The translations under genes and the position numbers were made by a program. 64,000 nucleotides of DNA from Monocercomonoides exilis PA203 (taxonomy: Eukaryota > Protista > Preaxostyla). Positions 1-64,000 of the stretch are shown piece after piece. Every line of letters begins with the position of its first letter. The first letter of the stretch is position 1. The notes beneath the pieces were generated by a model. It searched no databases. It had not been told where the DNA came from and saw nothing but the letters and a program-made list of their open reading frames with translations. Where the stretch lies: positions 992,001 to 1,056,000 of the forward strand of contig LSRY02000008.1 in NCBI GenBank assembly GCA_001643675.2, given 5' to 3'.

Positions 1-1422
1 CTCCTCTGTCGAGAGGCCGTGCAATATGTGTGCTGTGAGGAATGAAGGTTACGACGTCAATATTTTCTTTTTGAAATTCTCTCCAGATTGTCGGATCTGC
101 GCGAGAAATGTGTGAGTCTATGAGAAGCAAGCAGCGAGAGTTTTCCAGTAACATGCGCTTTCTGCGATCGATTATTCCTTGAAGGAGCGTTGTTAGTGCG
201 TACTTTTTGAATTCATTGCAGCCCATCCAACCACTTCTGTTCGGCCAGATATCCAGAATTTGTGACAGCAGCAGCTTCATTTCATCAGGAAGACTCTTGC
301 TAAGCCATAGAATCACAGAAGGAAGTGCAAATCCATCAGCAGCCACAGCAGCAACCAGAGTAGAATTCGCCATTTTTGGTGGTTCTTTGCGAAATCCTGG
401 ATTTTCATTTTTCGGGTGCACCACGCTCAGCTTAAAATTTATTGGATCTTTCAGCGATGACTTATCCATATTGAATATCAGTTCATTGCAGTATTCATTT
501 TTTTCGTGCAAATCGTCCAGTAATGAATACCAGGGCTGCAGAACACTTTGGCACGACACCGCAAGGCGATTAACATCAACATTTTTCGGCGAACTTCTCT
601 TCAGCCCTGGATGGCGCTTCATAAATTGGTAAGCCGTAGCCATTGAAACGTTAATGTATGTGGTGTCTTCATCTTATGTATCATTTATCACATTTTCCAT
701 CTTATTTATTTTAAAGAATTATTAATTATTTAAGAACAACAAACCAGTTCGCGAACTTTCCGTTAAGGCAAACAGCTTCCAGATCTTGGTTCAATGATTA
801 TTTCATTCAGTTCAATTTGTTCTTTGTCTCCTATTACAAATTGCGGTCTTCCAACTTTTAAAACCAGCCTTTTGCTTCTATGCGCACGAACAGCGTTTTT
901 GATCCTTTTTCGTAAGAATTCCATGGAGTTTATAGCGTCTGTAATCCTGACAACTCCATCAACCCCAATGCGCGCCATTTGTTCCAGCCGATTGTCAATT
1001 CTTCTGTAATCGAAAGATTTCGTTGCAGCACGTAATTTCCTTTGTCCAGCAATTCTCTTTTGTTCCACAGCAATTTTCATTTTTTTATTATGGTTATGAT
1101 CTAAAGTCCAACTTATAAATTTATTAATTTTCAATTTTCAATTTTCATTGATATTGAATTTTTATTTACATTCAATACGAATTTAAATGGTTTTATACCC
1201 CTTGTTACCCACCTATTTATTTATTTTTTTCGATGGAAGGGATTAACCCCATCATCTCCCCCACATTGGAAATAGGCTTCGTATTCAAATGTAATTATCC
1301 TAATTTTCAGGGTTTGCTTATCAACTGATAATGTTAATAAATATATAAAAAGTGGGAATTTTTATTTTCTATTTAAAAATTGAGGCACCGTTTAAAAATA
1401 GGTCCCGATAAATAACTGACCC
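1..1422 (-). mobile_element. pogo/Tigger-like (Tc1/mariner, DDE_1-type) DNA transposon, 5' part, truncated by the window edge
   Basis: The minus strand of 1-630 reads ...IFNMDKSSL...CLLLIDSHISR...DVVTFIPHSTHIARPLDRG, the three pogo catalytic-Asp motifs. N-terminal ORF 763-1134 (RLEQMARIGVDGVVRITDA...GRPQ) is homologous to 45485-45820. A probable terminus TA|GGGTCAGTTATTT lies at about 1422. Confidence 0.8.
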
Positions 1423-1912
1423 TATTTAATAATATAATAAAAAAAGTTAATTCATTGTATTGATGTAACACGGAAACTTATTTATCAACAAAAAAAAATA
1501 GTTTTAAATATTCAAATAATATTTTTTGATTTATTGATTTGAATCAAGAACAAAATACATTTTCTCATTCGAATAAGAATATTTAATAAAAATCGGCAAA
1601 CTGTGAATTCATTTCGGGACTGTTAACACTTCCAGCCAGTAAATATCTTCAACTTTTTAATTTCTTGATTTTTGATCAAGCCTATAAACTCTATTTGTGT
1701 GAATTATTTTTATTGAATTTTTAAAGATTTTCAAACGATTTCTGTCAGAAGATAATATCACAAAAAAAACTTTATATGTGATAGATTTTTTGAATATCAT
1801 AAAAAATGAAATATTTTTATGAACATATTGTTCCCTTATAAATTATGTTTTACGATTTAAGTTTTTATATTGAAAAGATCTTGATTTGTTGTTCAAATGT
1901 AAGAAATTCCAT

Positions 1913-2007
1913 ATGGGACAGAATTTTTTCATTAATGAAAAATCTAATGATTTGTTCCAATTTTTTTCTACAATCGTCTGATTATAATACTAACATTATC
2001 GTGCAAT
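1913..2007 (+). repeat. Left half of a ~190-bp dispersed repeat, interrupted by the 2008-5378 transposon
   Basis: ATGGGACAGAATT...GATTTGTTCCAA...GTGCAA matches 9901-9994. Confidence 0.75.
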
Positions 2008-2972
2008 AGACCTATTTTAGTTAGAATCAATAAATTTAAATATGTTTATTCAATTTCAATTACCTTCAACTTATCTAAATTTGCTTAATCAAATTCGAAT
2101 TCCCTTTAACTTTTTTTTGGTTTAAAGGGTAATTTTATGATCAACACAAAATGATCGCAAGTTTTTGTTTGTGCGCATTTTTCACTAACTTTGAATGAAA
2201 ACTGAATAAAAGATTATGGCTCATCATTAAAAAGAAATGTGTGTGATCAATTTGGGAGATTATTTTTGAAAACATATTGTTTCATACAAAATTTTCGGTG
2301 CAAAAATATTTCTTGAATATCAATAAACAAAAATTGAAAAGTGAAAAGGCTTATTGAATGCATTTCAATCTTTGATTCGGAAAAAGCATTTGTTTTAAAA
2401 AACAATTGTCATGCTTTTTCTCTTTTGAATTAATATTTTCTTTCAAAAAACATACAATCTTTCAAAAATAAGCTCCCCGAAAAAAGATATGATTCCAAAA
2501 TAATTACCCATTTATAAAAAAAATTTGAGTTTTGTCTGTCAATTTTTCTTTAATGTGACTTTTTTTATTACAGATGTATTCTCTTTCAGGTGCACAAGCT
2601 TTGTATATTGCAATATGTTTTCGATATTCCATTTTTGCTTGAAACGAAATTCAAATTGGATTTTCTTAAAATTTTTTAATATTTTGCAATATTTTCATTT
2701 CAACTTCAATTTTTATTGGCTGTGAAATAACAAAGAAGGAAAATGAAGTTTAACTTTGAAATTTTTTTGCTGAAAAATAAAACAAAAGAAAAAATCTTGA
2801 AATTATAAATATTCTTTTTCCGATTTTTTTTCAAGAGAGAAATGAGAGAGAAAAAAGGTGAAAGTCTATAAAGATAAATGATAATGATAAAAATGGGATT
2901 CATGTGGTTAGTTAAATATTGTGATTGTAATTTTGTTTGACTTAGATTTTCATTTGATGAGAAAGAAGAAGA

Positions 2973-4677
2973 TCATGATCGAGATAAGTTTGAATCCGAA
3001 GATGGAGAAGAATTTGATTGTTGAGAAAAAAAATGATGAGTTGAAATTAATTGCAAAGACGAAATTGGAAAGTTTGACAGTGGTTGAGTAGAAATTATCG
3101 TATCATTCAGTGAAGCTTGAGAAGAATATTGTGTATTTATTAGGGGCAAGGTGGAATTCGATAAATATTGATCAGATGAAGAAGTCGGCTTCCGCAGACG
3201 AGTTGATTCCCATTGATCTTGAAGAAACCAAGAAAAAGGGCAACTTCTTGTATCGTCGTTTATTCTTTCTCTTTCTTTCAAATTTTCTTCATTTCTTTCA
3301 GAATTATTGAAATTGACAGTTTTTCTTTTTTCTTTTTCTTTTTCTTTTCCTTCAGAAGTTAATTCATCATCTATTTCTATTTCTTCTCTTTCTTCTAATT
3401 CAAATAATGAATGTTTTTGTTTTTTCTCTTGATCTGAATGCTTAGAAAATCGTTCGCACGATGTGCCATCTGATTCTGTTGATTCTTCTTAAAATGATAA
3501 ATAATGGAAATATGAAAGTGAAAAAATGTTCTTTTCATGCTCAAAAGAACAATATGTGTGCAAAAACAAAAACAAACCAATTCTTTGGATTGACTTTGAA
3601 TATTCAAAAGTTGAATTCACATTTGCAAGATTAAGTTTTTTTATTTGTCTTTCTAAATATTGCTCGTTCGCTTTCTTTTTCGCTTCCTTTTTTGATTAAA
3701 TTGAGTGTGAAGTTCGTTAATTATCAACTCGTTTGCTTCGCAATCTGATTTCGTTAAAGGATTGTGTAAAATGTGAAAATAAGTTAAACAAACTGAAACA
3801 ACAAAAAAATCTTCAACTGTTATAATATCCATAGGCCAATTTCTTCTGAATACAGGAAATAAAGATTTTCATCGTCCAAAAAACCTTTCCGCAATAACCC
3901 TGTGCTTCGACAGATATTGTGTTCCATGTGGTTTTGTAATAATAGCTACCAGTTCTGCTTTTGCTCCCATATAGGCTGAGTCTGCCATGATTTTAGAACC
4001 TTTAAGATGTTGAGAGAAGGTTGGATAGTGATTTTTGAAAATTTCATAGTCATGAACGCTTCCTGGGAAAAAATCACTGATTGTGCTGGCTAATCCGTTC
4101 TTTGGATTGACTCCTATTTCAACTTTAACACAGTAAGAATGATGTTTTCCGCTAATAAATTTCATTCCATCTGTTAATTTTCCACTTGGCCTGATAATAG
4201 GCACAATTGTGCAACCCATAATTAGACCAACCTCTTGCAACTCTTTAATTCTATCTTTGCGAAAAATCAAAAGTAAATTCACAGGTGTATCTTTTATGTT
4301 TCCAACAATGCTGTGTAATAACTGCGTAACTGAGCTGTGTGATTTGTAAAATGGATAAGTCAAAAGTTCTGTCATTGATGTTGAGCCCAAATGAAGGAAA
4401 TTGAGTAAAATAAAAAGTTGTTCTTCAATATTTTGAATTGCCTTTTGCTTTCCACGATGTTGAGGTAATTCGTAATCAAGAAGAAGAAGCAACATATCAA
4501 ATTCTGTTCTTGTGAAACCTGTCAAGCGGAAAAATCCGTGAATGGGATTTTCGATTTTTTGACAAGCTTTTTCTCTTAATGATTTTTTTTCTCTTCTGGA
4601 GTTATTGGCGTATGCGTTGTAAGCGTTATTCTTTTTTCTGCACGCTCAAGAACCTCCAAAAAATACAATCGTTCCAT
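2973..4677 (-). pseudogene. Harbinger/IS5-like (DDE_Tnp_4) transposase pseudogene
   Basis: Motifs FFRLTGFTRTEF (HTH), SGKHHSYCVK, PGSVHDYEIF, IMADSAYMG and RVIAERFFGR. Lesions: an in-frame TGA at 3869 (reading continues KSLFPVFRRNW), the first catalytic Asp apparently lost (IMGCT), and a frameshift near 4580. There is a probable spliced E/K/S-rich last exon at about 2973-3490. Confidence 0.8.
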
Positions 4678-4782
4678 GACAAATATTTATTTACAAAATT
4701 TCTATTGATCTTTCACCATTTTTTGTTCAATCAACTTTATGATCGACATACCAGTATTTGAAGTTTTGAAATTGATTGAGTC

Positions 4783-5274
4783 GGTAAGAGGGTACATAGC
4801 GACCGGTATAAAAATTGTCTAAAAGAAGAACTATTGACCTTAAAAAACCTAATTTACGGATGAAATAATTCACATAAAGGAGAAATATTCGTTAAAAAAC
4901 TGAATATTTTTTGTGGTTAAAAAGCAATTTTTATCAAAAATTAATGATCGAACCCCTAAGATAAATAAGAGAGAAACTTTCTTTTAGGTTTTTATTGGAA
5001 ATAAAGATTTATCCATTGCCAATGTGTTTATTAGGGTTATGTTTGACGAAAACTTTTTAAAAAATCAACTAATTAGGGTTTTTTTATTTAAGGTGGGAAA
5101 GTTTTCAAAATAAAAATAACTGTTGGATTTAAAAAAATAGGTTTTCACAGCTTTGAATCACTGTAATTCGAAAACCACTTTCGAAATATCTTAATTGCAT
5201 TCATTAGTAATAGTCTAAATACATTAAAACATACAAATCGAAAAGTTTTACCGGTCGTTATCTGCCCACTTACC
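4783..5274. mobile_element. Non-autonomous MITE, Merlin/IS1016-like, 492 bp
   Basis: TIRs GGTAAGAGGGTACATAGCGACCGGTA vs reverse-complement GGTAAGTGGGCAGATAACGACCGGTA. A perfect 8-bp TSD ATTGAGTC sits at 4775-4782 and 5275-5282. No ORF. Confidence 0.85.
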
Positions 5275-5378
5275 ATTGAGTCATTTTGAAAAAGAATTTG
5301 TTTTATCGCATTTTTATCAAACTTATTTCAATTTTGTTCCACTTTTTCTAATTGAAAAAATATATTTAAAATAGGCCT

Positions 5379-5475
5379 AATATTTAAAAAAAAATATCAA
5401 AAAACTAAAAAATTCTTTTCAAGAACTGTGTGGAACAAAATTTATAAAACAAAAAACTTTGTCACAAATATTTAT
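5379..5475 (+). repeat. Right half of the ~190-bp dispersed repeat
   Basis: AAGAACTGTGTGGAACAAAATTTATAAAACAAAAAA matches AAGAACAGTGTGGAACAAAATTCATAAAACAAAAAA at about 10035-10070. Confidence 0.7.
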
Positions 5476-5542
5476 TCATGATCCATAACCAAAAAGAAAA
5501 AAATAATCTTATTCATAAAAAAATATATATATATTCTGTTTA

Positions 5543-6403
<861 letters not shown>

Positions 6404-6619
6404 AATTTGATTTTGAAAATATTTTTTTTTTTAAAGAAAAAACGTCTATTATGTACAATGAAAATATTTTTTTTTTTGGAATTATTTTTTAAATAATTTT
6501 CTTTAAATTTTATTTTGTTTTTTATGAGAAGTTAAAAATGTTTTTCAGAAAAGTAATTACCATTATAAAATTTTCCAATTTACGTTTATTTTTACTCAAA
6601 ATTTGAAAAGGAAAACTGA

Positions 6620-9600
6620 ATGAACCTGATGGAAAATTCTAAATTTAATTACGTAACTATTTTTATTCGTATTTCTCCTGGTGTTCTTATTCCTTATCCT
6701 CTCGAAAAACATACAACAATAATTCAACTGAAGCTTATTATTGAAAAGGAGATATTAGTTTCTCACAAATTGTTGATGCTATACTACAATGGCACCTATC
6801 TTTCAAATTCAATTTCCATCCACGATTTGAAAATTGTATGCTTTTGACCATTTCACATTTTTGTAGATGTTAATTACTTTTTTTCTTTCAAAAATAATGA
6901 ATTAATATCAGAGCGAATGTCCAGTAATTAATCTAGTCATACGGGTATTCCTAAAAATTTAGTTATGAATGTATATATTATCTTTCTTATCTCTGTAATA
7001 ATTAGAAATCTGAAATGATTCATCAAAATGATAGCTTGGCTAAGCAAAAGGAGCAAAAATCTTCATTGGTATCACAACGACAAAAGCAACTTAACTTTGA
7101 AAACTCTGTTGATTTTATGGATTCATGCTTAACAACTACACGTTTGAATGCAGACATGCCTTTGTATGATCAAACGGATTTTGTCGATAAGCAGCCTCTT
7201 GGAACAAATCCGTTTGCGAAGCCAATGGAAGAAAATGCATTGCTACAAGGGGAAACTATTTTGCAACAGAAGAGACGAAAAGGGCAACGCGTTAATTTCG
7301 GCAGATGGAGAGTCCCAATCTCCTCACATCACACTCTCACCCCAGATTATACCTCCGCCGGTTTTAATTCGAACCACGGAGCGGCCGCTGACGGGAATTT
7401 TTACGGTGGAAGGGAAGCAAGTGGAAGAAGCACTGCAGACAAAGCCAGAAGCCGGAGAAGGGCACACACAAGGGCAGGAGGAGGAGAAGAAGAAAGAGGA
7501 GGAGGTGGTGGAACAGCAGCAGCGGTGGAGATGGAGATGGAGGAAGGGCGCGATTGGGAAGCCGTTGACTCGAGCGACGCGTGCACAACGCTGATGTCGC
7601 TGTCGGATTCGGAGTCAGCGTCGGCGTCGGAGTCAGAAAGCTCGCTGTTTGCGGAGAATCTGGCGCATCTGCGGGAGTTCGGTTACTCTGAGAAGCAGGC
7701 AAGGAAGGCGCTGAAGATGTGCCACTCGAATCTCGAAGCAGCTGTTGAGCAGCTGGCGTATGAGGAGATGCTGCGTGGTGAGGAGGAGGAGGAGGGGGAG
7801 GAGGAGGATGAGGATGATGATAAAGGAGAAAGAGAAGGAGGGAGAGAAGGAGGAAGAGAAGACGACGAAGACGAAGAAGATGATGTTGAAAAGACGGAAA
7901 GAAGTAAAGAAAGTGTACCGAACAAGCCAAAAAGTGCAAAAGCATCGAAAAGCAAGAAGAAGACAGAAGAAGCAGTGGAAGCGGTGGCTGAGGAAAATGT
8001 GCTGAATCTTCTGGGTTTGCAACAAGCGCAAATTGCAAGTGATTTGACAGGCGAAGAAACAAAAACAAAGACAAAGACAAAATCAAAATCGAGAGCAAAA
8101 ACAAAGGCAAAAACGAAAACGAAAACACAAAATGGGAAAAGTCACTTAACTAAAAAGATAAAGGAAGGTGATGAACTTTTATCAAAAGCTGAAGCGCCTT
8201 CTGAGTCTTCGATGAGTGCCAATGACAGAAACAAGAGAGACAGTGGAGATTTGGACCAGAGAGGGAGAAAACCAGAATTCTCGTTTTTCACTCCATCATC
8301 ATCGTCATCATCCTCTTCCTCTTCCTCTTCCTCTTCCTCTTCCTCTTCCTCTTCCTCTTCCTCTTCCTCTTCCTTCACTCATGCCTCTTCATCAAACACC
8401 CATTTCCAGTCACAATTCAATGAAATCGCTCTTTTTGTGCCGGCAGGGTCAGATTTCATGTGTAATATTGACGAAGCGGATGAGCTGACAGAAATCGAAG
8501 ACGGGCTGTGCTACGGGACAGACGGGGTGGCGATGAGGAATCCGCATTTTAGAGGCAAGAGAAGAAGGAGAGAAGGAGAAGGAAGAAAAGAAGAAGAAGA
8601 AGAAGGAAGAGGAGAAGGAGAAGGAAGAGGAGAAGGGAAAGAAGAAGGAGAAAGAGAACAAAGAACACGAGGAAGATCCAAAGGAGAAGCAGATAGGTCG
8701 ATTTCTTCTTCATCATCAAAAGAGATGGGAAATGAATGGAATTCTCAGGCACAGCAATCTTCAGCGCATTTGCAAGCAGACGCTCCATTTTATAGACATT
8801 TTGAAAGAATTGGAGACAAAATGACAGAAAAAGAAGCGAATGTGAGTGATTCTTCTTCTTCTCATTCTTCTTCTTCCTCCTCTTCCTCCTCTTCCTCCTC
8901 TTCCTCCTCTTCCTCCTCTTCCTCCTCTTCCTCCTCTTCCTCCTCTTCCTCTTCCTCTCATTCTTCTTCTTCTTCTCATTCTTCTTCTCGTTCTCCTCAT
9001 TCTTCTTCTTCCTCTTCTTCTTCTCATTCTTCTACCAATTCAATCGATTTGATCGATGAGTTTTCTGCCTCCAGCCACGAAGCTTCTTCTCTTCCGCGTC
9101 AGAAACGACTGTCAGACATTCTGAAAGAGAAGAGGGATGCTGTTGAATTGCAAAGAATGCAAAAAATGCAGAAATTACAAGGGAAAAACATGGGAAAGGA
9201 GGAAAAGGAAGTGGGAAAGGAGGAGGAGGAGGAAGAAGAAGAAGATAAAGATGAAGATGAAGATGATAATGAAGATGAAGAAGAAGATGATGAGAAGAAG
9301 AATAAAAAGAAAAAGAAAAAGAATAAAAATGGCTTTAGTGGGGAATGGAGAAGCGAGGAAAGAGAAAGAGAGCTGAAGAAGCAGAGGCAGAAGAGGAAAA
9401 AGAGGACTTTGGATGGCCGAATGGAAGAGATTGAGGAAGAAGAAGGAGAAGGAGAAAGAGAAGAAGGAGAAGGAGAAGGAGAAGGAGAAGGAGAAGGAGA
9501 AGAAGGAGAAGGAGAAGAAGAAGAAGATGATGATATTGAATGGGAGGAAGATAACATCATTCCGAAGAAAAGGACGAGGAGGATGGCGAATTCTGTGTTT

Positions 9601-9870
9601 GGAGACGAGTATGGATGGGAAGGAGAAAGAGAAGGGGGAAGAGGAAGAGGAGGAAGAGGAGGAAGAGAAGAAGAAGAAGAAGAAGATTATATATTTGACA
9701 GAGGAATCGGAGGAGGTTTGTTGGGAAGGGAAGATCTGACGGAAGAAGACAAGAAGAATGTGGAGACGGCGATGGAAGTGACGGGGAAGTCGTTTGAAAG
9801 AGTGAGAGTGACATATTTGGAGATGGATAAGAACCTGGAAAACACGATTGTTGCATTGCTGAACATATAA
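6620..9870 (+). CDS. Ubiquitin-like + UBA-domain protein with long acidic/poly-Ser linkers (Rad23-like layout)
   Basis: Exon 1 (about 6620-6835) is ubiquitin-fold-like (TTIIQLKLIIEKE...LMLYYNGTYL...SIHDLKI). Two short introns precede the long exon. UBA-like segments are LAHLREFGYSEKQARKALKMCHSNLEAAVEQL (about 7660-7755) and the C-terminal LTEEDKKNVETAMEVTGKSFERVRVTYLEMDKNLENTIVALL. Confidence 0.7.
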
Positions 9871-9900
9871 AATAATCAAAAAAATTGATTAAATAAATAA

Positions 9901-10085
9901 ATGGGACAGAATTCTTTCATTTAAGAAAATTTCAATGATTTGTTCCAAACTTTTTCTTCAATCGTTTGATTATCATTCTTACATTTTCGTGCAAAATTTA
10001 ATATTAAAAATTAAAAATCGAAAAAAATCCTTGAAAGAACAGTGTGGAACAAAATTCATAAAACAAAAAATTTTGTACCAAATAA
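9901..10085 (+). repeat. Intact copy of the ~190-bp dispersed repeat
   Basis: Colinear with 1913-2007 joined to 5379-5475. Confidence 0.75.
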
Positions 10086-10572
10086 ATTAATTAATTTGAA
10101 TAAAAAATAAGGGATAAATTATTTCTTCATTTACAAGATTAAAATTTGTTTCAAGTTTTCTAAAGTGAAAATTGAATAAAAAAAAACAAAACAAAACAAG
10201 AAAAAAAAATGTATCATAAAAAGTTCATTTTGAAATCATTTTAGTGTTTTATGATCTTTTTTTTTTATTTAAAGTTCGGATCTTGACAAATGTTCAAAAT
10301 GAAAAAAATGATTGCTTTGAAAATAATGTAACTGGTATGATTTTCACAAACACTAACGAAGCAATTCGATTAATTTTTCGCTTCATACTAATGTTTTGTT
10401 AGCAAACTTATAGTCTTCAAAATAGACAAGGGTGAAAGTTTTATCAAGATCTTCTCTTTTCTTCTCTTTTCTTTTCTTTTCAAACGAAAAAATAAAAAAT
10501 TTATTATTTGCTTTCATTTAACTCTGTTGCTTAATTATTCAATCAAAAAAAAATCAAAAACGCAAAAAGCTT

Positions 10573-13000
10573 TCACTTTAAAAAACAATTGTCAAATAAC
10601 CTCACATCTCTTCCCAGAATTTTTGAACGCAATTTTTTATTCACCGAGCGTTTGCAAGGAGAAACAAACAGTAAATGTTGAATAATAACACCCGAATTTG
10701 CAGAATTCAAATTACTAACACAAGAAGAATCCGCACAAAAACCTCGAAGCAGCTCAAAGTCCCTCTGAACTTTATCTCTTTTAGCATTGCATTTTTTGGA
10801 GTTGAAAATCTTGTCATAGAATCTTGGCAGCATCTCTGCCACATCCAAAACACACCATTTCAATGGCTGTATTCTGCTTCTTTCTCCTTCATCAATGCTC
10901 AAAACATGCAAAGGCATGAAATTTTCCTCGTCTATGCTTGAAACAAAATCCATGTCAAAATAAAAACTTTCTTTTTTCTGTGAATAAATAGAAGAAGAAT
11001 GCGTTGTGAAAATAACATTGCCAGCATTTGAAACGAAATCGTGTGGATTTCTTTCTGTTGGAGAAGAAGAGCTTAAATGCGAATGTGTTTGAGAAAAAGG
11101 GAAAGATAATTTGCGAACTGATTGACAGGGCGAACGATAATCTTCACTTGAACAACAATTCAACGAAGAACTCGGCAAATGCGAAGAGCCAAAAGAAGAA
11201 CTTGAATCGCAAGGTGTTTGAAAAACCTCATTAAAAACAGATTTCTCTCTGTGAAAATTCATTTTCTGTGGATCAGGAAAAATGGATGAAGAAGGTGGTG
11301 AAAGAGAAGAAGCATCAAAAGCTGCTGAAGTTACATTTTTGATATCAAAACCAGATTGCCTCACGAAACTGCCCCTGCCTCTATCCTTCGAATGCTTTTC
11401 ATTCGAACTTCGTTTTTTCAGGCAATTTGCATTTCGAAACCTTTGCAGCGCTGTCATTGAATTCCACTGTGTCTGTTTTTCTTCTCTTTTCTGCTCCTTT
11501 TCGAGGCGACTCAAAAGAAATTCAAGATTTTTCGGCTTTAAATACTCTTTTTGCCTTTCATTTTCTGATTCTGTTTCTGAATCCTTATATCTTCTAACTG
11601 GAAAAGCATCTTCCTTTTGGTTCTCTTCTTCTTCTTCTCCTCTTCCTCCTCCTTCTCTTCCTCCTCTTTTTTTCTCATCAACCATATTCCTCCTCTCTAA
11701 CCTTATTTTCCCTTCTTTCTCAGCTAACTCCAAAACCTTCAGCTTCATTTCCTCAAGTGTCAATCTGCCAGCTCTGCTGCTTTCATATTCATTTCTTCCT
11801 TTTTCGTTATCTTCCTCTTCGCAACCTTTGCTTCCTCTTCCTTTTATTTCTTCACTTTTCCCTTTTTTCTCTCTCTTTTCCCTTTTTTCCCTTTTGACTG
11901 CTGAATTCTTTCTGTCTTCATCATCATCGACTTCTTCTTCTTCCTTTTCTTCTTTTTTTCCTTCAATTTCTATGACTCTTCTGCATCCATCCAAACTTTC
12001 ACATCCTTCGCATTTCTCCGGAAATTCCGCAGCATCTTTTATTTCGTCGTATTCCTCCTCTTCTTCCTTCATCAGCTTCCTCTCCTCTTCCTCCCACATT
12101 TTGCCCTCTTCTTCTTCCTCTTCTTCTCCAAGACTCCACCCTTTCTTCAGCCAAACCCCAAATACTTCATAGAACTGCCTCGCTTCTTTGATCTGTTTTT
12201 TCACTTCTCGTTTCCGCCTGGCCTTCCTTTCTGCTTCTTCGCTTTGCTCCTTCAGCACTGTTTCATCTGGGCAAAGTTCTTGTTCAGCTTCCCTGTTCGT
12301 TTCTCCATCTGTTTCCACTCGGTGAAATGTGCCCAGCCATTTTTCGTCCTCAGCCTTCCACCGCTCAATCAGCATCTCCCTTGCCACTCGCTCAACGTTC
12401 GATGAGGTCCCTCGAAAGTCTCGATATTCCACATCGCAGCAGAAATTATAGCTTAAATGCCTGGGGAAAATACTGGTTGTAATAATATCTGGATCGGCTA
12501 CCTCAAATGGAACCCCTCGCACAACAGAACGCATATTAAACAATTCGAAATTGTAGTCTTCATTTTTGTTTTTATCAGCTTTGAACTCTTCCTGTTTTTT
12601 TACATCTGAAGGATCAGTTTCATTAACTCTAAAATATGTTTGAATCATGCTGTTTGGAGCAGCAAATGCAGAATTCCTTGATAAATCATTAAATTGATAA
12701 GTGCCATTTGCACGCGTTTTGTTTTTTTGAAAAGTCTTCTCGTGAAAATATTGAGAGGGAAAGTTGCTATTTCTGGAGTAATCTGAAATTTATTTAAAAT
12801 CAAAAATAAAATTTTGAAAGAGTATTAAAATTTTTCTCAATTTTGATGCTTTTAAATACCGGATGAAGAAGTTGTATTAGCTTTTAAAAGAAATGCAACA
12901 CTTGTATTTTGCTCAACATCAAATGTGCTTGACGGATGATAAAAAGAAAAAAGATGAGAAGATAATGAAGAAGGCAACTCGCTTAAATGCACCTTACAAT
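10573..13000 (-). CDS. Hypothetical low-complexity protein (>700 aa, spliced)
   Basis: The 691-aa ORF extends in frame to an acceptor at about 12783, and an upstream exon (about 12860-13000) joins in frame. The start was not located and no domain was recognised. Confidence 0.6.
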
Positions 13001-13324
13001 CTGTTAAGGATGATGAGCCTTCTTCTTCAAGTAATGAATATTGCTCAGCTGTCTCAAATTGACAAAAAAATAAAATAATAAAATTTCAAAAAAAATAATA
13101 AATAAACGCGCTATTTTTCACAAACATCAAAAAATACATACCTTTAAAGTAGAGTATTCTCTTGTGAACATCGTTATATTTGTTTTTTAACGCAAGAATG
13201 AAGTGAGTTAATGCTTGAAAAAATTATTATGGGAAAATCTAATAAACCATTTTACAAAATAATTGCTTAAAAAAAGCAGACAAAAAATTAAATGCAAAAT
13301 AAATGTTTGCGCAAATGTTTCAGG

Positions 13325-14366
13325 TTACGAAAGGAAAAGTGAATTACACTGAGCCTGTGTATCTTCTGGATTTTTCACAGTGTGTCCAATTACACGACCG
13401 TCGCTAAAAATTTCATAATCGTTTCCTCCCTGTTTTAAATAACATATCATGAAAAACAAGAAAAGTTTAACTACAAACCGGAGAAGTTTTATCACCAAAA
13501 AAGTGAATTTCATCAAATCCAGTGCAGAACTGAAGGCAATAACGTTTGTCCCATCCATGAGGAAAAACGTCAAAACTAATTTGCCCACCAATCGAAAAAG
13601 TAAATATATCCCCAAATTCTGGAATAAGCTTATCGATCATCCCCTGACGAATATGATGCTCTTTATCGTATTTATCAAAATCATCCCTTTCCGCCTGAGA
13701 ACAGTTTCTTCCAATTGGAGAAACATTTATCATTCCATTCCTAAATTCGATAAATGTTCCTCTGTTTTTTTCAAAAATCATTCAAAGAACAAAAAATGAA
13801 AAAAATAATAAAAATTAAAAATAAATAAATAAATTAAAATAAAGACCTTTTAACCGGAATATCGACTGTGCTAAGTAATGCAAGTGTCTTATCAATAAAT
13901 TTACGAAGTCTACCTTCTCCAATTGCAGTTTTTAAATCCTAAAACAATTATCAGAACTACTTTAAGCAAGAACAATAAAAATAATTCAAACATTTTTATG
14001 AATAAGATTCTCACCCTTATATGCAACGAGTCCGTTTTCGCTGAAACTAAAATCTGCTTGCTTAACGACTGGAAGAATGATTTTTTATTAACATTAATTT
14101 TAAAGTGTGTCACACGATCTTCTCCTAATTGCTCGATTTGCTTTGGTAGATCAGATCCTCCAACAAATCCAATGCTGACTTTTGTTTTCAATTTAAGGAG
14201 AAATTGAGTCATTATTGGAGTAATTACCTTCATTTTTGAAATAAAATTGAAAACAGGACAAAGCATTAAACTTTTGATATGATTGCATGAAATAAACTTT
14301 TCTTGATTCTGTAAGTGTTCCATCAATATCAAAAAGACAAAGAACTTTCTTTTGAGGAATTGACAT
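13325..14366 (-). CDS. PMM: Phosphomannomutase (eukaryotic HAD-type PMM/Sec53), multi-exon
   Basis: Exons give [96 protein letters not shown] and [10 protein letters not shown]. Confidence 0.97.
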
Positions 14367-14679
14367 AATCAGATCAATTATTGATTTTATTGAAATGGTT
14401 TTGCTTTGATCCAATCCAAGATAATTCTCAATGGAATTGGAATGAAAAAATCAATTGAAACAAAAATATAAGTTCGAAGAATCAATGCATATTCTTGAAA
14501 ACACCAATTTTCAATTGAAAATGTATTGATTTCGAAATGAATAAGTTTGTTCCAGCTTATTTCTCATTTTATTATTTTTTGCTATTTTTGAAAATTTAAC
14601 ATACTTAAATAATAATAATAATAATAATTGTTATTATTATTATTATAATTATTATTATTTGATTAAAATCATTTCATTA

Positions 14680-15400
14680 TGAATAAGAACCTTTCAGCGA
14701 GGAAGATCATAGACAGAAATTTGAAGAAATGAAAAGATTGGTGGAAAAGACAGACGGAGAAGATTCAAATCAGCTTTTGTGAACGAATCGTTCACAAGCT
14801 TTATGAAATGATTGAAGAAAGGAAAATATCACTGGAAAATGCATGCTTGTTTTGAAAAGCTCATTGGATTCCACAAAAAGCTGAATGACATGCAGATTAA
14901 TAATTCCAATGTGGCATTATTGATGGAACATTTAAGAAGATGATTATTGAGGAAGTTCGAAAGGGAAGCAAAGAAAAGAACGAAAAGAGAAGAATAAAAA
15001 GGAAAGAGGATGCTGTTTGAAAAAAAATGATTCCATTTCATTTATAATTAATAATCTTCCTGTAATTTGTGAGACAAAGGAAATATTGGACTTCTCTTCA
15101 TCACTGTTCAGTTATTTCGAGCAGCAATGGATAATTATAGAGAAATCAGCAACTGGTGTCTTCATCCATTTTGAGAAGATCAATAAAGAGAAATGTGGAA
15201 GTGAAAGCTCTTGTGAAGGGAGATGTCATTGATTTATTTTTGGAGGAAAGGAATCAATCAACTCTGGAAGATGGTGTGATGTGGAATTGTTTTCTTTTTT
15301 CTTTCTGAATATTTCAAGGCGATTAAAAGAAAATGCGGATTGTTGTATCTAAAGAAAGTTGTGTGAATGCAAATCAAAAGAAGCCGAAACTGAGGAGGCT
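14680..15400 (+). pseudogene. Heavily degenerate copy of the lineage-specific helical family (family A)
   Basis: Fragments such as QKFEEMK, ISLENACLF and VEVKALVKGDVID echo the 24852-26304 protein, with many stops and frameshifts. Confidence 0.5.
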
Positions 15401-15542
15401 TCAAAGACTGCAGAGGGAATGAGAAGAAGAGGAAGAAGAGGAAGAAGAAAAAGAAGAAGAAGAAGAAGAAGAAGAAGAAGAAGAAGAAGAAGAAGAAGCC
15501 AAAAGGAATGAAGAAGAAAGGATTTGAAAAAGAGAGCAGAAG

Positions 15543-17106
15543 ATGGAGAATGAAGGAATGAAGAGCGATGAGCTGCCCACAGAAAAGGCGGTCATCGAGT
15601 GCTGTCTGCAAATACTCGCCAACATCAACGAGAACCCGAACAATAACAAGTTCTTCATCGATCCTGTGCTCCTTGGGCTGGTTGTGGAATTGATGAGGTT
15701 TGTCTTATCCTTTTGTTTTGTTTCTCTTTCTCTCTTTATTTGTTCTATTTATTTATTTTATATTTATTTATGAACTTTCATCAACATATTCTATGAATAT
15801 TAATAACAATAATCTGAATGATATTTCAAATGAAATGGTCATCCCCTTCATTCAAAGTGATTCTGTGTCTGTTCTGCGAGTGATGGCATTCCGCTTCTTT
15901 GTGAACTTCTCGTGTGGCAGCGACGAAGACATCCAGCGTCTTCTGCTGCAGCCCTCTTTCTTCGCCGTCTTCGCCTCGCACTTGTCCTCCTCCTCGTCCT
16001 GTCTGCGCCACGAGACCGCGCTCCTCGCCTGCAACATCGGCGCCGGCACCTCCTCCCAGGCATGCACGCTCCTCTGGCCGAGGTGTGTCTTCACCCTCTG
16101 CCACATCGCCCAGGCAGACGCACACAGCGCCCAGTGCCACGCGCTGAGGGCACTGAGGAACGTGGGGCTGCTGGGGAAGGAGGCGGCGGGGGTGATTGTG
16201 GAGGCTGGGTGTGTGGAGGCAGTGGCGCAGATTCTGAAGAGAGGGAGGTATCGGAGTGTGGTGTGCGAGGCAATTGACCTGCTGTGGGTGCTGCTGGGGC
16301 AGTGGGAAAAGAAGGATAATGAAGAAGAGGAAGAAGGTGAAAAAGGAGAAGAAGGTGAAAAAGAAGATGGATATGACAATTATGCAACAAAAAGTGCGTT
16401 CAATGGCAATTGGCAAGTGGCAGAGAAGCCGATGGGAATGTTGGGGGCGAATTGGAAGCAACCAGATCCTACGCTTTTTGAGCTGATTGAAACAACTTCT
16501 TCTTCCATTTTCTCTCAAAACGTGCCAATTTACCAGACGCAGGATGCATTTTGCTCGACTCCTTCGGAGTCTTCGCATGAAACAAGTGAAAATACAAGTC
16601 ATTCTTATTCATCATCATCATCATCATCTGTTGGCTCATTGCGTTATCATTACTCTTCGCCAAGCAACATGAATGCACGAAATTCTTCATTCACTTCTTT
16701 TTCTACTTCTCCTTCATCATCATCATCATCTTCTTCTTCTTATCAACATTCTTCATCACTCATTTCACCCAACTCATGTTTTCCTTCCTCAGAATCCAGT
16801 TCTCTTTCACAAACAACCTCAATTTCATCAACATCCTATCCAATTGCAAGCTCGTCCTCAAACACTTTCTCTTCTTCTTCTTCTCTTCCTTCTCATTCTC
16901 CAGCCACTTTATCTCAGTCGCAGGGTTTCAGCAGCCAATTTGCCAGCAACTCTTCCACAGCCACACAGCTGCCTCCATCTTCCCTTCCAACGCCTCGTGT
17001 TTCTGAGCTCCAGCCGCCTTTCAGCTTCGACTCTTCACTCTATCTGAAGCACAAAACTCCTTCAGGGCTGGCTCCGCTTTCTTCGCCTGTGTTTATCCTT
17101 CCTTAA
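15543..17106 (+). CDS. Importin-alpha-like ARM-repeat protein with Ser-rich tail, 5'-truncated copy
   Basis: Exon 15543-15697 (CLQILANINE), an intron (about 15698-15858), then AFRFFVNFSCGSDEDIQ, ALLACNIGAGTSSQ and ALRALRNVG...IVEAGCVEAV ARM-like repeats. It lacks the upstream sequence seen at 59610-60570. Confidence 0.6.
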
Positions 17107-18730
17107 CAGTTCCTGTGAAACATTCCGCTTGATGTTGGGATGACTGGCAATTTATGTTTCGAGTTTTGGACTGACAGTTAGCTTTATTCTTATTTGTTGA
17201 TTTTTACATGATGGTTTTTTTTCTCCAAACTTTTTGTGAAATAATGCATGCCAAAGATATGAAAAAGGGTTATGAAAAAAGAGCTTCAATGTTGATTTGT
17301 GATCTTTGGTGAATTGTTTGACGAAAAATACAAAAAAAGATTATTTTGTAAGTTAAAAAAGAAAGCTGTTATTAACAAATTCTTACATCCAAAAAAACCA
17401 AGGAAATCACAAATGCAGATAATTAAAAGAGACAAAATACAAGCATTCTTCTTTGCTTTCTTTTATTTTCCAAACAATAATAACTGAATTTGAGACAGAT
17501 TTTTCATTCGAATTGCGATATCCTCCCATTCCGATTAAAAGAATCATGTTTGATACACTTGCCTCGAATACACTCAGCTGAACCTTCTTCAGCGGAAAAG
17601 ATGTTCAGAAGATTGTGCCTGATCAATTTATATTTCTCCTTTCTTCAATGGCATTTCCATTGTGACCATCTCAAACAGTTCATGAGTCTTCTTCAGAGAA
17701 TCATTCACGTCTCTCCTCGAGGTTTTCTTCTCTTCATCTGTTTGCCTTCTTCCACAATTCGAAAGAGACAGTATTCAATCGGAACTCTAATTTTTGTCAT
17801 TCAGATATGTTTGAAGAGAATTTCTCACACTTCAATAAATGAGTTTTCAACAACACCAATGGAGCCTATTTCACAAAAGGATTTCCTTTTTTAATAATCT
17901 TTTTTTTCCACACATATTATTGTGTAATGTGATTTGTTAATGCGATATAAAAATGTGTATTTCTTCGAAGCTTTTTTTCAAATCATTTATGTGACACTGA
18001 CAGATATTTGTAATGTCTTTCTCAAAATCTTCACTTTGTGTGACATCAAATGAACCATCTGAATGTCAAAGTTCATGTTGTCTTTGCGAATATTCTGTGT
18101 TTTTTGCAAGACAGCAACAAAACACTCTCAATTCCCAAAAATGAACAAATATGAGCCAATTATTAACTGAATCGCAACTGTTGAATCTGATCAAAATGGC
18201 TGCAACAAAATCGTCAAAGCACAACAACCAAAAACAACAGTTCTCTCAACTCCAAAATCACAGAAATGCTCATTTCATTTTCAAAATGCCAAAGTGAATT
18301 TTCAGTCACATTGGCAAATTGAAAAAGAAAGAAAAAGAAAGAAAAAGAAAGAAAGAAGAAAATAAGATGATTTAAAGTGAGATTTTCTTTCACTATTTGC
18401 AAAATCAAATAAAAATGAGACTGGTAAATTTTCAGACAATAAAAAAAAAAATTAAAAAAATTAAAGCAATGAAATGAAATGAATCGCTTAAATTTCATAC
18501 AAAATGAAAAAAAAAATATTGAAGATGAATAGAAAGGTTATCAAAATGATTCTTATTTGAAGAATATCCGAGTGTTTGCAGAAGGTTAGAAAGTCACTTC
18601 AAAAGAAAGAAAGAAAGAATAACCATGCATTTCGATAGGCCGTTGAAGAGCCTTTATTGAGAAACCAGTTAATCAGCTGATTCATTGAAAGCATCTTAAA
18701 TGATGAATTCAATGCAAATATGACAAACAC

Positions 18731-21700
18731 TCATGCGGTTTTATCAATCGTCATCCATTCCGGAAGTGCACCCTGGACATCGCTTTTCCAGTAATCTGCC
18801 ATCGTATTTCCTTTCTTATCCTTCAACGAATAACTATGTCTCATCCACACTGGCGGTTCTGTTTTCACAAACTGAATCCATAGCATAGCCATTGTTTTCC
18901 CCTCCTTATCGCTAAGTGAAATGGCGTGTCTCATCCATTCTGGCGGATCTGTCTTCACACCCCAAATCCATATCATTGCCATCGTCCATCCATCCTTATC
19001 ATAAACTGTGATGCTGTGTCTCATCCATTCGGGTGGTTCTGTTTTCACAAGAGCAATCCAATGCATGGCCATCGTCCATCCATCCTTGTTTTGCAGAGTG
19101 ATTTCATGCCTCATCCAACTCGGTGGTTCTGTCTTCACACCCCAAATCCATATCATTGCCATCGTCCACCCATCCTTATCGCTTTGCGTCTTATTATGTC
19201 TCGTCCATTCTGGAGGTTCTGTCTTCACATTCTCAATCCACAGCATTGCCATTGTTCGTCCAAACTTATCGGCAAGCGTATAGTCGTGTCGCATTCGCTC
19301 TGGTGGTTCTGTCTTGTTCTCAATAATCCACCTCATTCCCGGCGTTTGTCCATTTTTGTCTTTCAATGTATCATCAAATTTCATCCATTCCGGTAATTCA
19401 GTTTCAACAAAAAATTCCCAATAATCTGCCATTGTCCATCCGTTATTATTTGTAAGTGCAATGTTGTGTCTCATCCATTCCGGTGGCTCTGTTTGAACAA
19501 ATTGAATCCAAAGCATGGACATTGTCCATCCGTTATTATTTGTAAGTGCAATGTCGTGTCTCATCCATTCTGGCGGTTCTGTTTGAACAAACTGAATCCA
19601 TATCAGAGCCATTGTCCATCCTTCCTTATCAGCAAGTTCATTGTCATGTCTCATCCATTCTGGAGGTTCTGTCTTGACATGATTAATCCATATCATAGCC
19701 ATTGTTGATCCGTCATTATCAGCAAGTGAAATATCGTGTCTCATCCATTCTGGTGGTTCAGTTTCAGTGAACTGAATCCACATCATCGCCATCGTCCATC
19801 CAAAATTATTTCTGATTGTTATGTCATGTCTCATCCATATTGGTGGGTCTTTCTTCACAAATTGAATCCACAACATTGCCATTGTTCGTCCAAACTTATC
19901 GGCAAGCGTGTTGTCGTGTCTCATCCATCCCGGTGGTTCTGTCTTGTTCTCAATAATCCACCTCATTCCCGGCGTTTGTCCATTTTTGTCTTTCAATGTT
20001 TCATCAAATACCATCCATTTCGGTAATTTAGTTTTAACATATATTTTCCAATAATCTGCCATCGTTTTCTCTTTCTTATCCTTCAACGAATTACAATGTC
20101 TCATCCATTCTGGTGGTTCTGTCTTGACATGAAAAATCCACTTCATTGCCATTGTTAATCCGTTCTTATCATAAACTGTGATACTGTGTCTCATCCATTC
20201 TGAAGGTTCTGTTTTGACATTTGAAATCCATATCATAGCCATTGTTGCTCCTTTATTGTTGCGAAGTGTGATGTCATGCCTCATCCACTCCGGTGGATCT
20301 GTTTTGACGTCTTGAATCCAGAACATAGCCATCGTCCATCCATCCTTCTGAGTTAGTGTAATATCGTGTCTCATCCATTCTGGTGGCTCATTCTTAACAA
20401 AGTGAATCCAAAACATAGCCATTGTCCATCCGTCTTTATAAGCAAGTGTAATATCGTGTCTCATCCATTCTGGCGGTTCTTTTTTGACGTTTGTGATCCA
20501 GAACATTGCCATTGTCCATCCATTATTATTTGTAAGTGCAATATCGTGTCTCATCCACTCGGATGGTTCTGTTTTGACGTCTTGAATCCACTTCATTGCC
20601 ATAGTCCATCCGTCTTTATTGGTTAGTGTAATGTCATGTCTCATCCATTTCGGTGGCTCCTTTTCAACAAATTGAATCCATATCATAGCCATTGTCCAGC
20701 CATCTTTATCTGAAAGTGTTGCATCGTGCCTCATCCATTCTGGCGGTTCTTTCTTGACGACTTGAATCCATATCATTGCCATTGTCCAGCCATCCTTTTG
20801 AGAAAGTGTTGCGTCATGTCTCATCCACTCTGGTGGGTCAGTTTGAACAAATTGAATCCAATGCATAGCCATTGTCATTCCGTCCTTATCAGTAAGTGTT
20901 ATATCATGTCTCATCCAATCTGGGGGTTCTGTTTTGACATTTGCAATCCATATCATAGCCATTGTGGATCCGTCCTTATTGCCAACTGTAATGTCATGCC
21001 TCATCCATTCTGGTGGTTCTGTTTTGACGTCTTGAATCCATAGCATGGCCATTGTTAATCCCTCCTTATTTCCAAGTGAAATATCGTGTCTCATCCATTG
21101 TGGAGGTTCTGCCTTGACGCATTCAATCCAGAACATAGCCATTGTGTATCCATCCTTATTGGTAAGTGTGATGTCATGTCTCATCCATTCTGGCGGTTCT
21201 TTCTTGACGACTTGAATCCACTTCATTGCCATAGTCCATCCGTCTTTATTGGTTAGTGTGATATCGTGCCTCATCCATTCTGGCGGCTCTGTTTTGACAT
21301 TATAAATCCATATCATTGCCATTGTTGACTCATAATTATTGCGGAGTGCGATGTCGTGCCTCATCCATTCTGGGGGTTCTGTCTTTACATTTTCAATCCA
21401 TAACATGGCCATTGTCCAACCATCCTTCTGAGTTAGTGTTGCGTCATGTCTCATCCATTGTGGAGGTTCTGCCTTGACGCATTCAATCCAGAACATAGCC
21501 ATTGTGTATCCATCCTTATTGGTAAGTGTGATGTCATGTCTCATCCATTCTGGCGGTTCTTTCTTGACGACTTGAATCCACTTCATTGCCATAGTCCATC
21601 CGTCTTTATTGGTTAGTGTGATATCGTGCCTCATCCATTCTGGCGGCTCTGTTTTGACATTATAAATCCATATCATTGCCATTGTTGCTCCTTTATTGTT

Positions 21701-22651
21701 GCGAAGTGTGATGTCATGCCTCATCCACTCCGGTGGATCTGTTTGAACAAACTGAATCCAGAACATGGCCATTGTCCAACCATCCTTCTGAGTTAGTGTT
21801 GCGTCATGTCTCATCCATTGTGGAGGTTCTGCCTTGACGCATTCAATCCAGAACATAGCCATTGTGTATCCATCCTTATTGGTAAGTGTGATGTCATGTC
21901 TCATCCATTCTGGCGGTTCTTTCTTGACGACTTGAATCCACTTCATTGCCATCGTCCATCCATCCTTCTGAGTTAGTGTAATATCGTGTCTCATCCATTC
22001 TGGTGGCTCATTCTTAACAAAGTGAATCCACAACATAGCCATTGTTGCGCCATTATTGTTGCAAAGTGTGATGTCATGTCTCATCCATTTTGGTGGTTCT
22101 GTTTGAACAAACTGAATCCACTTCATTGCCATAGTCCATCCGTCTTTATTGGTTAGTGTGATATCGTGTCTCATCCATTTCGGTGGATCTGTTTTGACGT
22201 CTTGAATCCACTTCATTGCCATAGTCCATCCGTCTTTATTGGTTAGTGTAATGTCATGTCTCATCCATTTCGGTGGCTCCTTTTCAACAAATTGAATCCA
22301 TATCATAGCCATTGTCCAGCCATCTTTATCTGAAAGTGTTGCATCGTGCCTCATCCATTCTGGCGGTTCTTTCTTGACGACTTGAATCCAAAACATAGCC
22401 ATTGTATTTCCTTTCTCAGTTCTAAGCGTAATATCGTGTCTCATCCATTCTGGTGGTTCTGTTTGAACAAATTGAAGCCACAACATGGCCATTGTCCATC
22501 CGTCATTATCAGCAAGTGAAATATCATGTTTCATTTCCGATGGAGGATCTGTCTTTTTCTCAGCAATCCATCGCATTGCTTCTGTTCTTCCATACTCGTC
22601 CCTTTTCAATGGATCACTTTTCAATTTTTGCATATCTTTTTCGCATTCCAT
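18731..22651 (-). CDS. Intronless Trp/Met-rich 30-aa tandem-repeat protein (about 43 units, ankyrin-like hairpin), copy 1
   Basis: Open frame of about 1306 aa from the ATG at 22651. Consensus HDITLxxKDGxTMAMxWIxxVKTEPPEWMR, with 90-bp DNA periodicity. Confidence 0.9.
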   Translation of the reverse strand: MECEKDMQKLKSDPLKRDEYGRTEAMRWIAEKKTDPPSEMKHDISLADNDGWTMAMLWLQFVQTEPPEWMRHDITLRTEKGNTMAMFWIQVVKKEPPEWMRHDATLSDKDGWTMAMIWIQFVEKEPPKWMRHDITLTNKDGWTMAMKWIQDVKTDPPKWMRHDITLTNKDGWTMAMKWIQFVQTEPPKWMRHDITLCNNNGATMAMLWIHFVKNEPPEWMRHDITLTQKDGWTMAMKWIQVVKKEPPEWMRHDITLTNKDGYTMAMFWIECVKAEPPQWMRHDATLTQKDGWTMAMFWIQFVQTDPPEWMRHDITLRNNKGATMAMIWIYNVKTEPPEWMRHDITLTNKDGWTMAMKWIQVVKKEPPEWMRHDITLTNKDGYTMAMFWIECVKAEPPQWMRHDATLTQKDGWTMAMLWIENVKTEPPEWMRHDIALRNNYESTMAMIWIYNVKTEPPEWMRHDITLTNKDGWTMAMKWIQVVKKEPPEWMRHDITLTNKDGYTMAMFWIECVKAEPPQWMRHDISLGNKEGLTMAMLWIQDVKTEPPEWMRHDITVGNKDGSTMAMIWIANVKTEPPDWMRHDITLTDKDGMTMAMHWIQFVQTDPPEWMRHDATLSQKDGWTMAMIWIQVVKKEPPEWMRHDATLSDKDGWTMAMIWIQFVEKEPPKWMRHDITLTNKDGWTMAMKWIQDVKTEPSEWMRHDIALTNNNGWTMAMFWITNVKKEPPEWMRHDITLAYKDGWTMAMFWIHFVKNEPPEWMRHDITLTQKDGWTMAMFWIQDVKTDPPEWMRHDITLRNNKGATMAMIWISNVKTEPSEWMRHSITVYDKNGLTMAMKWIFHVKTEPPEWMRHCNSLKDKKEKTMADYWKIYVKTKLPKWMVFDETLKDKNGQTPGMRWIIENKTEPPGWMRHDNTLADKFGRTMAMLWIQFVKKDPPIWMRHDITIRNNFGWTMAMMWIQFTETEPPEWMRHDISLADNDGSTMAMIWINHVKTEPPEWMRHDNELADKEGWTMALIWIQFVQTEPPEWMRHDIALTNNNGWTMSMLWIQFVQTEPPEWMRHNIALTNNNGWTMADYWEFFVETELPEWMKFDDTLKDKNGQTPGMRWIIENKTEPPERMRHDYTLADKFGRTMAMLWIENVKTEPPEWTRHNKTQSDKDGWTMAMIWIWGVKTEPPSWMRHEITLQNKDGWTMAMHWIALVKTEPPEWMRHSITVYDKDGWTMAMIWIWGVKTDPPEWMRHAISLSDKEGKTMAMLWIQFVKTEPPVWMRHSYSLKDKKGNTMADYWKSDVQGALPEWMTIDKTA

Positions 22652-24039
22652 TTTATCGCTCAATGCTTAGGTTTAGCTGCTCGTCCTGCAATATAAGCAG
22701 AAAAAATGTCAATCGTTAAAAACTATTATTTGAAATATATATTATATATTTGATCATAAATGAGCATTTTTTTAAATACTGTTTATCATCTTTAAATATA
22801 TTAGAAAATGAGCATAAAGTGATTGCATGATTTTTGGCAGTGTTGCATTTTGTTATTCAAACATTTTTTTCAAAACAATTTTAATTTTTTAATATTAATA
22901 ATTCATATTTTTATTTCTTTTGACGTTCGTTCAACAAATTTTTTGTGAATGAAAATGAAAAGCCAAGTTGTGAAAAATAGCAAACCTGTGAAATTATGTT
23001 GAGTCTTATATTTTCTGCTCTTTTGCTTTTGCACCAAAACTCTCAGAAACATGAAAATGATTAAATTCAGATATTTGTTATAACCAACTCATTTCTTTTT
23101 TATTCACATTTCAAATCGCTTCTGGGATGCATTCATTTGGATCAGCCGCATCAAGAGTTGAGTGAGTGAGTGAGTGTGAGTGTGAGTGTCTAAGGGTGTG
23201 GCAGAAGAGAATGGAAAGATGAATGCCATTCACTCTGATGGAGAACATGCACATTCTGAAGAGAGGCAGAAATGCTGCCTTTGGAATAGAAATGGCTGAA
23301 TGAAAAGACAAAAGCGAAAGGGCAAAAGAGAGAAAAGAGAGAAAAGAGAGAAAAGAGAGAAAAGAGAGAAAAGGGCGAAAAAGGAGAAAAGGGATGTTTG
23401 AATGGAAAATGTGAATGTTCAGAGCAAATGGATAGGAAAAGAATGTGACACTCAACATCATTCAGAATGAGAAGTGAGAGTTGAAAAATTAATTGTGAAA
23501 TTGAGAGGATTATCAAAATGTTGGAAATGAAGAGAAAGAAAAAGAGAAAGAAAAAGAAAAAGAAATAGAAATAGAAATAGAAATAGAAAAAGAAAAAGAG
23601 AAAGAAAAAGAAAATGGGTTTTGATGATGCTCTTTGGACGAGCTGGGCGGCAAAGGCGAACAAGAATCATTTGAAGAAAATGCAGACATTATGAACAGAT
23701 TCGAATTACATAACAGCCAATTGCAACAACAAATGGAAGAATTATTCCGTGTTGCAACATGAGAATTTGATGGTCAATAAGTTCTCAAAAACGAAGAAGA
23801 TGATCTTTTCATCAGCCAAATTAAAAAATCTTGTTAATGAAGAGATCGAAGGAGAGTGAGAAGAAACCCTATTATCTCCAAAAAATGCTGCTTGATATGG
23901 ATTGTCCATGGAAATGGAGCTTAACACAAAAAATGCTGTTGGTTTGAATGGAAAAAAGACATTAAAAGGATTTTAAAATAATTTGTCTTGCATTGATTTA
24001 ATAAATTCCTAAAAAGAACACACCTGTCCTCCATATAGC

Positions 24040-24660
24040 AAATACAGAGGATTATCCAATCACTGATGCTGTCAATCTCATATTCCATTGTTTCCCAGTG
24101 CTCCTTTCTCTATCATCCTTTTTTCTCATACAAATTTCCTTCAATCTATGTTTTCATCCATTTGTTTTCCTGAAAAATATATCTCAGTGTTTTTTTCTTT
24201 CCAAGTTTTATCCAATTGTTGTCATTACGTTTCGCTCTCATCAAAATGCTTTGAAATAGAATTTGTTTTTCATCCCCTGTTTTAATTGAACACATAAAAT
24301 ATGCAATTCCCACCTACTGATTGTATCTCAGCAATCAACTCTCTTCTGATGTTCTCCTCAGAAAAGCAAAGGAATGGCCATATTAATATTTTATCAGATT
24401 CTTGGGCTCTGAAAAGTTAACAAATAAAAATATCTTCTTCACGAATAATAACAATAAAAAAATGCATTCATCAAACTTTTCATATATTATTTTGGAAAAT
24501 GAATTTCCTTCAATGATGCTTTTCATAAAAACCATCTCCACCAATTCCATCATCAATTCCCCCCGTCGCTGTTTCATTCCACCACACAAAATAATATTGC
24601 ATATCCTGCAGAAAATATTCACTCGCAGATCTCTCATTCTCCTTATAAATTATCTTACGA
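24040..24660 (-). pseudogene. Degenerate family-A remnant
   Basis: Minus-strand fragments resemble the N-terminal part (ELMMELVEMV...YEKFDE) and C-terminal part of family A, with many lesions. Confidence 0.35.
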
Positions 24661-24851
24661 AAATTATGTTTTTCGATCATTGAATCCATAACAATAAACC
24701 AAAAAAGATAAAAATTTTTTTTCTAAAATTCCTTGTTAAAAGTTTTTCACAAAAAGGATGGAGTGTGGTCCACTTAAAATGATTTGTTTGACATTTTATT
24801 TTTCATTTTTTGCAATTGTGTTGTGTTTTGTTTTTCTTGTGAATGCTCAAA

Positions 24852-26304
24852 ATGAGAATTTTTGTTGATAACACCGTTGGAGAGAAAATTCTGGAAACAG
24901 ACAACAGAAATAAGTTCACAAGTTTGCAGATGCTGTTGAATTTGAATTCTGGCCTTGTTTGATTTTATCTATGATTTTTTCAGAATTGTTTTGCGAACTG
25001 GAACATTTCTCAACAGATGAGCAAAGACAGAAAATTGAAGAAATGAATGAACTAATGGAAGAGATGGGTAAAGAAGAATTCAAGTCTGTTTTCACAAAAG
25101 AGTGGTTCAATGAAATGGACAAAATTATTGAAGAAAAGATATTATCATGGGAAAACGCAATTTTGTTGTTGAAACATGTTGGATATTACAATGCGGTGAA
25201 ATGCATTTATGATCATGCATTTAGTGAATCTTTTTTGAGCGATCGATTTCAGAAAATGATCATTGAAGAAGAAGAGAAAAAAGAAGAAAAGAACGAAAGT
25301 CTTTTGGTTGATCTTTGCGAATGCTTCTCTTTGCTATATTTCTACTTTATTTCAGATGAATTGATATCAATTTGTGTGCATTGTCTTCTGAAGATCGCCT
25401 CGAAGAAAGAGGAAAATGAGGAAGTTCAAAAGAAAGTGGAAATTGCCTTGCTGGCTTTGAGTGGCATTTGTGGAGATGATGCATGAGCATTCTTTTTTCC
25501 TTTTTTATTTTATCAATTTTTTCTTATTTTTTTTTTCAGCCAATTGAACAAGAACTTTATTTGAATGAAATCAAAGAAATCATCAAATATCAACAGAAAC
25601 ACAGAAATCTGACTCATCTTGCGTATCAGTCTGCTTGGAGTTTTTTGTTTCCCCAATTATTTTACGATGACAGCTTGGAAGATACAATTATGAGTGAGCT
25701 GCATTTTGGAAGAGAAGCAGCAAGAGAACTGGAAGAGCTGACAAAGTGCGTGAATTGGAAGAAGAAAGAAAAGGAAATGAGCAAAGAAGAAGCGAAAGAA
25801 GAACTTGCATTGATGAGATGGCTCGAAACATTAGGCTTTATTTTTTTCAATTGTCAATTGAGGAATGAAGAAATCACTAAACTTATTGGATGCATTGTTC
25901 AAGTATTTCGAGCAGCGAAGGATAATCACAAAGAGATTAGTGACAAGTGCATTTATTCCTTGAGAAATTCAACAGAAAATAGATTTGTGAAAGTTGAAGA
26001 TTTATTAAAAGGAGGAGCTGTAGATGCTGTTTTGGAGGAGTTTCATCAACAAACATTAAATAAAGATTTGGAATATGAATGCTTTCAATTCTTTACGAAT
26101 GTTTCAAATCGATTGAAAGAAGAGGAGAAAGATGAAAAGGAAGAAGCGAAAAGAAAGGCAACGAAAATGGAGATATTCGAAAAGCTTGAAGAAGAAGGAT
26201 TTGAAGATATCGTTATTAGCATTCATGATATATTCAATAATCGAAACAGACAAATTTTTACTCTATTAATTATGATTGTTTTGCACCTTATTTTAAAGGC
26301 TTGA
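24852..26304 (+). CDS. Lineage-specific alpha-helical (HEAT/ARM-like) multigene family protein, family A
   Basis: ATG at 24852, a short first exon, then exons of about 24983-25480 and 25540-26304. Motifs EQRQKIEEMNE, LVDLCECF, VEIALLALS, LYLNEIKEII...NLTHLAYQSAW and HFGREAARELEEL are shared with other copies in the window. Confidence 0.75.
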
Positions 26305-27016
26305 GGAAATGCTTCACATTTTTTGACACAAATTTTTTATTTTTATTTTTTTTTTTGCCATTTCACAAAAGAGAAAACAAGAGAGCATTTCAAAAAAAAA
26401 AAAAGAATGTTTTTCAAAGCTTCGAAAAGAAATAAAGCAATTAAAAAAAGATAAAAAAGAAGAATTACAAAATCATATAATGAAAGGTATTATTCAAGGT
26501 TCAACCTCAACTCACCACGCAATTTCATTCAGATTATTCAAGCAATTGAATGAAGAAAATACAGAGTTGATACACAAATTAATATTCTCTTTCGCTTCTT
26601 TCGCTTCTTTTTTCGTATTCGCATTTGGTGTCTTTATTTATAAATCTTGTGTAACAATTACATGTTTTCTTATCATTTCCATTTGGAGAGTCTGTCTATA
26701 ACAGATAAGCGGAGACACATTCTGATGTCAAATACCTCAAAAGGGGGAGGGGGGAGAAGGGGGGTTCTTGATTTCTTTTGTCTAATGTTGAAGAATGAAT
26801 GGAAAAAAACACTCGGAGAATTCGATTCAGTTAAGATATGAAAGCAGGTTGGCAAATTATCTCACTGGGAAGAAGGAGACGCAGAAATAAAAGAAGATGA
26901 TGAAGGTGAAGAGGAGGAGGAAGTTCTGTTTTGCGGGAAATTTGGTACCTCAATTGCATATGGAAGCACGAAATGTGGTATAACTGCTGAAGTTGCTGTT
27001 GTTTGAGGAGAAAGAG

Positions 27017-27345
27017 GAGGAAGAGGAAGAAGAATCATCAATTCTTGTTGTGTTTATTTGATGATTGGGAGATGAACTTTCCAAATTAGCATACATATTG
27101 TGGGGGCTGTGTGTTTGTGAAGTGGAATGCTTGGAAAGCACACGTTGTGGAATAGATTCAGAACGAGGAAGAGGAGGATAATAAGAATTAGAATTGGAGG
27201 AAGGAAATAAAGTGGAAGAAGATGAAGAGAAAGAAAAAGAAGGTGGAGAAGGAAAAGATGATGAAAAGTCGAATGAAAAAAATATTCTTGAATAACATTC
27301 AATTGTCAATCATTCATTGAATTCACAATCTTCTTCTTCTTCTTC
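27017..27345 (+). repeat. ~325-bp direct repeat, copy 1 (partner 47828-48153)
   Basis: Near-identical sequence. The minus-strand ORFs MTIECYSRIFF... at 26950-27309 and 47740-48120 match. Confidence 0.9.
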
Positions 27346-27716
27346 ACTTCAACCTCCTCGCAACCTTTCTCAAACGTCTGGCCTTGTGTTAGCGTCTTCT
27401 TTCTTCTCTGCCATGAAGCAGTGTCGTGTGTCATTGGAGAATGAAGCGATGTGGGAGCTCTTCTTGTTCTATGCAGTGGAGGAAGGCGATAAAGATGGAT
27501 GGGTTGGAGGAGGAGGAGGAAGAAGAGAAGAAAGAGGAAAAGGAGAAAACGGAGAAAGAGGAGGAAGAGGAGGAAGAGGAGGAAGAGGAGGAAGAGGAGG
27601 AAGAGGAGGAAGAGGAGGAAGAGGAGGAAGAATTGTGAAAGGGAAGACGAGGAAGACGAGGAAGACGAGGAAGAAGAGGAAGAAGAAGAGGAAGAGGAAG
27701 AGGAAGAAGAAGAGGA

Positions 27717-27749
<33 letters not shown>

Positions 27750-27769
27750 TGATGATGATGAATAAATGA

Positions 27770-29240
27770 ATTCAAAAAGTCATTCAAATTCACGGATGAA
27801 TCTTGCTTCATCGAGCGTTTAAAAATAAATCCATGGAAACTGATAACAAGATCTTCGTATCCGTCTTATTCTATCTTATCTCTCATTTTTCTATAAATCA
27901 TCATTTCTTGCTTAACCTTTTCGCATCCTTCATTGTCCTTTCCATCCCACAATTTTCCGAAAAACGAAGATAATTTCATCATCCAATTTTCCTTTTCCTC
28001 TCTTCTTCTCCTCAATTGATTGCAAAGATTCAAAAAAATGCTTCCGCTTTCCTTTTTAACAACATAGTCAATTGTTGGCTGGCGCATTTCCTCCAAAAAG
28101 AAGTCAATGACTTCTTCACTCATCAAACAATCTGCATCGCTTTTTTTTCCCCTTCAAATAGACATCCACTAAAAATAAAAAGCATCGCTCGTATATGTCT
28201 CTATATGCCCCCTGGCTGCTCTGCAAAGATCTGCAATGCGTATTGCTGATCTCGCAAATTCTTCTTTCTCAAATAATGGATAGAGAATGTAAAACTGAAT
28301 TATTTCCAACCATCTCATTATTGATTTTATTTCTTTCAATTTTCCAAGCTCATTTTCTTTCTTCTTCCAATCAATAAAATCTTTCAGCTCGTCCAACTCT
28401 TTGATTGCCTCTTTCCCAAAATGAATTTCACTCATAATCACATTTTCTAGACTTCTTTATCCGTAAACCCTGCTGATCAAAAACACCCAAATAGATTGGT
28501 AGGCAAGCTGTGTAAGGTTATGGTGCTCTTGATAATGCATTATTATACTCATGACATCATTCAAGAATAGTTCTTTTCTAATACTCTTCATGAAATAATA
28601 AAACATAATCAATTTTAAAAATAAATGAAATGAATCATTTGCATACAATCCAAGGACCAAGCCCGCTCAAAGCCAATAATGCAATTTCCGCTTCTTTCAG
28701 TGATTCTTAGTTTTTTCCGCTGCTCAAAGCAACCCTCAAAAGGCAAGGAATACAAATTGGCAACAATTCTTTTGATGTTTGTTCATAAACATAACGCAAA
28801 CAAATAGAGCATTCACAAAGATAGTTAAGCAGATTTTCATTCATTCCTTCTTTCTTCTTTTCTTCGTCAACAATCATATTCTTGAACCGTTGAGCCAGCA
28901 AAGATTGTTCAAAAGATATTGTTATAGACTTATTCAATGACATGTAATATCCAATCCGCTTCAACAATACAAAAGCATTTTCCATTGATAGTTTCTTTTC
29001 TTCAATCATTTCATCCATCTTATCGAACAGTTCTGTTGAGAAAATGGAATTAATATTTTTTTCATTCATGTTGTCGATCATTTCATTCATTTCTTCGATT
29101 TTCTGTTTCTGATCGAACTCATTACAATACACCATTTCAAAAAGCTGTTCTTCAAAATCTGTATGAAAATAGAATGAATCTTAATTTCTTTTCAATCAAA
29201 TATGAAAATGAACAGACCAGAAAGTTTATTCTTCGTTTTC
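27770..29240 (-). pseudogene. Family-A pseudogene
   Basis: QKQKIEEMNEM, LLNYLCECS, HHNLTQLAYQSIW and HFGKEAIKELDEL are split over four ORFs by stops and frameshifts. Confidence 0.8.
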
Positions 29241-29369
29241 ATCTCCAATATTCCACCTTTAGTGATATAACTAATGAACGAATCCATTCTGTTAATTACA
29301 AAACATGCAATGCTCGCTTCACAAAGTCTGAATTTTGCAACATAATAATTTTGAGCTTAATACTGTTAT

Positions 29370-30236
29370 GGTAATTTTTTTATCCGGACATTTTTTTTAA
29401 TCCGGACATTTTTTTCATTGGTGTTTCTCAATAAATAAAAACTAAAAACAGAAAAATCATATTGGACCAGGTTTGAATACGTATTTCATGTTTATAAAAT
29501 TTTTTTTTCATTTCAATTTTTGTTATTGATGATCTTGAGAATTTTTAATTTATTTTTGATCATTTGTTTTGTCCATTTTGGACTATCTTTCTTTTTTTAT
29601 TTATTTTTAACTATTTTTTCGATTGTTTTTCGCATTTCATCGTTTTTATCAAAAAATTTGAAAAACTGAAAATTCTTTGCGATACAATGTTTAATGGATA
29701 TTAAAAATGATGTGCATGAAAAGAAAACAACTCACATAAAGTATTTGCCTAGTTAAAATTTAGTGAAATGTTGTTGCAGAAGTTGCATAAATCAAATTTA
29801 GATTATTTCATTTTTGCTCATTTCATTTTTGATTCAATCAAATATGACTAAAAATTAAAACAACGATGTGTTTTCATCTTATTATCAAATTGATATAAAA
29901 TTATAATCTATATATCATACAAAAATTCAGATAACTTTAGTTTTTCAAATTTTTTGATAAAAACGATGAAATGCGAAAAACAATCGAAAAAATAGTTAAA
30001 AATAAATAAAAAAAGAAAGATAGTCCAAAATGGACAAAACAAATGATCAAAAATAAATTAAAAATTCTCAAGATCATCAATAACAAAAATTGAAATGAAA
30101 AAAAAATTTTATAAACATGAAATACGTATTCAAACCTGGTCCAATATGATTTTTCTGTTTTTAGTTTTTATTTATTGAGAAACACCAATGAAAAAAATGT
30201 CCGGATTAAAAAAAATGTCCGGATAAAAAAATCACC
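29370..30236. mobile_element. Foldback/Mutator-like non-autonomous element with ~300-bp inverted arms
   Basis: 29370-29667 is essentially the exact reverse complement of 29940-30236, around a ~270-bp AT-rich spacer. Subterminal TCCGGACA doublets; no ORF. Confidence 0.85.
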
Positions 30237-30999
30237 CAAACTGAAAAAAAATTTTTTTCACATCAGAAAACCAAATATTTGTTTTTTTAAATATTAATGC
30301 TAACTATGAAAAAGAAACAAAATTGCCCAATATAATGTATTATTCCTGAATAAACAAAAAAGTTATAGGGTTATTATTTAACCCCCACCTTTTTTTTTCA
30401 CTCTGGTCTTTTTTTTATTGCAAAAGTTTTATGTCCCACTTTTTGAAATAATATCTTGATTTTTTGTATAAAATGAATATGGGGTAAAATTTTTTCTTTT
30501 GTGATAAAAACCAAGATTTGTTCCAAACAAAAACTGCTTTAATATCACAACGTGTATAACATTTTTAAGATAAAAAAGTATTAGCAAGTTGTCCATAATA
30601 ATATTTTATTTTGCACTTTTCGAAAAAATCCAATATTTGAAGTATTATCTGGAAGAGGAATTAGAAATGAGCGGCAAAGATCAATATTTTTATTTTTTGT
30701 TATGAACAATATGAAAAGGAACTTAATGGAATTGTCTGAATAACATTTTAAGATTTTTCATCATGAATGAAATTTTGTGAATAATAATTGTTGTTCATTA
30801 AGTAAATTATGTTATTCAAACGGAAATTGAAAGACAAAGCGATAACCACGGGAGATTCAGAATTCAATATTTTTTTCAGGAAATGAAAATAAGAAAAAGA
30901 AGAAGATGAAAGTGGCTTAGAATAAAAGATGAAATAACACTGTTAAAAATAAAGGAGAAGAAGAAAAACCACCAGTTTTGCTTTTTTGTCTTTCTTCAT

Positions 31000-33900
31000 C
31001 TCCTTTTTTTCTTTTTTCTTTTATAATATGTTTAACGAATAATTTCAGAAATTGCACTGCGGTAATCCGAAGCCAGTGGAGATTATAGCCTTCTTCAGAT
31101 ATGAAAGAAAAGATGACATTGCAGAAGTTGGTAGATGAATTAACGAAAAGTGTATCGAAAGAATGAAACGTGGCATGTGCGGTGGAATATGCATTGGATA
31201 AGAATTGGCAAGCAACAACATGGAAAATGGATGGGTTGGGGCAAGAGAGATGAAAAGATCGTCTTCGCTGGATTCGATGGAATTTGAGATGAAAAACAGA
31301 AGCTTCTCTGGTTGGAGTTCGTGTTCTTCTTCGTCTTTCTCGTCTGTTCGTTAATATTCTATTTCGTATTCTTCGTCATTTAGAACAGGCTTACTGCGAA
31401 AGTCTCTTGACATGGGGGCGATGATGCAGATTTCAAAGTCAGTGACATCATTTCCACTCCTTCTCTTGCATTATCATCATCGTCGTCTCCAACAGTGTTA
31501 TCGTCTTCATCTTCTTCTATAGAATCCTCCTCTTCTGATCCATCGATCTTCTTCAATGTGGTTCATTTTTATCTCCTTCCAGTTCTTGCGCTTCGGTCGA
31601 AAAGGCAATTATTCGTTCAAATTAAGAGGCACCAGCTGGAAACTATCTTTTCAGAGTAGTTCAATGTGACTCTATCAAGCAAATCTTTCACGCCCACCAC
31701 ACATTGGTCTGCTCCATCATCAGCTTCTTTGTTGTTGTTGTTTGGCAAGAACAACTTACGGCGCAAGCTAAAGTCTCCATCATCCTTCTTTCTATTCTTC
31801 ATCTGCTTCGTCTTCAATTGCTTCCTCCTGCTCGTCTTCAGCATTCAGCCATATGAAGAGGAAGAGACAAATGGGGTCTCGATCCAAGCAAACACACAAA
31901 TCTTATAAGTGTTACAACACTCACGACACTCACGAAGCTCACAATGTTCGTAAGGGGCAGAAATCACATGTACATCGAAGCCATCGGAGCCACCATCGAT
32001 CTCCTCATTCGCACAGAACCCATCGCAATTGCAGAAGACATTTGCCCTTGAAGCATCACACAATCCAACAGCGACACAAGGCACATTCGATTGGGACATC
32101 AGTGGGGATTGGATATTCCAGCAGGGTATCAACGTCATCGGTGGCCGGAATGGGGAAGGGGGAAGGCAGCACAGGAGAGGGATAATGCGAAATGTTTTGG
32201 AGGAGAAGAAGCTGAGAGGCTTTGTAAGGGAGATGGAAATGAGCAGCATGAGCTTTCCTGCACATGAGAGGGGAGATAAACGCACTTCTCTATTTCCTTC
32301 ATATGGCCAGAAAAAGAGAAAGAATTCATCAAGAAATATGAAGAGGAAAAGAAAGAAGGAGAATGATGAAAGGACAAGCAGAGACGAGAACGATCAGAAA
32401 TAGTTGCATTCATCTTATTCTTCGATTTCTTCCTCGCCATTGCCTGTTCCTCGTTTGTCCAGTTCTTTTTTTGAAACAACAATTTCGCGTTCTTCTTTCT
32501 CTTCTTCTTTTTCGTTCTGCTCTATTGGTAAGCAGTCAACGAGCAGTGTGAGCAAAAGGCGTAGGCGCAACAGATTGTTGGGGGATCTTGAGCATTCACA
32601 CAAATCCTAGCAGAGAAAACACAGACACAGACACGGGCACAGACGCAGACGCAGACACAAGCATCGCAGTGGCGATTCAGATGGTGGCAGAACGGAGCAC
32701 ATGGACGAGGGCCTTCGGCATGGACACATCTGCAGGCGTCAAAAGCCAAAAGAAAAGAAAGAAGAGGAAAGCGATTCATCATGTCTTGGTGGTAAAAGAA
32801 AGGAGAAAAAAGGGGGAAAGGAAGGAAGAGGGAAGAAGGAAGAAGGAAAAGAGGATGAAAGCGATCGAAATGAGCAGTCAAAATTCGATTTGCAATTTGA
32901 TTCAAGAAAGATGCCAACTCTTTGGTCTCAGTATCATCAGCAGCAAAAATTGTTCTTCTCTCAAAGTTCTTTTTCTCCAGCACCTTCAGCACCTCCAGCT
33001 CCTCCAGCTCTTCCTCTTCCTCTTTTGCCTCCTCCTTCTTTCAATCCATCTAAATTCCTCATCATCACCAATTCCAACAGCAGCTGAACAAAATTCTTTC
33101 TCTTTTTCTTCTTCTTCTGATAGTCCTGTTGGAATGGAGCGCTTCCCTTTCCACACACCGTCTATTCGCTCACAGACCTTCTCCTATCTTTCGCGCATGG
33201 GAGAGGGCACTTCACTGAACATGGGGATTGTTCCACTGGGAAAGACAAAGATGCGTTCTACAACATCACAGCTTCTAGTGAGGAGCGTGGAGGGAAAGGG
33301 AAAGGAAGGAGGGCAGATGGACACGGTGGGATCTGCAGATGATACAAATGGCGATAAAGAGAAAAACGAAGATGAAGAGGAAAGGCGGAGAAGGTGTGGG
33401 AAGACGGAAATGGAGGATAGAGGTTGCAATGGAGGAGAAAGGAGCAAACGAGATGAGACAGAAGAAGGTGTCTCTGGTTGTGTTCGTGAATCACAATCAT
33501 CAGCATCATCGGGTTCATCTGCATCGAGTGGTGTTCAGGCAGACATGGCATCAGCAGCAAGCGTGTCATCTGCTGGCAACACCACAAACACCACCACACA
33601 AAGCGTGTAGGTTGCTTCTGCGTGCCTTCCATTTGGCTCGACAACATCCACAAAGGCAGGTGATGGTGCATTCGGCTCTCGTCCAGATGCATTGCACCAT
33701 CTGGATGCACTTTCTGAGCCCACGAGTGCTGCCAACACATCCACCCATCCCCTTTCACCTTCTCCGTCTTCTTCTGCCTCTCCTGTGTCGCTCGCATCAC
33801 CAGTGTCGCCTGTGTCACCAATGCAGCCAATGTCTCCCATGTCTCCAGTGTCGCCTGTGTATCCTGTGTTTCCGCGCTCTCCTCCGTTTTCTCCTTCGCC

Positions 33901-34630
33901 TTCATCACCGACATCATCCCTTCCATCCACTGCTGTTCTGAGCGCATCTCATTATTTCTATTCCTCTATTTTTTCCCTCATTCGTCTCCTATGTAATCTT
34001 CATCTTCTTCGTTTTCTTTTGCTGTCACTGCTTTTTCTCCATATCTTCTTCTTCGGGCTTCCCTTTTAAATCATCATCTTCTTCATGGTCTTTCTCTTCC
34101 CAGTCTTCTTCTTTCTCTTCTCTTACCTTCATGCACCTGTCCATTTTCCTCGACATCCACTCAGCCGCTGTACCGCTGAAAATCTTTAATCTCTCTTTCG
34201 TGCTCTGCTCAGATTATCAGTCCAAATTTCTGTTGATGTATCGACCAATACTCGTTTCAATGCCCATCTCATCCTTCTCACCAGTGAAGCTGCCTCCTTG
34301 TTTAGTGCTGTTGTGATGAATTACTCAGCGGACTCGCTCTCTTCTCATATCTATCCTTATGAAACTGATAATAGCAATAGAAATTGTGAAGATAATAGAA
34401 GTCCTTATGCAAGCGATAATAAAAGTGGATCAAGTGATTCTGTATATAGCGGAAAAAGCAACAACAACAGCATTGAAAGCAGTGAGAGATGAATAGGAAT
34501 AGGAATGGGGAATGAACAAGACATCTTCTGTTTGCAATCTTATGGTGCTTCTTTGCAGGCTAGTGCAATTTTGTCTGAAGAACAGCAAGATTTTTGTGAG
34601 AATTTGACAATCGAGAAAAAATTCAAACAT
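31000..34630. pseudogene. Fragmented low-complexity coding-like region, product unknown
   Basis: Raised GC and many short overlapping S/E/G-rich ORFs on both strands, with no long intact frame or recognisable domain. Confidence 0.3.
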
Positions 34631-34878
34631 GAGAAATAATATATTTTCATTGACACTTATTTTTGATAAATAGAGCGCATAATTATTTTTTTGTTTTTAT
34701 TATTTTGATTGACATTTCAGAAATATGTCATTCATGAACATGCAAATCTATTTATTTTGAACATTAAAAAAATGAGGACAAATGAATTATTCAAAGATGA
34801 ATGAAGTGAAAAGATAGGAAAAAAAATTAATAAACAGTTCTTTAAATCTAACACGAACAAACTATTTTTCAATTATTA

Positions 34879-35612
34879 TTAACTAAAATTTTCGCCAAAT
34901 TCCCCCATGTTAATGTAACAGAGCAATCCGATGATGCAATCCTCGTATCCTTCTTCTTCAAACTTATCAAGTTCTTTTCTTTTCGTCTCTTTTCTTTCTT
35001 CTTTTTCGATTTCTTCTTTCTTCTTTTCTTTCAATCGATTTGAAATATTCACAAGGAATTGCAAGCAATCATATACTATATATTTATTCAATGTTTGTCT
35101 CTGCACCCCACCTCTCCACCCCTCCCCAAAACAGCATCAACAGTTCCTCCGTTCAACAAGTCTTCAATTTTTATATCTCCATTTTTTGCCATTTTTCTCA
35201 AGGAATAACTACACCAGTGACAAATTACTTTGTAATTATCCCTTGTTGTTCGACACACATGGATAATTCTTCTGAAAAGACCAACGTATTCTTCATTCCA
35301 CAATCGACAACAGCTAAAATAAATCTTAAGTGTTTCAATCCATCCCCTAATTACTAGTACTTCATTCGCTTCTTTTTTGCTCATTTCCTCTTCTTTCTTC
35401 TTTCAATCCACCCACTTTGACGGTTCATCCAATTCTCGCACTGCTTCTCTCACAAAATGCTGCTCATTCACAATAACACATCCCAGCTCTCTTTCTTCGT
35501 GTAACCTCTTGATCAAAAGTTCCCAAGCAGACTGGTACTCAAGTCGTGTCAGATTCTGATGCGCCTGATGATATTGAATAATCTCTTTGATTTCATTCAG
35601 ATACGGTTTTGG
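34879..35612 (-). pseudogene. Family-A pseudogene, 3' exon only
   Basis: YLNEIKEIIQYHQAHQNLTRLEYQSAW, HFVREAVRELDE, IEDLLNGGTVDAVL and KFEEEGYEDCI, with a stop and a frameshift. Confidence 0.8.
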
Positions 35613-35639
35613 TTCCATGAGAACAAATGAATAAGGATG

Positions 35640-35970
35640 ACGGACCTTTAAATTTATTAACGAAGAACTTTGATTGATGATATGCGACAGCCTGAGCATG
35701 TATGAGATGCTTGGGTGCACCGTAAAGTTGCACTCATGCAAGTTATGACACTGCTGAAGAGCAAGGTCTTTTCTAATTGACGAAGGGATAAGCGGATATT
35801 TCCATCAATTTCCTGCAAAAAGGAAGATTATTTTGAAAACTGTACGTTTCTTCAATTTGGTAAAATATTACAAAGCATACAACGCAATAAAGGCTGCGAC
35901 ATTTTGAATGAAAATATAATCTTGCTATATTCAAAATTAGCAAGCTCATGTGCAATAAAGAAATGGCCCA
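35640..35970 (+). pseudogene. Short relic homologous to about 50660-50900 (possible CxC/KDZ transposase N-terminal part)
   Basis: Shared DNA GGTGCAC...CACTCATGCAAGTTATG...GGCTGCGA. It translates CTHASYDTAEEQGLF, versus RYTHASYGTTEGQ in the other copy. Confidence 0.4.
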
Positions 35971-36062
35971 AAAGAAAAAGCAGGAGAAGAAAAAGGTTAA
36001 AAAGTGAAATCAATGTTTAAAAAAACTTATAAAGGTATTTAAACCATTATCCAAATAATCAG

Positions 36063-38613
<2,551 letters not shown>

Positions 38614-39579
38614 ATCTTTTTATTATAAAATTGGATTATCAAATTTTTCAAATAAACTTCAATTGAATCAAACAGATTTTCAATAATATTTCATATTCGA
38701 AAAAAAATTGTAACTCACTTTTGCTTTCTCAATGATTCCTTAATTTTTTTCTAAAAATCAAGGTTGAGAGCTAGACTAATTCTATCCTGTTATTTTCAAT
38801 AATTATAAAAAGAAAATAACTTGCAGAGTTTGGGCTCAGAATTAGTTTCCCAGGAAAGTGAGTTATTATTTTTTTTTTGATAAAAATCTTTAAAAATGAA
38901 TATAATTGGATTCGAAACAAATATTCATATTGTTTGATATTGAATAAATAAACATTCTGAAATAAACAATAAAGAATATTGAAATATTATTTTTTAATAA
39001 TGGGTGGAACATAAGTCCTAAAGGAAAAAATTTTTTCCACATATATATGTCTGAATTTTTTTGAAAAGTGACATCAGATCAAAAATTTGACCCATGGTTG
39101 TTAAATTATTTTCATTCCGTTTCCATAATTCTCATGAAAAAATGTTTGTTCCAGAATATTTTCAGCAAGTTCATTGCAAACTTCTTTGCGAAAAAAAGTT
39201 TTTGAATCAAAAAATTATATATCAGATTTTTTGATCAGAATTAAAATATTTGTTTTTCAATGAAAAGGTGTTTCGTTTGATTGAACCACTTTGCAATTGC
39301 TAATAAATACAATAAACAAGGTATGCATCGATTATTTTTCCTGATAAACTTAATTTTCAATGTTAATTCGACTTTTCATTTGAATAGAATTTTTCTTTTG
39401 CTTTATGAGCCTGAACTCAACATGATTGTGAAGTTAGAACACACATTTTCGATGCATCTGTAAATCGGATAAATTTAGTGGTTTTAATTTAATTTAACAA
39501 AAATATTTCATTTTTTATTTTTAATTCAATCTTGATTGTTTTTAATAGAAAAGTTCGCAGTTGACAGTCAACATCTGTT

Positions 39580-40320
39580 TTTTAAATGGCATATAAGACA
39601 AAAAGCTAAATACTTGTTCATTAACAGGATGTGGAAGCATAGCATCGTCTGATGTAGGTTCAATGATGCTGTGTGCCGGTGATGGAAACGAAGTGAAAGT
39701 GAATGGTGGATTTTTTGATGAGTGCTTTTGCTCCACATTGAATGGTCTTGGAGGAGGAATCCTTCTTCGACTATTAAATGAAAATCCAAGTTTCCTGATC
39801 TCCTCTTCGTTTGGCACAAACACAGCCAAATGGGGAAAAGATATTTTTGTCATTTCACCCAATCTGGAAGAAACAGCAAAATCAGAAAACATCGCATGTG
39901 TGACAGATTCTTTGGATTCTGTTGACAGAGTGTGAGGATGCGACAATGAAAACACAAGTGTAGCCATTCCTCTTTGTATCTATCTCCTTCCCTCTCCAGA
40001 AGAAATATATGCTAGAAGCACCGAGGCATCTGATTACTCACATTGTGGAATTGCCCAATTTCCTTGTTTAACAATAAAGTACTCACTAGCACAGCTCGCA
40101 GGAGAAAAGAAAGCAGTTGTGAATGGAATGATTTTTATGGGAGACGATTTGGCCTTTGCCGGACAGAAGCATGGAATCCGAGGAAATGATGAACAGTGTG
40201 GTTGGGCAGTCTCTGATTCAAGTGAAACATCCAATTCAGCTTTGATAAAAGCAAGTGTTGAAACTGAATTATCAAAACTCATCTTCTCTCTTCCGTCATC
40301 CCTTTTTCTTCGCTCCATTT
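39580..40320 (+). pseudogene. Fragment of a large beta-helix/pectin-lyase-like surface-protein family
   Basis: The frame reads FFDECFCSTLNGLGGGILLRL...NTAKWGKDIFV...(TGA)...IPLCIYLL...SDYSHCGIAQFPCLTI. The GGG/GxD and CGxxxxPCxT motifs are typical of such proteins. It is interrupted by a stop. Confidence 0.5.
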
Positions 40321-40399
40321 TCATTCTCTCTTCATCATCATCTCTTCTTCTTCTATTCCAAACACAAAAATATGCACATTGATCAGATGGCGAAACTCC

Positions 40400-42521
40400 A
40401 ACACACTTGCCTCCATTTCACCATAATTGTCTCATGCATTTACGCCACAGCACCATCCTCCATACATCCAACAGGACCCAAACCACAATCTCAGATACGC
40501 TCTTCTCCTTTAACAACCATAAAATCATCATCAAGCCCTTATCTTCTCTTTATAGATTCTTCCACTCCAGAAACTCAAGCAGCATTTCCTTCTCCGCATC
40601 CTGCGACATATTCATCCTGTCTCTCCAATCTGTCTCCAGCACCCTCCATTCTGCTTTCACCCCAACATGAGCCCTCACTCTCTGCTGCAACACACATTCG
40701 ACGACCTAATTATCAAATGAACTTGATATAGCACAAGCACTTTTCTCAGCAAAAAGCGTAACGTACAAAATTACGAAAGAGTGCCATTATGCCTCAGTGC
40801 AATGCTTTATGTCCTTTTCGCACTGCCATTTTGCAGCGCGATCGATCCTGTCGCTTGCATCAGTACCTCTGCCGACATCTCCAAAGCTGTGGTGTTCATC
40901 ATCACTACATCACACGCAAACATCCGCACCGCATGCATCTTCTCCCACTCCACAAACTTCCTCGCCTTCCATTCTTCCTCATTCACATCCCACTCTTTGC
41001 TCGCATTATGCACAAACTCCTTCACAACTACCCACTTTATTTGCAAGCATTTGCCTGGCCTATTCAACCTCATTCTGTTTTTCATCGTTTGCATTAATCC
41101 TTCTCTCTCTCCTTCCTTTTCTTTTTCTCCTCTTCCTCTTCCTCTCCTTCCTATCCTTCTTCTTCTTCTTCTTCTTCGGTTCGACTTCCCTCTGTTCCAT
41201 CAGCGCCTGCTACACACTTATCTCATTCAAAGATATCTCCTCAACGGATCGCTGCCATCCCTCCTTCTTTTCCTCAGCATTCGCCCAGCATGCAAGTTCA
41301 AGGATTCCAATAAAGCATTTCGATTTCTTCTTTATCGCCGCCATCACAGTCATCAACATCTTCTTCTTCTTCTTCTTCCTCTTCTTTTCCTTCACTTTTT
41401 CTTTTTCATCATCATCATCTTCTTCTTCTATATCTTCTATTCCTTCATAATAGTATCCGCCTTTTCCTCTGTCTCAGCCGCTGCCCTCATCTTCCCTGTA
41501 CCCGCCATCACTCAAACAACCACGTCAATAGCACACACGCGCTCATCAACAGCTCACCGCTCTGAGATAAGCACCTCAAACACTCCATTTTCTACCACTT
41601 TTGAGTTAGCCACGCTTCGCACTTTCTTTGATGGCACATCGTCTTCTGTTTCTGCATCACTGTTGGCTCCGACGATTGTGCTTGGGGTATCTTCAACTGC
41701 ATCCATTGCATCATCTTCTTCTTCGTCGTCGTCATCGTCTTCTTCCCTTCCACCTTTTTCTTCCTCTGCTTCTTCTTCCTTGGCCTCTCTGACTTCTCCA
41801 ACATCTCACGCTTCCTTCTCTTTCTCTGCCCTTCTTTCCTTCTCTTAGTCACATCGCAGCAGTCACTCACGCAGGCAAGCACTCCATTGCATCCGTCTCA
41901 TTTGGCTCATCCAGGAAGCCTCCAACAATCTACTGCTGTTGCAGGCCCAACTTCCTCATCAGACTTGCCAGCTCCAGTCACTTCGTCTGCTATCATCTCC
42001 ACCACTTCCTCCTCATCTCTATCATCTGCTCTTTCTGCGCCTCTTTCCTCTTCCGCAACTTATGCGCCGCAGATTCTCCTTGGCACAAACTCTCCATCTT
42101 CACACACCTCGTCGCAGAAGCGCTTCTTCTATTCGCCTCCTCGTCTGTCCATATCCACCACTCCTCTTTACGATGTGCCACCTCCGATGCCTTCGTCCCA
42201 TTCGTTGCACAAGTGCTCTTCTTCTTCGCATCAGGAGATGAGGCGGTCGATGGAGCTGCACAAACACTGTAAGGCCAATGATACAAGCACATCGATGAGC
42301 AACTCGTCAGAACACACGCATTTGACAAACTGTTCAAAGCAGGTGCTTCCAGAGATGCATGCGCTGAGGCTGATGAAAAGAGAGAAGAAGAGGAATGTGA
42401 CAGATGAGATATTTATGATGATGAGGAGGATGTGTTGAAGGAACAGACACTCAAAAAAAAAAAAATAGAAATTGACGACGACGAAGAAGAAGAAGAAGAG
42501 GAACAGGAACAGGAAGAAGAA

Positions 42522-42556
<35 letters not shown>

Positions 42557-44560
42557 AGAAGAAACAAAATTGTGATGCAGATCCTCTGCTGCTATCTTCA
42601 ATGCCATGGAAGCGTCTATAGGAACAACCGCTGAGAAAGCGTGGTCTGTTAGAAATGGCATATGAAGCATCATAGCAGCGTAAACCCATCGTCTGTTCAG
42701 CCTTTGACTGTCTTCTCTGAATATACTCCTCTTCTACAACGAGCCTCTTGTCTGATGTGTTGAATGAACCCGCTTCCCCGCCTTCTGCACCTCTGCCTCC
42801 ATTCACTCACATAGCCATATCAGCTTATTATCCGCATCAGACGCCCCATCAAACACACACTCAAATGCATGCACTGACAGCATCGCTGAACGATTGCTCG
42901 GAATCTCCTTCGCATTTCCTGCTTCTGCTCATTCTCTGCTCTTCCGTGAAGCTTCAATTCTTTTCTCCGTTGTGAACTTCACCTTCGCAGAATCATCTAT
43001 GCTCCATCACAACAGACGCTGACACTCCTCAGCACAGTGGCTGCGACCACATCACAATGTGCTCATTCGCAAGGGAGATCAGCTCAACTTGGTTGAAAAA
43101 GATATCACACACAAACTCGTTCTCCTCTACCTTGTGCTCGAGCTACTCAACAAGTACGATAAACATAACCACTAAGTCTTCCACAATAACCTGCTTCATC
43201 ACTGCTTCACTCTCTATCCCATGCTGCACGAGGATCTCGCACGGACCCTGAGTCAGATTCCTCTTCGGCTTTGTTCCTCAGCTGCATATACACCATTTCA
43301 CCTGCATCTTAACTCAGCTTCATGACAGCGGCATGTTCAGCTCGCCCAGCACATTAACAGTCTGCCCGTGTGCAATTCGCACACGCATCATTCGCTGATT
43401 GCCTTTTTGGTTCAAGACACTGTTCATCAGCCATCGACCAGATAGAACAACCTCGTCACTCGTTCTTCTTAGTGCACTCAATTTTTCCTCCCTCTTCCTC
43501 CTCATCTTTTTATCACTTCGCATAAATCAAACAACTTTTTCCCATCGCTTCTTCATCACATTTGTCTTTTTTCTCAATTATTGACAAATTGTTCGCTCAT
43601 TTTTTTACAACAGCTTCACAGAAATAATCATTTCAATAAAACTTTTCGTTGTAGTAATGCTCGAACATTCCTCTGAGTCTCCTGCTGAATCGTTCTCCTT
43701 CCTCTTCTTGTTTTCGCTCCTCCAGCGCAGCCAGCACAATCGTTGCTGGTGACAGAACCACCTCCTCCATCCTCAGCCACATCACTGATAGCCCCTTCTC
43801 CACAATTTCCCCCACTTCATACACTGCAACACATCGCCCTTTCACTTCGTCGTCCAGCTTCATCACCGCACGCCTCGACTGAGGCGATCGCAACACCAGC
43901 CGCGCTTTCGCAGACGGCAGCAGCGACGGGTCAAACAGATCGTAGATCGATGGGAATATATTCGCATCCGCTGAAGAAAAAAACCGCTTGCTCTCAGAAT
44001 TCTTTCCCACCGAAACTGCAAGAGTTGGAAGCTGCGCCTCCTGCGGAACGGGAAGCTTCTCCAAAAGTGCCACATAGCAGGCACACACACAACATATCCC
44101 TATGCAGCACCACTTGCAGCATTACAGCATATCCTCGCAGCGTCTGCAGCGACAGCGGCATGTTCTGCGCAAACACCACAGTCGTATCTGAAACCACAAT
44201 CCGCAGCCGCCTCTGGATGTCGTCCATCGATGCTTCCAACGTTTATAATGCCTCCACTACAGATGCATATGAAGAATCAATTGCTAGCGCTGATGATGAA
44301 TATGAGGATGAAGAGCAAACTAGCTGCTTGTCCCATACAGCTTTCTCCTCTTCTCTTCTACGCCTCCGGAATGGAGAAGTTGATCTGCGTAATGCTCCAT
44401 TAGAAGAAGACGAAGAAGATGAGAACTCTGAGAGAAGAGACGACTGATGCGCTGCCACGGCCACAAGAAATTTAATGAGATATTTCCAAACACATCAGCC
44501 AGAAGAAACACAGGCTATTTAAACACAACATCCGCATTCTTATCAGAATGGCAAACCTGC
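40400..44560. pseudogene. Mosaic of decayed coding-like sequence, product unknown
   Basis: A GC-richer block with many short ORFs. Minus-strand ORFs 43633-44088 and 43994-44239 look like one frameshifted gene. Confidence 0.3.
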
Positions 44561-45099
44561 ATAGAAAAACTGCTTTTTTCGTGTAATATGAAAAAAATGA
44601 AGCGGGACATCTTTCAAAGACGGATGGAGACGAAATGAAAAGGAGAAAAAAACAACTCGTGCTTAGATGAAAACAAGTTGTTTGATGCAAACTTTATGAA
44701 TCTTTATTTGGGAAGAGATTGTATTTTTGAGTTTGCAATAAATAAAGATTTAATTAGAAAAATAATTTATTATTCTGCATTTCAAAATGATAACATTTAT
44801 TTTTGCTCAATGTTTACAACTTTTCGTATATCTTTCGATTGTTACGAGTGTTGTTTTGATGTATTTTTCATGTTTGATAATTTCTAATAAAAAATTCAAT
44901 AATTCACGCAAATCAAATATTATTTGTATTTCAGCAAAGGAAAATCATAAAAAACTGATTAAATAATTAAAAATTCAAATGAACAATCGAACAGATAAAA
45001 TGAAATTGAGGATATAATAACACTTAATTCATCTGATTCAAAAAGCTGGAAACAGTCGCTCACTTGAGTGTATTACAAAATAAAGTTAAAAATGCATAT

Positions 45100-47152
45100 G
45101 ATATCAACTAATTTGGATCCTGTTTTTCTTTGTAAAGCGAAATAAATATCCATAAATAACATGAATCAAATTTTAATGGGAACGGAATGATCTGCATTTT
45201 TTGATAATTTGTGATTTTTTGTAGGACAAAATTAAAGTCATGGAACTTTTCAAAAAAATATAGACATATTGAATTTTAAAATGTATTTTGAAATGAAGCC
45301 TATTTTTCATGGGGGAGGGGGGGGGGGTTGAAAACCTTCCTTCAAGCTTCCACGAGAAATTGGTTGGTTTCAAGGGGTGCAAAGCCACTTTGTTCATTCT
45401 AAATATATTTTTTGTAAATATTTTTATGAAATTCAATTATTTTTAAAAAAATATGAAAATTCGATCAAAACCTTAAAAGAAAAAATGAAAATACTTGTTG
45501 AAGAAAAAAGAAAAGCAGGGCAGAAAAAATTAAAGCATACGATGTTATCTTTTCAACACAGAAAATACATGAATAAATTAGAACGAATGGCACATATTGT
45601 GTATGATGGCGTCGTCAGGATCACAGACGCCAACAAATCTAAGCAAATCAGCCGCAGCAGCATTAAAAACGCAGTTCGGGCGTTGCGAACAAAAAGTGAA
45701 GTTGGAAAACCAGGGAGACTGCAGGCAATCAGCAAAGAGAAGGAAGAAACAGTTCTGGATGTGATCAAAATTGATTCTGTTTGTGGGAGCAGTTTAACAA
45801 TGAAGAAAACAAGTGAATTGGTTTGTGCAAGTTTTTTATTGAAACAATTCCATTTTTTCTTTTGAAGGAAAATGTTTTAAATGATGCGAAAAACGAAAAC
45901 GAGACTAATTAAAAAGTTTCGAATTCAGCAGTATTTGAATTTCAATAGCGACATCCCGATTTGAAAAAAAGCAAAACGAAAAGTTTAGACATAAATCGGC
46001 TGGCTGTGTCATGCAAAAGTGTGATGAAGCCCTGGCATCAAATGGTAACAGAATCACATGAAAAAAATCATTACACACCTTCATTAATATTTAACGTTGA
46101 TGAATCATCTTTGCGTATCCCTTCTTCTGCCAGAATTAGTGTAATTCATCCATCCAACCAAAGCGCTGGGTACAGTAAGGAAGCGCAAAGAATGGACAAT
46201 GCAACATTTGCTGCTGCCGTGGCTGTTGATGGTTATTCATTGCCTTGCATCATTCTCTGGCCAAGTGTTAAACAACCGGACGAACTGAAGCCTCTGCTCT
46301 CTCCAACTCTGGACATCTGGCCTAACAAAAGTGGCTGGATGGACAAGCAAAACTTCAAGAAATATACAGAAACAGTTCTCCTCCCTTCCATCGTTGAAAG
46401 AAGAAAGCACATGTCATTTGAAACAGAGAAATGCCTTCTTTTCATCGACTCTCATTTTTCTCGCGGGGATCCTTCAATTTGGAAAGCCTTTTCAGAAAAT
46501 TACATAGATGTCGTAACACTCATCCTCCACAGCACTCATTTGTCTCAGCCCCTCGAAAGAGGAGTATTTGCCACTCTCAAAACTTCTCTTTCTTCATCAT
46601 TTGATGTTCCATCATCTACTTCATCGTCTGCTTCAAGAAAAGCACTTGTCGACGTGCTTCCTCAAGAAATTCACTCCGCTTTCACTCCTTCTGTAATTAA
46701 AAAAGCTGTTAAACAAAGCGGAGTCCTTCATTATACGTTCGGTCCGGTTCTTCGCAAACTACCGGAATCATCAAAATACTCTCTTCCTTCCCATCGGAAC
46801 CGTTTCGATTATTTTGGAATGTTAATTACAAAAAAAGAACTTCTCGAAGATTGGGAAAGATTTTTAGGGAGAAATGAAGAAAAGGAGAATAAAAAAGACA
46901 TGAAACAGGTGATAGAAAACGAAAAAGATGAAATGATTGAATTCAAACATAAAATCAAAAGAAAACGCTCTGACGTTATTTTTGATGAACCAAACGAAGA
47001 GGAAAACGAAGAGATGCAAAGAAAACCAGGAAAAAGAAAGATAATTCGAAGAATTGATTCTTCTTTTTTATTTAATAAAATTTTTCTAAAATTTTCACTT
47101 CAAAAATATGTGTCAAAATAAAAAAAATGGGTTGGGGTTAAATGATAACCTT
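45100..47152 (+). mobile_element. pogo/Tigger-like DNA transposon, near full length, degenerate
   Basis: Transposase at about 45485-47121, with an intron near 45821-45867 and a frameshift near 45900-45960. Motifs IFNVDESSL, FIDSHFS and HSTHLSQPLERG. The 3' end GGGGTTAAATGATAACCT|TA lies at about 47151. The upstream GAAGCCTATTT/G-tract is shared with the 1-1422 copy. Confidence 0.8.
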
Positions 47153-47827
47153 ATATTGATCGACCTAACAAAAATTCATATCATTATTTTCGAAAATTGA
47201 TGTTGAGATTCTTTCTTGTTAATGAAGAGAATTTTATTCTGATTTCTAAATGAAATAAATTGAAAATATACGAATGGAGCTTGGGAGAAGACAAAAAGTG
47301 AAATAGACATGCAAAAGAAAAGAATGGGGAATATATATCAGTTTGCTGCAAAGAAGAAAGAAACTGAAAACGAAAATAAGTTATAGTTGAATGTCAAACA
47401 TATTTTGAGAATAATTGTCTTTTTGAAATCATCTATCAATGGATCATTGGGTTATGAATGATGAAAAGAAATGAATTTCTGAAAAAAAACAAATTGACTG
47501 AACAAAAGAAAAGAAAAGAACTTGAATAAAGAGAAGATGCTTGCAGAATGGAAGAGGATCAAGACCCAATGCTTCAATTGCAAAATAATCTTGCGCCATG
47601 AAGAAAAATAATGAAGGCCATCACCAACAAATATGATGGAGATTCTTCTGTTTATCGAGAGTGAAACATCAAAAGGAAATATATTTATTCGTTTGGATGT
47701 TATAAAAAGATTTGCATATGCAAAGAAACTTGTATTCTTTCACCCAAACGAGATTTGGAGAAGAAGGAGAAGAAGAGGAAGAGGAAGAAGAGGAAGAGGA
47801 AGAGGAAGAGGAGAAGAAGATGAGGAA

Positions 47828-48153
47828 GAGGAAGAGGAAAAAGAATCATCAATTTTTGTTGTGTTTATTTGATGATTGGGAGATGAACTTTCCAAATTAG
47901 CATACATATTGTGGGGGCTGTGTGTTTGTGAAGTGGAATGCTTGGAAAGCACACGTTGTGGAATAGATTCAGAACGAGGAAGAGGAGGAAAATGAGAATA
48001 TGAATTGGAGGAAGGAAACAAAGTGGAAGAAGAAGAAGAGAAAGAAAAAGAAGGTGGAGAAGGAAAAGATGATGAAAAGTCGAATGAAAAAAATATTCTT
48101 GAATAACATTCAATTGTCAATCATTCATTGAATTCACAATCTTCTTCTTCTTC
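47828..48153 (+). repeat. ~325-bp direct repeat, copy 2
   Basis: Matches 27017-27345. Confidence 0.9.
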
Positions 48154-48991
48154 TCTCAAAAAAACCTCCAAATCCGAAAAACAAGAACAAAAAAAGATTT
48201 TATTTCTCCCTTGCCATTTTCCAATTGCAAAAAGAATCTTGTCTTTCTTTCGAGAATGCACAAGTTTTCATCTCGTTTCATAAATCCGAATGTTTCAAAA
48301 TCATCACATTCATCTTCTTCTTCCTCTTCTTCCTCTTTTTCCTCATCTCCTACCCTTCCTCTTCCGCCTCCTATTTCTTTTTCTTCTTCTTCTTCTCTTT
48401 CTCCATCTTCACTTTCTTCCTCTTCTTCTTCTTCTTTTTCATTTACCCTTCTCTTTCCTGCTTTCTCCAACATTTCGTCCTTCATCCAGTCATCCTCCCG
48501 CCTTGCCACTGGCCTTTTGTCGATTTCAATATTTTCCGCTCAGAAACTTGAAGCAACAATTAAATTGGCGAAGATGCAGAATGAAGAAGTGAGCATGTAT
48601 TTTAAGTATTGCTCCCTTCTCTCTAATACCGGTTTCACTCATTTCTGCAGTGCATAAACACCCATCCGAAGCAACAAATCCCTCTTTTCACTCAACTTCA
48701 ACAAATCCTCTCTCTCTCTCTCTCTTTCTTTTCCTTTTCTCCTCTTCTTAAATGTTTGAAAATTCTGATTGAAATAGAATGTGGAGATTTGACAGATCCA
48801 ATTTTGATTATTATTCATTATTTGATTTCATTGTTGTTCTTTTCCTTTTTATTTTAGTTTTGTTGCAAATGTTAGATATGAAAAAAAGACTTTTTCAAAA
48901 AGCAACTCAATTAATTATTGAAGAATGAAATGATAAAAATAAAAGAATATATATAATTTTTGAGTTACAGAATAAATAACGTCTCTTTAAC

Positions 48992-50551
48992 TCAAACATT
49001 TATAGAATAATCCGAAAAGCTCAACGATAAATAATCATGATATTTTTCGTTGAGAAAATCAAAGGTTTCATGAAAACTGGTGATGGTATCTTCATATCCT
49101 TCTTCTTCCATCTTTTCTAAAACCTTCCTTTTCGTTGCCTTTCTTTTAACTTCTTCCATTTTGTTATCCGTCTTTTTTTTCAATTTCTTCGAAACATTCA
49201 AAAAGAAATGCAAGTATTTACTTAATATTTTGTCTTTCAATGTTGATTGATGAATTTCCTCCAAAACAGAACCAATAGCACCACTATTCAGCAAGTCTTC
49301 AATTTCAACAGCTACGATCACAGCTGCTTCTCTAAAATAATAAATGCACCAATTGCTAATTTCTTTGTTATTTTCTCTTGCTGCTCGAAATACTTGAACA
49401 ATTCTGCCGATTAGCCCAACAGATTCTTCATTCCTCTCTTGGTACAAGGATAAGAAAAAGAAGATTGTGCTCAGCCATCTCCTTATTATCATAACTTTTT
49501 TTGATTCTTCTTTGCTCATTTCCTCTTCTTTCTTCTTCCAATCAACACTTCTTGTCAACTCTTCCAGTTCTCTTTTTGCTTCTCTTGCAAAACACAATTC
49601 ATTCTCAATCACCCCTTCAAGATCGTGATATTCGTAATGTCTACTCATCAGAAACTCCCAGGCAGACTGATAGGCAAGTTGTGCCAGATTGTGATGTTCC
49701 TGATGATATTGGATTATCTCTTTGATTTCATTCAAATACAGTTCTTTTAGCCCTTCCTAATAAAAATCGGAAAAAATCAATAACTTCAAAAATGAAATAA
49801 AAATAAACATACACTTAATTCAATATTGCTCAAAGCCAGCAAGGCAATTTCCACATCCTTTTGAACTTCCTCTGTTTCATCTTTCCTCGAGGCAACCTTC
49901 AGAATGCAGAGAATACAACTTGCTGATATAAATTCATATGAAGGCCTGCAGGTTAGCAAAAGATAGCATTCGCAAAGGTCAGTCGAAAGCCTTTCATCCT
50001 TTTCTTCTTTTTTCTCTTCTTCTACAATGATCATTTTCTCGAATCTTTTGTTCAATGAAGAATACTCAAAACCTGAAACCCACATGTTATTCAAAACGAT
50101 GCAATATCCAAGATGTTTCAGCAAATAAAAAGCATTTTCAATTTTCACTTCCCCTTCTTTAATCATTTCGTCCATTTCATTGAACCATTTTTTTGTGAAG
50201 ACAGATTTGAATTCTTCTTTATTCATTTCTTCAATTATTTCATTCATTTCAAGGATTTTCTGCTTCTGTTCGGTTTCGTTGCAATGTTCCAACTGTGAAA
50301 GCTTCTCTAAAAAATTTGAAAAACCAACAGAGAAAAAATACACATTTATTTATTTTATCATTTGTTTCTGATAAATTCCAGCATACCCAGAAACGTTTGT
50401 GTTTTTGAATGTGGCTGCAAAATCGTAAAATTATGTCAAAACAACAAAAAAATTCATTTTCAGAATTATCACGTAATATTCGCATCAAAATAATTAAAAA
50501 TACTAAATAAAAATATAAAATAATAGCAGGAGTCTTAACCTCTTTTGCCAT
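48992..50551 (-). CDS. Family-A protein, probably intact and spliced
   Basis: Exons of about 49814-50310 (EQKQKILEMNE...DLCECY...VEIALLALSNI) and about 48992-49757 (YLNEIKEIIQYHQEHHNLAQLAYQSAW...KMEEEGYEDTI). The first exon near 50500-50551 is tentative. Confidence 0.7.
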
Positions 50552-50649
50552 CAATGACTTTTGCCTCAAAACAATCAAATCAATGAAACAAAATTATCTT
50601 GTTTTTGTGCAAATTAATAAGGGTGACAAACCTATAATTTTATAAGTGA

Positions 50650-52000
50650 AGATTTTATATTGATGATGTGCTGCATTAAAGCTTTGTTTGTGCTGCTTAG
50701 GTGCACGACTGTAGATACACTCATGCAAGTTATGGCACCACAGAAGGGCAATAATTTTGTTAACAGATGGAGGAGCGAGTGGCTGTTTTCCAATATTGTT
50801 TGCGAAAAGTGAATTGGTGAGTAAAATTATATGAGATTTGAACTTGGTAATAAATTACAAAACATATGGCATAACGCTGGCTGCGATATTTTGATGAAAA
50901 ATAACTCAAGCAAGATGCAGAAAAAAAGCGAGGAGAATTTCAGAAAGATTGAATTGAACCTCTTGTTCATTTCGAGGGAAATGCGTTGCACTTGGCATAT
51001 CTTTTGCTCAGGACTTGCTTTATATGGTTTTTGGGTGGAAGATTTTCTTTGTGGAAAAGGAAAGGGAATTGAGGGGTTGGATAATGGAGGAAGCGAGTTG
51101 AGCAAAACACTCAGCAGGCCTTAACAACAAACGCATTTCCATTTACGCGAAACACGTTGGAAAACTATCAGTAAAGACATGGCGTTGAATTAGTCTTTGA
51201 AAAAGAGTTGATTTCTTGGTTATTTGGATAATATAATCTTTCACTTGCATCATTATTAGATTCATTAATGATTTTCTGCTTTCGATGATTTTCTATGCCA
51301 GCGATTTGTTGTCTAGTTGTCTGAATTTTTTGAAGGAAGAGAGGCAATTTTGGAGAGCAAGAAAGCCAACTGGGCTGATAATTACCAATCCATTGGAGAT
51401 GAGAAAATATTTAAATACCAAAAAGATGGTTTGTTTTTTTTTTATTTCATTCATTTTTCTTTAATGACGTTCTTTTAGTGAATGCAAATTGACCATGAAC
51501 AGGAATGCCACGAAGAAAGAGAGAAATCTTTTGAACCTTTTTCAAAAGAGAAAGAAGTTTTGAGATTATTCATGTTTGGATTGCTTTCAACGACTTCATT
51601 CATGGCTTCCTCCATCTGTTTTGCATGTTACATAACCGGACAATGCTTAACATGAGCTTGCAAGAGAGAGAAAAGCAGTTTATTTGGCTTATTTGTTGAA
51701 AGCATTTGGAAGAAGCGACTCTTTTATCGGGGCTGATGAACTGGATGGGCATTCACATTCAAAAAGCATTCAACTTGTTTTGTGATTTGTCATAACTCTT
51801 TGCCATTTCAGAAAACTGTTTGATGGAAACATGCAACTGGAAGACTTTATAACAAGACTCACAATTTTGATGCAATTGGCAGAATTGGATGAAATGTGAA
51901 AGAAATTTAGAAATTGCAAGGGATTTTGAGTGGGAGTTGGAGTTGGAGAAATTCAAAGTGGAGAAGAGAAAAGAGGGAAGATGCAACGTTGGTCAAGAAA
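50650..52000 (+). pseudogene. Highly decayed transposase-like relic, possibly Kyakuja-Dileera-Zisupton (KDZ)
   Basis: Frame-hopping fragments appear in KDZ order: RYTHASY (CxC-like), SIGDEKIFKY, FGLLSTT..IHGF, DGHSHSKSIQL and FDG..ATGRLYNK. Many stops. Confidence 0.3.
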
Positions 52001-52807
52001 ACAAGGAAAAAATGGTTGTGAAGAAGAAAAGCGGCTTTGGGGAAGAAAAAAAGAGAAGATAAGATAGAACGAGTGGAAAACAATTTTCTGAGGGAAAGAG
52101 AGAATAATTAATTTGGAGAAAGAAAGAGAGAAAGAGAGAAAGAAAAGACGAACTGTCTTCTTTGAAGATTATTCCTTCACTTTTCATGTTGCGAAGACTG
52201 AAGAAAGCAGAAGAAAGGAAACAAAATAATCAGATGTTGGAATTGAGAAAAGAAGAAGAAAATATTTGAAATAATTATTCCGGCAAACGCCCGAAAAGAT
52301 GAGCCGAAAGGGAGAATTTTCATGGAGAAAAATGAATAAAGTGGATTAGAAGAAAAAGAAGAAGAAGATAAAAAGGCAAAAGCAGAGAAAATCAAGCAAA
52401 GAGAGATATTTCTCCGGATGATGCTTATTCTCCGGATTTAGTTCAAAAATATCAACAAGTGAGATTTTGAGGATATAAGCAGAAGACGGGAAGAATAATA
52501 GTAAAAAAAAGCAAAATGAAAAAGAAAAAGCATTTCATCAGATGATTAAAGCGAAGAAGGATAAAATTTTGACAGAGAAAAGAGAGATGGAGAGAAAAGA
52601 TTATCCTGTGAAAGATGAAGAAAGAAGGAAAAAGATGAATGGAGATGAGAGAAATGAAGAAGAAAGGAAAGGAAAATGGAAAAGATAAAGAGAAAGATAA
52701 GCAAAAGGTATAGCATATTTAAATCAATGAAACAACTACAATAAAACTCATGAAATAACATTGCATTGAAATTTTCTTCATCGCCATCATCTTTTTCTTT
52801 GTTTTAT

Positions 52808-52921
52808 TTCTTCTTCTTCTTTTTCTTCTTCTTCTTCTTCTTCTTCTTCTTCTTCTTCTTCTTCTTCTTCTTCTTCTTCTTCTTCTTCTTCTTCTTCTTC
52901 TTCTTCTTCTTCTTCTTCTTC
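52808..52921. repeat. (TTC)n microsatellite
   Basis: About 37 near-perfect units. Confidence 0.95.
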
Positions 52922-52989
52922 CTGCTAATCTGTTTCTTCTTCTTTTCAGTTGTCCAAGTGAATGAATGAATATTTATCCCTTCGATGTA

Positions 52990-55900
52990 TTCTGCCACAC
53001 ACACACTCACACTCACTCACTCACTCACTCACTCACTCACTCACTCAACTCTTGATGCGGCTGATCCAAATGAATGCATCCCAGAAGCGATTTGAAATGT
53101 GAATGAAAAAATAAAAAAGAAATGAGTTGGTTATAACAAATATCTGAATTTAATCATTTTCATGTTTCTGAGAGTTTTGGTGCAAAAGCAAAAGAGCAGA
53201 AAATATAAGACTCAACATAATTTCACAGGTTTGCTATTTTTCACAACTTGGCTTTTCATTTTCATTCACAAAAAATTTGTTGAACGAACGTCAAAAGAAA
53301 TAAAAATATGAATAATTAACATTAAATTTTTTTTTGTTTTGAAAAAAATGTTTGAATAACAAAATGCAACACTGCCAAAAATCATGCAATCACTTTATGC
53401 TCATTTTTTCATTTATTTAAAGATGATAAACAGTATTTCAAAATTTTATTCTTTGATGATCAAATATATAATATATATTTCAAATAATAGTTTTTAACGA
53501 TTGACATTTTTTCTGCTTATATTGCAGGACGAGCAGCTAAACCTAAGCACTGAGCGATAAAATGGAATGCGAAAAAGATATGCAAAAATTGAAAAGTGAT
53601 CCATTGAAAAGGGACGAGGATGGAAGAACAGAAGCAATGCGATGGATTGCTGAGAAAATGACAGAACCTCCATCGGGAATACGACATGATATTTCACTTG
53701 CTGATAATGACGGATGGACAATGGCCATGTTGTGGCTTCAATTTGTTCAAACAGAACCACCAGAATGGATGAGACACGATATCACACTTTCAAATGATAA
53801 TGGATGGACAATGGCCATGAATTGGATTCAGTTTGTTCAAACAGAACCGCCAGAATGGATGAGGCACGATATCACACTTAGAACCAAGAAAGAAAATACG
53901 ATGGCCATGTTCTGGGTTCAGTTTGTTCAAACAGAGCCGCCAGAATGGATGAGACACGATATCACACTAACCAATAAAGACGGATGGACAATAGCTATGA
54001 TATGGATTCAAGTCGTCAAGGCAGAACCTCCACAATGGATGAGACATGACGCAACACTAACTCAAAAGGATGGCTGGACTATGGCCATGTTATGGATTGA
54101 AAATGTAAAGACAGAACCCCCAGAATGGATGAGGCACGACATCGCACTCCGCAATAATTATGAGTCAACAATGGCAATGATATGGATTTATAATGTCAAA
54201 ACAGAGCCGCCAGAATGGATGAGGCACGATATCACACTAACCAATAAAGACGGATGGACTATGGCAATGAAGTGGATTCAAGTCGTCAAGAAAGAACCGC
54301 CAGAATGGATGAGACATGACATCACACTTACCAATAAGGATGGATACACAATGGCTATGTTCTGGATTGAATGCGTCAAGGCAGAACCTCCACAATGGAT
54401 GAGACATGACGCAACACTAACTCAGAAGGATGGTTGGACAATGGCCATGTTCTGGATTCAGTTTGTTCAAACAGATCCACCGGAGTGGATGAGGCATGAC
54501 ATCACACTTCGCAACAATAAAGGAGCAACAATGGCAATGATATGGATTTCAAATGTCAAAACAGAACCTCCAGAATGGATGAGACACAGTATCACAGTTT
54601 ATGATAAGAACGGATTAACAATGGCCATGCTTTGGATTCAAGACGTCAAAACAGAACCTCCAGAATGGATGAGGCATGACATCATTCTACGTAACAAAGA
54701 CGGCCCAACGATGGCGATGATGTGGATTCAAGTCGTCAAGAAAGAACCGCCAGAATGGATGAGACATGATATTGCACTTTCCGACGAGGATGGATACACA
54801 ATGTCGATGTTTTGGATTCAGTTTGTTCAAACAGAACCCTCAGAATGGATGAGACATGGCATTACACTTCGCGATAGCGGTGGAGAGACTATGGCCATGT
54901 TGTGGATTCACTTTGTCAAGATGGAGCCGCCAGAATGGATGAGGCACGATATCACACTTAGAACCAAGAAAGAAAATACGATGGCCATGTTCTGGATTCA
55001 GTTTGTTCAAACAGAGCCGCCAGAATGGATGAGACACGATATTACGCTTAGAACTGAGAAAGGAAATACAATGGCTATGTTTTGGATTCAAGAAGTCAAA
55101 ACAGAACCGCCAGAATGGATGAGACACGATATTACGCTTAGAACTGAGAAAGGAAATACAATGGCTATGTTTTGGATTCAAGAAGTCAAAACAGAACCGC
55201 CAGAATGGATGAGGCACGATATCACACTAACCAATAAAGACGGATGGACTATGGCAATGAAGTGGATTCAAGTCGTCAAGAAAGAACCGCCAGAATGGAT
55301 GAGACATGACATCACACTTACCAATAAGGATGGATACACAATGGCCATGTTCTGGATTCAAGACGTCAAAACAGATCCACCGGAGTGGATGAGGCATGAC
55401 ATCACACTTCGCAACAATAAAGGAGCAACAATGGCTATGATATGGATTTCAAATGTCAAAACAGAACCTTCAGAATGGATGAGACACAGTATCACAGTTT
55501 ATGATAAGAACGGATTAACAATGGCCATGCTTTGGATTCAAGACGTCAAAACAGAACCTCCAGAATGGATGAGGCATGACATCATTCTACGTAACAAAGA
55601 CGGCCTAACGATGGCGATGATGTGGATTCAGTTCACTGAAACTGAACCCCCAGAATGGATGAGACATTGTAATTCATTGAAAGATAAGAGAAGATGTACA
55701 ATGGCAGATTATTGGGAATTTTTTGTTGAAACTGAATTACCGGAATGGATGAAATTTGATGATACATTGAAAGACAAAAATGGACAAACGCCGGGAATGA
55801 GGTGGATTATTGAGAACAAGACAGAACCACCAGAGCGAATGCGACACGACTATACGCTTGCCGATAAGTTTGGACGAACAATGGCAATGCTGTGGATTGA

Positions 55901-58900
55901 GAATGTGAAGACAGAACCTCCAGAATGGACGAGACATAATAAGACGCAAAGCGATAAGGATGGGTGGACGATGGCAATGATATGGATTTGGGGTGTGAAG
56001 ACAGAACCACCGAGTTGGATGAGGCATGAAATCACTCTGCAAAACAAGGATGGATGGACGATGGCCATGCATTGGATTGCTCTTGTGAAAACAGAACCAC
56101 CCGAATGGATGAGACACAGCATCACAGTTTATGATAAGGATGGATGGACGATGGCAATGATATGGATTTGGGGTGTGAAGACAGATCCGCCAGAATGGAT
56201 GAGACACGCCATTTCACTTAGCGATAAGGAGGGGAAAACAATGGCTATGCTGTGGATTCAGTTTGTGAAAACAGAACCGCCAGTGTGGATAAGACATAGT
56301 TATTCGTTGAAGGATAAGAAAGGAAATACGATGGCAGATTACTGGAAAAGCGATGTCCAGGGTGCACTACCGGAATGGATGACGATTGATAAAACCGCAT
56401 GAGTGTTTGTCATATTTGCATTGAATTCATCATTTAAGATGCTTTCAATGAATCAGCTGATTAACTGGTTTCTCAATAAAGGCTCTTCAACGGCCTATCG
56501 AAATGCATGGTTATTCTTTCTTTCTTTCTTTTGAAGTGACTTTCTAACTTTCTGCAAACACTCGGATATTCTTCAAATAAGAATCATTTTGATAACCTTT
56601 CTATTCATCTTCAATAATTTTTTTTTCATTTTGTATGAAATTTAAGCGATTCATTTCATTTCAACACTTTTATTTTTTTAATTTTTTTTTTTTTTTTGTC
56701 TGAAAATTTACCAGTCTCATTTTTATTTGATTTTGCAAATAATGAAAGAAAATCTCAATTCAAATCACTTGTTTTCTTTTTATTTTTCTTTTTATTTTTT
56801 CTTTTTTTCAATTTACCAATGCGACTGAAAATTCACTTGGGCATTTTGAAAATGAAATGAGCATTTCTGTGATTTGGAGTTGAGAGAACTGTTGTTTTTG
56901 GTTGTTGTGCTTTGACGATTTTGTTGCAGCCATTTTGATCGGATTCAACAGTTGCAATTCAGTTAATAATTGGCTCATATTTGTTCATTTTTGGGAATTG
57001 AAAGTGTTTCGTTGCTGTCTTGAAAAAAACACAGAATATTCACAAAGGCAACACCTGTTTTGACATTCAGATGTTTCATTTGAAATCACACGAAGTGACG
57101 ATTTTGAGAAAGACATTACAAATATCTGTTTGTGTCACATTAATGATTTATTAAAAAAAAGCTTCGAAGAAATATTCATTTTTATATCTCATTAACAAAT
57201 CACGTTACACAACAAAATGTGTGAAAAAAATAAAATTGATTATTAAAAAAGGAAATCATTTTGTGAAATAGACTCCATTGGCGTTGTTGAAAACTCATTT
57301 ATTGAAGTGTGAGAAATTCTCTTCAAACACATCTGAATGACAAAAATCGGAGTTCCGATTGAATACTGTCTCTTTCGAATTGTGGAAGAAGGCAAACAGA
57401 TGAAGAGAAGAAAACCTCGAGGAGAGAGCGTGAATAATTCCATGAAGAAGACTCATGAACTGTTTGAGAAGGTCATTATGGAAATACCATTTAAGAAAGG
57501 AGAAAAATAAATGGATCGTACACAATCTTCTGAACATCTTTTCTGCTGAAGAAGGTTCAGCTAAATGCATTCAAGGCAAGAGGTTCAGACATGATTCTTT
57601 CAATCTGAATGGGAAGATATAAAAATTTGAATGAAAAATCTGTCTCAAATTCAGTTATTATTGTTTGGAAAAGATAAGAAAGCAAAGAAGAACGCTTGTA
57701 TTTTGTCTCTTTTAATTGCGAAGAAGCATGAATGAGAGCGTCAAATGTCTTCAGTTCAATCGAGAAAGAAACAGGATCAAAAACACATCAATGTCTTTGT
57801 GCATTTGTTTTTATACTAATATTTTTCATTTGCACAACTCCAAAAAATCATAAATCAACATTGAAGTTCTTTTTTCATAACCCTTTTTCATATCTTTGGC
57901 ATGCATTATTAAACAAAAAGTTTGAAGGAAATAAACGTTATAAAAAAATCAACAAATAAGAACAAAGCCAATAACCAGTCCAAAACTTTAAATAGAAATC
58001 ACAAAAGATGCCAACATCAAACAGAATGTTTCACAAGAACTGTTAAGGACGGATAAACACAGGCGAAGAAAGCGGAGCAAGCCCTGAAGGAGTTTTGTGC
58101 TTCAGATAGAGTGAAGAGTCGAAGCTGAAAGGCGGCTGGAGCTCAGAAACACGAGGCGTTGGAAGGGAAGATGGAGGCAGCTGTGTGGCTGTGGAAGAGT
58201 TGCTGGCAAATTGGCTGCTGAAGCCCTGCGATTGAGCTGAAGTGGCTGGAGAATGAGAAGGAAGAGAAGAAGAAAAAAAGAAAGTGTTTGAGGACGAGCT
58301 TTCAATTGGATAGGATGTAGATGAAATTGATGTTGTTTGTGAAAGAGAACTGGATTTTGAGGAAGGAAAACGTGAGTTGGGTGAAATGAGTGATGGAGAA
58401 TGAGAAGAAGAAGAAGAAGAAGATGATGATAATGATGAAGGAGAAGTGAATGAAGAATTTCGTGCATTCATGTTGCTTGGCGAAGAGTAATGATAACGCA
58501 ATGAGCCAACAGATGATGATGATGATGATGAATAAGAATGACTTGTATTTTCACTTGTCTCATGCGAAGACTCCGAAGGAGTCGAGCGAAATGCATCCAG
58601 CGTCTGGTAAATTGGCACGTTTTGAGAGAAAATGGAAGAAGAAGTTGTTTCAATCAGCTCAAAAAGCGTAGGATCTGGTTGCTTCCAATTCGCCCCCAAC
58701 ATTCCCATCGGCTTCTCTGCCACTTGCCAATTACCATTGAACGCACTTTTTGTTGCATAACTGTCATATCCATCTTCTTTTTCACCTTCTTCTCCTTTTC
58801 CTCCTTCTTCCTCTTCTTCATTATCCTTCTTTTCACACTGCCCCAGCAGCACCCACAGCAGGTCCATTGCCTCGCACACCACACTCCGATACCTCCCTCT

Positions 58901-59610
58901 CTTCAGAATCTGCGCCACTGCCTCCACACACCCAGCCTCCACAATCACCCCCGCAGCCTCCTTCCCCAGCAGCCCCACGTTCCTCAGTGCCCTCAGCGCG
59001 TGGCACTGGGCGCTGTGTGCGTCTGCCTGGGCGATGTGGCAGAGGGCGAAGACACACCTCGGCCGAAGGAGGGTGCATGCCTGGGAGGAGGTGCCGGCGC
59101 CAATGTTGCAGGCGAGGAGCGCGGCCTCGTGGTGTAGACAGGACGAGGAGGAGGACAAGTGCGAGGCGAAGACGGCGAAGAAAGAGGGCTGCAGCAGAAG
59201 ACGCTGGATGTCTTCGTCGCTGCCACACGAGAAGTTCACAAAGAAGCGGAATGCCATCACTCGCAGAACAGACACAGAATCACTTTGAATGAAGGGGATG
59301 ATCATTTCATTCGAAATATCATTCAGATTATTGTTATTCATATTCATAGGATATGTCGATGAAAGTTCAAAAATAAATATAAAATAAATAAATAGAACAA
59401 ATAAAGAGAGAAAGAGAAACAAAACAAAAGGATAAGACAAACCTCATCAATTCCACAACCAGCCCAAGGAGCACAGGATCGATGAAGAACTTGTTATTGT
59501 TCGGGTTCTCGTTGATGTTGGCGAGTATTTGCAGACAGCACTCGATGACCGCCTTTTCTGTGGGCAGCTCATCGTTCTTCATTCCTTCATTCTCCATCTT
59601 CTGCTCTCTT
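52990..59610. repeat. Right arm of the inverted segmental duplication
   Basis: Reverse complement of about 15531-23205. It is shorter mainly because the repeat gene has 12 fewer 90-bp units. Confidence 0.95.
53562..56402 (+). CDS. Intronless Trp/Met-rich 30-aa tandem-repeat protein (about 31 units), copy 2
   Basis: 946-aa ORF with the same N-cap (MECEKDMQKLKSDPLKRDE) and C-terminus (GALPEWMTIDKTA) as copy 1, but a different internal repeat order. Confidence 0.9.
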   Translation: MECEKDMQKLKSDPLKRDEDGRTEAMRWIAEKMTEPPSGIRHDISLADNDGWTMAMLWLQFVQTEPPEWMRHDITLSNDNGWTMAMNWIQFVQTEPPEWMRHDITLRTKKENTMAMFWVQFVQTEPPEWMRHDITLTNKDGWTIAMIWIQVVKAEPPQWMRHDATLTQKDGWTMAMLWIENVKTEPPEWMRHDIALRNNYESTMAMIWIYNVKTEPPEWMRHDITLTNKDGWTMAMKWIQVVKKEPPEWMRHDITLTNKDGYTMAMFWIECVKAEPPQWMRHDATLTQKDGWTMAMFWIQFVQTDPPEWMRHDITLRNNKGATMAMIWISNVKTEPPEWMRHSITVYDKNGLTMAMLWIQDVKTEPPEWMRHDIILRNKDGPTMAMMWIQVVKKEPPEWMRHDIALSDEDGYTMSMFWIQFVQTEPSEWMRHGITLRDSGGETMAMLWIHFVKMEPPEWMRHDITLRTKKENTMAMFWIQFVQTEPPEWMRHDITLRTEKGNTMAMFWIQEVKTEPPEWMRHDITLRTEKGNTMAMFWIQEVKTEPPEWMRHDITLTNKDGWTMAMKWIQVVKKEPPEWMRHDITLTNKDGYTMAMFWIQDVKTDPPEWMRHDITLRNNKGATMAMIWISNVKTEPSEWMRHSITVYDKNGLTMAMLWIQDVKTEPPEWMRHDIILRNKDGLTMAMMWIQFTETEPPEWMRHCNSLKDKRRCTMADYWEFFVETELPEWMKFDDTLKDKNGQTPGMRWIIENKTEPPERMRHDYTLADKFGRTMAMLWIENVKTEPPEWTRHNKTQSDKDGWTMAMIWIWGVKTEPPSWMRHEITLQNKDGWTMAMHWIALVKTEPPEWMRHSITVYDKDGWTMAMIWIWGVKTDPPEWMRHAISLSDKEGKTMAMLWIQFVKTEPPVWIRHSYSLKDKKGNTMADYWKSDVQGALPEWMTIDKTA

Positions 59611-60572
59611 CTTCTTCTTCTTCTTTCTCTTTCTCTTCTCTTCTCTTCTTTCGTTCTTCTTCTTCCTCTTCTTCCTCTTCCTCATCATCTTCTTCCTCTC
59701 CTCCTTCTTCCTCTTCTATATTCATCCTCCCTTTCATCTCATCCTCTCTTCTTTCTCCTGCTTTTCCTGTTTTTTCTTCATTCTGCCCAAAATTCATTCC
59801 ATTTTCATTTTCATGTTCATTTTCGCTTTCATTTTCAAACACATTTTCGTCTATCGGCCCAAAAAGTGGACTTTCTCCTCTTTTTGTGTTGTTTTCTTTG
59901 CTTTCTTTGCTTTCTTTGCTTTCTTCACCAACTTCTTCCATTCCATTTTCTTTTCCTTCTTTTCCTTCTTTTCCTTCTTTTCCTTCTTTTCCTTCTTCTT
60001 CTCTTTTTCCTTCATGCTTTCTCAAATTGCCATCTTCAGCTTCATTTTCTTCTTCTGTTCGAACACCAAACAGCCCTCCTTCCACATTAATTCCTCTTCT
60101 TTCTTCTTCCAATTTCTTCTTCCCTTTCTTCTTCTCTCCTTCCTCCTCCTCTTTCTCTTTTTCTCCTTCTCTTCCTTCTCTTCCCTCTCTTCCTCCCTCT
60201 TTCCCTCTTCTCCTCAGCATCCCCTTTGCCGCTCTCCTCATCCGCATTTCCCTCAGCACTTCCTTCACAAACATGGCGGCGTCGAAGAAGAGCTGGTCAG
60301 ACTGAGAGGAAAGCGTCAGCGCTGCCAGAAGCTGAAGGAGATGGGAGGTGGTGGCAGTGACTGGGAATGGCGAGGAGAAGGGCTGGGTGGAGAGATGGGT
60401 GGTGGAGAAGGAGGAAGAGGAGGAAGAGGAGGAAGAGGAGGAAGAGGAGGAAGAGGAGGAAGAGGAGGAAGAGGAGGAAGAGGAGGAAGAGGAGGAAGAG
60501 GAAGAAGAGGGAGAAGAGGGAGAAGAGGGAGAAGAAGATATTATAACAAGCATTCGCAATAGGTTGAACTTT
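58043..60572 (-). CDS. Importin-alpha-like ARM-repeat protein, longer copy (possible frameshift)
   Basis: Same ARM and Ser-rich exon as 15543-17106, plus an upstream poly-Ser/acidic segment (59579-60559) in a different frame across a GAA-rich tract. An acceptor near 60573 implies further upstream exons. Confidence 0.55.
60411..60537. repeat. (GAGGAAGAG)n 9-bp minisatellite encoding poly-Ser on the minus strand
   Basis: Tandem 9-bp units. The same unit occurs at about 27558-27630 and, as the complement, at about 8876-8955. Confidence 0.85.
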
Positions 60573-61479
60573 CTAAACAGAAAATATTATTATTTAATGA
60601 AATTATCAATGGATATTAGAGATTATTTTGTGAAAATCTGATAGAGAGAAATGTTTAATATTTTGTAATTCAAAAATGTTTTTTTTTTTTAATTGGTTGA
60701 TGATTCTTCAAAACTTTGGAATTATTTTATTATTTTCACAAAAATGATTCACAATATTATCTGTTTTTGATCATTCTGTAAATGTTTGAGTGAATGAGAT
60801 GATATTTATTCTGTAAATCAAAAATTTTATTTATTTTTTCTTTTAGCGTCATATCACAATTCGACATATCTTAAGTAAGTGTCATATCTTTATTTTTATC
60901 ATTTCACAAAGAAATTAAATATAATCTGATTGTTTGCGTTTTGAATACATGATGTTGAACGTTTTAAGAATGCTTTATCAGAAAGATGGAATTGGAGTTG
61001 GCATAATGATACTTAATGGTATTCACTGAAATCGAAAAAAAACTACATAACATGTTGACAACTATTATATTATTGATTTTTATGCTAATGATTTTGCGCG
61101 GAAATGTTTTCTCATGAAATCGAAATAATGAGAAAATTCTTTTTTTTCAAATAATTAATGGGACATTAGATGGAATTGGAATAAGAAAATTTTATTGAAA
61201 TAAAAATAATAATTCGAATAACCAAAGTTTATTCCAGATAACACCAGTTTATTCGAATAAAAAAAAAATAATTCCAGAAAGACCAAGTTTATTCCAATTA
61301 ATCCCTCAACAAAATTTTAATGATCCTTTTTGTCGATTCGAATGTGCTGAAAAATCAGAACATTTTTTGACAAATAAATAATATTTATTCATCGAAATGC
61401 AATTCAGAAAATTTATTATCTAACAGTTATGGTCTCAAACAATCAAAAGAAATACCGAGAATTTGCGCCAAAGGATTGG

Positions 61480-63450
61480 AGATAGAATGGAATGACAATA
61501 AATTCTGCAAAACCTTTAACAATATATTTATCAAAAAATGAATAGAACTGGTGATATGCAATATTTGAAGGGTTTCACACAATGAAAGAAGAAGCTTTAA
61601 TGATGCGAGGAAAGAAAGAATAATCAATTAAACTTAACGAATAATCAATTTACAGAATTGCATAAAATTCAAAGTTCATAGCGATTCACAGAGAAAAGTC
61701 TTCTTCAAGGAAAATTTCAGATAACACAATTTATGTTGGAACAGAAAACGGAAAAGAGGAAAGAACGCATGTGCGAGTGCATAATCGCTTCGTATACGCT
61801 CATGTTCAGGTGATAGGCAGGCGCAATTTTAGGCATACCAATCTACTATTCTAATTTTCAATCGTTATTGTTTTTTCAACTTCTTCCACGATTGCAGGAG
61901 CAATACTTTCACTCCATATGGCAACGATGTGCATTTTTAAAATTATTTCTATCTCTCTTCATTAAATAACCCGTTTTATGAGTCATATTCAACGAATAGT
62001 TATGAGAAGAGAGTGTGCTTTTATAATAATAGTTATCGGCACATAGAAAAGAAGGATTGGCTGAAGGACGGGATGAAAAATTGGTTTTTCTGGGGTGTGT
62101 GGAAACGATTCGAGCTATCTGTGAAGGATGACCGAAACAGATACATTTAAGATAGCGGATCAAGTGGGGATCGATTATAATGCAACAAAAAACCCATCAC
62201 TACAAGCATTTGCGGAGAAACTCTGGAAGCAGCATTAAGCACACAGGAGAAGAGAACAGCTTACGTACCATCTTCACAGCCTCGTTTTTATTTCTTGACC
62301 ATTTCATTGTATGGATAGGACAAGACAAACACTTCTCTTTGGGAAAAGTGAAAGATGTTATTGTTGCCTCTCCTCAGAAATTTCTGACACCTCTAACTTT
62401 TGACACATCTTCTTGTTCCTCCTTCTTTTCTTCATTGTTTTCTTCTTTTTCTTCTTATTCTCCTCCTATTTCATTATTCTCTTCTTCATCATCATCGTTA
62501 TCAATGCATACTGCAGCTTCGCTGAATGTGCATTTGGATTTCCTTCTTCTTCCACGTCAGAACATCCCACCCTGCTTTAGATCATTGTTCGGCTTCCGCG
62601 CTCCGGCTGTGCTGAACGGAGTGAATGAGGTGAATGGGCATCGAATGAGAAATGGCGGTGGAAGAGGGAAGGAGCTTCAAGGTACATTGCGTTCATCTGC
62701 TCGCTTTATGACACCTCCAAGAAGCGAAGAGAGAGGAGTTCAAATTCAAATGGAAGAGGCAAAGAAGGCGGATTTCAGAAGCAAATTGAGCTTTGAGCAG
62801 AGGATAGGGAGATAGCAGGAAGAGCCAAAGACGAAGAAGAGGACGAAAGAGAAAGACGAGTTTTGCACATTTCAAGTTGACGCTTTCGCCCAAGGCTTGC
62901 ACAGGCACAACGGAAAGAAGGCGGAGAGAAGAGTGGAGGGGATGATGATGATGAATAGCAGCGGACATTTTTTCTCGTTCTGCAGCACACTCTTATCTGC
63001 TCGGCTGTATACTCAAAACATCACAGATTCCTCAACATTTGCCATCACTCCTTTTTCTCCCTTTTTGCACACACAATTGTCTGCACCTTCTGTTCTTGTT
63101 GGTACTCCACAGAAGCTCCTCACTCCTTCATCTCCAGCTTCCTACTCCTCTTCACTCACACAGAAATCCCTCTTCAAATCTTACACAAGCTCCGCCTATT
63201 TATCGAACATATCTTCATTTTCCTCTCTTTCATTTTCCGCCGCAAAGCATTCATTCATTGGGTTCTATCGTTCTCGAAATGCTGCAGTAACAAAATTGCA
63301 AGGAATCTTATAAAGCCAGTGAGATAGCAGATAGCGGATGATGATGAGAAGTCATTCCCTTGGTGCAAATGGAATGACTCAAAAATAACTGGAACATCAT
63401 TATCTGCAACTGATAGAGTTTCAAGTGGAGGTGCGAATAACATGTATAAT
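61480..63450 (+). pseudogene. Decayed beta-helix surface-protein family remnant fused to low-complexity sequence
   Basis: Fragments FFHDCRSNTFTPYGNDVHF and HIEKKDWLKDGMKN, with many stops and frameshifts. Confidence 0.35.
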
Positions 63451-64000
63451 CAGGTATCTGTAACAATTTCATTTATATATTTTTCCTTTTGCAATTCGAT
63501 ATTGTTTTTGGTTTCTTTTTAACCTGTTTGATCATAAATGTGAAATGTTGATGGAAAAATAACAAAAAAGAATTAACAAACGTTGTGAAATGATCAATTA
63601 TATTTTGTTACTAACTACAAGTCTATTTTGATTGCATTTATTATTTGTGAATTGAAGAATATAATATGTCATCGTTCATTTTTTAAATACAAAACAGAAT
63701 TTATTGATCGCAATACATGTTAAACAAATCTCATCAATTAAAATGTTTTTAAATATCAATGGATAATTATAATTGATTTTTTAGTGCTGTTTAAGAAAAT
63801 GATTCAAGTGAATTTTTTTGTATACCACAATACATTTTTTTCAAAAAAAGTTATTCCGAAAAGCTAGAGTTTATTCCAATTAATTTTTTTTATTCCAATA
63901 AAAATAATTTATTCCGAATAAACTTTGATTATTTGAATAAGTTATTTTAATTCGAATAAAACCTTTCTATTCTCATTGTATCTATTATCAAAAAATCAAA

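Follow-up and report, generated by a model that had tools for sequence, protein, structure and literature searches.

Introduction

Ankyrin (ANK) families comprising tens to hundreds of cytosolic, repeat-only paralogues are found in Giardia (the 21.1 proteins), Trichomonas and mimivirus, and they are built from the standard repeat of ~33 residues, which is recognised by Pfam. In the engineered ankyrin proteins known as DARPins, the library of Binz et al. from 2003 is reported to vary positions 2, 3, 5, 13, 14 and 33 of the repeat. The paratope of DARPins is formed by their randomised positions, which are situated on the concave surface (PMC8229355, PMC8683736). In the literature, we found no description of a 30-residue repeat family of the kind presented here, nor any ankyrin work on Monocercomonoides.

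The window analysed in this study is a stretch of 64,000 nucleotides from Monocercomonoides exilis PA203 (assembly GCA_001643675.2, contig LSRY02000008.1, positions 992,001 to 1,056,000 of the forward strand), an amitochondriate model protist, and all coordinates below are counted within it. The best explanation for one gene in this window is that its product is a cytosolic 157-kDa solenoid of derived, shortened ANK repeats and a probable protein binder, to which, taken as a whole, we assign a probability of about 0.78.

An intron-less gene covered in RNA libraries

The gene, its probable 3′ UTR and a close paralogue were located as follows:

18731 to 22651, minus strand: complete intron-less coding sequence, 1306 codons and TGA (ATG at 22651–22649, TGA at 18731–18733)
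18491 to 18730, minus strand: probable 3′ UTR, approximate end (AATAAA at 18658–18653, AAATAA at 18558–18553)
53562 to 56402, plus strand: close paralogue of 946 aa and 31 units, with the common N-terminus and C-terminal module

The minus-strand frame 18731 to 22663 is the sole long ORF at the locus, and its first ATG lies at 22651. The coding part from 22651 to 18734 is uninterrupted and encodes 1306 aa with 43 units of 30 aa. The protein has a pI of 6.0 and is rich in Met (9.6%) and Trp (8.3%). Over its whole length, no hydrophobic segment was found (Kyte-Doolittle maximum over 19 residues, 0.9) and no catalytic domain was detected by Pfam, in agreement with the preliminary description of this DNA, which had seen neither a transmembrane segment nor a catalytic domain.

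The gene is present in RNA libraries. RNA-library contigs covered 18.5–22.67 kb; these were short assembled contigs from one study, to which near-identical paralogues could contribute some. The flanks at 22676–23236 and 18001–18187 had essentially zero RNA contigs, and those on 18491–18954 showed few or zero differences. AATAAA and AAATAA are polyadenylation motifs that have been described for M. exilis (PMC8767320).

Forty-three units in perfect register

TRF analysis showed a period of 90 bp (41.1 copies, score 2232) and a higher-order period of 360 bp. Division of the protein into 30-residue segments, starting at residue 12, gave 43 units that keep perfect register with zero indels, which bears out the earlier count of about 43 in-register 90-bp units. 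The consensus of the regular units of module 1 is HDITLxxKDGxTMAMxWIxxVKTEPPEWMR. In this gene the per-position entropy was ~0–0.6 bits at H1, G10, T12, M13, A14, M15, W17, I18, V21, P25, P26, W28, M29 and R30, and above 1.9 bits at positions 6, 9, 11, 16, 19 and 20, so the near-invariant scaffold and the variable residues listed beforehand proved accurate in this alignment check. Family-wide, the same six positions peaked again at 2.9–3.4 bits (451 unique units). Among 443 units, 103 types of di-residue were found at positions 19–20 and 415 six-position signatures were distinct, with aromatic and aliphatic residues making up ~42% of the variable positions.

The plus strand within the array carries ORFs of 80–156 aa with GTG starts, which are antisense frames held open by the repeat.

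Units of N-cap and C-cap type occur at both ends of the array and also inside it, and the minus-strand features are arranged as follows:

22529 to 22651, minus strand: 11-residue leader MECEKDMQKLK and unit 1, N-cap type GRTEAMRWIAEKKTDPP, the cap being kept in 20 paralogues
20099 to 22528, minus strand: units 2–28, regular, module 1 (register, entropy, AF2 and structure matches)
20009 to 20098, minus strand: unit 29, internal C-cap type KTMADYWKIYVKTKLPKWMV, resembling the last unit
19919 to 20008, minus strand: unit 30, internal N-cap type GQTPGMRWIIENKTEPP, resembling unit 1
19469 to 19918, minus strand: units 31–35, regular, module 2
19289 to 19468, minus strand: units 36–37, second internal pair of C-cap type WTMADYWEFFVETELPEWMK and N-cap type GQTPGMRWIIENKTEPP
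18839 to 19288, minus strand: units 38–42, regular, module 3
18734 to 18838, minus strand: unit 43, terminal C-cap type NTMADYWKSDVQGALPEWMT, and tail IDKTA

AF2 confidence was low in the leader (pLDDT < 50 at residues 1–10) and fell to 64–81 across units 29–30 and to 70–83 at the pair 36–37, with a pTM of 0.57 across the cap-pair junctions. Both cap types are conserved in paralogues and metagenomic relatives. In our reading, the 43 units fall into three capped stacks, 29, 7 and 7 units long, which pairs of C-cap-type and N-cap-type units join in register.

The unit as a derived ankyrin repeat

By sequence homology and by similarity of the predicted fold, the 30-residue unit is a derived ANK repeat. 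Profiles of three units matched canonical ANK in hhalign with a probability of 97.4% (E 1.3e-11), in a register that aligns DxDGxTMAMxWIxxV with DKNGxTALMxAAxxG. A phmmer search of 1.84 billion representatives reached the canonical ANK protein P0056 (Pfam Ank_2, 672 bits) at E 1.6e-19, and BLASTP against P0056 gave E 2e-9, the gaps amounting to 1 + 2 residues in each unit. The intermediate relatives P0006, P0017 and P0047 had weak or threshold Ank_2 matches, P0006 being the sole relative above the Pfam gathering score (29.8 vs 27.3 bits), and the language-model neighbours were ANK clusters throughout (0.94). On the 1306-aa protein, the Pfam Ank models gave zero matches even at E ≤ 1, and nothing meaningful was found among PDB sequences by phmmer with the protein or by hmmsearch with the family profile. 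Sub-threshold or repeat-inflated Pfam matches, such as YycE-like_C and others, were rejected as spurious, with no stretch passing.

The AF2 model (pLDDT 91.1, pTM 0.84) contains one helix of 8–9 residues and one of 3 residues per unit; since the second helix has only ~3 residues, the predicted helix pair is degenerate. Searching the PDB with Foldseek returned ANK structures for all of the top 50 matches (4rlv, E 2.7e-11), and in VIA the model aligned with AnkB (24 repeats) at Z 18.5 over 294 of 311 residues, with model residues 7–311 laid onto 337 AnkB residues and thus ten units onto ten repeats. The top matches in BFVD were ANK proteins of giant viruses and poxviruses. AF2, Foldseek and VIA all point to an ANK-type stacked solenoid, and the first proposal, of a solenoid whose scaffold is fixed and in which a few positions are hypervariable, is supported. 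The labels “TALE/PPR-like” and “uncharacterised solenoid” in the preliminary description have to be given up given the ANK profile match of 97.4% and the top Foldseek and VIA matches, which were all ANK (Z ≤ 18.5); the full unit has a confident match in an already characterised family.

Compared with the ~33-residue period of ANK, the period here is exactly 30 in all 43 units. Of the ANK consensus motifs, G and T have been kept and A14 falls on the small/hydrophobic core of helix 1, whereas TMAM stands where ANK has TPLH, VK where it has GH and EPPxWMRH where it has LLxxGA. Unit positions 6–12 (xNKDGxT) retain the ANK beta-hairpin/loop and positions 13–21 (MAMxWIxxV) the inner helix. Three residues have been lost in and after the outer helix, of which a single turn (PPxW) remains inside the invariant EPPxWMRH, and Met and Trp fill the core in place of the usual Leu/Ala. 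The preliminary description had likened the start of the unit to the ankyrin hairpin and first helix, and had noted a length of 30 rather than 33 aa with the second helix replaced by EPPEWMRH; hhalign, BLASTP and AF2 support both points, the second helix being largely replaced.

Variable positions and selection

In the hhalign register, the hypervariable positions 6, 9, 11, 16, 19 and 20 correspond to ANK positions 33, 3, 5, 10, 13 and 14. From this register and helix periodicity, we infer that the six positions sit at the tips of the hairpins and on the exposed side of the inner helix, which line the concave groove. By rough counting on 90-nt units with no codon model (one count by parsimony on a tree of 451 units and one over sister pairs), dN/dS was 0.63 (CI 0.51–0.75) at the variable positions, 0.18 over the other 24 positions, scaffold included, and 0.04–0.1 at core positions. 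The scaffold is under purifying selection, and the variable positions are under relaxed constraint. No positive selection was detected, as both counting methods gave values below 1 at the variable positions. Because dN/dS there is below 1, diversification may be mere relaxation, and the value of 0.63 does not demonstrate the “programmable” surface suggested earlier.

By analogy with ankyrins and DARPins, each stack probably binds protein or extended-peptide partners along the groove. The binding surfaces would diversify by point substitution at the weakly constrained positions, and the family would further duplicate, shuffle and convert whole units.

A large family in the genome

The M. exilis genome holds at least 99 open frames of this family, one third of them on a single contig. 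Nearly all family frames are open, with up to 1661 aa intact and stops in a few matches only. The 1306-aa gene and the paralogue at 53562 to 56402 share whole units that are identical in DNA; units 37–43 and the last seven units of the paralogue (53562–56399) are identical at 88–90 of 90 nt. Unit numbers among close paralogues are 14, 31 and 43. A genome search with P0001:340–473 revealed no RING-bearing family member, the matches ending before the RING or reading through stops, and the inspected members consisted of repeats only. Pfam misses this subtype, and therefore the ~100 large genes are probably filed as hypothetical proteins.

RING-fused relatives in metagenomes

An unrestricted representative search yielded 220 relatives, and no full-length homologue was found in a band of 0.55–1.75x the length. 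Outside this genome, the nearest relatives come from metagenomes, and many of these proteins are RING-fused. The closest (P0001–P0004, P0007 and P0009; 36–49% identity, E down to 1.5e-69) are unnamed “hypothetical proteins” on short or virus-like contigs. The cap type of unit 43 also precedes the RING in metagenomic relatives; the 1306-aa protein itself closes with its C-cap unit and the tail IDKTA. That the metagenomic contigs are viral is suggested by their gene density and strand bias and by ORFans, dNK and T5orf172; it stays a suggestion because IMG/VR scans, run with the family alignment and with P0001 and P0047, turned up zero relatives.

Discussion

Several other explanations were weighed. 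A structural or cytoskeletal scaffold or elastic tether, in which length outweighs the exact surface, is unlikely. In its favour, the top structural hits are long ANK solenoids (AnkB, ankyrin-1 and NOMPC), and the 29 units of module 1 recall the NOMPC spring (29 repeats) and the ankyrin membrane-binding domain (24 repeats), with the Giardia 21.1 proteins as another comparator. The differing unit numbers of close paralogues and the weak constraint at variable positions would also suit such a role. However, the protein lacks an anchoring domain, a membrane-binding motif and a coiled coil, and ~100 paralogues with 415 surface signatures exceed a purely mechanical need. Slightly less probable still is a substrate-recognition module of a ubiquitin ligase, whose repeats would choose targets while the ligase part acts in trans. 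Its attraction is that the closest outside relatives carry the same repeat and C-cap, with a RING finger at the C-terminal end, whereas the genome search found zero RING-fused members and the inspected ones are repeats only; moreover, this would be a special case of protein binding with the fold unchanged.

That the family is a selfish or decaying, functionless expansion, its frames open through recent duplication and perhaps spread by transposons or acquired from giant viruses, seems very improbable. The very recent duplication of units and blocks (90 of 90 nt identical), the clustering of one third of the family on one contig and the relatives on virus-like contigs could be read this way, but dN/dS at the scaffold is 0.04–0.2 although synonymous sites are well diverged, frames to 1661 aa are intact with stops in few matches, and RNA libraries cover the gene between silent flanks. 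We give least credence of all to a TALE/PPR-style programmable reader of nucleic acid, in which each unit would read one base, coded by the di-residue that follows WI. A perfectly regular register, long arrays and two adjacent hypervariable helix residues recall such readers, yet the homology and fold point to ANK, zero TALE or PPR structures appear in the top 50, and Pfam gives zero PPR or TAL matches, the structural neighbours being solely ANK. The 30-residue unit carries 103 di-residue types with no small alphabet. Its variation is shared among six positions, some of them in the hairpin, and many of the variable residues are aromatic or aliphatic in a protein of pI 6.0. The nucleic-acid target entertained in the preliminary description is therefore unsupported (pI 6.0, ~42% aromatic and aliphatic residues at the variable positions, 103 di-residues, 415 signatures in 443 units).

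We thus prefer a solenoid of shortened ANK repeats that probably binds protein, the ligand and cellular role being drawn from analogy. The family defines a short and distinct subtype within the most common protein-interaction repeat, and it illustrates how much of an ANK unit can go without loss of stacking: what remains is a one-turn outer helix and a Met/Trp core. The RING-fused relatives on virus-like contigs offer a testable lead to function and origin. As a speculation that we regard as a long shot, the ~100 genes could be a natural DARPin-like repertoire of diversified intracellular binders, with a minimal 30-residue ANK unit as their new scaffold. Giant-virus-like elements, in which the scaffold is RING-fused, would share or exchange this repertoire, and its task would be to recognise a wide range of variable targets, such as those of a host-virus conflict. 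If this were true, the Met/Trp-rich unit of one and a bit helices would also give binder engineering a new and smaller scaffold.

Comparison with known repeat systems

With TALE and PPR proteins, the protein shares long tandem arrays, a near-fixed scaffold and a few specificity-type positions, but those proteins have two full helices per unit and periods of 34 and 35, wind around DNA or RNA as a superhelix and combine a small residue code with basic charge, and zero sequence or structure matches link them to this protein. Like the lineage-specific ANK expansions of protists and giant viruses, the family comprises many cytosolic repeat-only paralogues with rapid duplication turnover; it differs from those of Giardia 21.1, Trichomonas and mimivirus in being a distinct short subtype. 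The metagenomic “TEPP”-type RING proteins have in common with it the unit TMAxxWIxxxKTEPPxWMxH of 29–31 residues and an equal C-cap type, whereas they carry 6–12 units and then a RING, and the M. exilis members have no RING and are far longer and more numerous.

Canonical ANK (PF00023/PF12796, clan Ank), exemplified by the 24-repeat domain of AnkB/AnkR (4rlv, 1n11), has the same hairpin-G-x-T-helix start, one-to-one stacking of units and N- and C-capping units, and its variable residues likewise lie in the hairpin and where the inner helix ends. In contrast, the repeat described here has a period of 30, a one-turn outer helix and a Met/Trp core, does not contain TPLH and GH/LLxxGA, is invisible to Pfam and shows zero indels over 43 units. 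With DARPins the family shares a fixed consensus scaffold, a few diversified surface positions per repeat and dedicated caps. It differs in being natural, in its shorter unit, in its arrays of 7–29 units against 2–3 internal repeats, in the additional variable ANK position 10 and in ANK position 2, which is only moderately variable. Five of the six hypervariable positions (ANK 33, 3, 5, 13 and 14) coincide with those reported for the DARPin library, so that the placement of variable residues matches the choice made by protein engineers.

Sequence and probable transcription of the repeat gene

The sole long open reading frame of the region lies on the minus strand (18731..22663), with the following start and stop codons.

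22651, minus strand: first ATG of the gene
18731-18733, minus strand: TGA stop codon

The product has 1306 aa (157 kDa, pI 6.0) and lacks any hydrophobic segment; Met (9.6 %) and Trp (8.3 %) are extremely abundant. Tandem Repeats Finder reported 41 copies of a 90-bp period, plus a higher-order period of 360 bp, and cutting the protein every 30 residues from residue 12 gave 43 units in perfect register, with 0 indels. By per-position entropy, positions H1, G10, T12, M13, A14, M15, W17, I18, V21, P25, P26, W28, M29 and R30 are near-invariant and positions 6, 9, 11, 16, 19 and 20 hypervariable, and the same six positions peak (2.9-3.4 bits) among 451 unique paralogue units. The preliminary description of a fixed 30-aa scaffold with hypervariable positions was thus accurate. 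Purine-rich microsatellites flank the gene on both sides, at 18321-18361 (GAAAAAGAAA)n, 23324-23391 (AAAAGAGAG)n and 23530-23614 (AAGAAA)n.

In four metatranscriptome runs from a single study, contigs map across 18.5-22.67 kb, with essentially zero coverage in bins 22676-23236 and 18001-18187, and the stop codon and 3′ UTR are bridged by pieces free of errors. These contigs, which carry no information on strand, ends or level, support transcription of the gene or of its near-identical paralogue.

Elsewhere in the window, a 386-aa ORF (45961-47121, plus strand) whose product matches the DDE_1 endonuclease domain at E 2.7e-9 represents a pogo/Tigger-type transposase remnant or copy. Two further ORFs, of 951 aa (7015-9870, plus strand) and 691 aa (10573-12648, minus strand), consist mostly of poly-Ser, poly-Glu and Gly/Arg/Glu low-complexity runs; a putative UBA-like stretch was seen by eye in the former, and a Pfam scan of the latter returned 0 domains.

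Identity and predicted fold of the repeat

The product was unrecognised in a Pfam scan, and PDB sequences gave no match to either the protein sequence or the family profile. When 1.84 billion representatives were searched exhaustively with phmmer, 220 relatives were recovered, the top ones (P0001-P0004, metagenomic and RING-fused; 36-41 % identity) carrying the same unit, TMAxxWIxxxKTEPPxWMxH. Pfam Ank_2 matches were weak or at threshold in the intermediate relatives P0006, P0017 and P0047, and phmmer reached canonical ankyrin (ANK) proteins at E 1.6e-19 (P0056; Ank_2 672 bits). BLASTP aligned residues 1-311 with P0056 unit on repeat, with gaps of 1 + 2 residues per unit. When three-unit blocks were compared with three-repeat canonical ANK blocks by profile-profile alignment, a probability of 97.4 % was obtained (E 1.3e-11), placing DxDGxTMAMxWIxxV on DKNGxTALMxAAxxG, and the language-model neighbours of the protein were ANK clusters without exception.

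The AlphaFold2 model of residues 1-311, built on an alignment of 19 paralogous N-termini, has a pLDDT of 91.1 and a pTM of 0.84; each unit forms a helix of 8-9 residues (13-21) and a single-turn helix (27-29), with bridge residues 6 and 12. The top 50 Foldseek hits in the PDB were ANK proteins only (AnkB 24 repeats at E 2.7e-11), and VIA-align superposed the model on AnkB with Z 18.5 over 294 aligned residues, model residues 7-311 covering 337 AnkB residues, that is, ten repeats under ten units. A BFVD search returned ANK proteins of giant viruses and poxviruses. Given the sequence and profile matches, the model and the structure searches, the repeat is a derived ankyrin repeat: three residues have been lost in and after the outer helix, which is now one turn inside the invariant EPPxWMRH. 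It is a new short ANK subtype within a very large lineage-specific family; neither the motif nor an ANK expansion in M. exilis was reported in the literature searched.

Family organization and unit turnover

In the M. exilis PA203 ONT assembly (82,301,135 bases, 101 contigs; PMC8767320), two genome searches turned up no fewer than 99 separate open frames that contain the unit; their lengths run from 100 to 1661 aa, and stops interrupt few of them. At least 36 lie on the window's contig C80 (1.96 Mb, 2.4 % of the assembly), of which the window spans C80:992001-1056000, both counts being lower bounds tallied from the two search tables. Local clustering on C80 is strong and includes an inverted pair of 859-aa family genes (C80:91487 and C80:102101).

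The last unit (TMADYW...LPxWM) has counterparts in units 29 and 36, and the first (GxTxxMRWIxExKTEPP) in units 30 and 37, so that the protein reads as a series of three capped stacks (29, 7 and 7 units) that follow one another in register. A second AlphaFold2 model (units 25-40, pTM 0.57) kept the secondary structure, with confidence falling exactly at both junctions. Several C-cap/N-cap-type junctions also occur in a 1646-aa gene on contig 48, as in other members.

Within the gene, three sets of units (9, 13 and 17; 12 and 16; 4 and 22) are each identical at 90/90 nt. The last seven units of a 946-aa paralogue (window 53562-56399) are virtually identical to units 37-43, and further blocks are common to the two genes in altered order. 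A third close paralogue matches the window gene in its N-terminus and C-terminal module and has one internal cap junction.

L039 2678-3970 (G000:C80:980678-981970), minus strand: 430-aa paralogue with 14 units, located 11 kb upstream of the window

Unequal exchange and conversion change the unit number rapidly.

Relatives outside the genome

Many outside relatives end in a C-terminal RING finger, and a genome search found no RING in the M. exilis family members. P0047, P0009 and P0005 come from virus-like, putatively viral contigs of low GC, on which genes are packed densely on one strand and include paralogue arrays, ORFans, a T5orf172 gene and a deoxynucleoside kinase; scans of IMG/VR found 0 relatives.

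L031 10001-12806: P0047 and a neighbouring 394-aa gene, groundwater metagenome contig
L034 4831-6975: P0006 gene, Logan SRR31929897 contig of 10.5 kb

L031 looks like a contig of giant-virus type. In both P0047 and the 394-aa gene, short ANK repeats of the PP type are combined with a Cys-rich zinc-finger tail at the C-terminus; downstream of the pair, three small paralogues that start MRHFEFGKLNVI form an array. In P0006, an unrelated N-terminal part of ~330 aa precedes the TEPP-type repeat, here 31 residues long. The P0006 contig is GC-rich (55 %) and eukaryote-like, with NifU_N, Rpb10, EF-hand and Rce1-like neighbours; the short ANK subtype is therefore present in at least one other eukaryote.

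P0015 (162 aa, metagenome) is a minimal 4-unit relative starting MGTFGSK, and the contig 48 member (L037 127-5067) has an internal MGSSIST immediately ahead of its first cap unit. The N-myristoylation pattern MGxxxS/T is matched by both, but not by the start of the window gene (MECEKD).

Variable positions and the likely binding face

In the profile-profile register, unit positions 6, 9, 11, 16, 19 and 20 correspond to ANK positions 33, 3, 5, 10, 13 and 14, and positions 16, 19 and 20 lie on one helix with spacing i, i+3, i+4. In ANK proteins the concave binding face is built from the hairpin together with the inner helix at its exposed end. The DARPin positions of Binz et al. in 2003 are reportedly 2, 3, 5, 13, 14 and 33. 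DARPin libraries have their randomised positions on the concave ANK face (PMC8229355, PMC8683736). From this register, the variable residues are probably exposed on an ANK-type binding face.

Parsimony counts on the 451-unit tree gave dN/dS of 0.67-0.9 at the six variable positions, against 0.22 for the remaining 24, with core positions at 0.04-0.1; sister pairs, limited to those with <=15 differences, gave 0.63 (bootstrap CI 0.51-0.75) at variable positions versus 0.18 (0.16-0.21) elsewhere. The scaffold is therefore under strong purifying selection and the variable positions are weakly constrained, with both estimates for the six positions below 1 and positive selection there not demonstrated.

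A nucleic-acid code is unlikely given 103 different di-residues at positions 19-20, 415 six-position signatures among 443 units, and an aromatic plus aliphatic share of about 42 % at the six positions; the variable surface looks like the paratope type rather than a small nucleotide code. Most likely, the protein is a modular protein-binding scaffold acting via the canonical ANK face. The analogy drawn with TALE and PPR proteins holds as "fixed scaffold, few variable positions", a design already known of ankyrin repeats, and breaks down beyond that level.

Follow-up and report, generated by a model that had tools for sequence, protein, structure and literature searches.

The two repeat-protein genes that lie 30 kb apart in a 64,000-nt stretch of the Monocercomonoides exilis genome (the window, on contig C80) are best explained as duplication paralogues whose arrays have probably been remodelled by unequal crossover and interlocus gene conversion. 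Chimeric units occur, the copies share tracts in register though at different unit positions, and shared tracts are younger than the DNA around them. M. exilis is an oxymonad reported to lack mitochondria, and a literature search on Monocercomonoides and ankyrin found this repeat-protein family nowhere described.

Two Genes in an Inverted Segmental Duplication

The open reading frame of copy 1 covers 18731–22663 of the reverse strand and contains, at 22651, the ATG common to copy 2, which gives a protein of 1306 aa (Table 1). As stated in the preliminary description, the ends of the two genes are common, their middles are 12 units apart and the frame is kept: the lengths differ by 3921 − 2841 = 1080 nt, exactly 12 units, and unit spacing is exactly 30 codons (90 nt) with zero indels in 43 + 31 units, the 90-nt period being perfect and the frame open in all 74. 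The 5′ ends are near-identical over ~210 nt; the 3′ ends show 3 differences in 705 nt, and their identity extends ~200 nt beyond the stop. Two stretches are present in every unit and highly conserved: the T-M-A-M core and EPPEWMRHD.

The duplication is inverted and roughly 7 kb long. Outside the arrays, the identity between its arms is 86% in intergenic DNA, 96% in the co-duplicated ORF465 and 94% upstream. ORF465 is itself multi-copy, and a Pfam search with it returned no match and no recognisable domain.

Table 1. Features of the two genes and their surroundings, in positions of the window.
Feature	Position	Strand	Remarks
Copy 1 gene	18731..22651	-	Head and tail as in copy 2, 43 units; 1306 aa
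Copy 2 gene	53562..56402	+	31 units of 30 residues between a 12-residue head and a 4-residue tail; 946 aa
Arm 1 of inverted segmental duplication	15425..23188	-	
Arm 2 of inverted segmental duplication	53018..59717	+	Upstream ~540 nt, gene, ~3.3 kb downstream
ORF465 (465 aa), co-duplicated	58043..59440	-	Tail-to-tail with copy 2; partner at 15700-17106 (+), 96% nt identity
Overlapping 326-nt (A14.4-A18.0) and 289-nt (A8.4-A11.6) blocks	54081..54549	+	Order opposite to copy 1
149-nt block (A15.8-A17.4) joined to 179-nt block (A26.4-A28.4)	55197..55525	+	Exact matches
3′ common tract	55698..56600	+	Starts with the 554-nt exact block (19435-18882 in copy 1); near-identical from there to ~200 nt past the stop
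Two identical A03-type units of 90 nt in tandem	55021..55200	+	55021-55110 = 55111-55200
Units B12.4-B16.8, the longest private part of copy 2	54626..55019	+	Assembly lacks a near-identical donor
290-nt block of copy 1 (A28.3-A31.6)	19866..20155	-	Identical to third paralogue, C80:981182-981471

Shifted Exact Blocks and Chimeric Units

With flanks 90–94% identical, exact runs over 2841 nt would be expected to reach ~60–90 nt at most. Positions 54081–54406 of copy 2 are identical to 21412–21087 of copy 1 over 326 nt, and 54261–54549 to 21952–21664 over 289 nt; further blocks of copy 2 exact to copy 1 lie at 55197–55345 (149 nt), 55347–55525 (179 nt) and 55698–56251 (554 nt). Runs of the observed block lengths have P <1e-9 to 1e-15 at flank identity, with P <1e-15 for the run of 554 nt. 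Because the flanks are only 86–96% identical, the exact blocks are younger than the duplication. The 3′ common tract as a whole is likely a single conversion tract.

All exact matches of at least 30 nt between the copies (55 of 55) are in register, and those of at least 80 nt cover 51% of copy 2. The preliminary description held that blocks of copy 1 recur in copy 2 in another order, and this is borne out by the A14.4–A18 block preceding the A8.4–A11.6 block; the copy-1 positions given there (21110–21470 and 21660–21840) were approximately right. Units B10, B11 and B19 fit no colinear unit alignment with copy 1, and several others are composite: B12 and B22 join the 5′ part of A28 to the 3′ part of A18, B20 joins the 5′ part of A9/13/17 to the 3′ part of A26, and B24 carries the 3′ part of A36. 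The joint between the 149- and 179-nt blocks falls, with one mismatch, inside B20, a chimeric unit that skips nine units of copy 1. Unit-to-unit identity, the check named in the preliminary description, is bimodal, with a median of 63/90 and yet 35 pairs at 88/90 or above.

Block ends lie near the T-M-A-M core in 21 of 34 cases (nominal p = 3e-7). This clustering was rejected as proof of a hotspot, as exact matches end only at variable sites and several ends are common and non-independent.

Internal Duplicates and Private Units

Both arrays contain recent internal duplicates, as do about half of the 11 other arrays of the family that were sampled. The duplications earlier ascribed to copy 2 itself were recovered: the tandem pair is exact (Table 1), and 54460–54720 recurs 900 nt further on, differing at 9 of 261 positions, six of which fall within the first 9 nt.

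The units formerly called private to copy 2 are indeed absent from copy 1; privacy in a wider sense does not stand for two of the loop motifs, RDSGGE and RTEKGN, which recur in distant family members. In assembly-wide searches for donors, the best match over most of the query was at most 77% for 54626–55019 and at most 86% for 53783–54013, the one exception being a 142-nt, 94% match at C80:732771–732912. Because the assembly offers no close donor for about 10 of the 31 copy-2 units (~0.9 kb), part of the difference between the arrays may stem from differential loss long ago instead of recent exchange. As a separate observation, distant paralogues have the same loop codons, nucleotide for nucleotide, whereas their scaffold codons show synonymous differences; the pairs were picked as best matches, and this is suggestive at most.

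A Third Paralogue and the Wider Family

A third paralogue is located on the same contig, 11 kb outside the window and ~30 kb from copy 1, and includes the exact 290-nt block of Table 1. Judged from such identities, exchange appears to be three-way, among copy 1, copy 2 and this gene. The three local copies are all intact and full-length. The family comprises at least 60 loci among the matches listed, concentrated on C80, and includes a second inverted pair (C80:91493–93991 and 100352–102850) with 10 differences in 2499 nt and zero reshuffling. Its unit types are old: synonymous differences between them are near saturation, at ~0.7. Some loop types recur across distant paralogues.

An exhaustive profile search recovered 256 protein relatives, including RING-fused metagenomic ones. 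This overturned the reading of a word-based protein search as showing no relatives, that search having returned none at 0.55–1.75 of the query length. Look-ups of either protein by its exact sequence gave no independent record, in a collection from which entries of this genome may be absent.

Reliability of the Assembly

The evidence for the mosaic comes from one ONT assembly of 82.3 Mbp in 101 contigs, built by Canu with read correction, Nanopolish and ten Pilon rounds (PMC8767320); as searched here it holds 82,301,135 bases in 101 contigs. It is quite improbable that the mosaic and the length gap were made by misjoined or blended reads during assembly or polishing, the arrays being in truth identical or otherwise different. 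The assembly authors do report that multi-copy regions were polished less well and unevenly (PMC8767320), so that some base-level identity between the copies could be consensus blending, and redundant near-identical contigs exist (C53 and C94 are 99.7% identical over 10 kb). However, the read N50 of 8.9 kb, at ~150x (12.9 Gbp for 82 Mb), exceeds the 3.9- and 2.8-kb arrays, the loci have diverged unique flanks and are 30 kb apart, and neither the period nor the frame is broken in any of the 74 units. Moreover, blending cannot create the ~0.9 kb of copy-2 units that are absent elsewhere in the assembly.

A Shortened Ankyrin Repeat

Structure prediction and profile alignment identify the repeat as a shortened ankyrin repeat of a 30-residue type. 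This assignment is made because an AlphaFold2 model of eight units (pLDDT 96.1) consists of stacked helix-turn-helix plus loop units forming an L-shaped, ankyrin-like solenoid, every PDB match listed by Foldseek is to an ankyrin or DARPin domain (E 6.5e-9 to 2e-6, TM 0.32–0.67), and hhalign aligns the repeat (alignment A1) with the canonical ankyrin protein P0118 at a probability of 96.3% (E 1.9e-9) with the G-x-T register conserved. A relative, P0006, passes Pfam Ank_2. With both proteins, Pfam gave no ankyrin family at E ≤ 1 and none at the gathering score; its hits to YycE-like_C, PTEN2_C2 and others were rejected as spurious summed matches with zero significant stretches.

The solenoid fold, the alignable G-x-T ... 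helix register and the variable loop tip and first-helix face are shared with ankyrins and DARPins, but the period is 30 instead of 33 (exactly 30 in 88 of 88 units) and the units lack two full helices: helix 2 is a single turn of 3 residues in the model, at the place where hhalign puts a 3-residue gap. Met, Trp and Pro abound in the scaffold, which differs in this from canonical ankyrins and is missed by Pfam ankyrin models. The hypervariable unit columns (5, 8, 10, 18, and 19) lie on the loop tip and the first-helix face and map, via the hhalign register, onto the positions reportedly randomised in designed ankyrin binders (33, 3, 5, 13, and 14).

A hydropathy scan, the one method applied here, detected no signal peptide or membrane segment (N-terminal mean −1.3, maximum 19-residue hydropathy 0.9), and both proteins are predicted to be soluble, intracellular ankyrin-type solenoids. 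Their role, we infer, is most likely that of a protein-binding scaffold or adaptor, with the variable residues lining the usual ankyrin binding face.

Diversification or Ordinary Turnover

It is decidedly unlikely that the shortened-ankyrin cluster of C80 is a natural combinatorial binder library, in which a few old, loop-defined unit types would be kept by selection and dealt anew between adjacent arrays through frequent in-register exchange, and a culture would hold many array variants of differing target specificity. A ubiquitin-ligase adaptor, at which the RING-fused metagenomic relatives hint, would be an example of a role for such arrays.

That the local arrays form a selected or programmed cassette-exchange system for new binding specificities, running at a rate above ordinary recombination, is very unlikely. 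The coincidence of the hypervariable columns with the DARPin positions, the size of the family and its concentration on C80, the swapping of blocks among three neighbouring copies and the recurrence of loop types in distant paralogues would fit such a system. However, the hydropathy scan gave no export signal, and pN/pS per codon column over 62 non-redundant units is at most 0.97 (column 5, followed by 0.85 in column 15), a crude pairwise count that ignores recombination and is weak, with few synonymous sites per column and some pS >1. All copies are intact genes without silent-cassette or expression-site asymmetry, and the three local ones are not silent donors. These results do not support the analogy with receptor or effector arrays drawn in the preliminary description. 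In addition, the younger inverted pair of the family is unreshuffled, about half of the other arrays lack recent duplicates, and no dedicated enzyme was seen adjoining the arrays, the co-duplicated ORF having no recognisable domain. Programmed repeat-cassette assembly, as in lamprey VLR, trypanosome VSG or Plasmodium var conversion, draws on silent donor arrays, relies on a dedicated expression site or enzyme and yields surface products. The present arrays resemble such systems in that modular units or cassettes are recombined into new orders, but none of those other traits was seen here.

An old static difference, in which the arrays split mainly by ancient differential unit loss and selection held the identical blocks, accords with the ~10 copy-2 units without a close relative and with the age of the unit types but is most improbable and already disfavoured by the data, as selection on the protein cannot fix synonymous sites over 554 nt beside a 96% ORF465 and 86% intergenic DNA, the 3′ identical tract runs ~200 nt into non-coding DNA and the exact blocks sit at shifted, non-colinear unit positions.

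Remodelling by unequal crossover and gene conversion would, as we infer its molecular pathway and timing, start from the inverted segmental duplication that produced two paralogues, both arrays then being remodelled repeatedly. Unequal exchange inside an array would give rise to duplications, deletions and chimeric units, and non-reciprocal gene conversion would take place between the inverted copies and the third paralogue. Misaligned in-register pairing would be easy because the units are exactly 90 nt long with two highly conserved stretches; together, the two processes would lead to the 12-unit net difference, the shifted and partly non-colinear blocks of zero divergence, and the private units. 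The earlier statement that in-register recombination is still generating new orders is upheld as to in-register exchange, by the shifted exact blocks, the chimeric units and the more diverged flanks. Its "still" is not: that exchange is ongoing is unproven, given one assembly and an unreshuffled second pair.

Concerted evolution of intragenic tandem repeats is known from yeast FLO adhesin repeats, Xanthomonas TAL effector repeats and the variable-number ankyrin genes of Wolbachia. The arrays described here have the same fixed-length coding units, in-register exchange, frame-preserving changes in copy number, chimeric units and zero-divergence patches, but they encode an intracellular ankyrin-type solenoid of a gut protist and involve two inverted copies 30 kb apart and a third. 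In-register recombination and gene conversion of this kind are the ordinary evolution of repeat genes and not a dedicated diversity-generating system, and the mosaics of copies 1 and 2 reveal no new mechanism.

Significance

The two genes provide a clean, quantified example of turnover in a large, lineage-specific repeat-protein family of a little-studied protist. The pair serves as an internal clock, and the contrast between flanks of 86–96% identity and tracts of 100% shows that at least three loci went on exchanging sequence once the duplication had occurred. For annotators and assemblers it carries a warning: in such arrays, paralogues do blend in nature, and they may also be blended in error by technical means. 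Were long reads to reveal differing arrays in a single culture, this family would be a candidate for a natural system of binder diversification and would gain in interest.

Architecture and fold of the repeat genes

Both array proteins comprise a 12-residue head, a run of 30-residue units (43 in copy 1, A1–A43, and 31 in copy 2, B1–B31) and a 4-residue tail, and none of the 74 units carries an indel. The copies differ by exactly 12 units (1080 nt) and have common termini, the 3' 705 nt with 3 differences and the 5' 210 nt being near-identical.

Coordinates of the repeat genes and neighboring elements (window positions unless a contig is named)
Feature	Position	Strand	Remarks
Copy 2 ORF	53562-56402	+	946 aa, 31 units
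Copy 1 ORF	22651-18731	-	1306 aa counted from the shared ATG, 43 units
Third paralogue	C80:980677-981969 (loci L003, L013)	-	Intact, 430 aa, 14 units; ~11 kb before window start
Co-duplicated ORF	15700-17106 / 58043-59440	+ / -	465-468 aa; armadillo-looking N-terminal part, Ser-rich tail
DDE_1 (pogo-type) transposase ORF	45961-47121	+	In the 30-kb spacer between copies 1 and 2
Inverted repeat pair, MITE-like	29370-29674 / 29933-30236		305 nt, 99% identity, ~260 nt apart; spacer
Direct repeat	27014-27346 / 47825-48158		334 nt, 97% identity; spacer
Long open frames antisense to the array	53494-53760, 54840-55217, 55737-56207	-	Copy 2 locus

Neither protein has a real match in Pfam, and a word-based protein search returned no relatives. 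An AlphaFold2 model of 8 units (23-sequence family alignment; pLDDT 96.1) gives each unit a first helix of 9 residues and a second of one turn, and the matches listed by Foldseek against the PDB were all ankyrin or DARPin domains (E down to 6.5e-9, TM mostly 0.5-0.67). An exhaustive profile search collected 256 metagenome relatives, several with a C-terminal RING finger and one passing Pfam Ank_2; hhalign against a canonical ankyrin protein from this search gave 96% probability, keeping the G-x-T register with a 3-residue gap in helix 2. The model, the structural and profile matches and these relatives identify the unit as an ankyrin repeat that is shortened and rich in Met and Trp. In the genome (82,301,135 bases, 101 contigs) the family accounts for at least 259 matching stretches, spread over about 60 loci or more. 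Many of these loci are on contig C80, whose positions 992001-1056000 form the window.

Shuffled blocks and chimeric units

The preliminary description presented the two genes as mosaics of shuffled repeat blocks, and its sequence details on blocks, termini and duplications all stand after rechecking. Positions 54081-54406 of copy 2 are identical over 326 nt to 21412-21087 of copy 1 (units A14.4-A18.0, decimals giving the fraction of a unit), and 54261-54549 are identical over 289 nt to 21952-21664 (A8.4-A11.6); in gene orientation the former block precedes the latter in copy 2, the reverse of copy 1. Within copy 2, 55021-55110 and 55111-55200 form an exact tandem pair, and 54460-54720 recurs 900 nt downstream with 9 mismatches, 6 of them within the first 9 nt. 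Followed through its longest exact matches, copy 2 runs through copy-1 units 0.6-3.1, a private stretch, 13.6-18.0, 10.0-11.6, 27.4-28.4, a second private stretch, 2.8-3.6 twice, 15.8-17.4, 26.4-28.4, a third private stretch and 36.3 to the end, a path with 2 backward jumps. B10, B11 and B19 could not be placed in a unit-level colinear alignment. When the 5' and 3' parts of units were clustered separately, B12 and B22 proved to join a 5' part of A28 to a 3' part of A18, and B20 to join A9/13/17 to A26; the end of B24 is A36-like. Duplicates lie at offsets of 10 to 12 units in copy 2, and of 4 and 18 units in copy 1.

The middle of copy 1 (A28.3-A31.6) has an exact 290-nt block in common with the third paralogue, so copy 1 is itself a three-way mosaic. 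The C-terminal module of this paralogue matches copies 1 and 2, and the rest shows 77-97% identity to their corresponding units. The private units reported for copy 2 are confirmed, as they have no near-identical donor assembly-wide (best matches ≤77% and ≤86% over most of each query, the exception being C80:732771-732912, 142 nt at 94%); most simply, they are old units that copy 1 lost.

Exchange after the duplication

Copies 1 and 2 belong to an inverted segmental duplication, each in one arm (15425-23188 and 59717-53018). Arrays excluded, the two arms are 86% identical in intergenic DNA, 96% in the co-duplicated 465-aa ORF and 94% upstream. Identity of 90-94% predicts a longest exact run of ~60-90 nt over 2.8 kb, and a run of 554 nt, such as the copies share, has P < 1e-15. 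Protein-level selection cannot account for the 3' identical tract, because it continues for ~200 nt into non-coding DNA. Together, the length of the exact run and this extension show that the exact blocks are younger than the duplication and were copied between loci or within arrays after it. The unit-level identity comparison called for in the preliminary description, made on 88 units from the three genes, gave a median of 63/90 identical positions per pair, but 35 pairs stand at 88/90 or above. Between copies 1 and 2, every one of the 55 exact matches spanning at least 30 nt is in register, and such blocks, younger than the duplication, support the earlier proposal of in-register recombination.

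All array comparisons rest on the published ONT assembly of M. exilis PA203 (82.3 Mbp, 101 contigs; Canu, Nanopolish and ten Pilon rounds), whose authors report uneven polishing of multi-copy regions and a read N50 of 8.9 kb (PMC8767320). The lengths of the arrays and the order of their units can probably be trusted, since both arrays are shorter than this N50, their frames are unbroken and copy 2 has unique units. The base-perfect identity of blocks holds provisionally, at the level of this single assembly; look-ups yielded no independent record of either gene. A 10-kb stretch including a family member (C53:4001-14000 and C94:4001-14000; L035, L036) is 99.7% identical between contigs of 566 kb and 28 kb, probably through assembly redundancy or a second haplotype.

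Neighboring elements and other family members

The co-duplicated ORF has no Pfam match and 71 matching stretches in the genome, several of them 2-8 kb from other repeat genes (e.g., C53:11.9k, C30:800.8k, C10:1600.8k, C80:717.7k), suggesting that the two genes may form a cassette and duplicate jointly. The antisense open frames are most likely a by-product of repeat codon composition; another family member has one of up to 404 aa (C53:8699-9913).

Remodeling is not uniform across the family. Another two members also form an inverted pair (C80:91493-93991, plus strand, and 100352-102850, minus strand; L033, L034). Both encode 832 aa, only 10 of their 2499 nt differ, and length and unit order are the same; the pair is a younger duplication and shows no reshuffling. 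Of 11 other family arrays, about half lack near-identical internal units. At C80:446142-452280 (minus strand, L037), six successive family ORFs have 4-nt overlaps and shift frame where a degenerate unit recurs that ends in NLLSG or NHLIG, reflecting either a frameshifted unit amplified with its higher-order repeat or a systematic homopolymer error.

Variable positions and possible function

Units vary at columns 5, 8, 10, 15, 18 and 19. Through the hhalign register, five of these fall on ankyrin positions 33, 3, 5, 13 and 14, positions reportedly randomised in designed ankyrin binders (Binz et al. 2003). The suggested likeness to diversifying receptor or effector arrays is unsupported, as neither protein has a hydrophobic N-terminus or a membrane segment and no column has a pN/pS clearly above 1. 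The codons of the hypervariable loops (RDSGGE and RTEKGN types) in B15 and B17 are nucleotide-identical to those of distant paralogues (L008:1738-1827 and L035:6233-6322), the conserved scaffold codons of these pairs, selected as best matches, showing 7-10 synonymous differences; conversion below the unit level, or selection acting on types of loop, may account for this pattern in best-match pairs. Three metagenome proteins (P0001, P0003, P0009) combine an EPPEWMRH-type scaffold like that of the family with a C-terminal RING finger, a hint that the array could be the part of a ubiquitin ligase that binds the substrate.

Proposed mechanism

Equal-length units with two conserved cores would allow homologous pairing out of alignment yet in frame. 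Unequal exchange within arrays would then produce duplications, deletions and chimeric units (e.g., the exact tandem pair and the offset duplicates), and conversion among the inverted copies and the third copy would insert exact tracts while leaving the chromosome unrearranged; the 12-unit difference would be the net sum of several events and not a single indel. Unequal exchange and conversion are the ordinary behavior of coding tandem repeats, and copies 1 and 2 would illustrate it in an atypical form of the ankyrin repeat.
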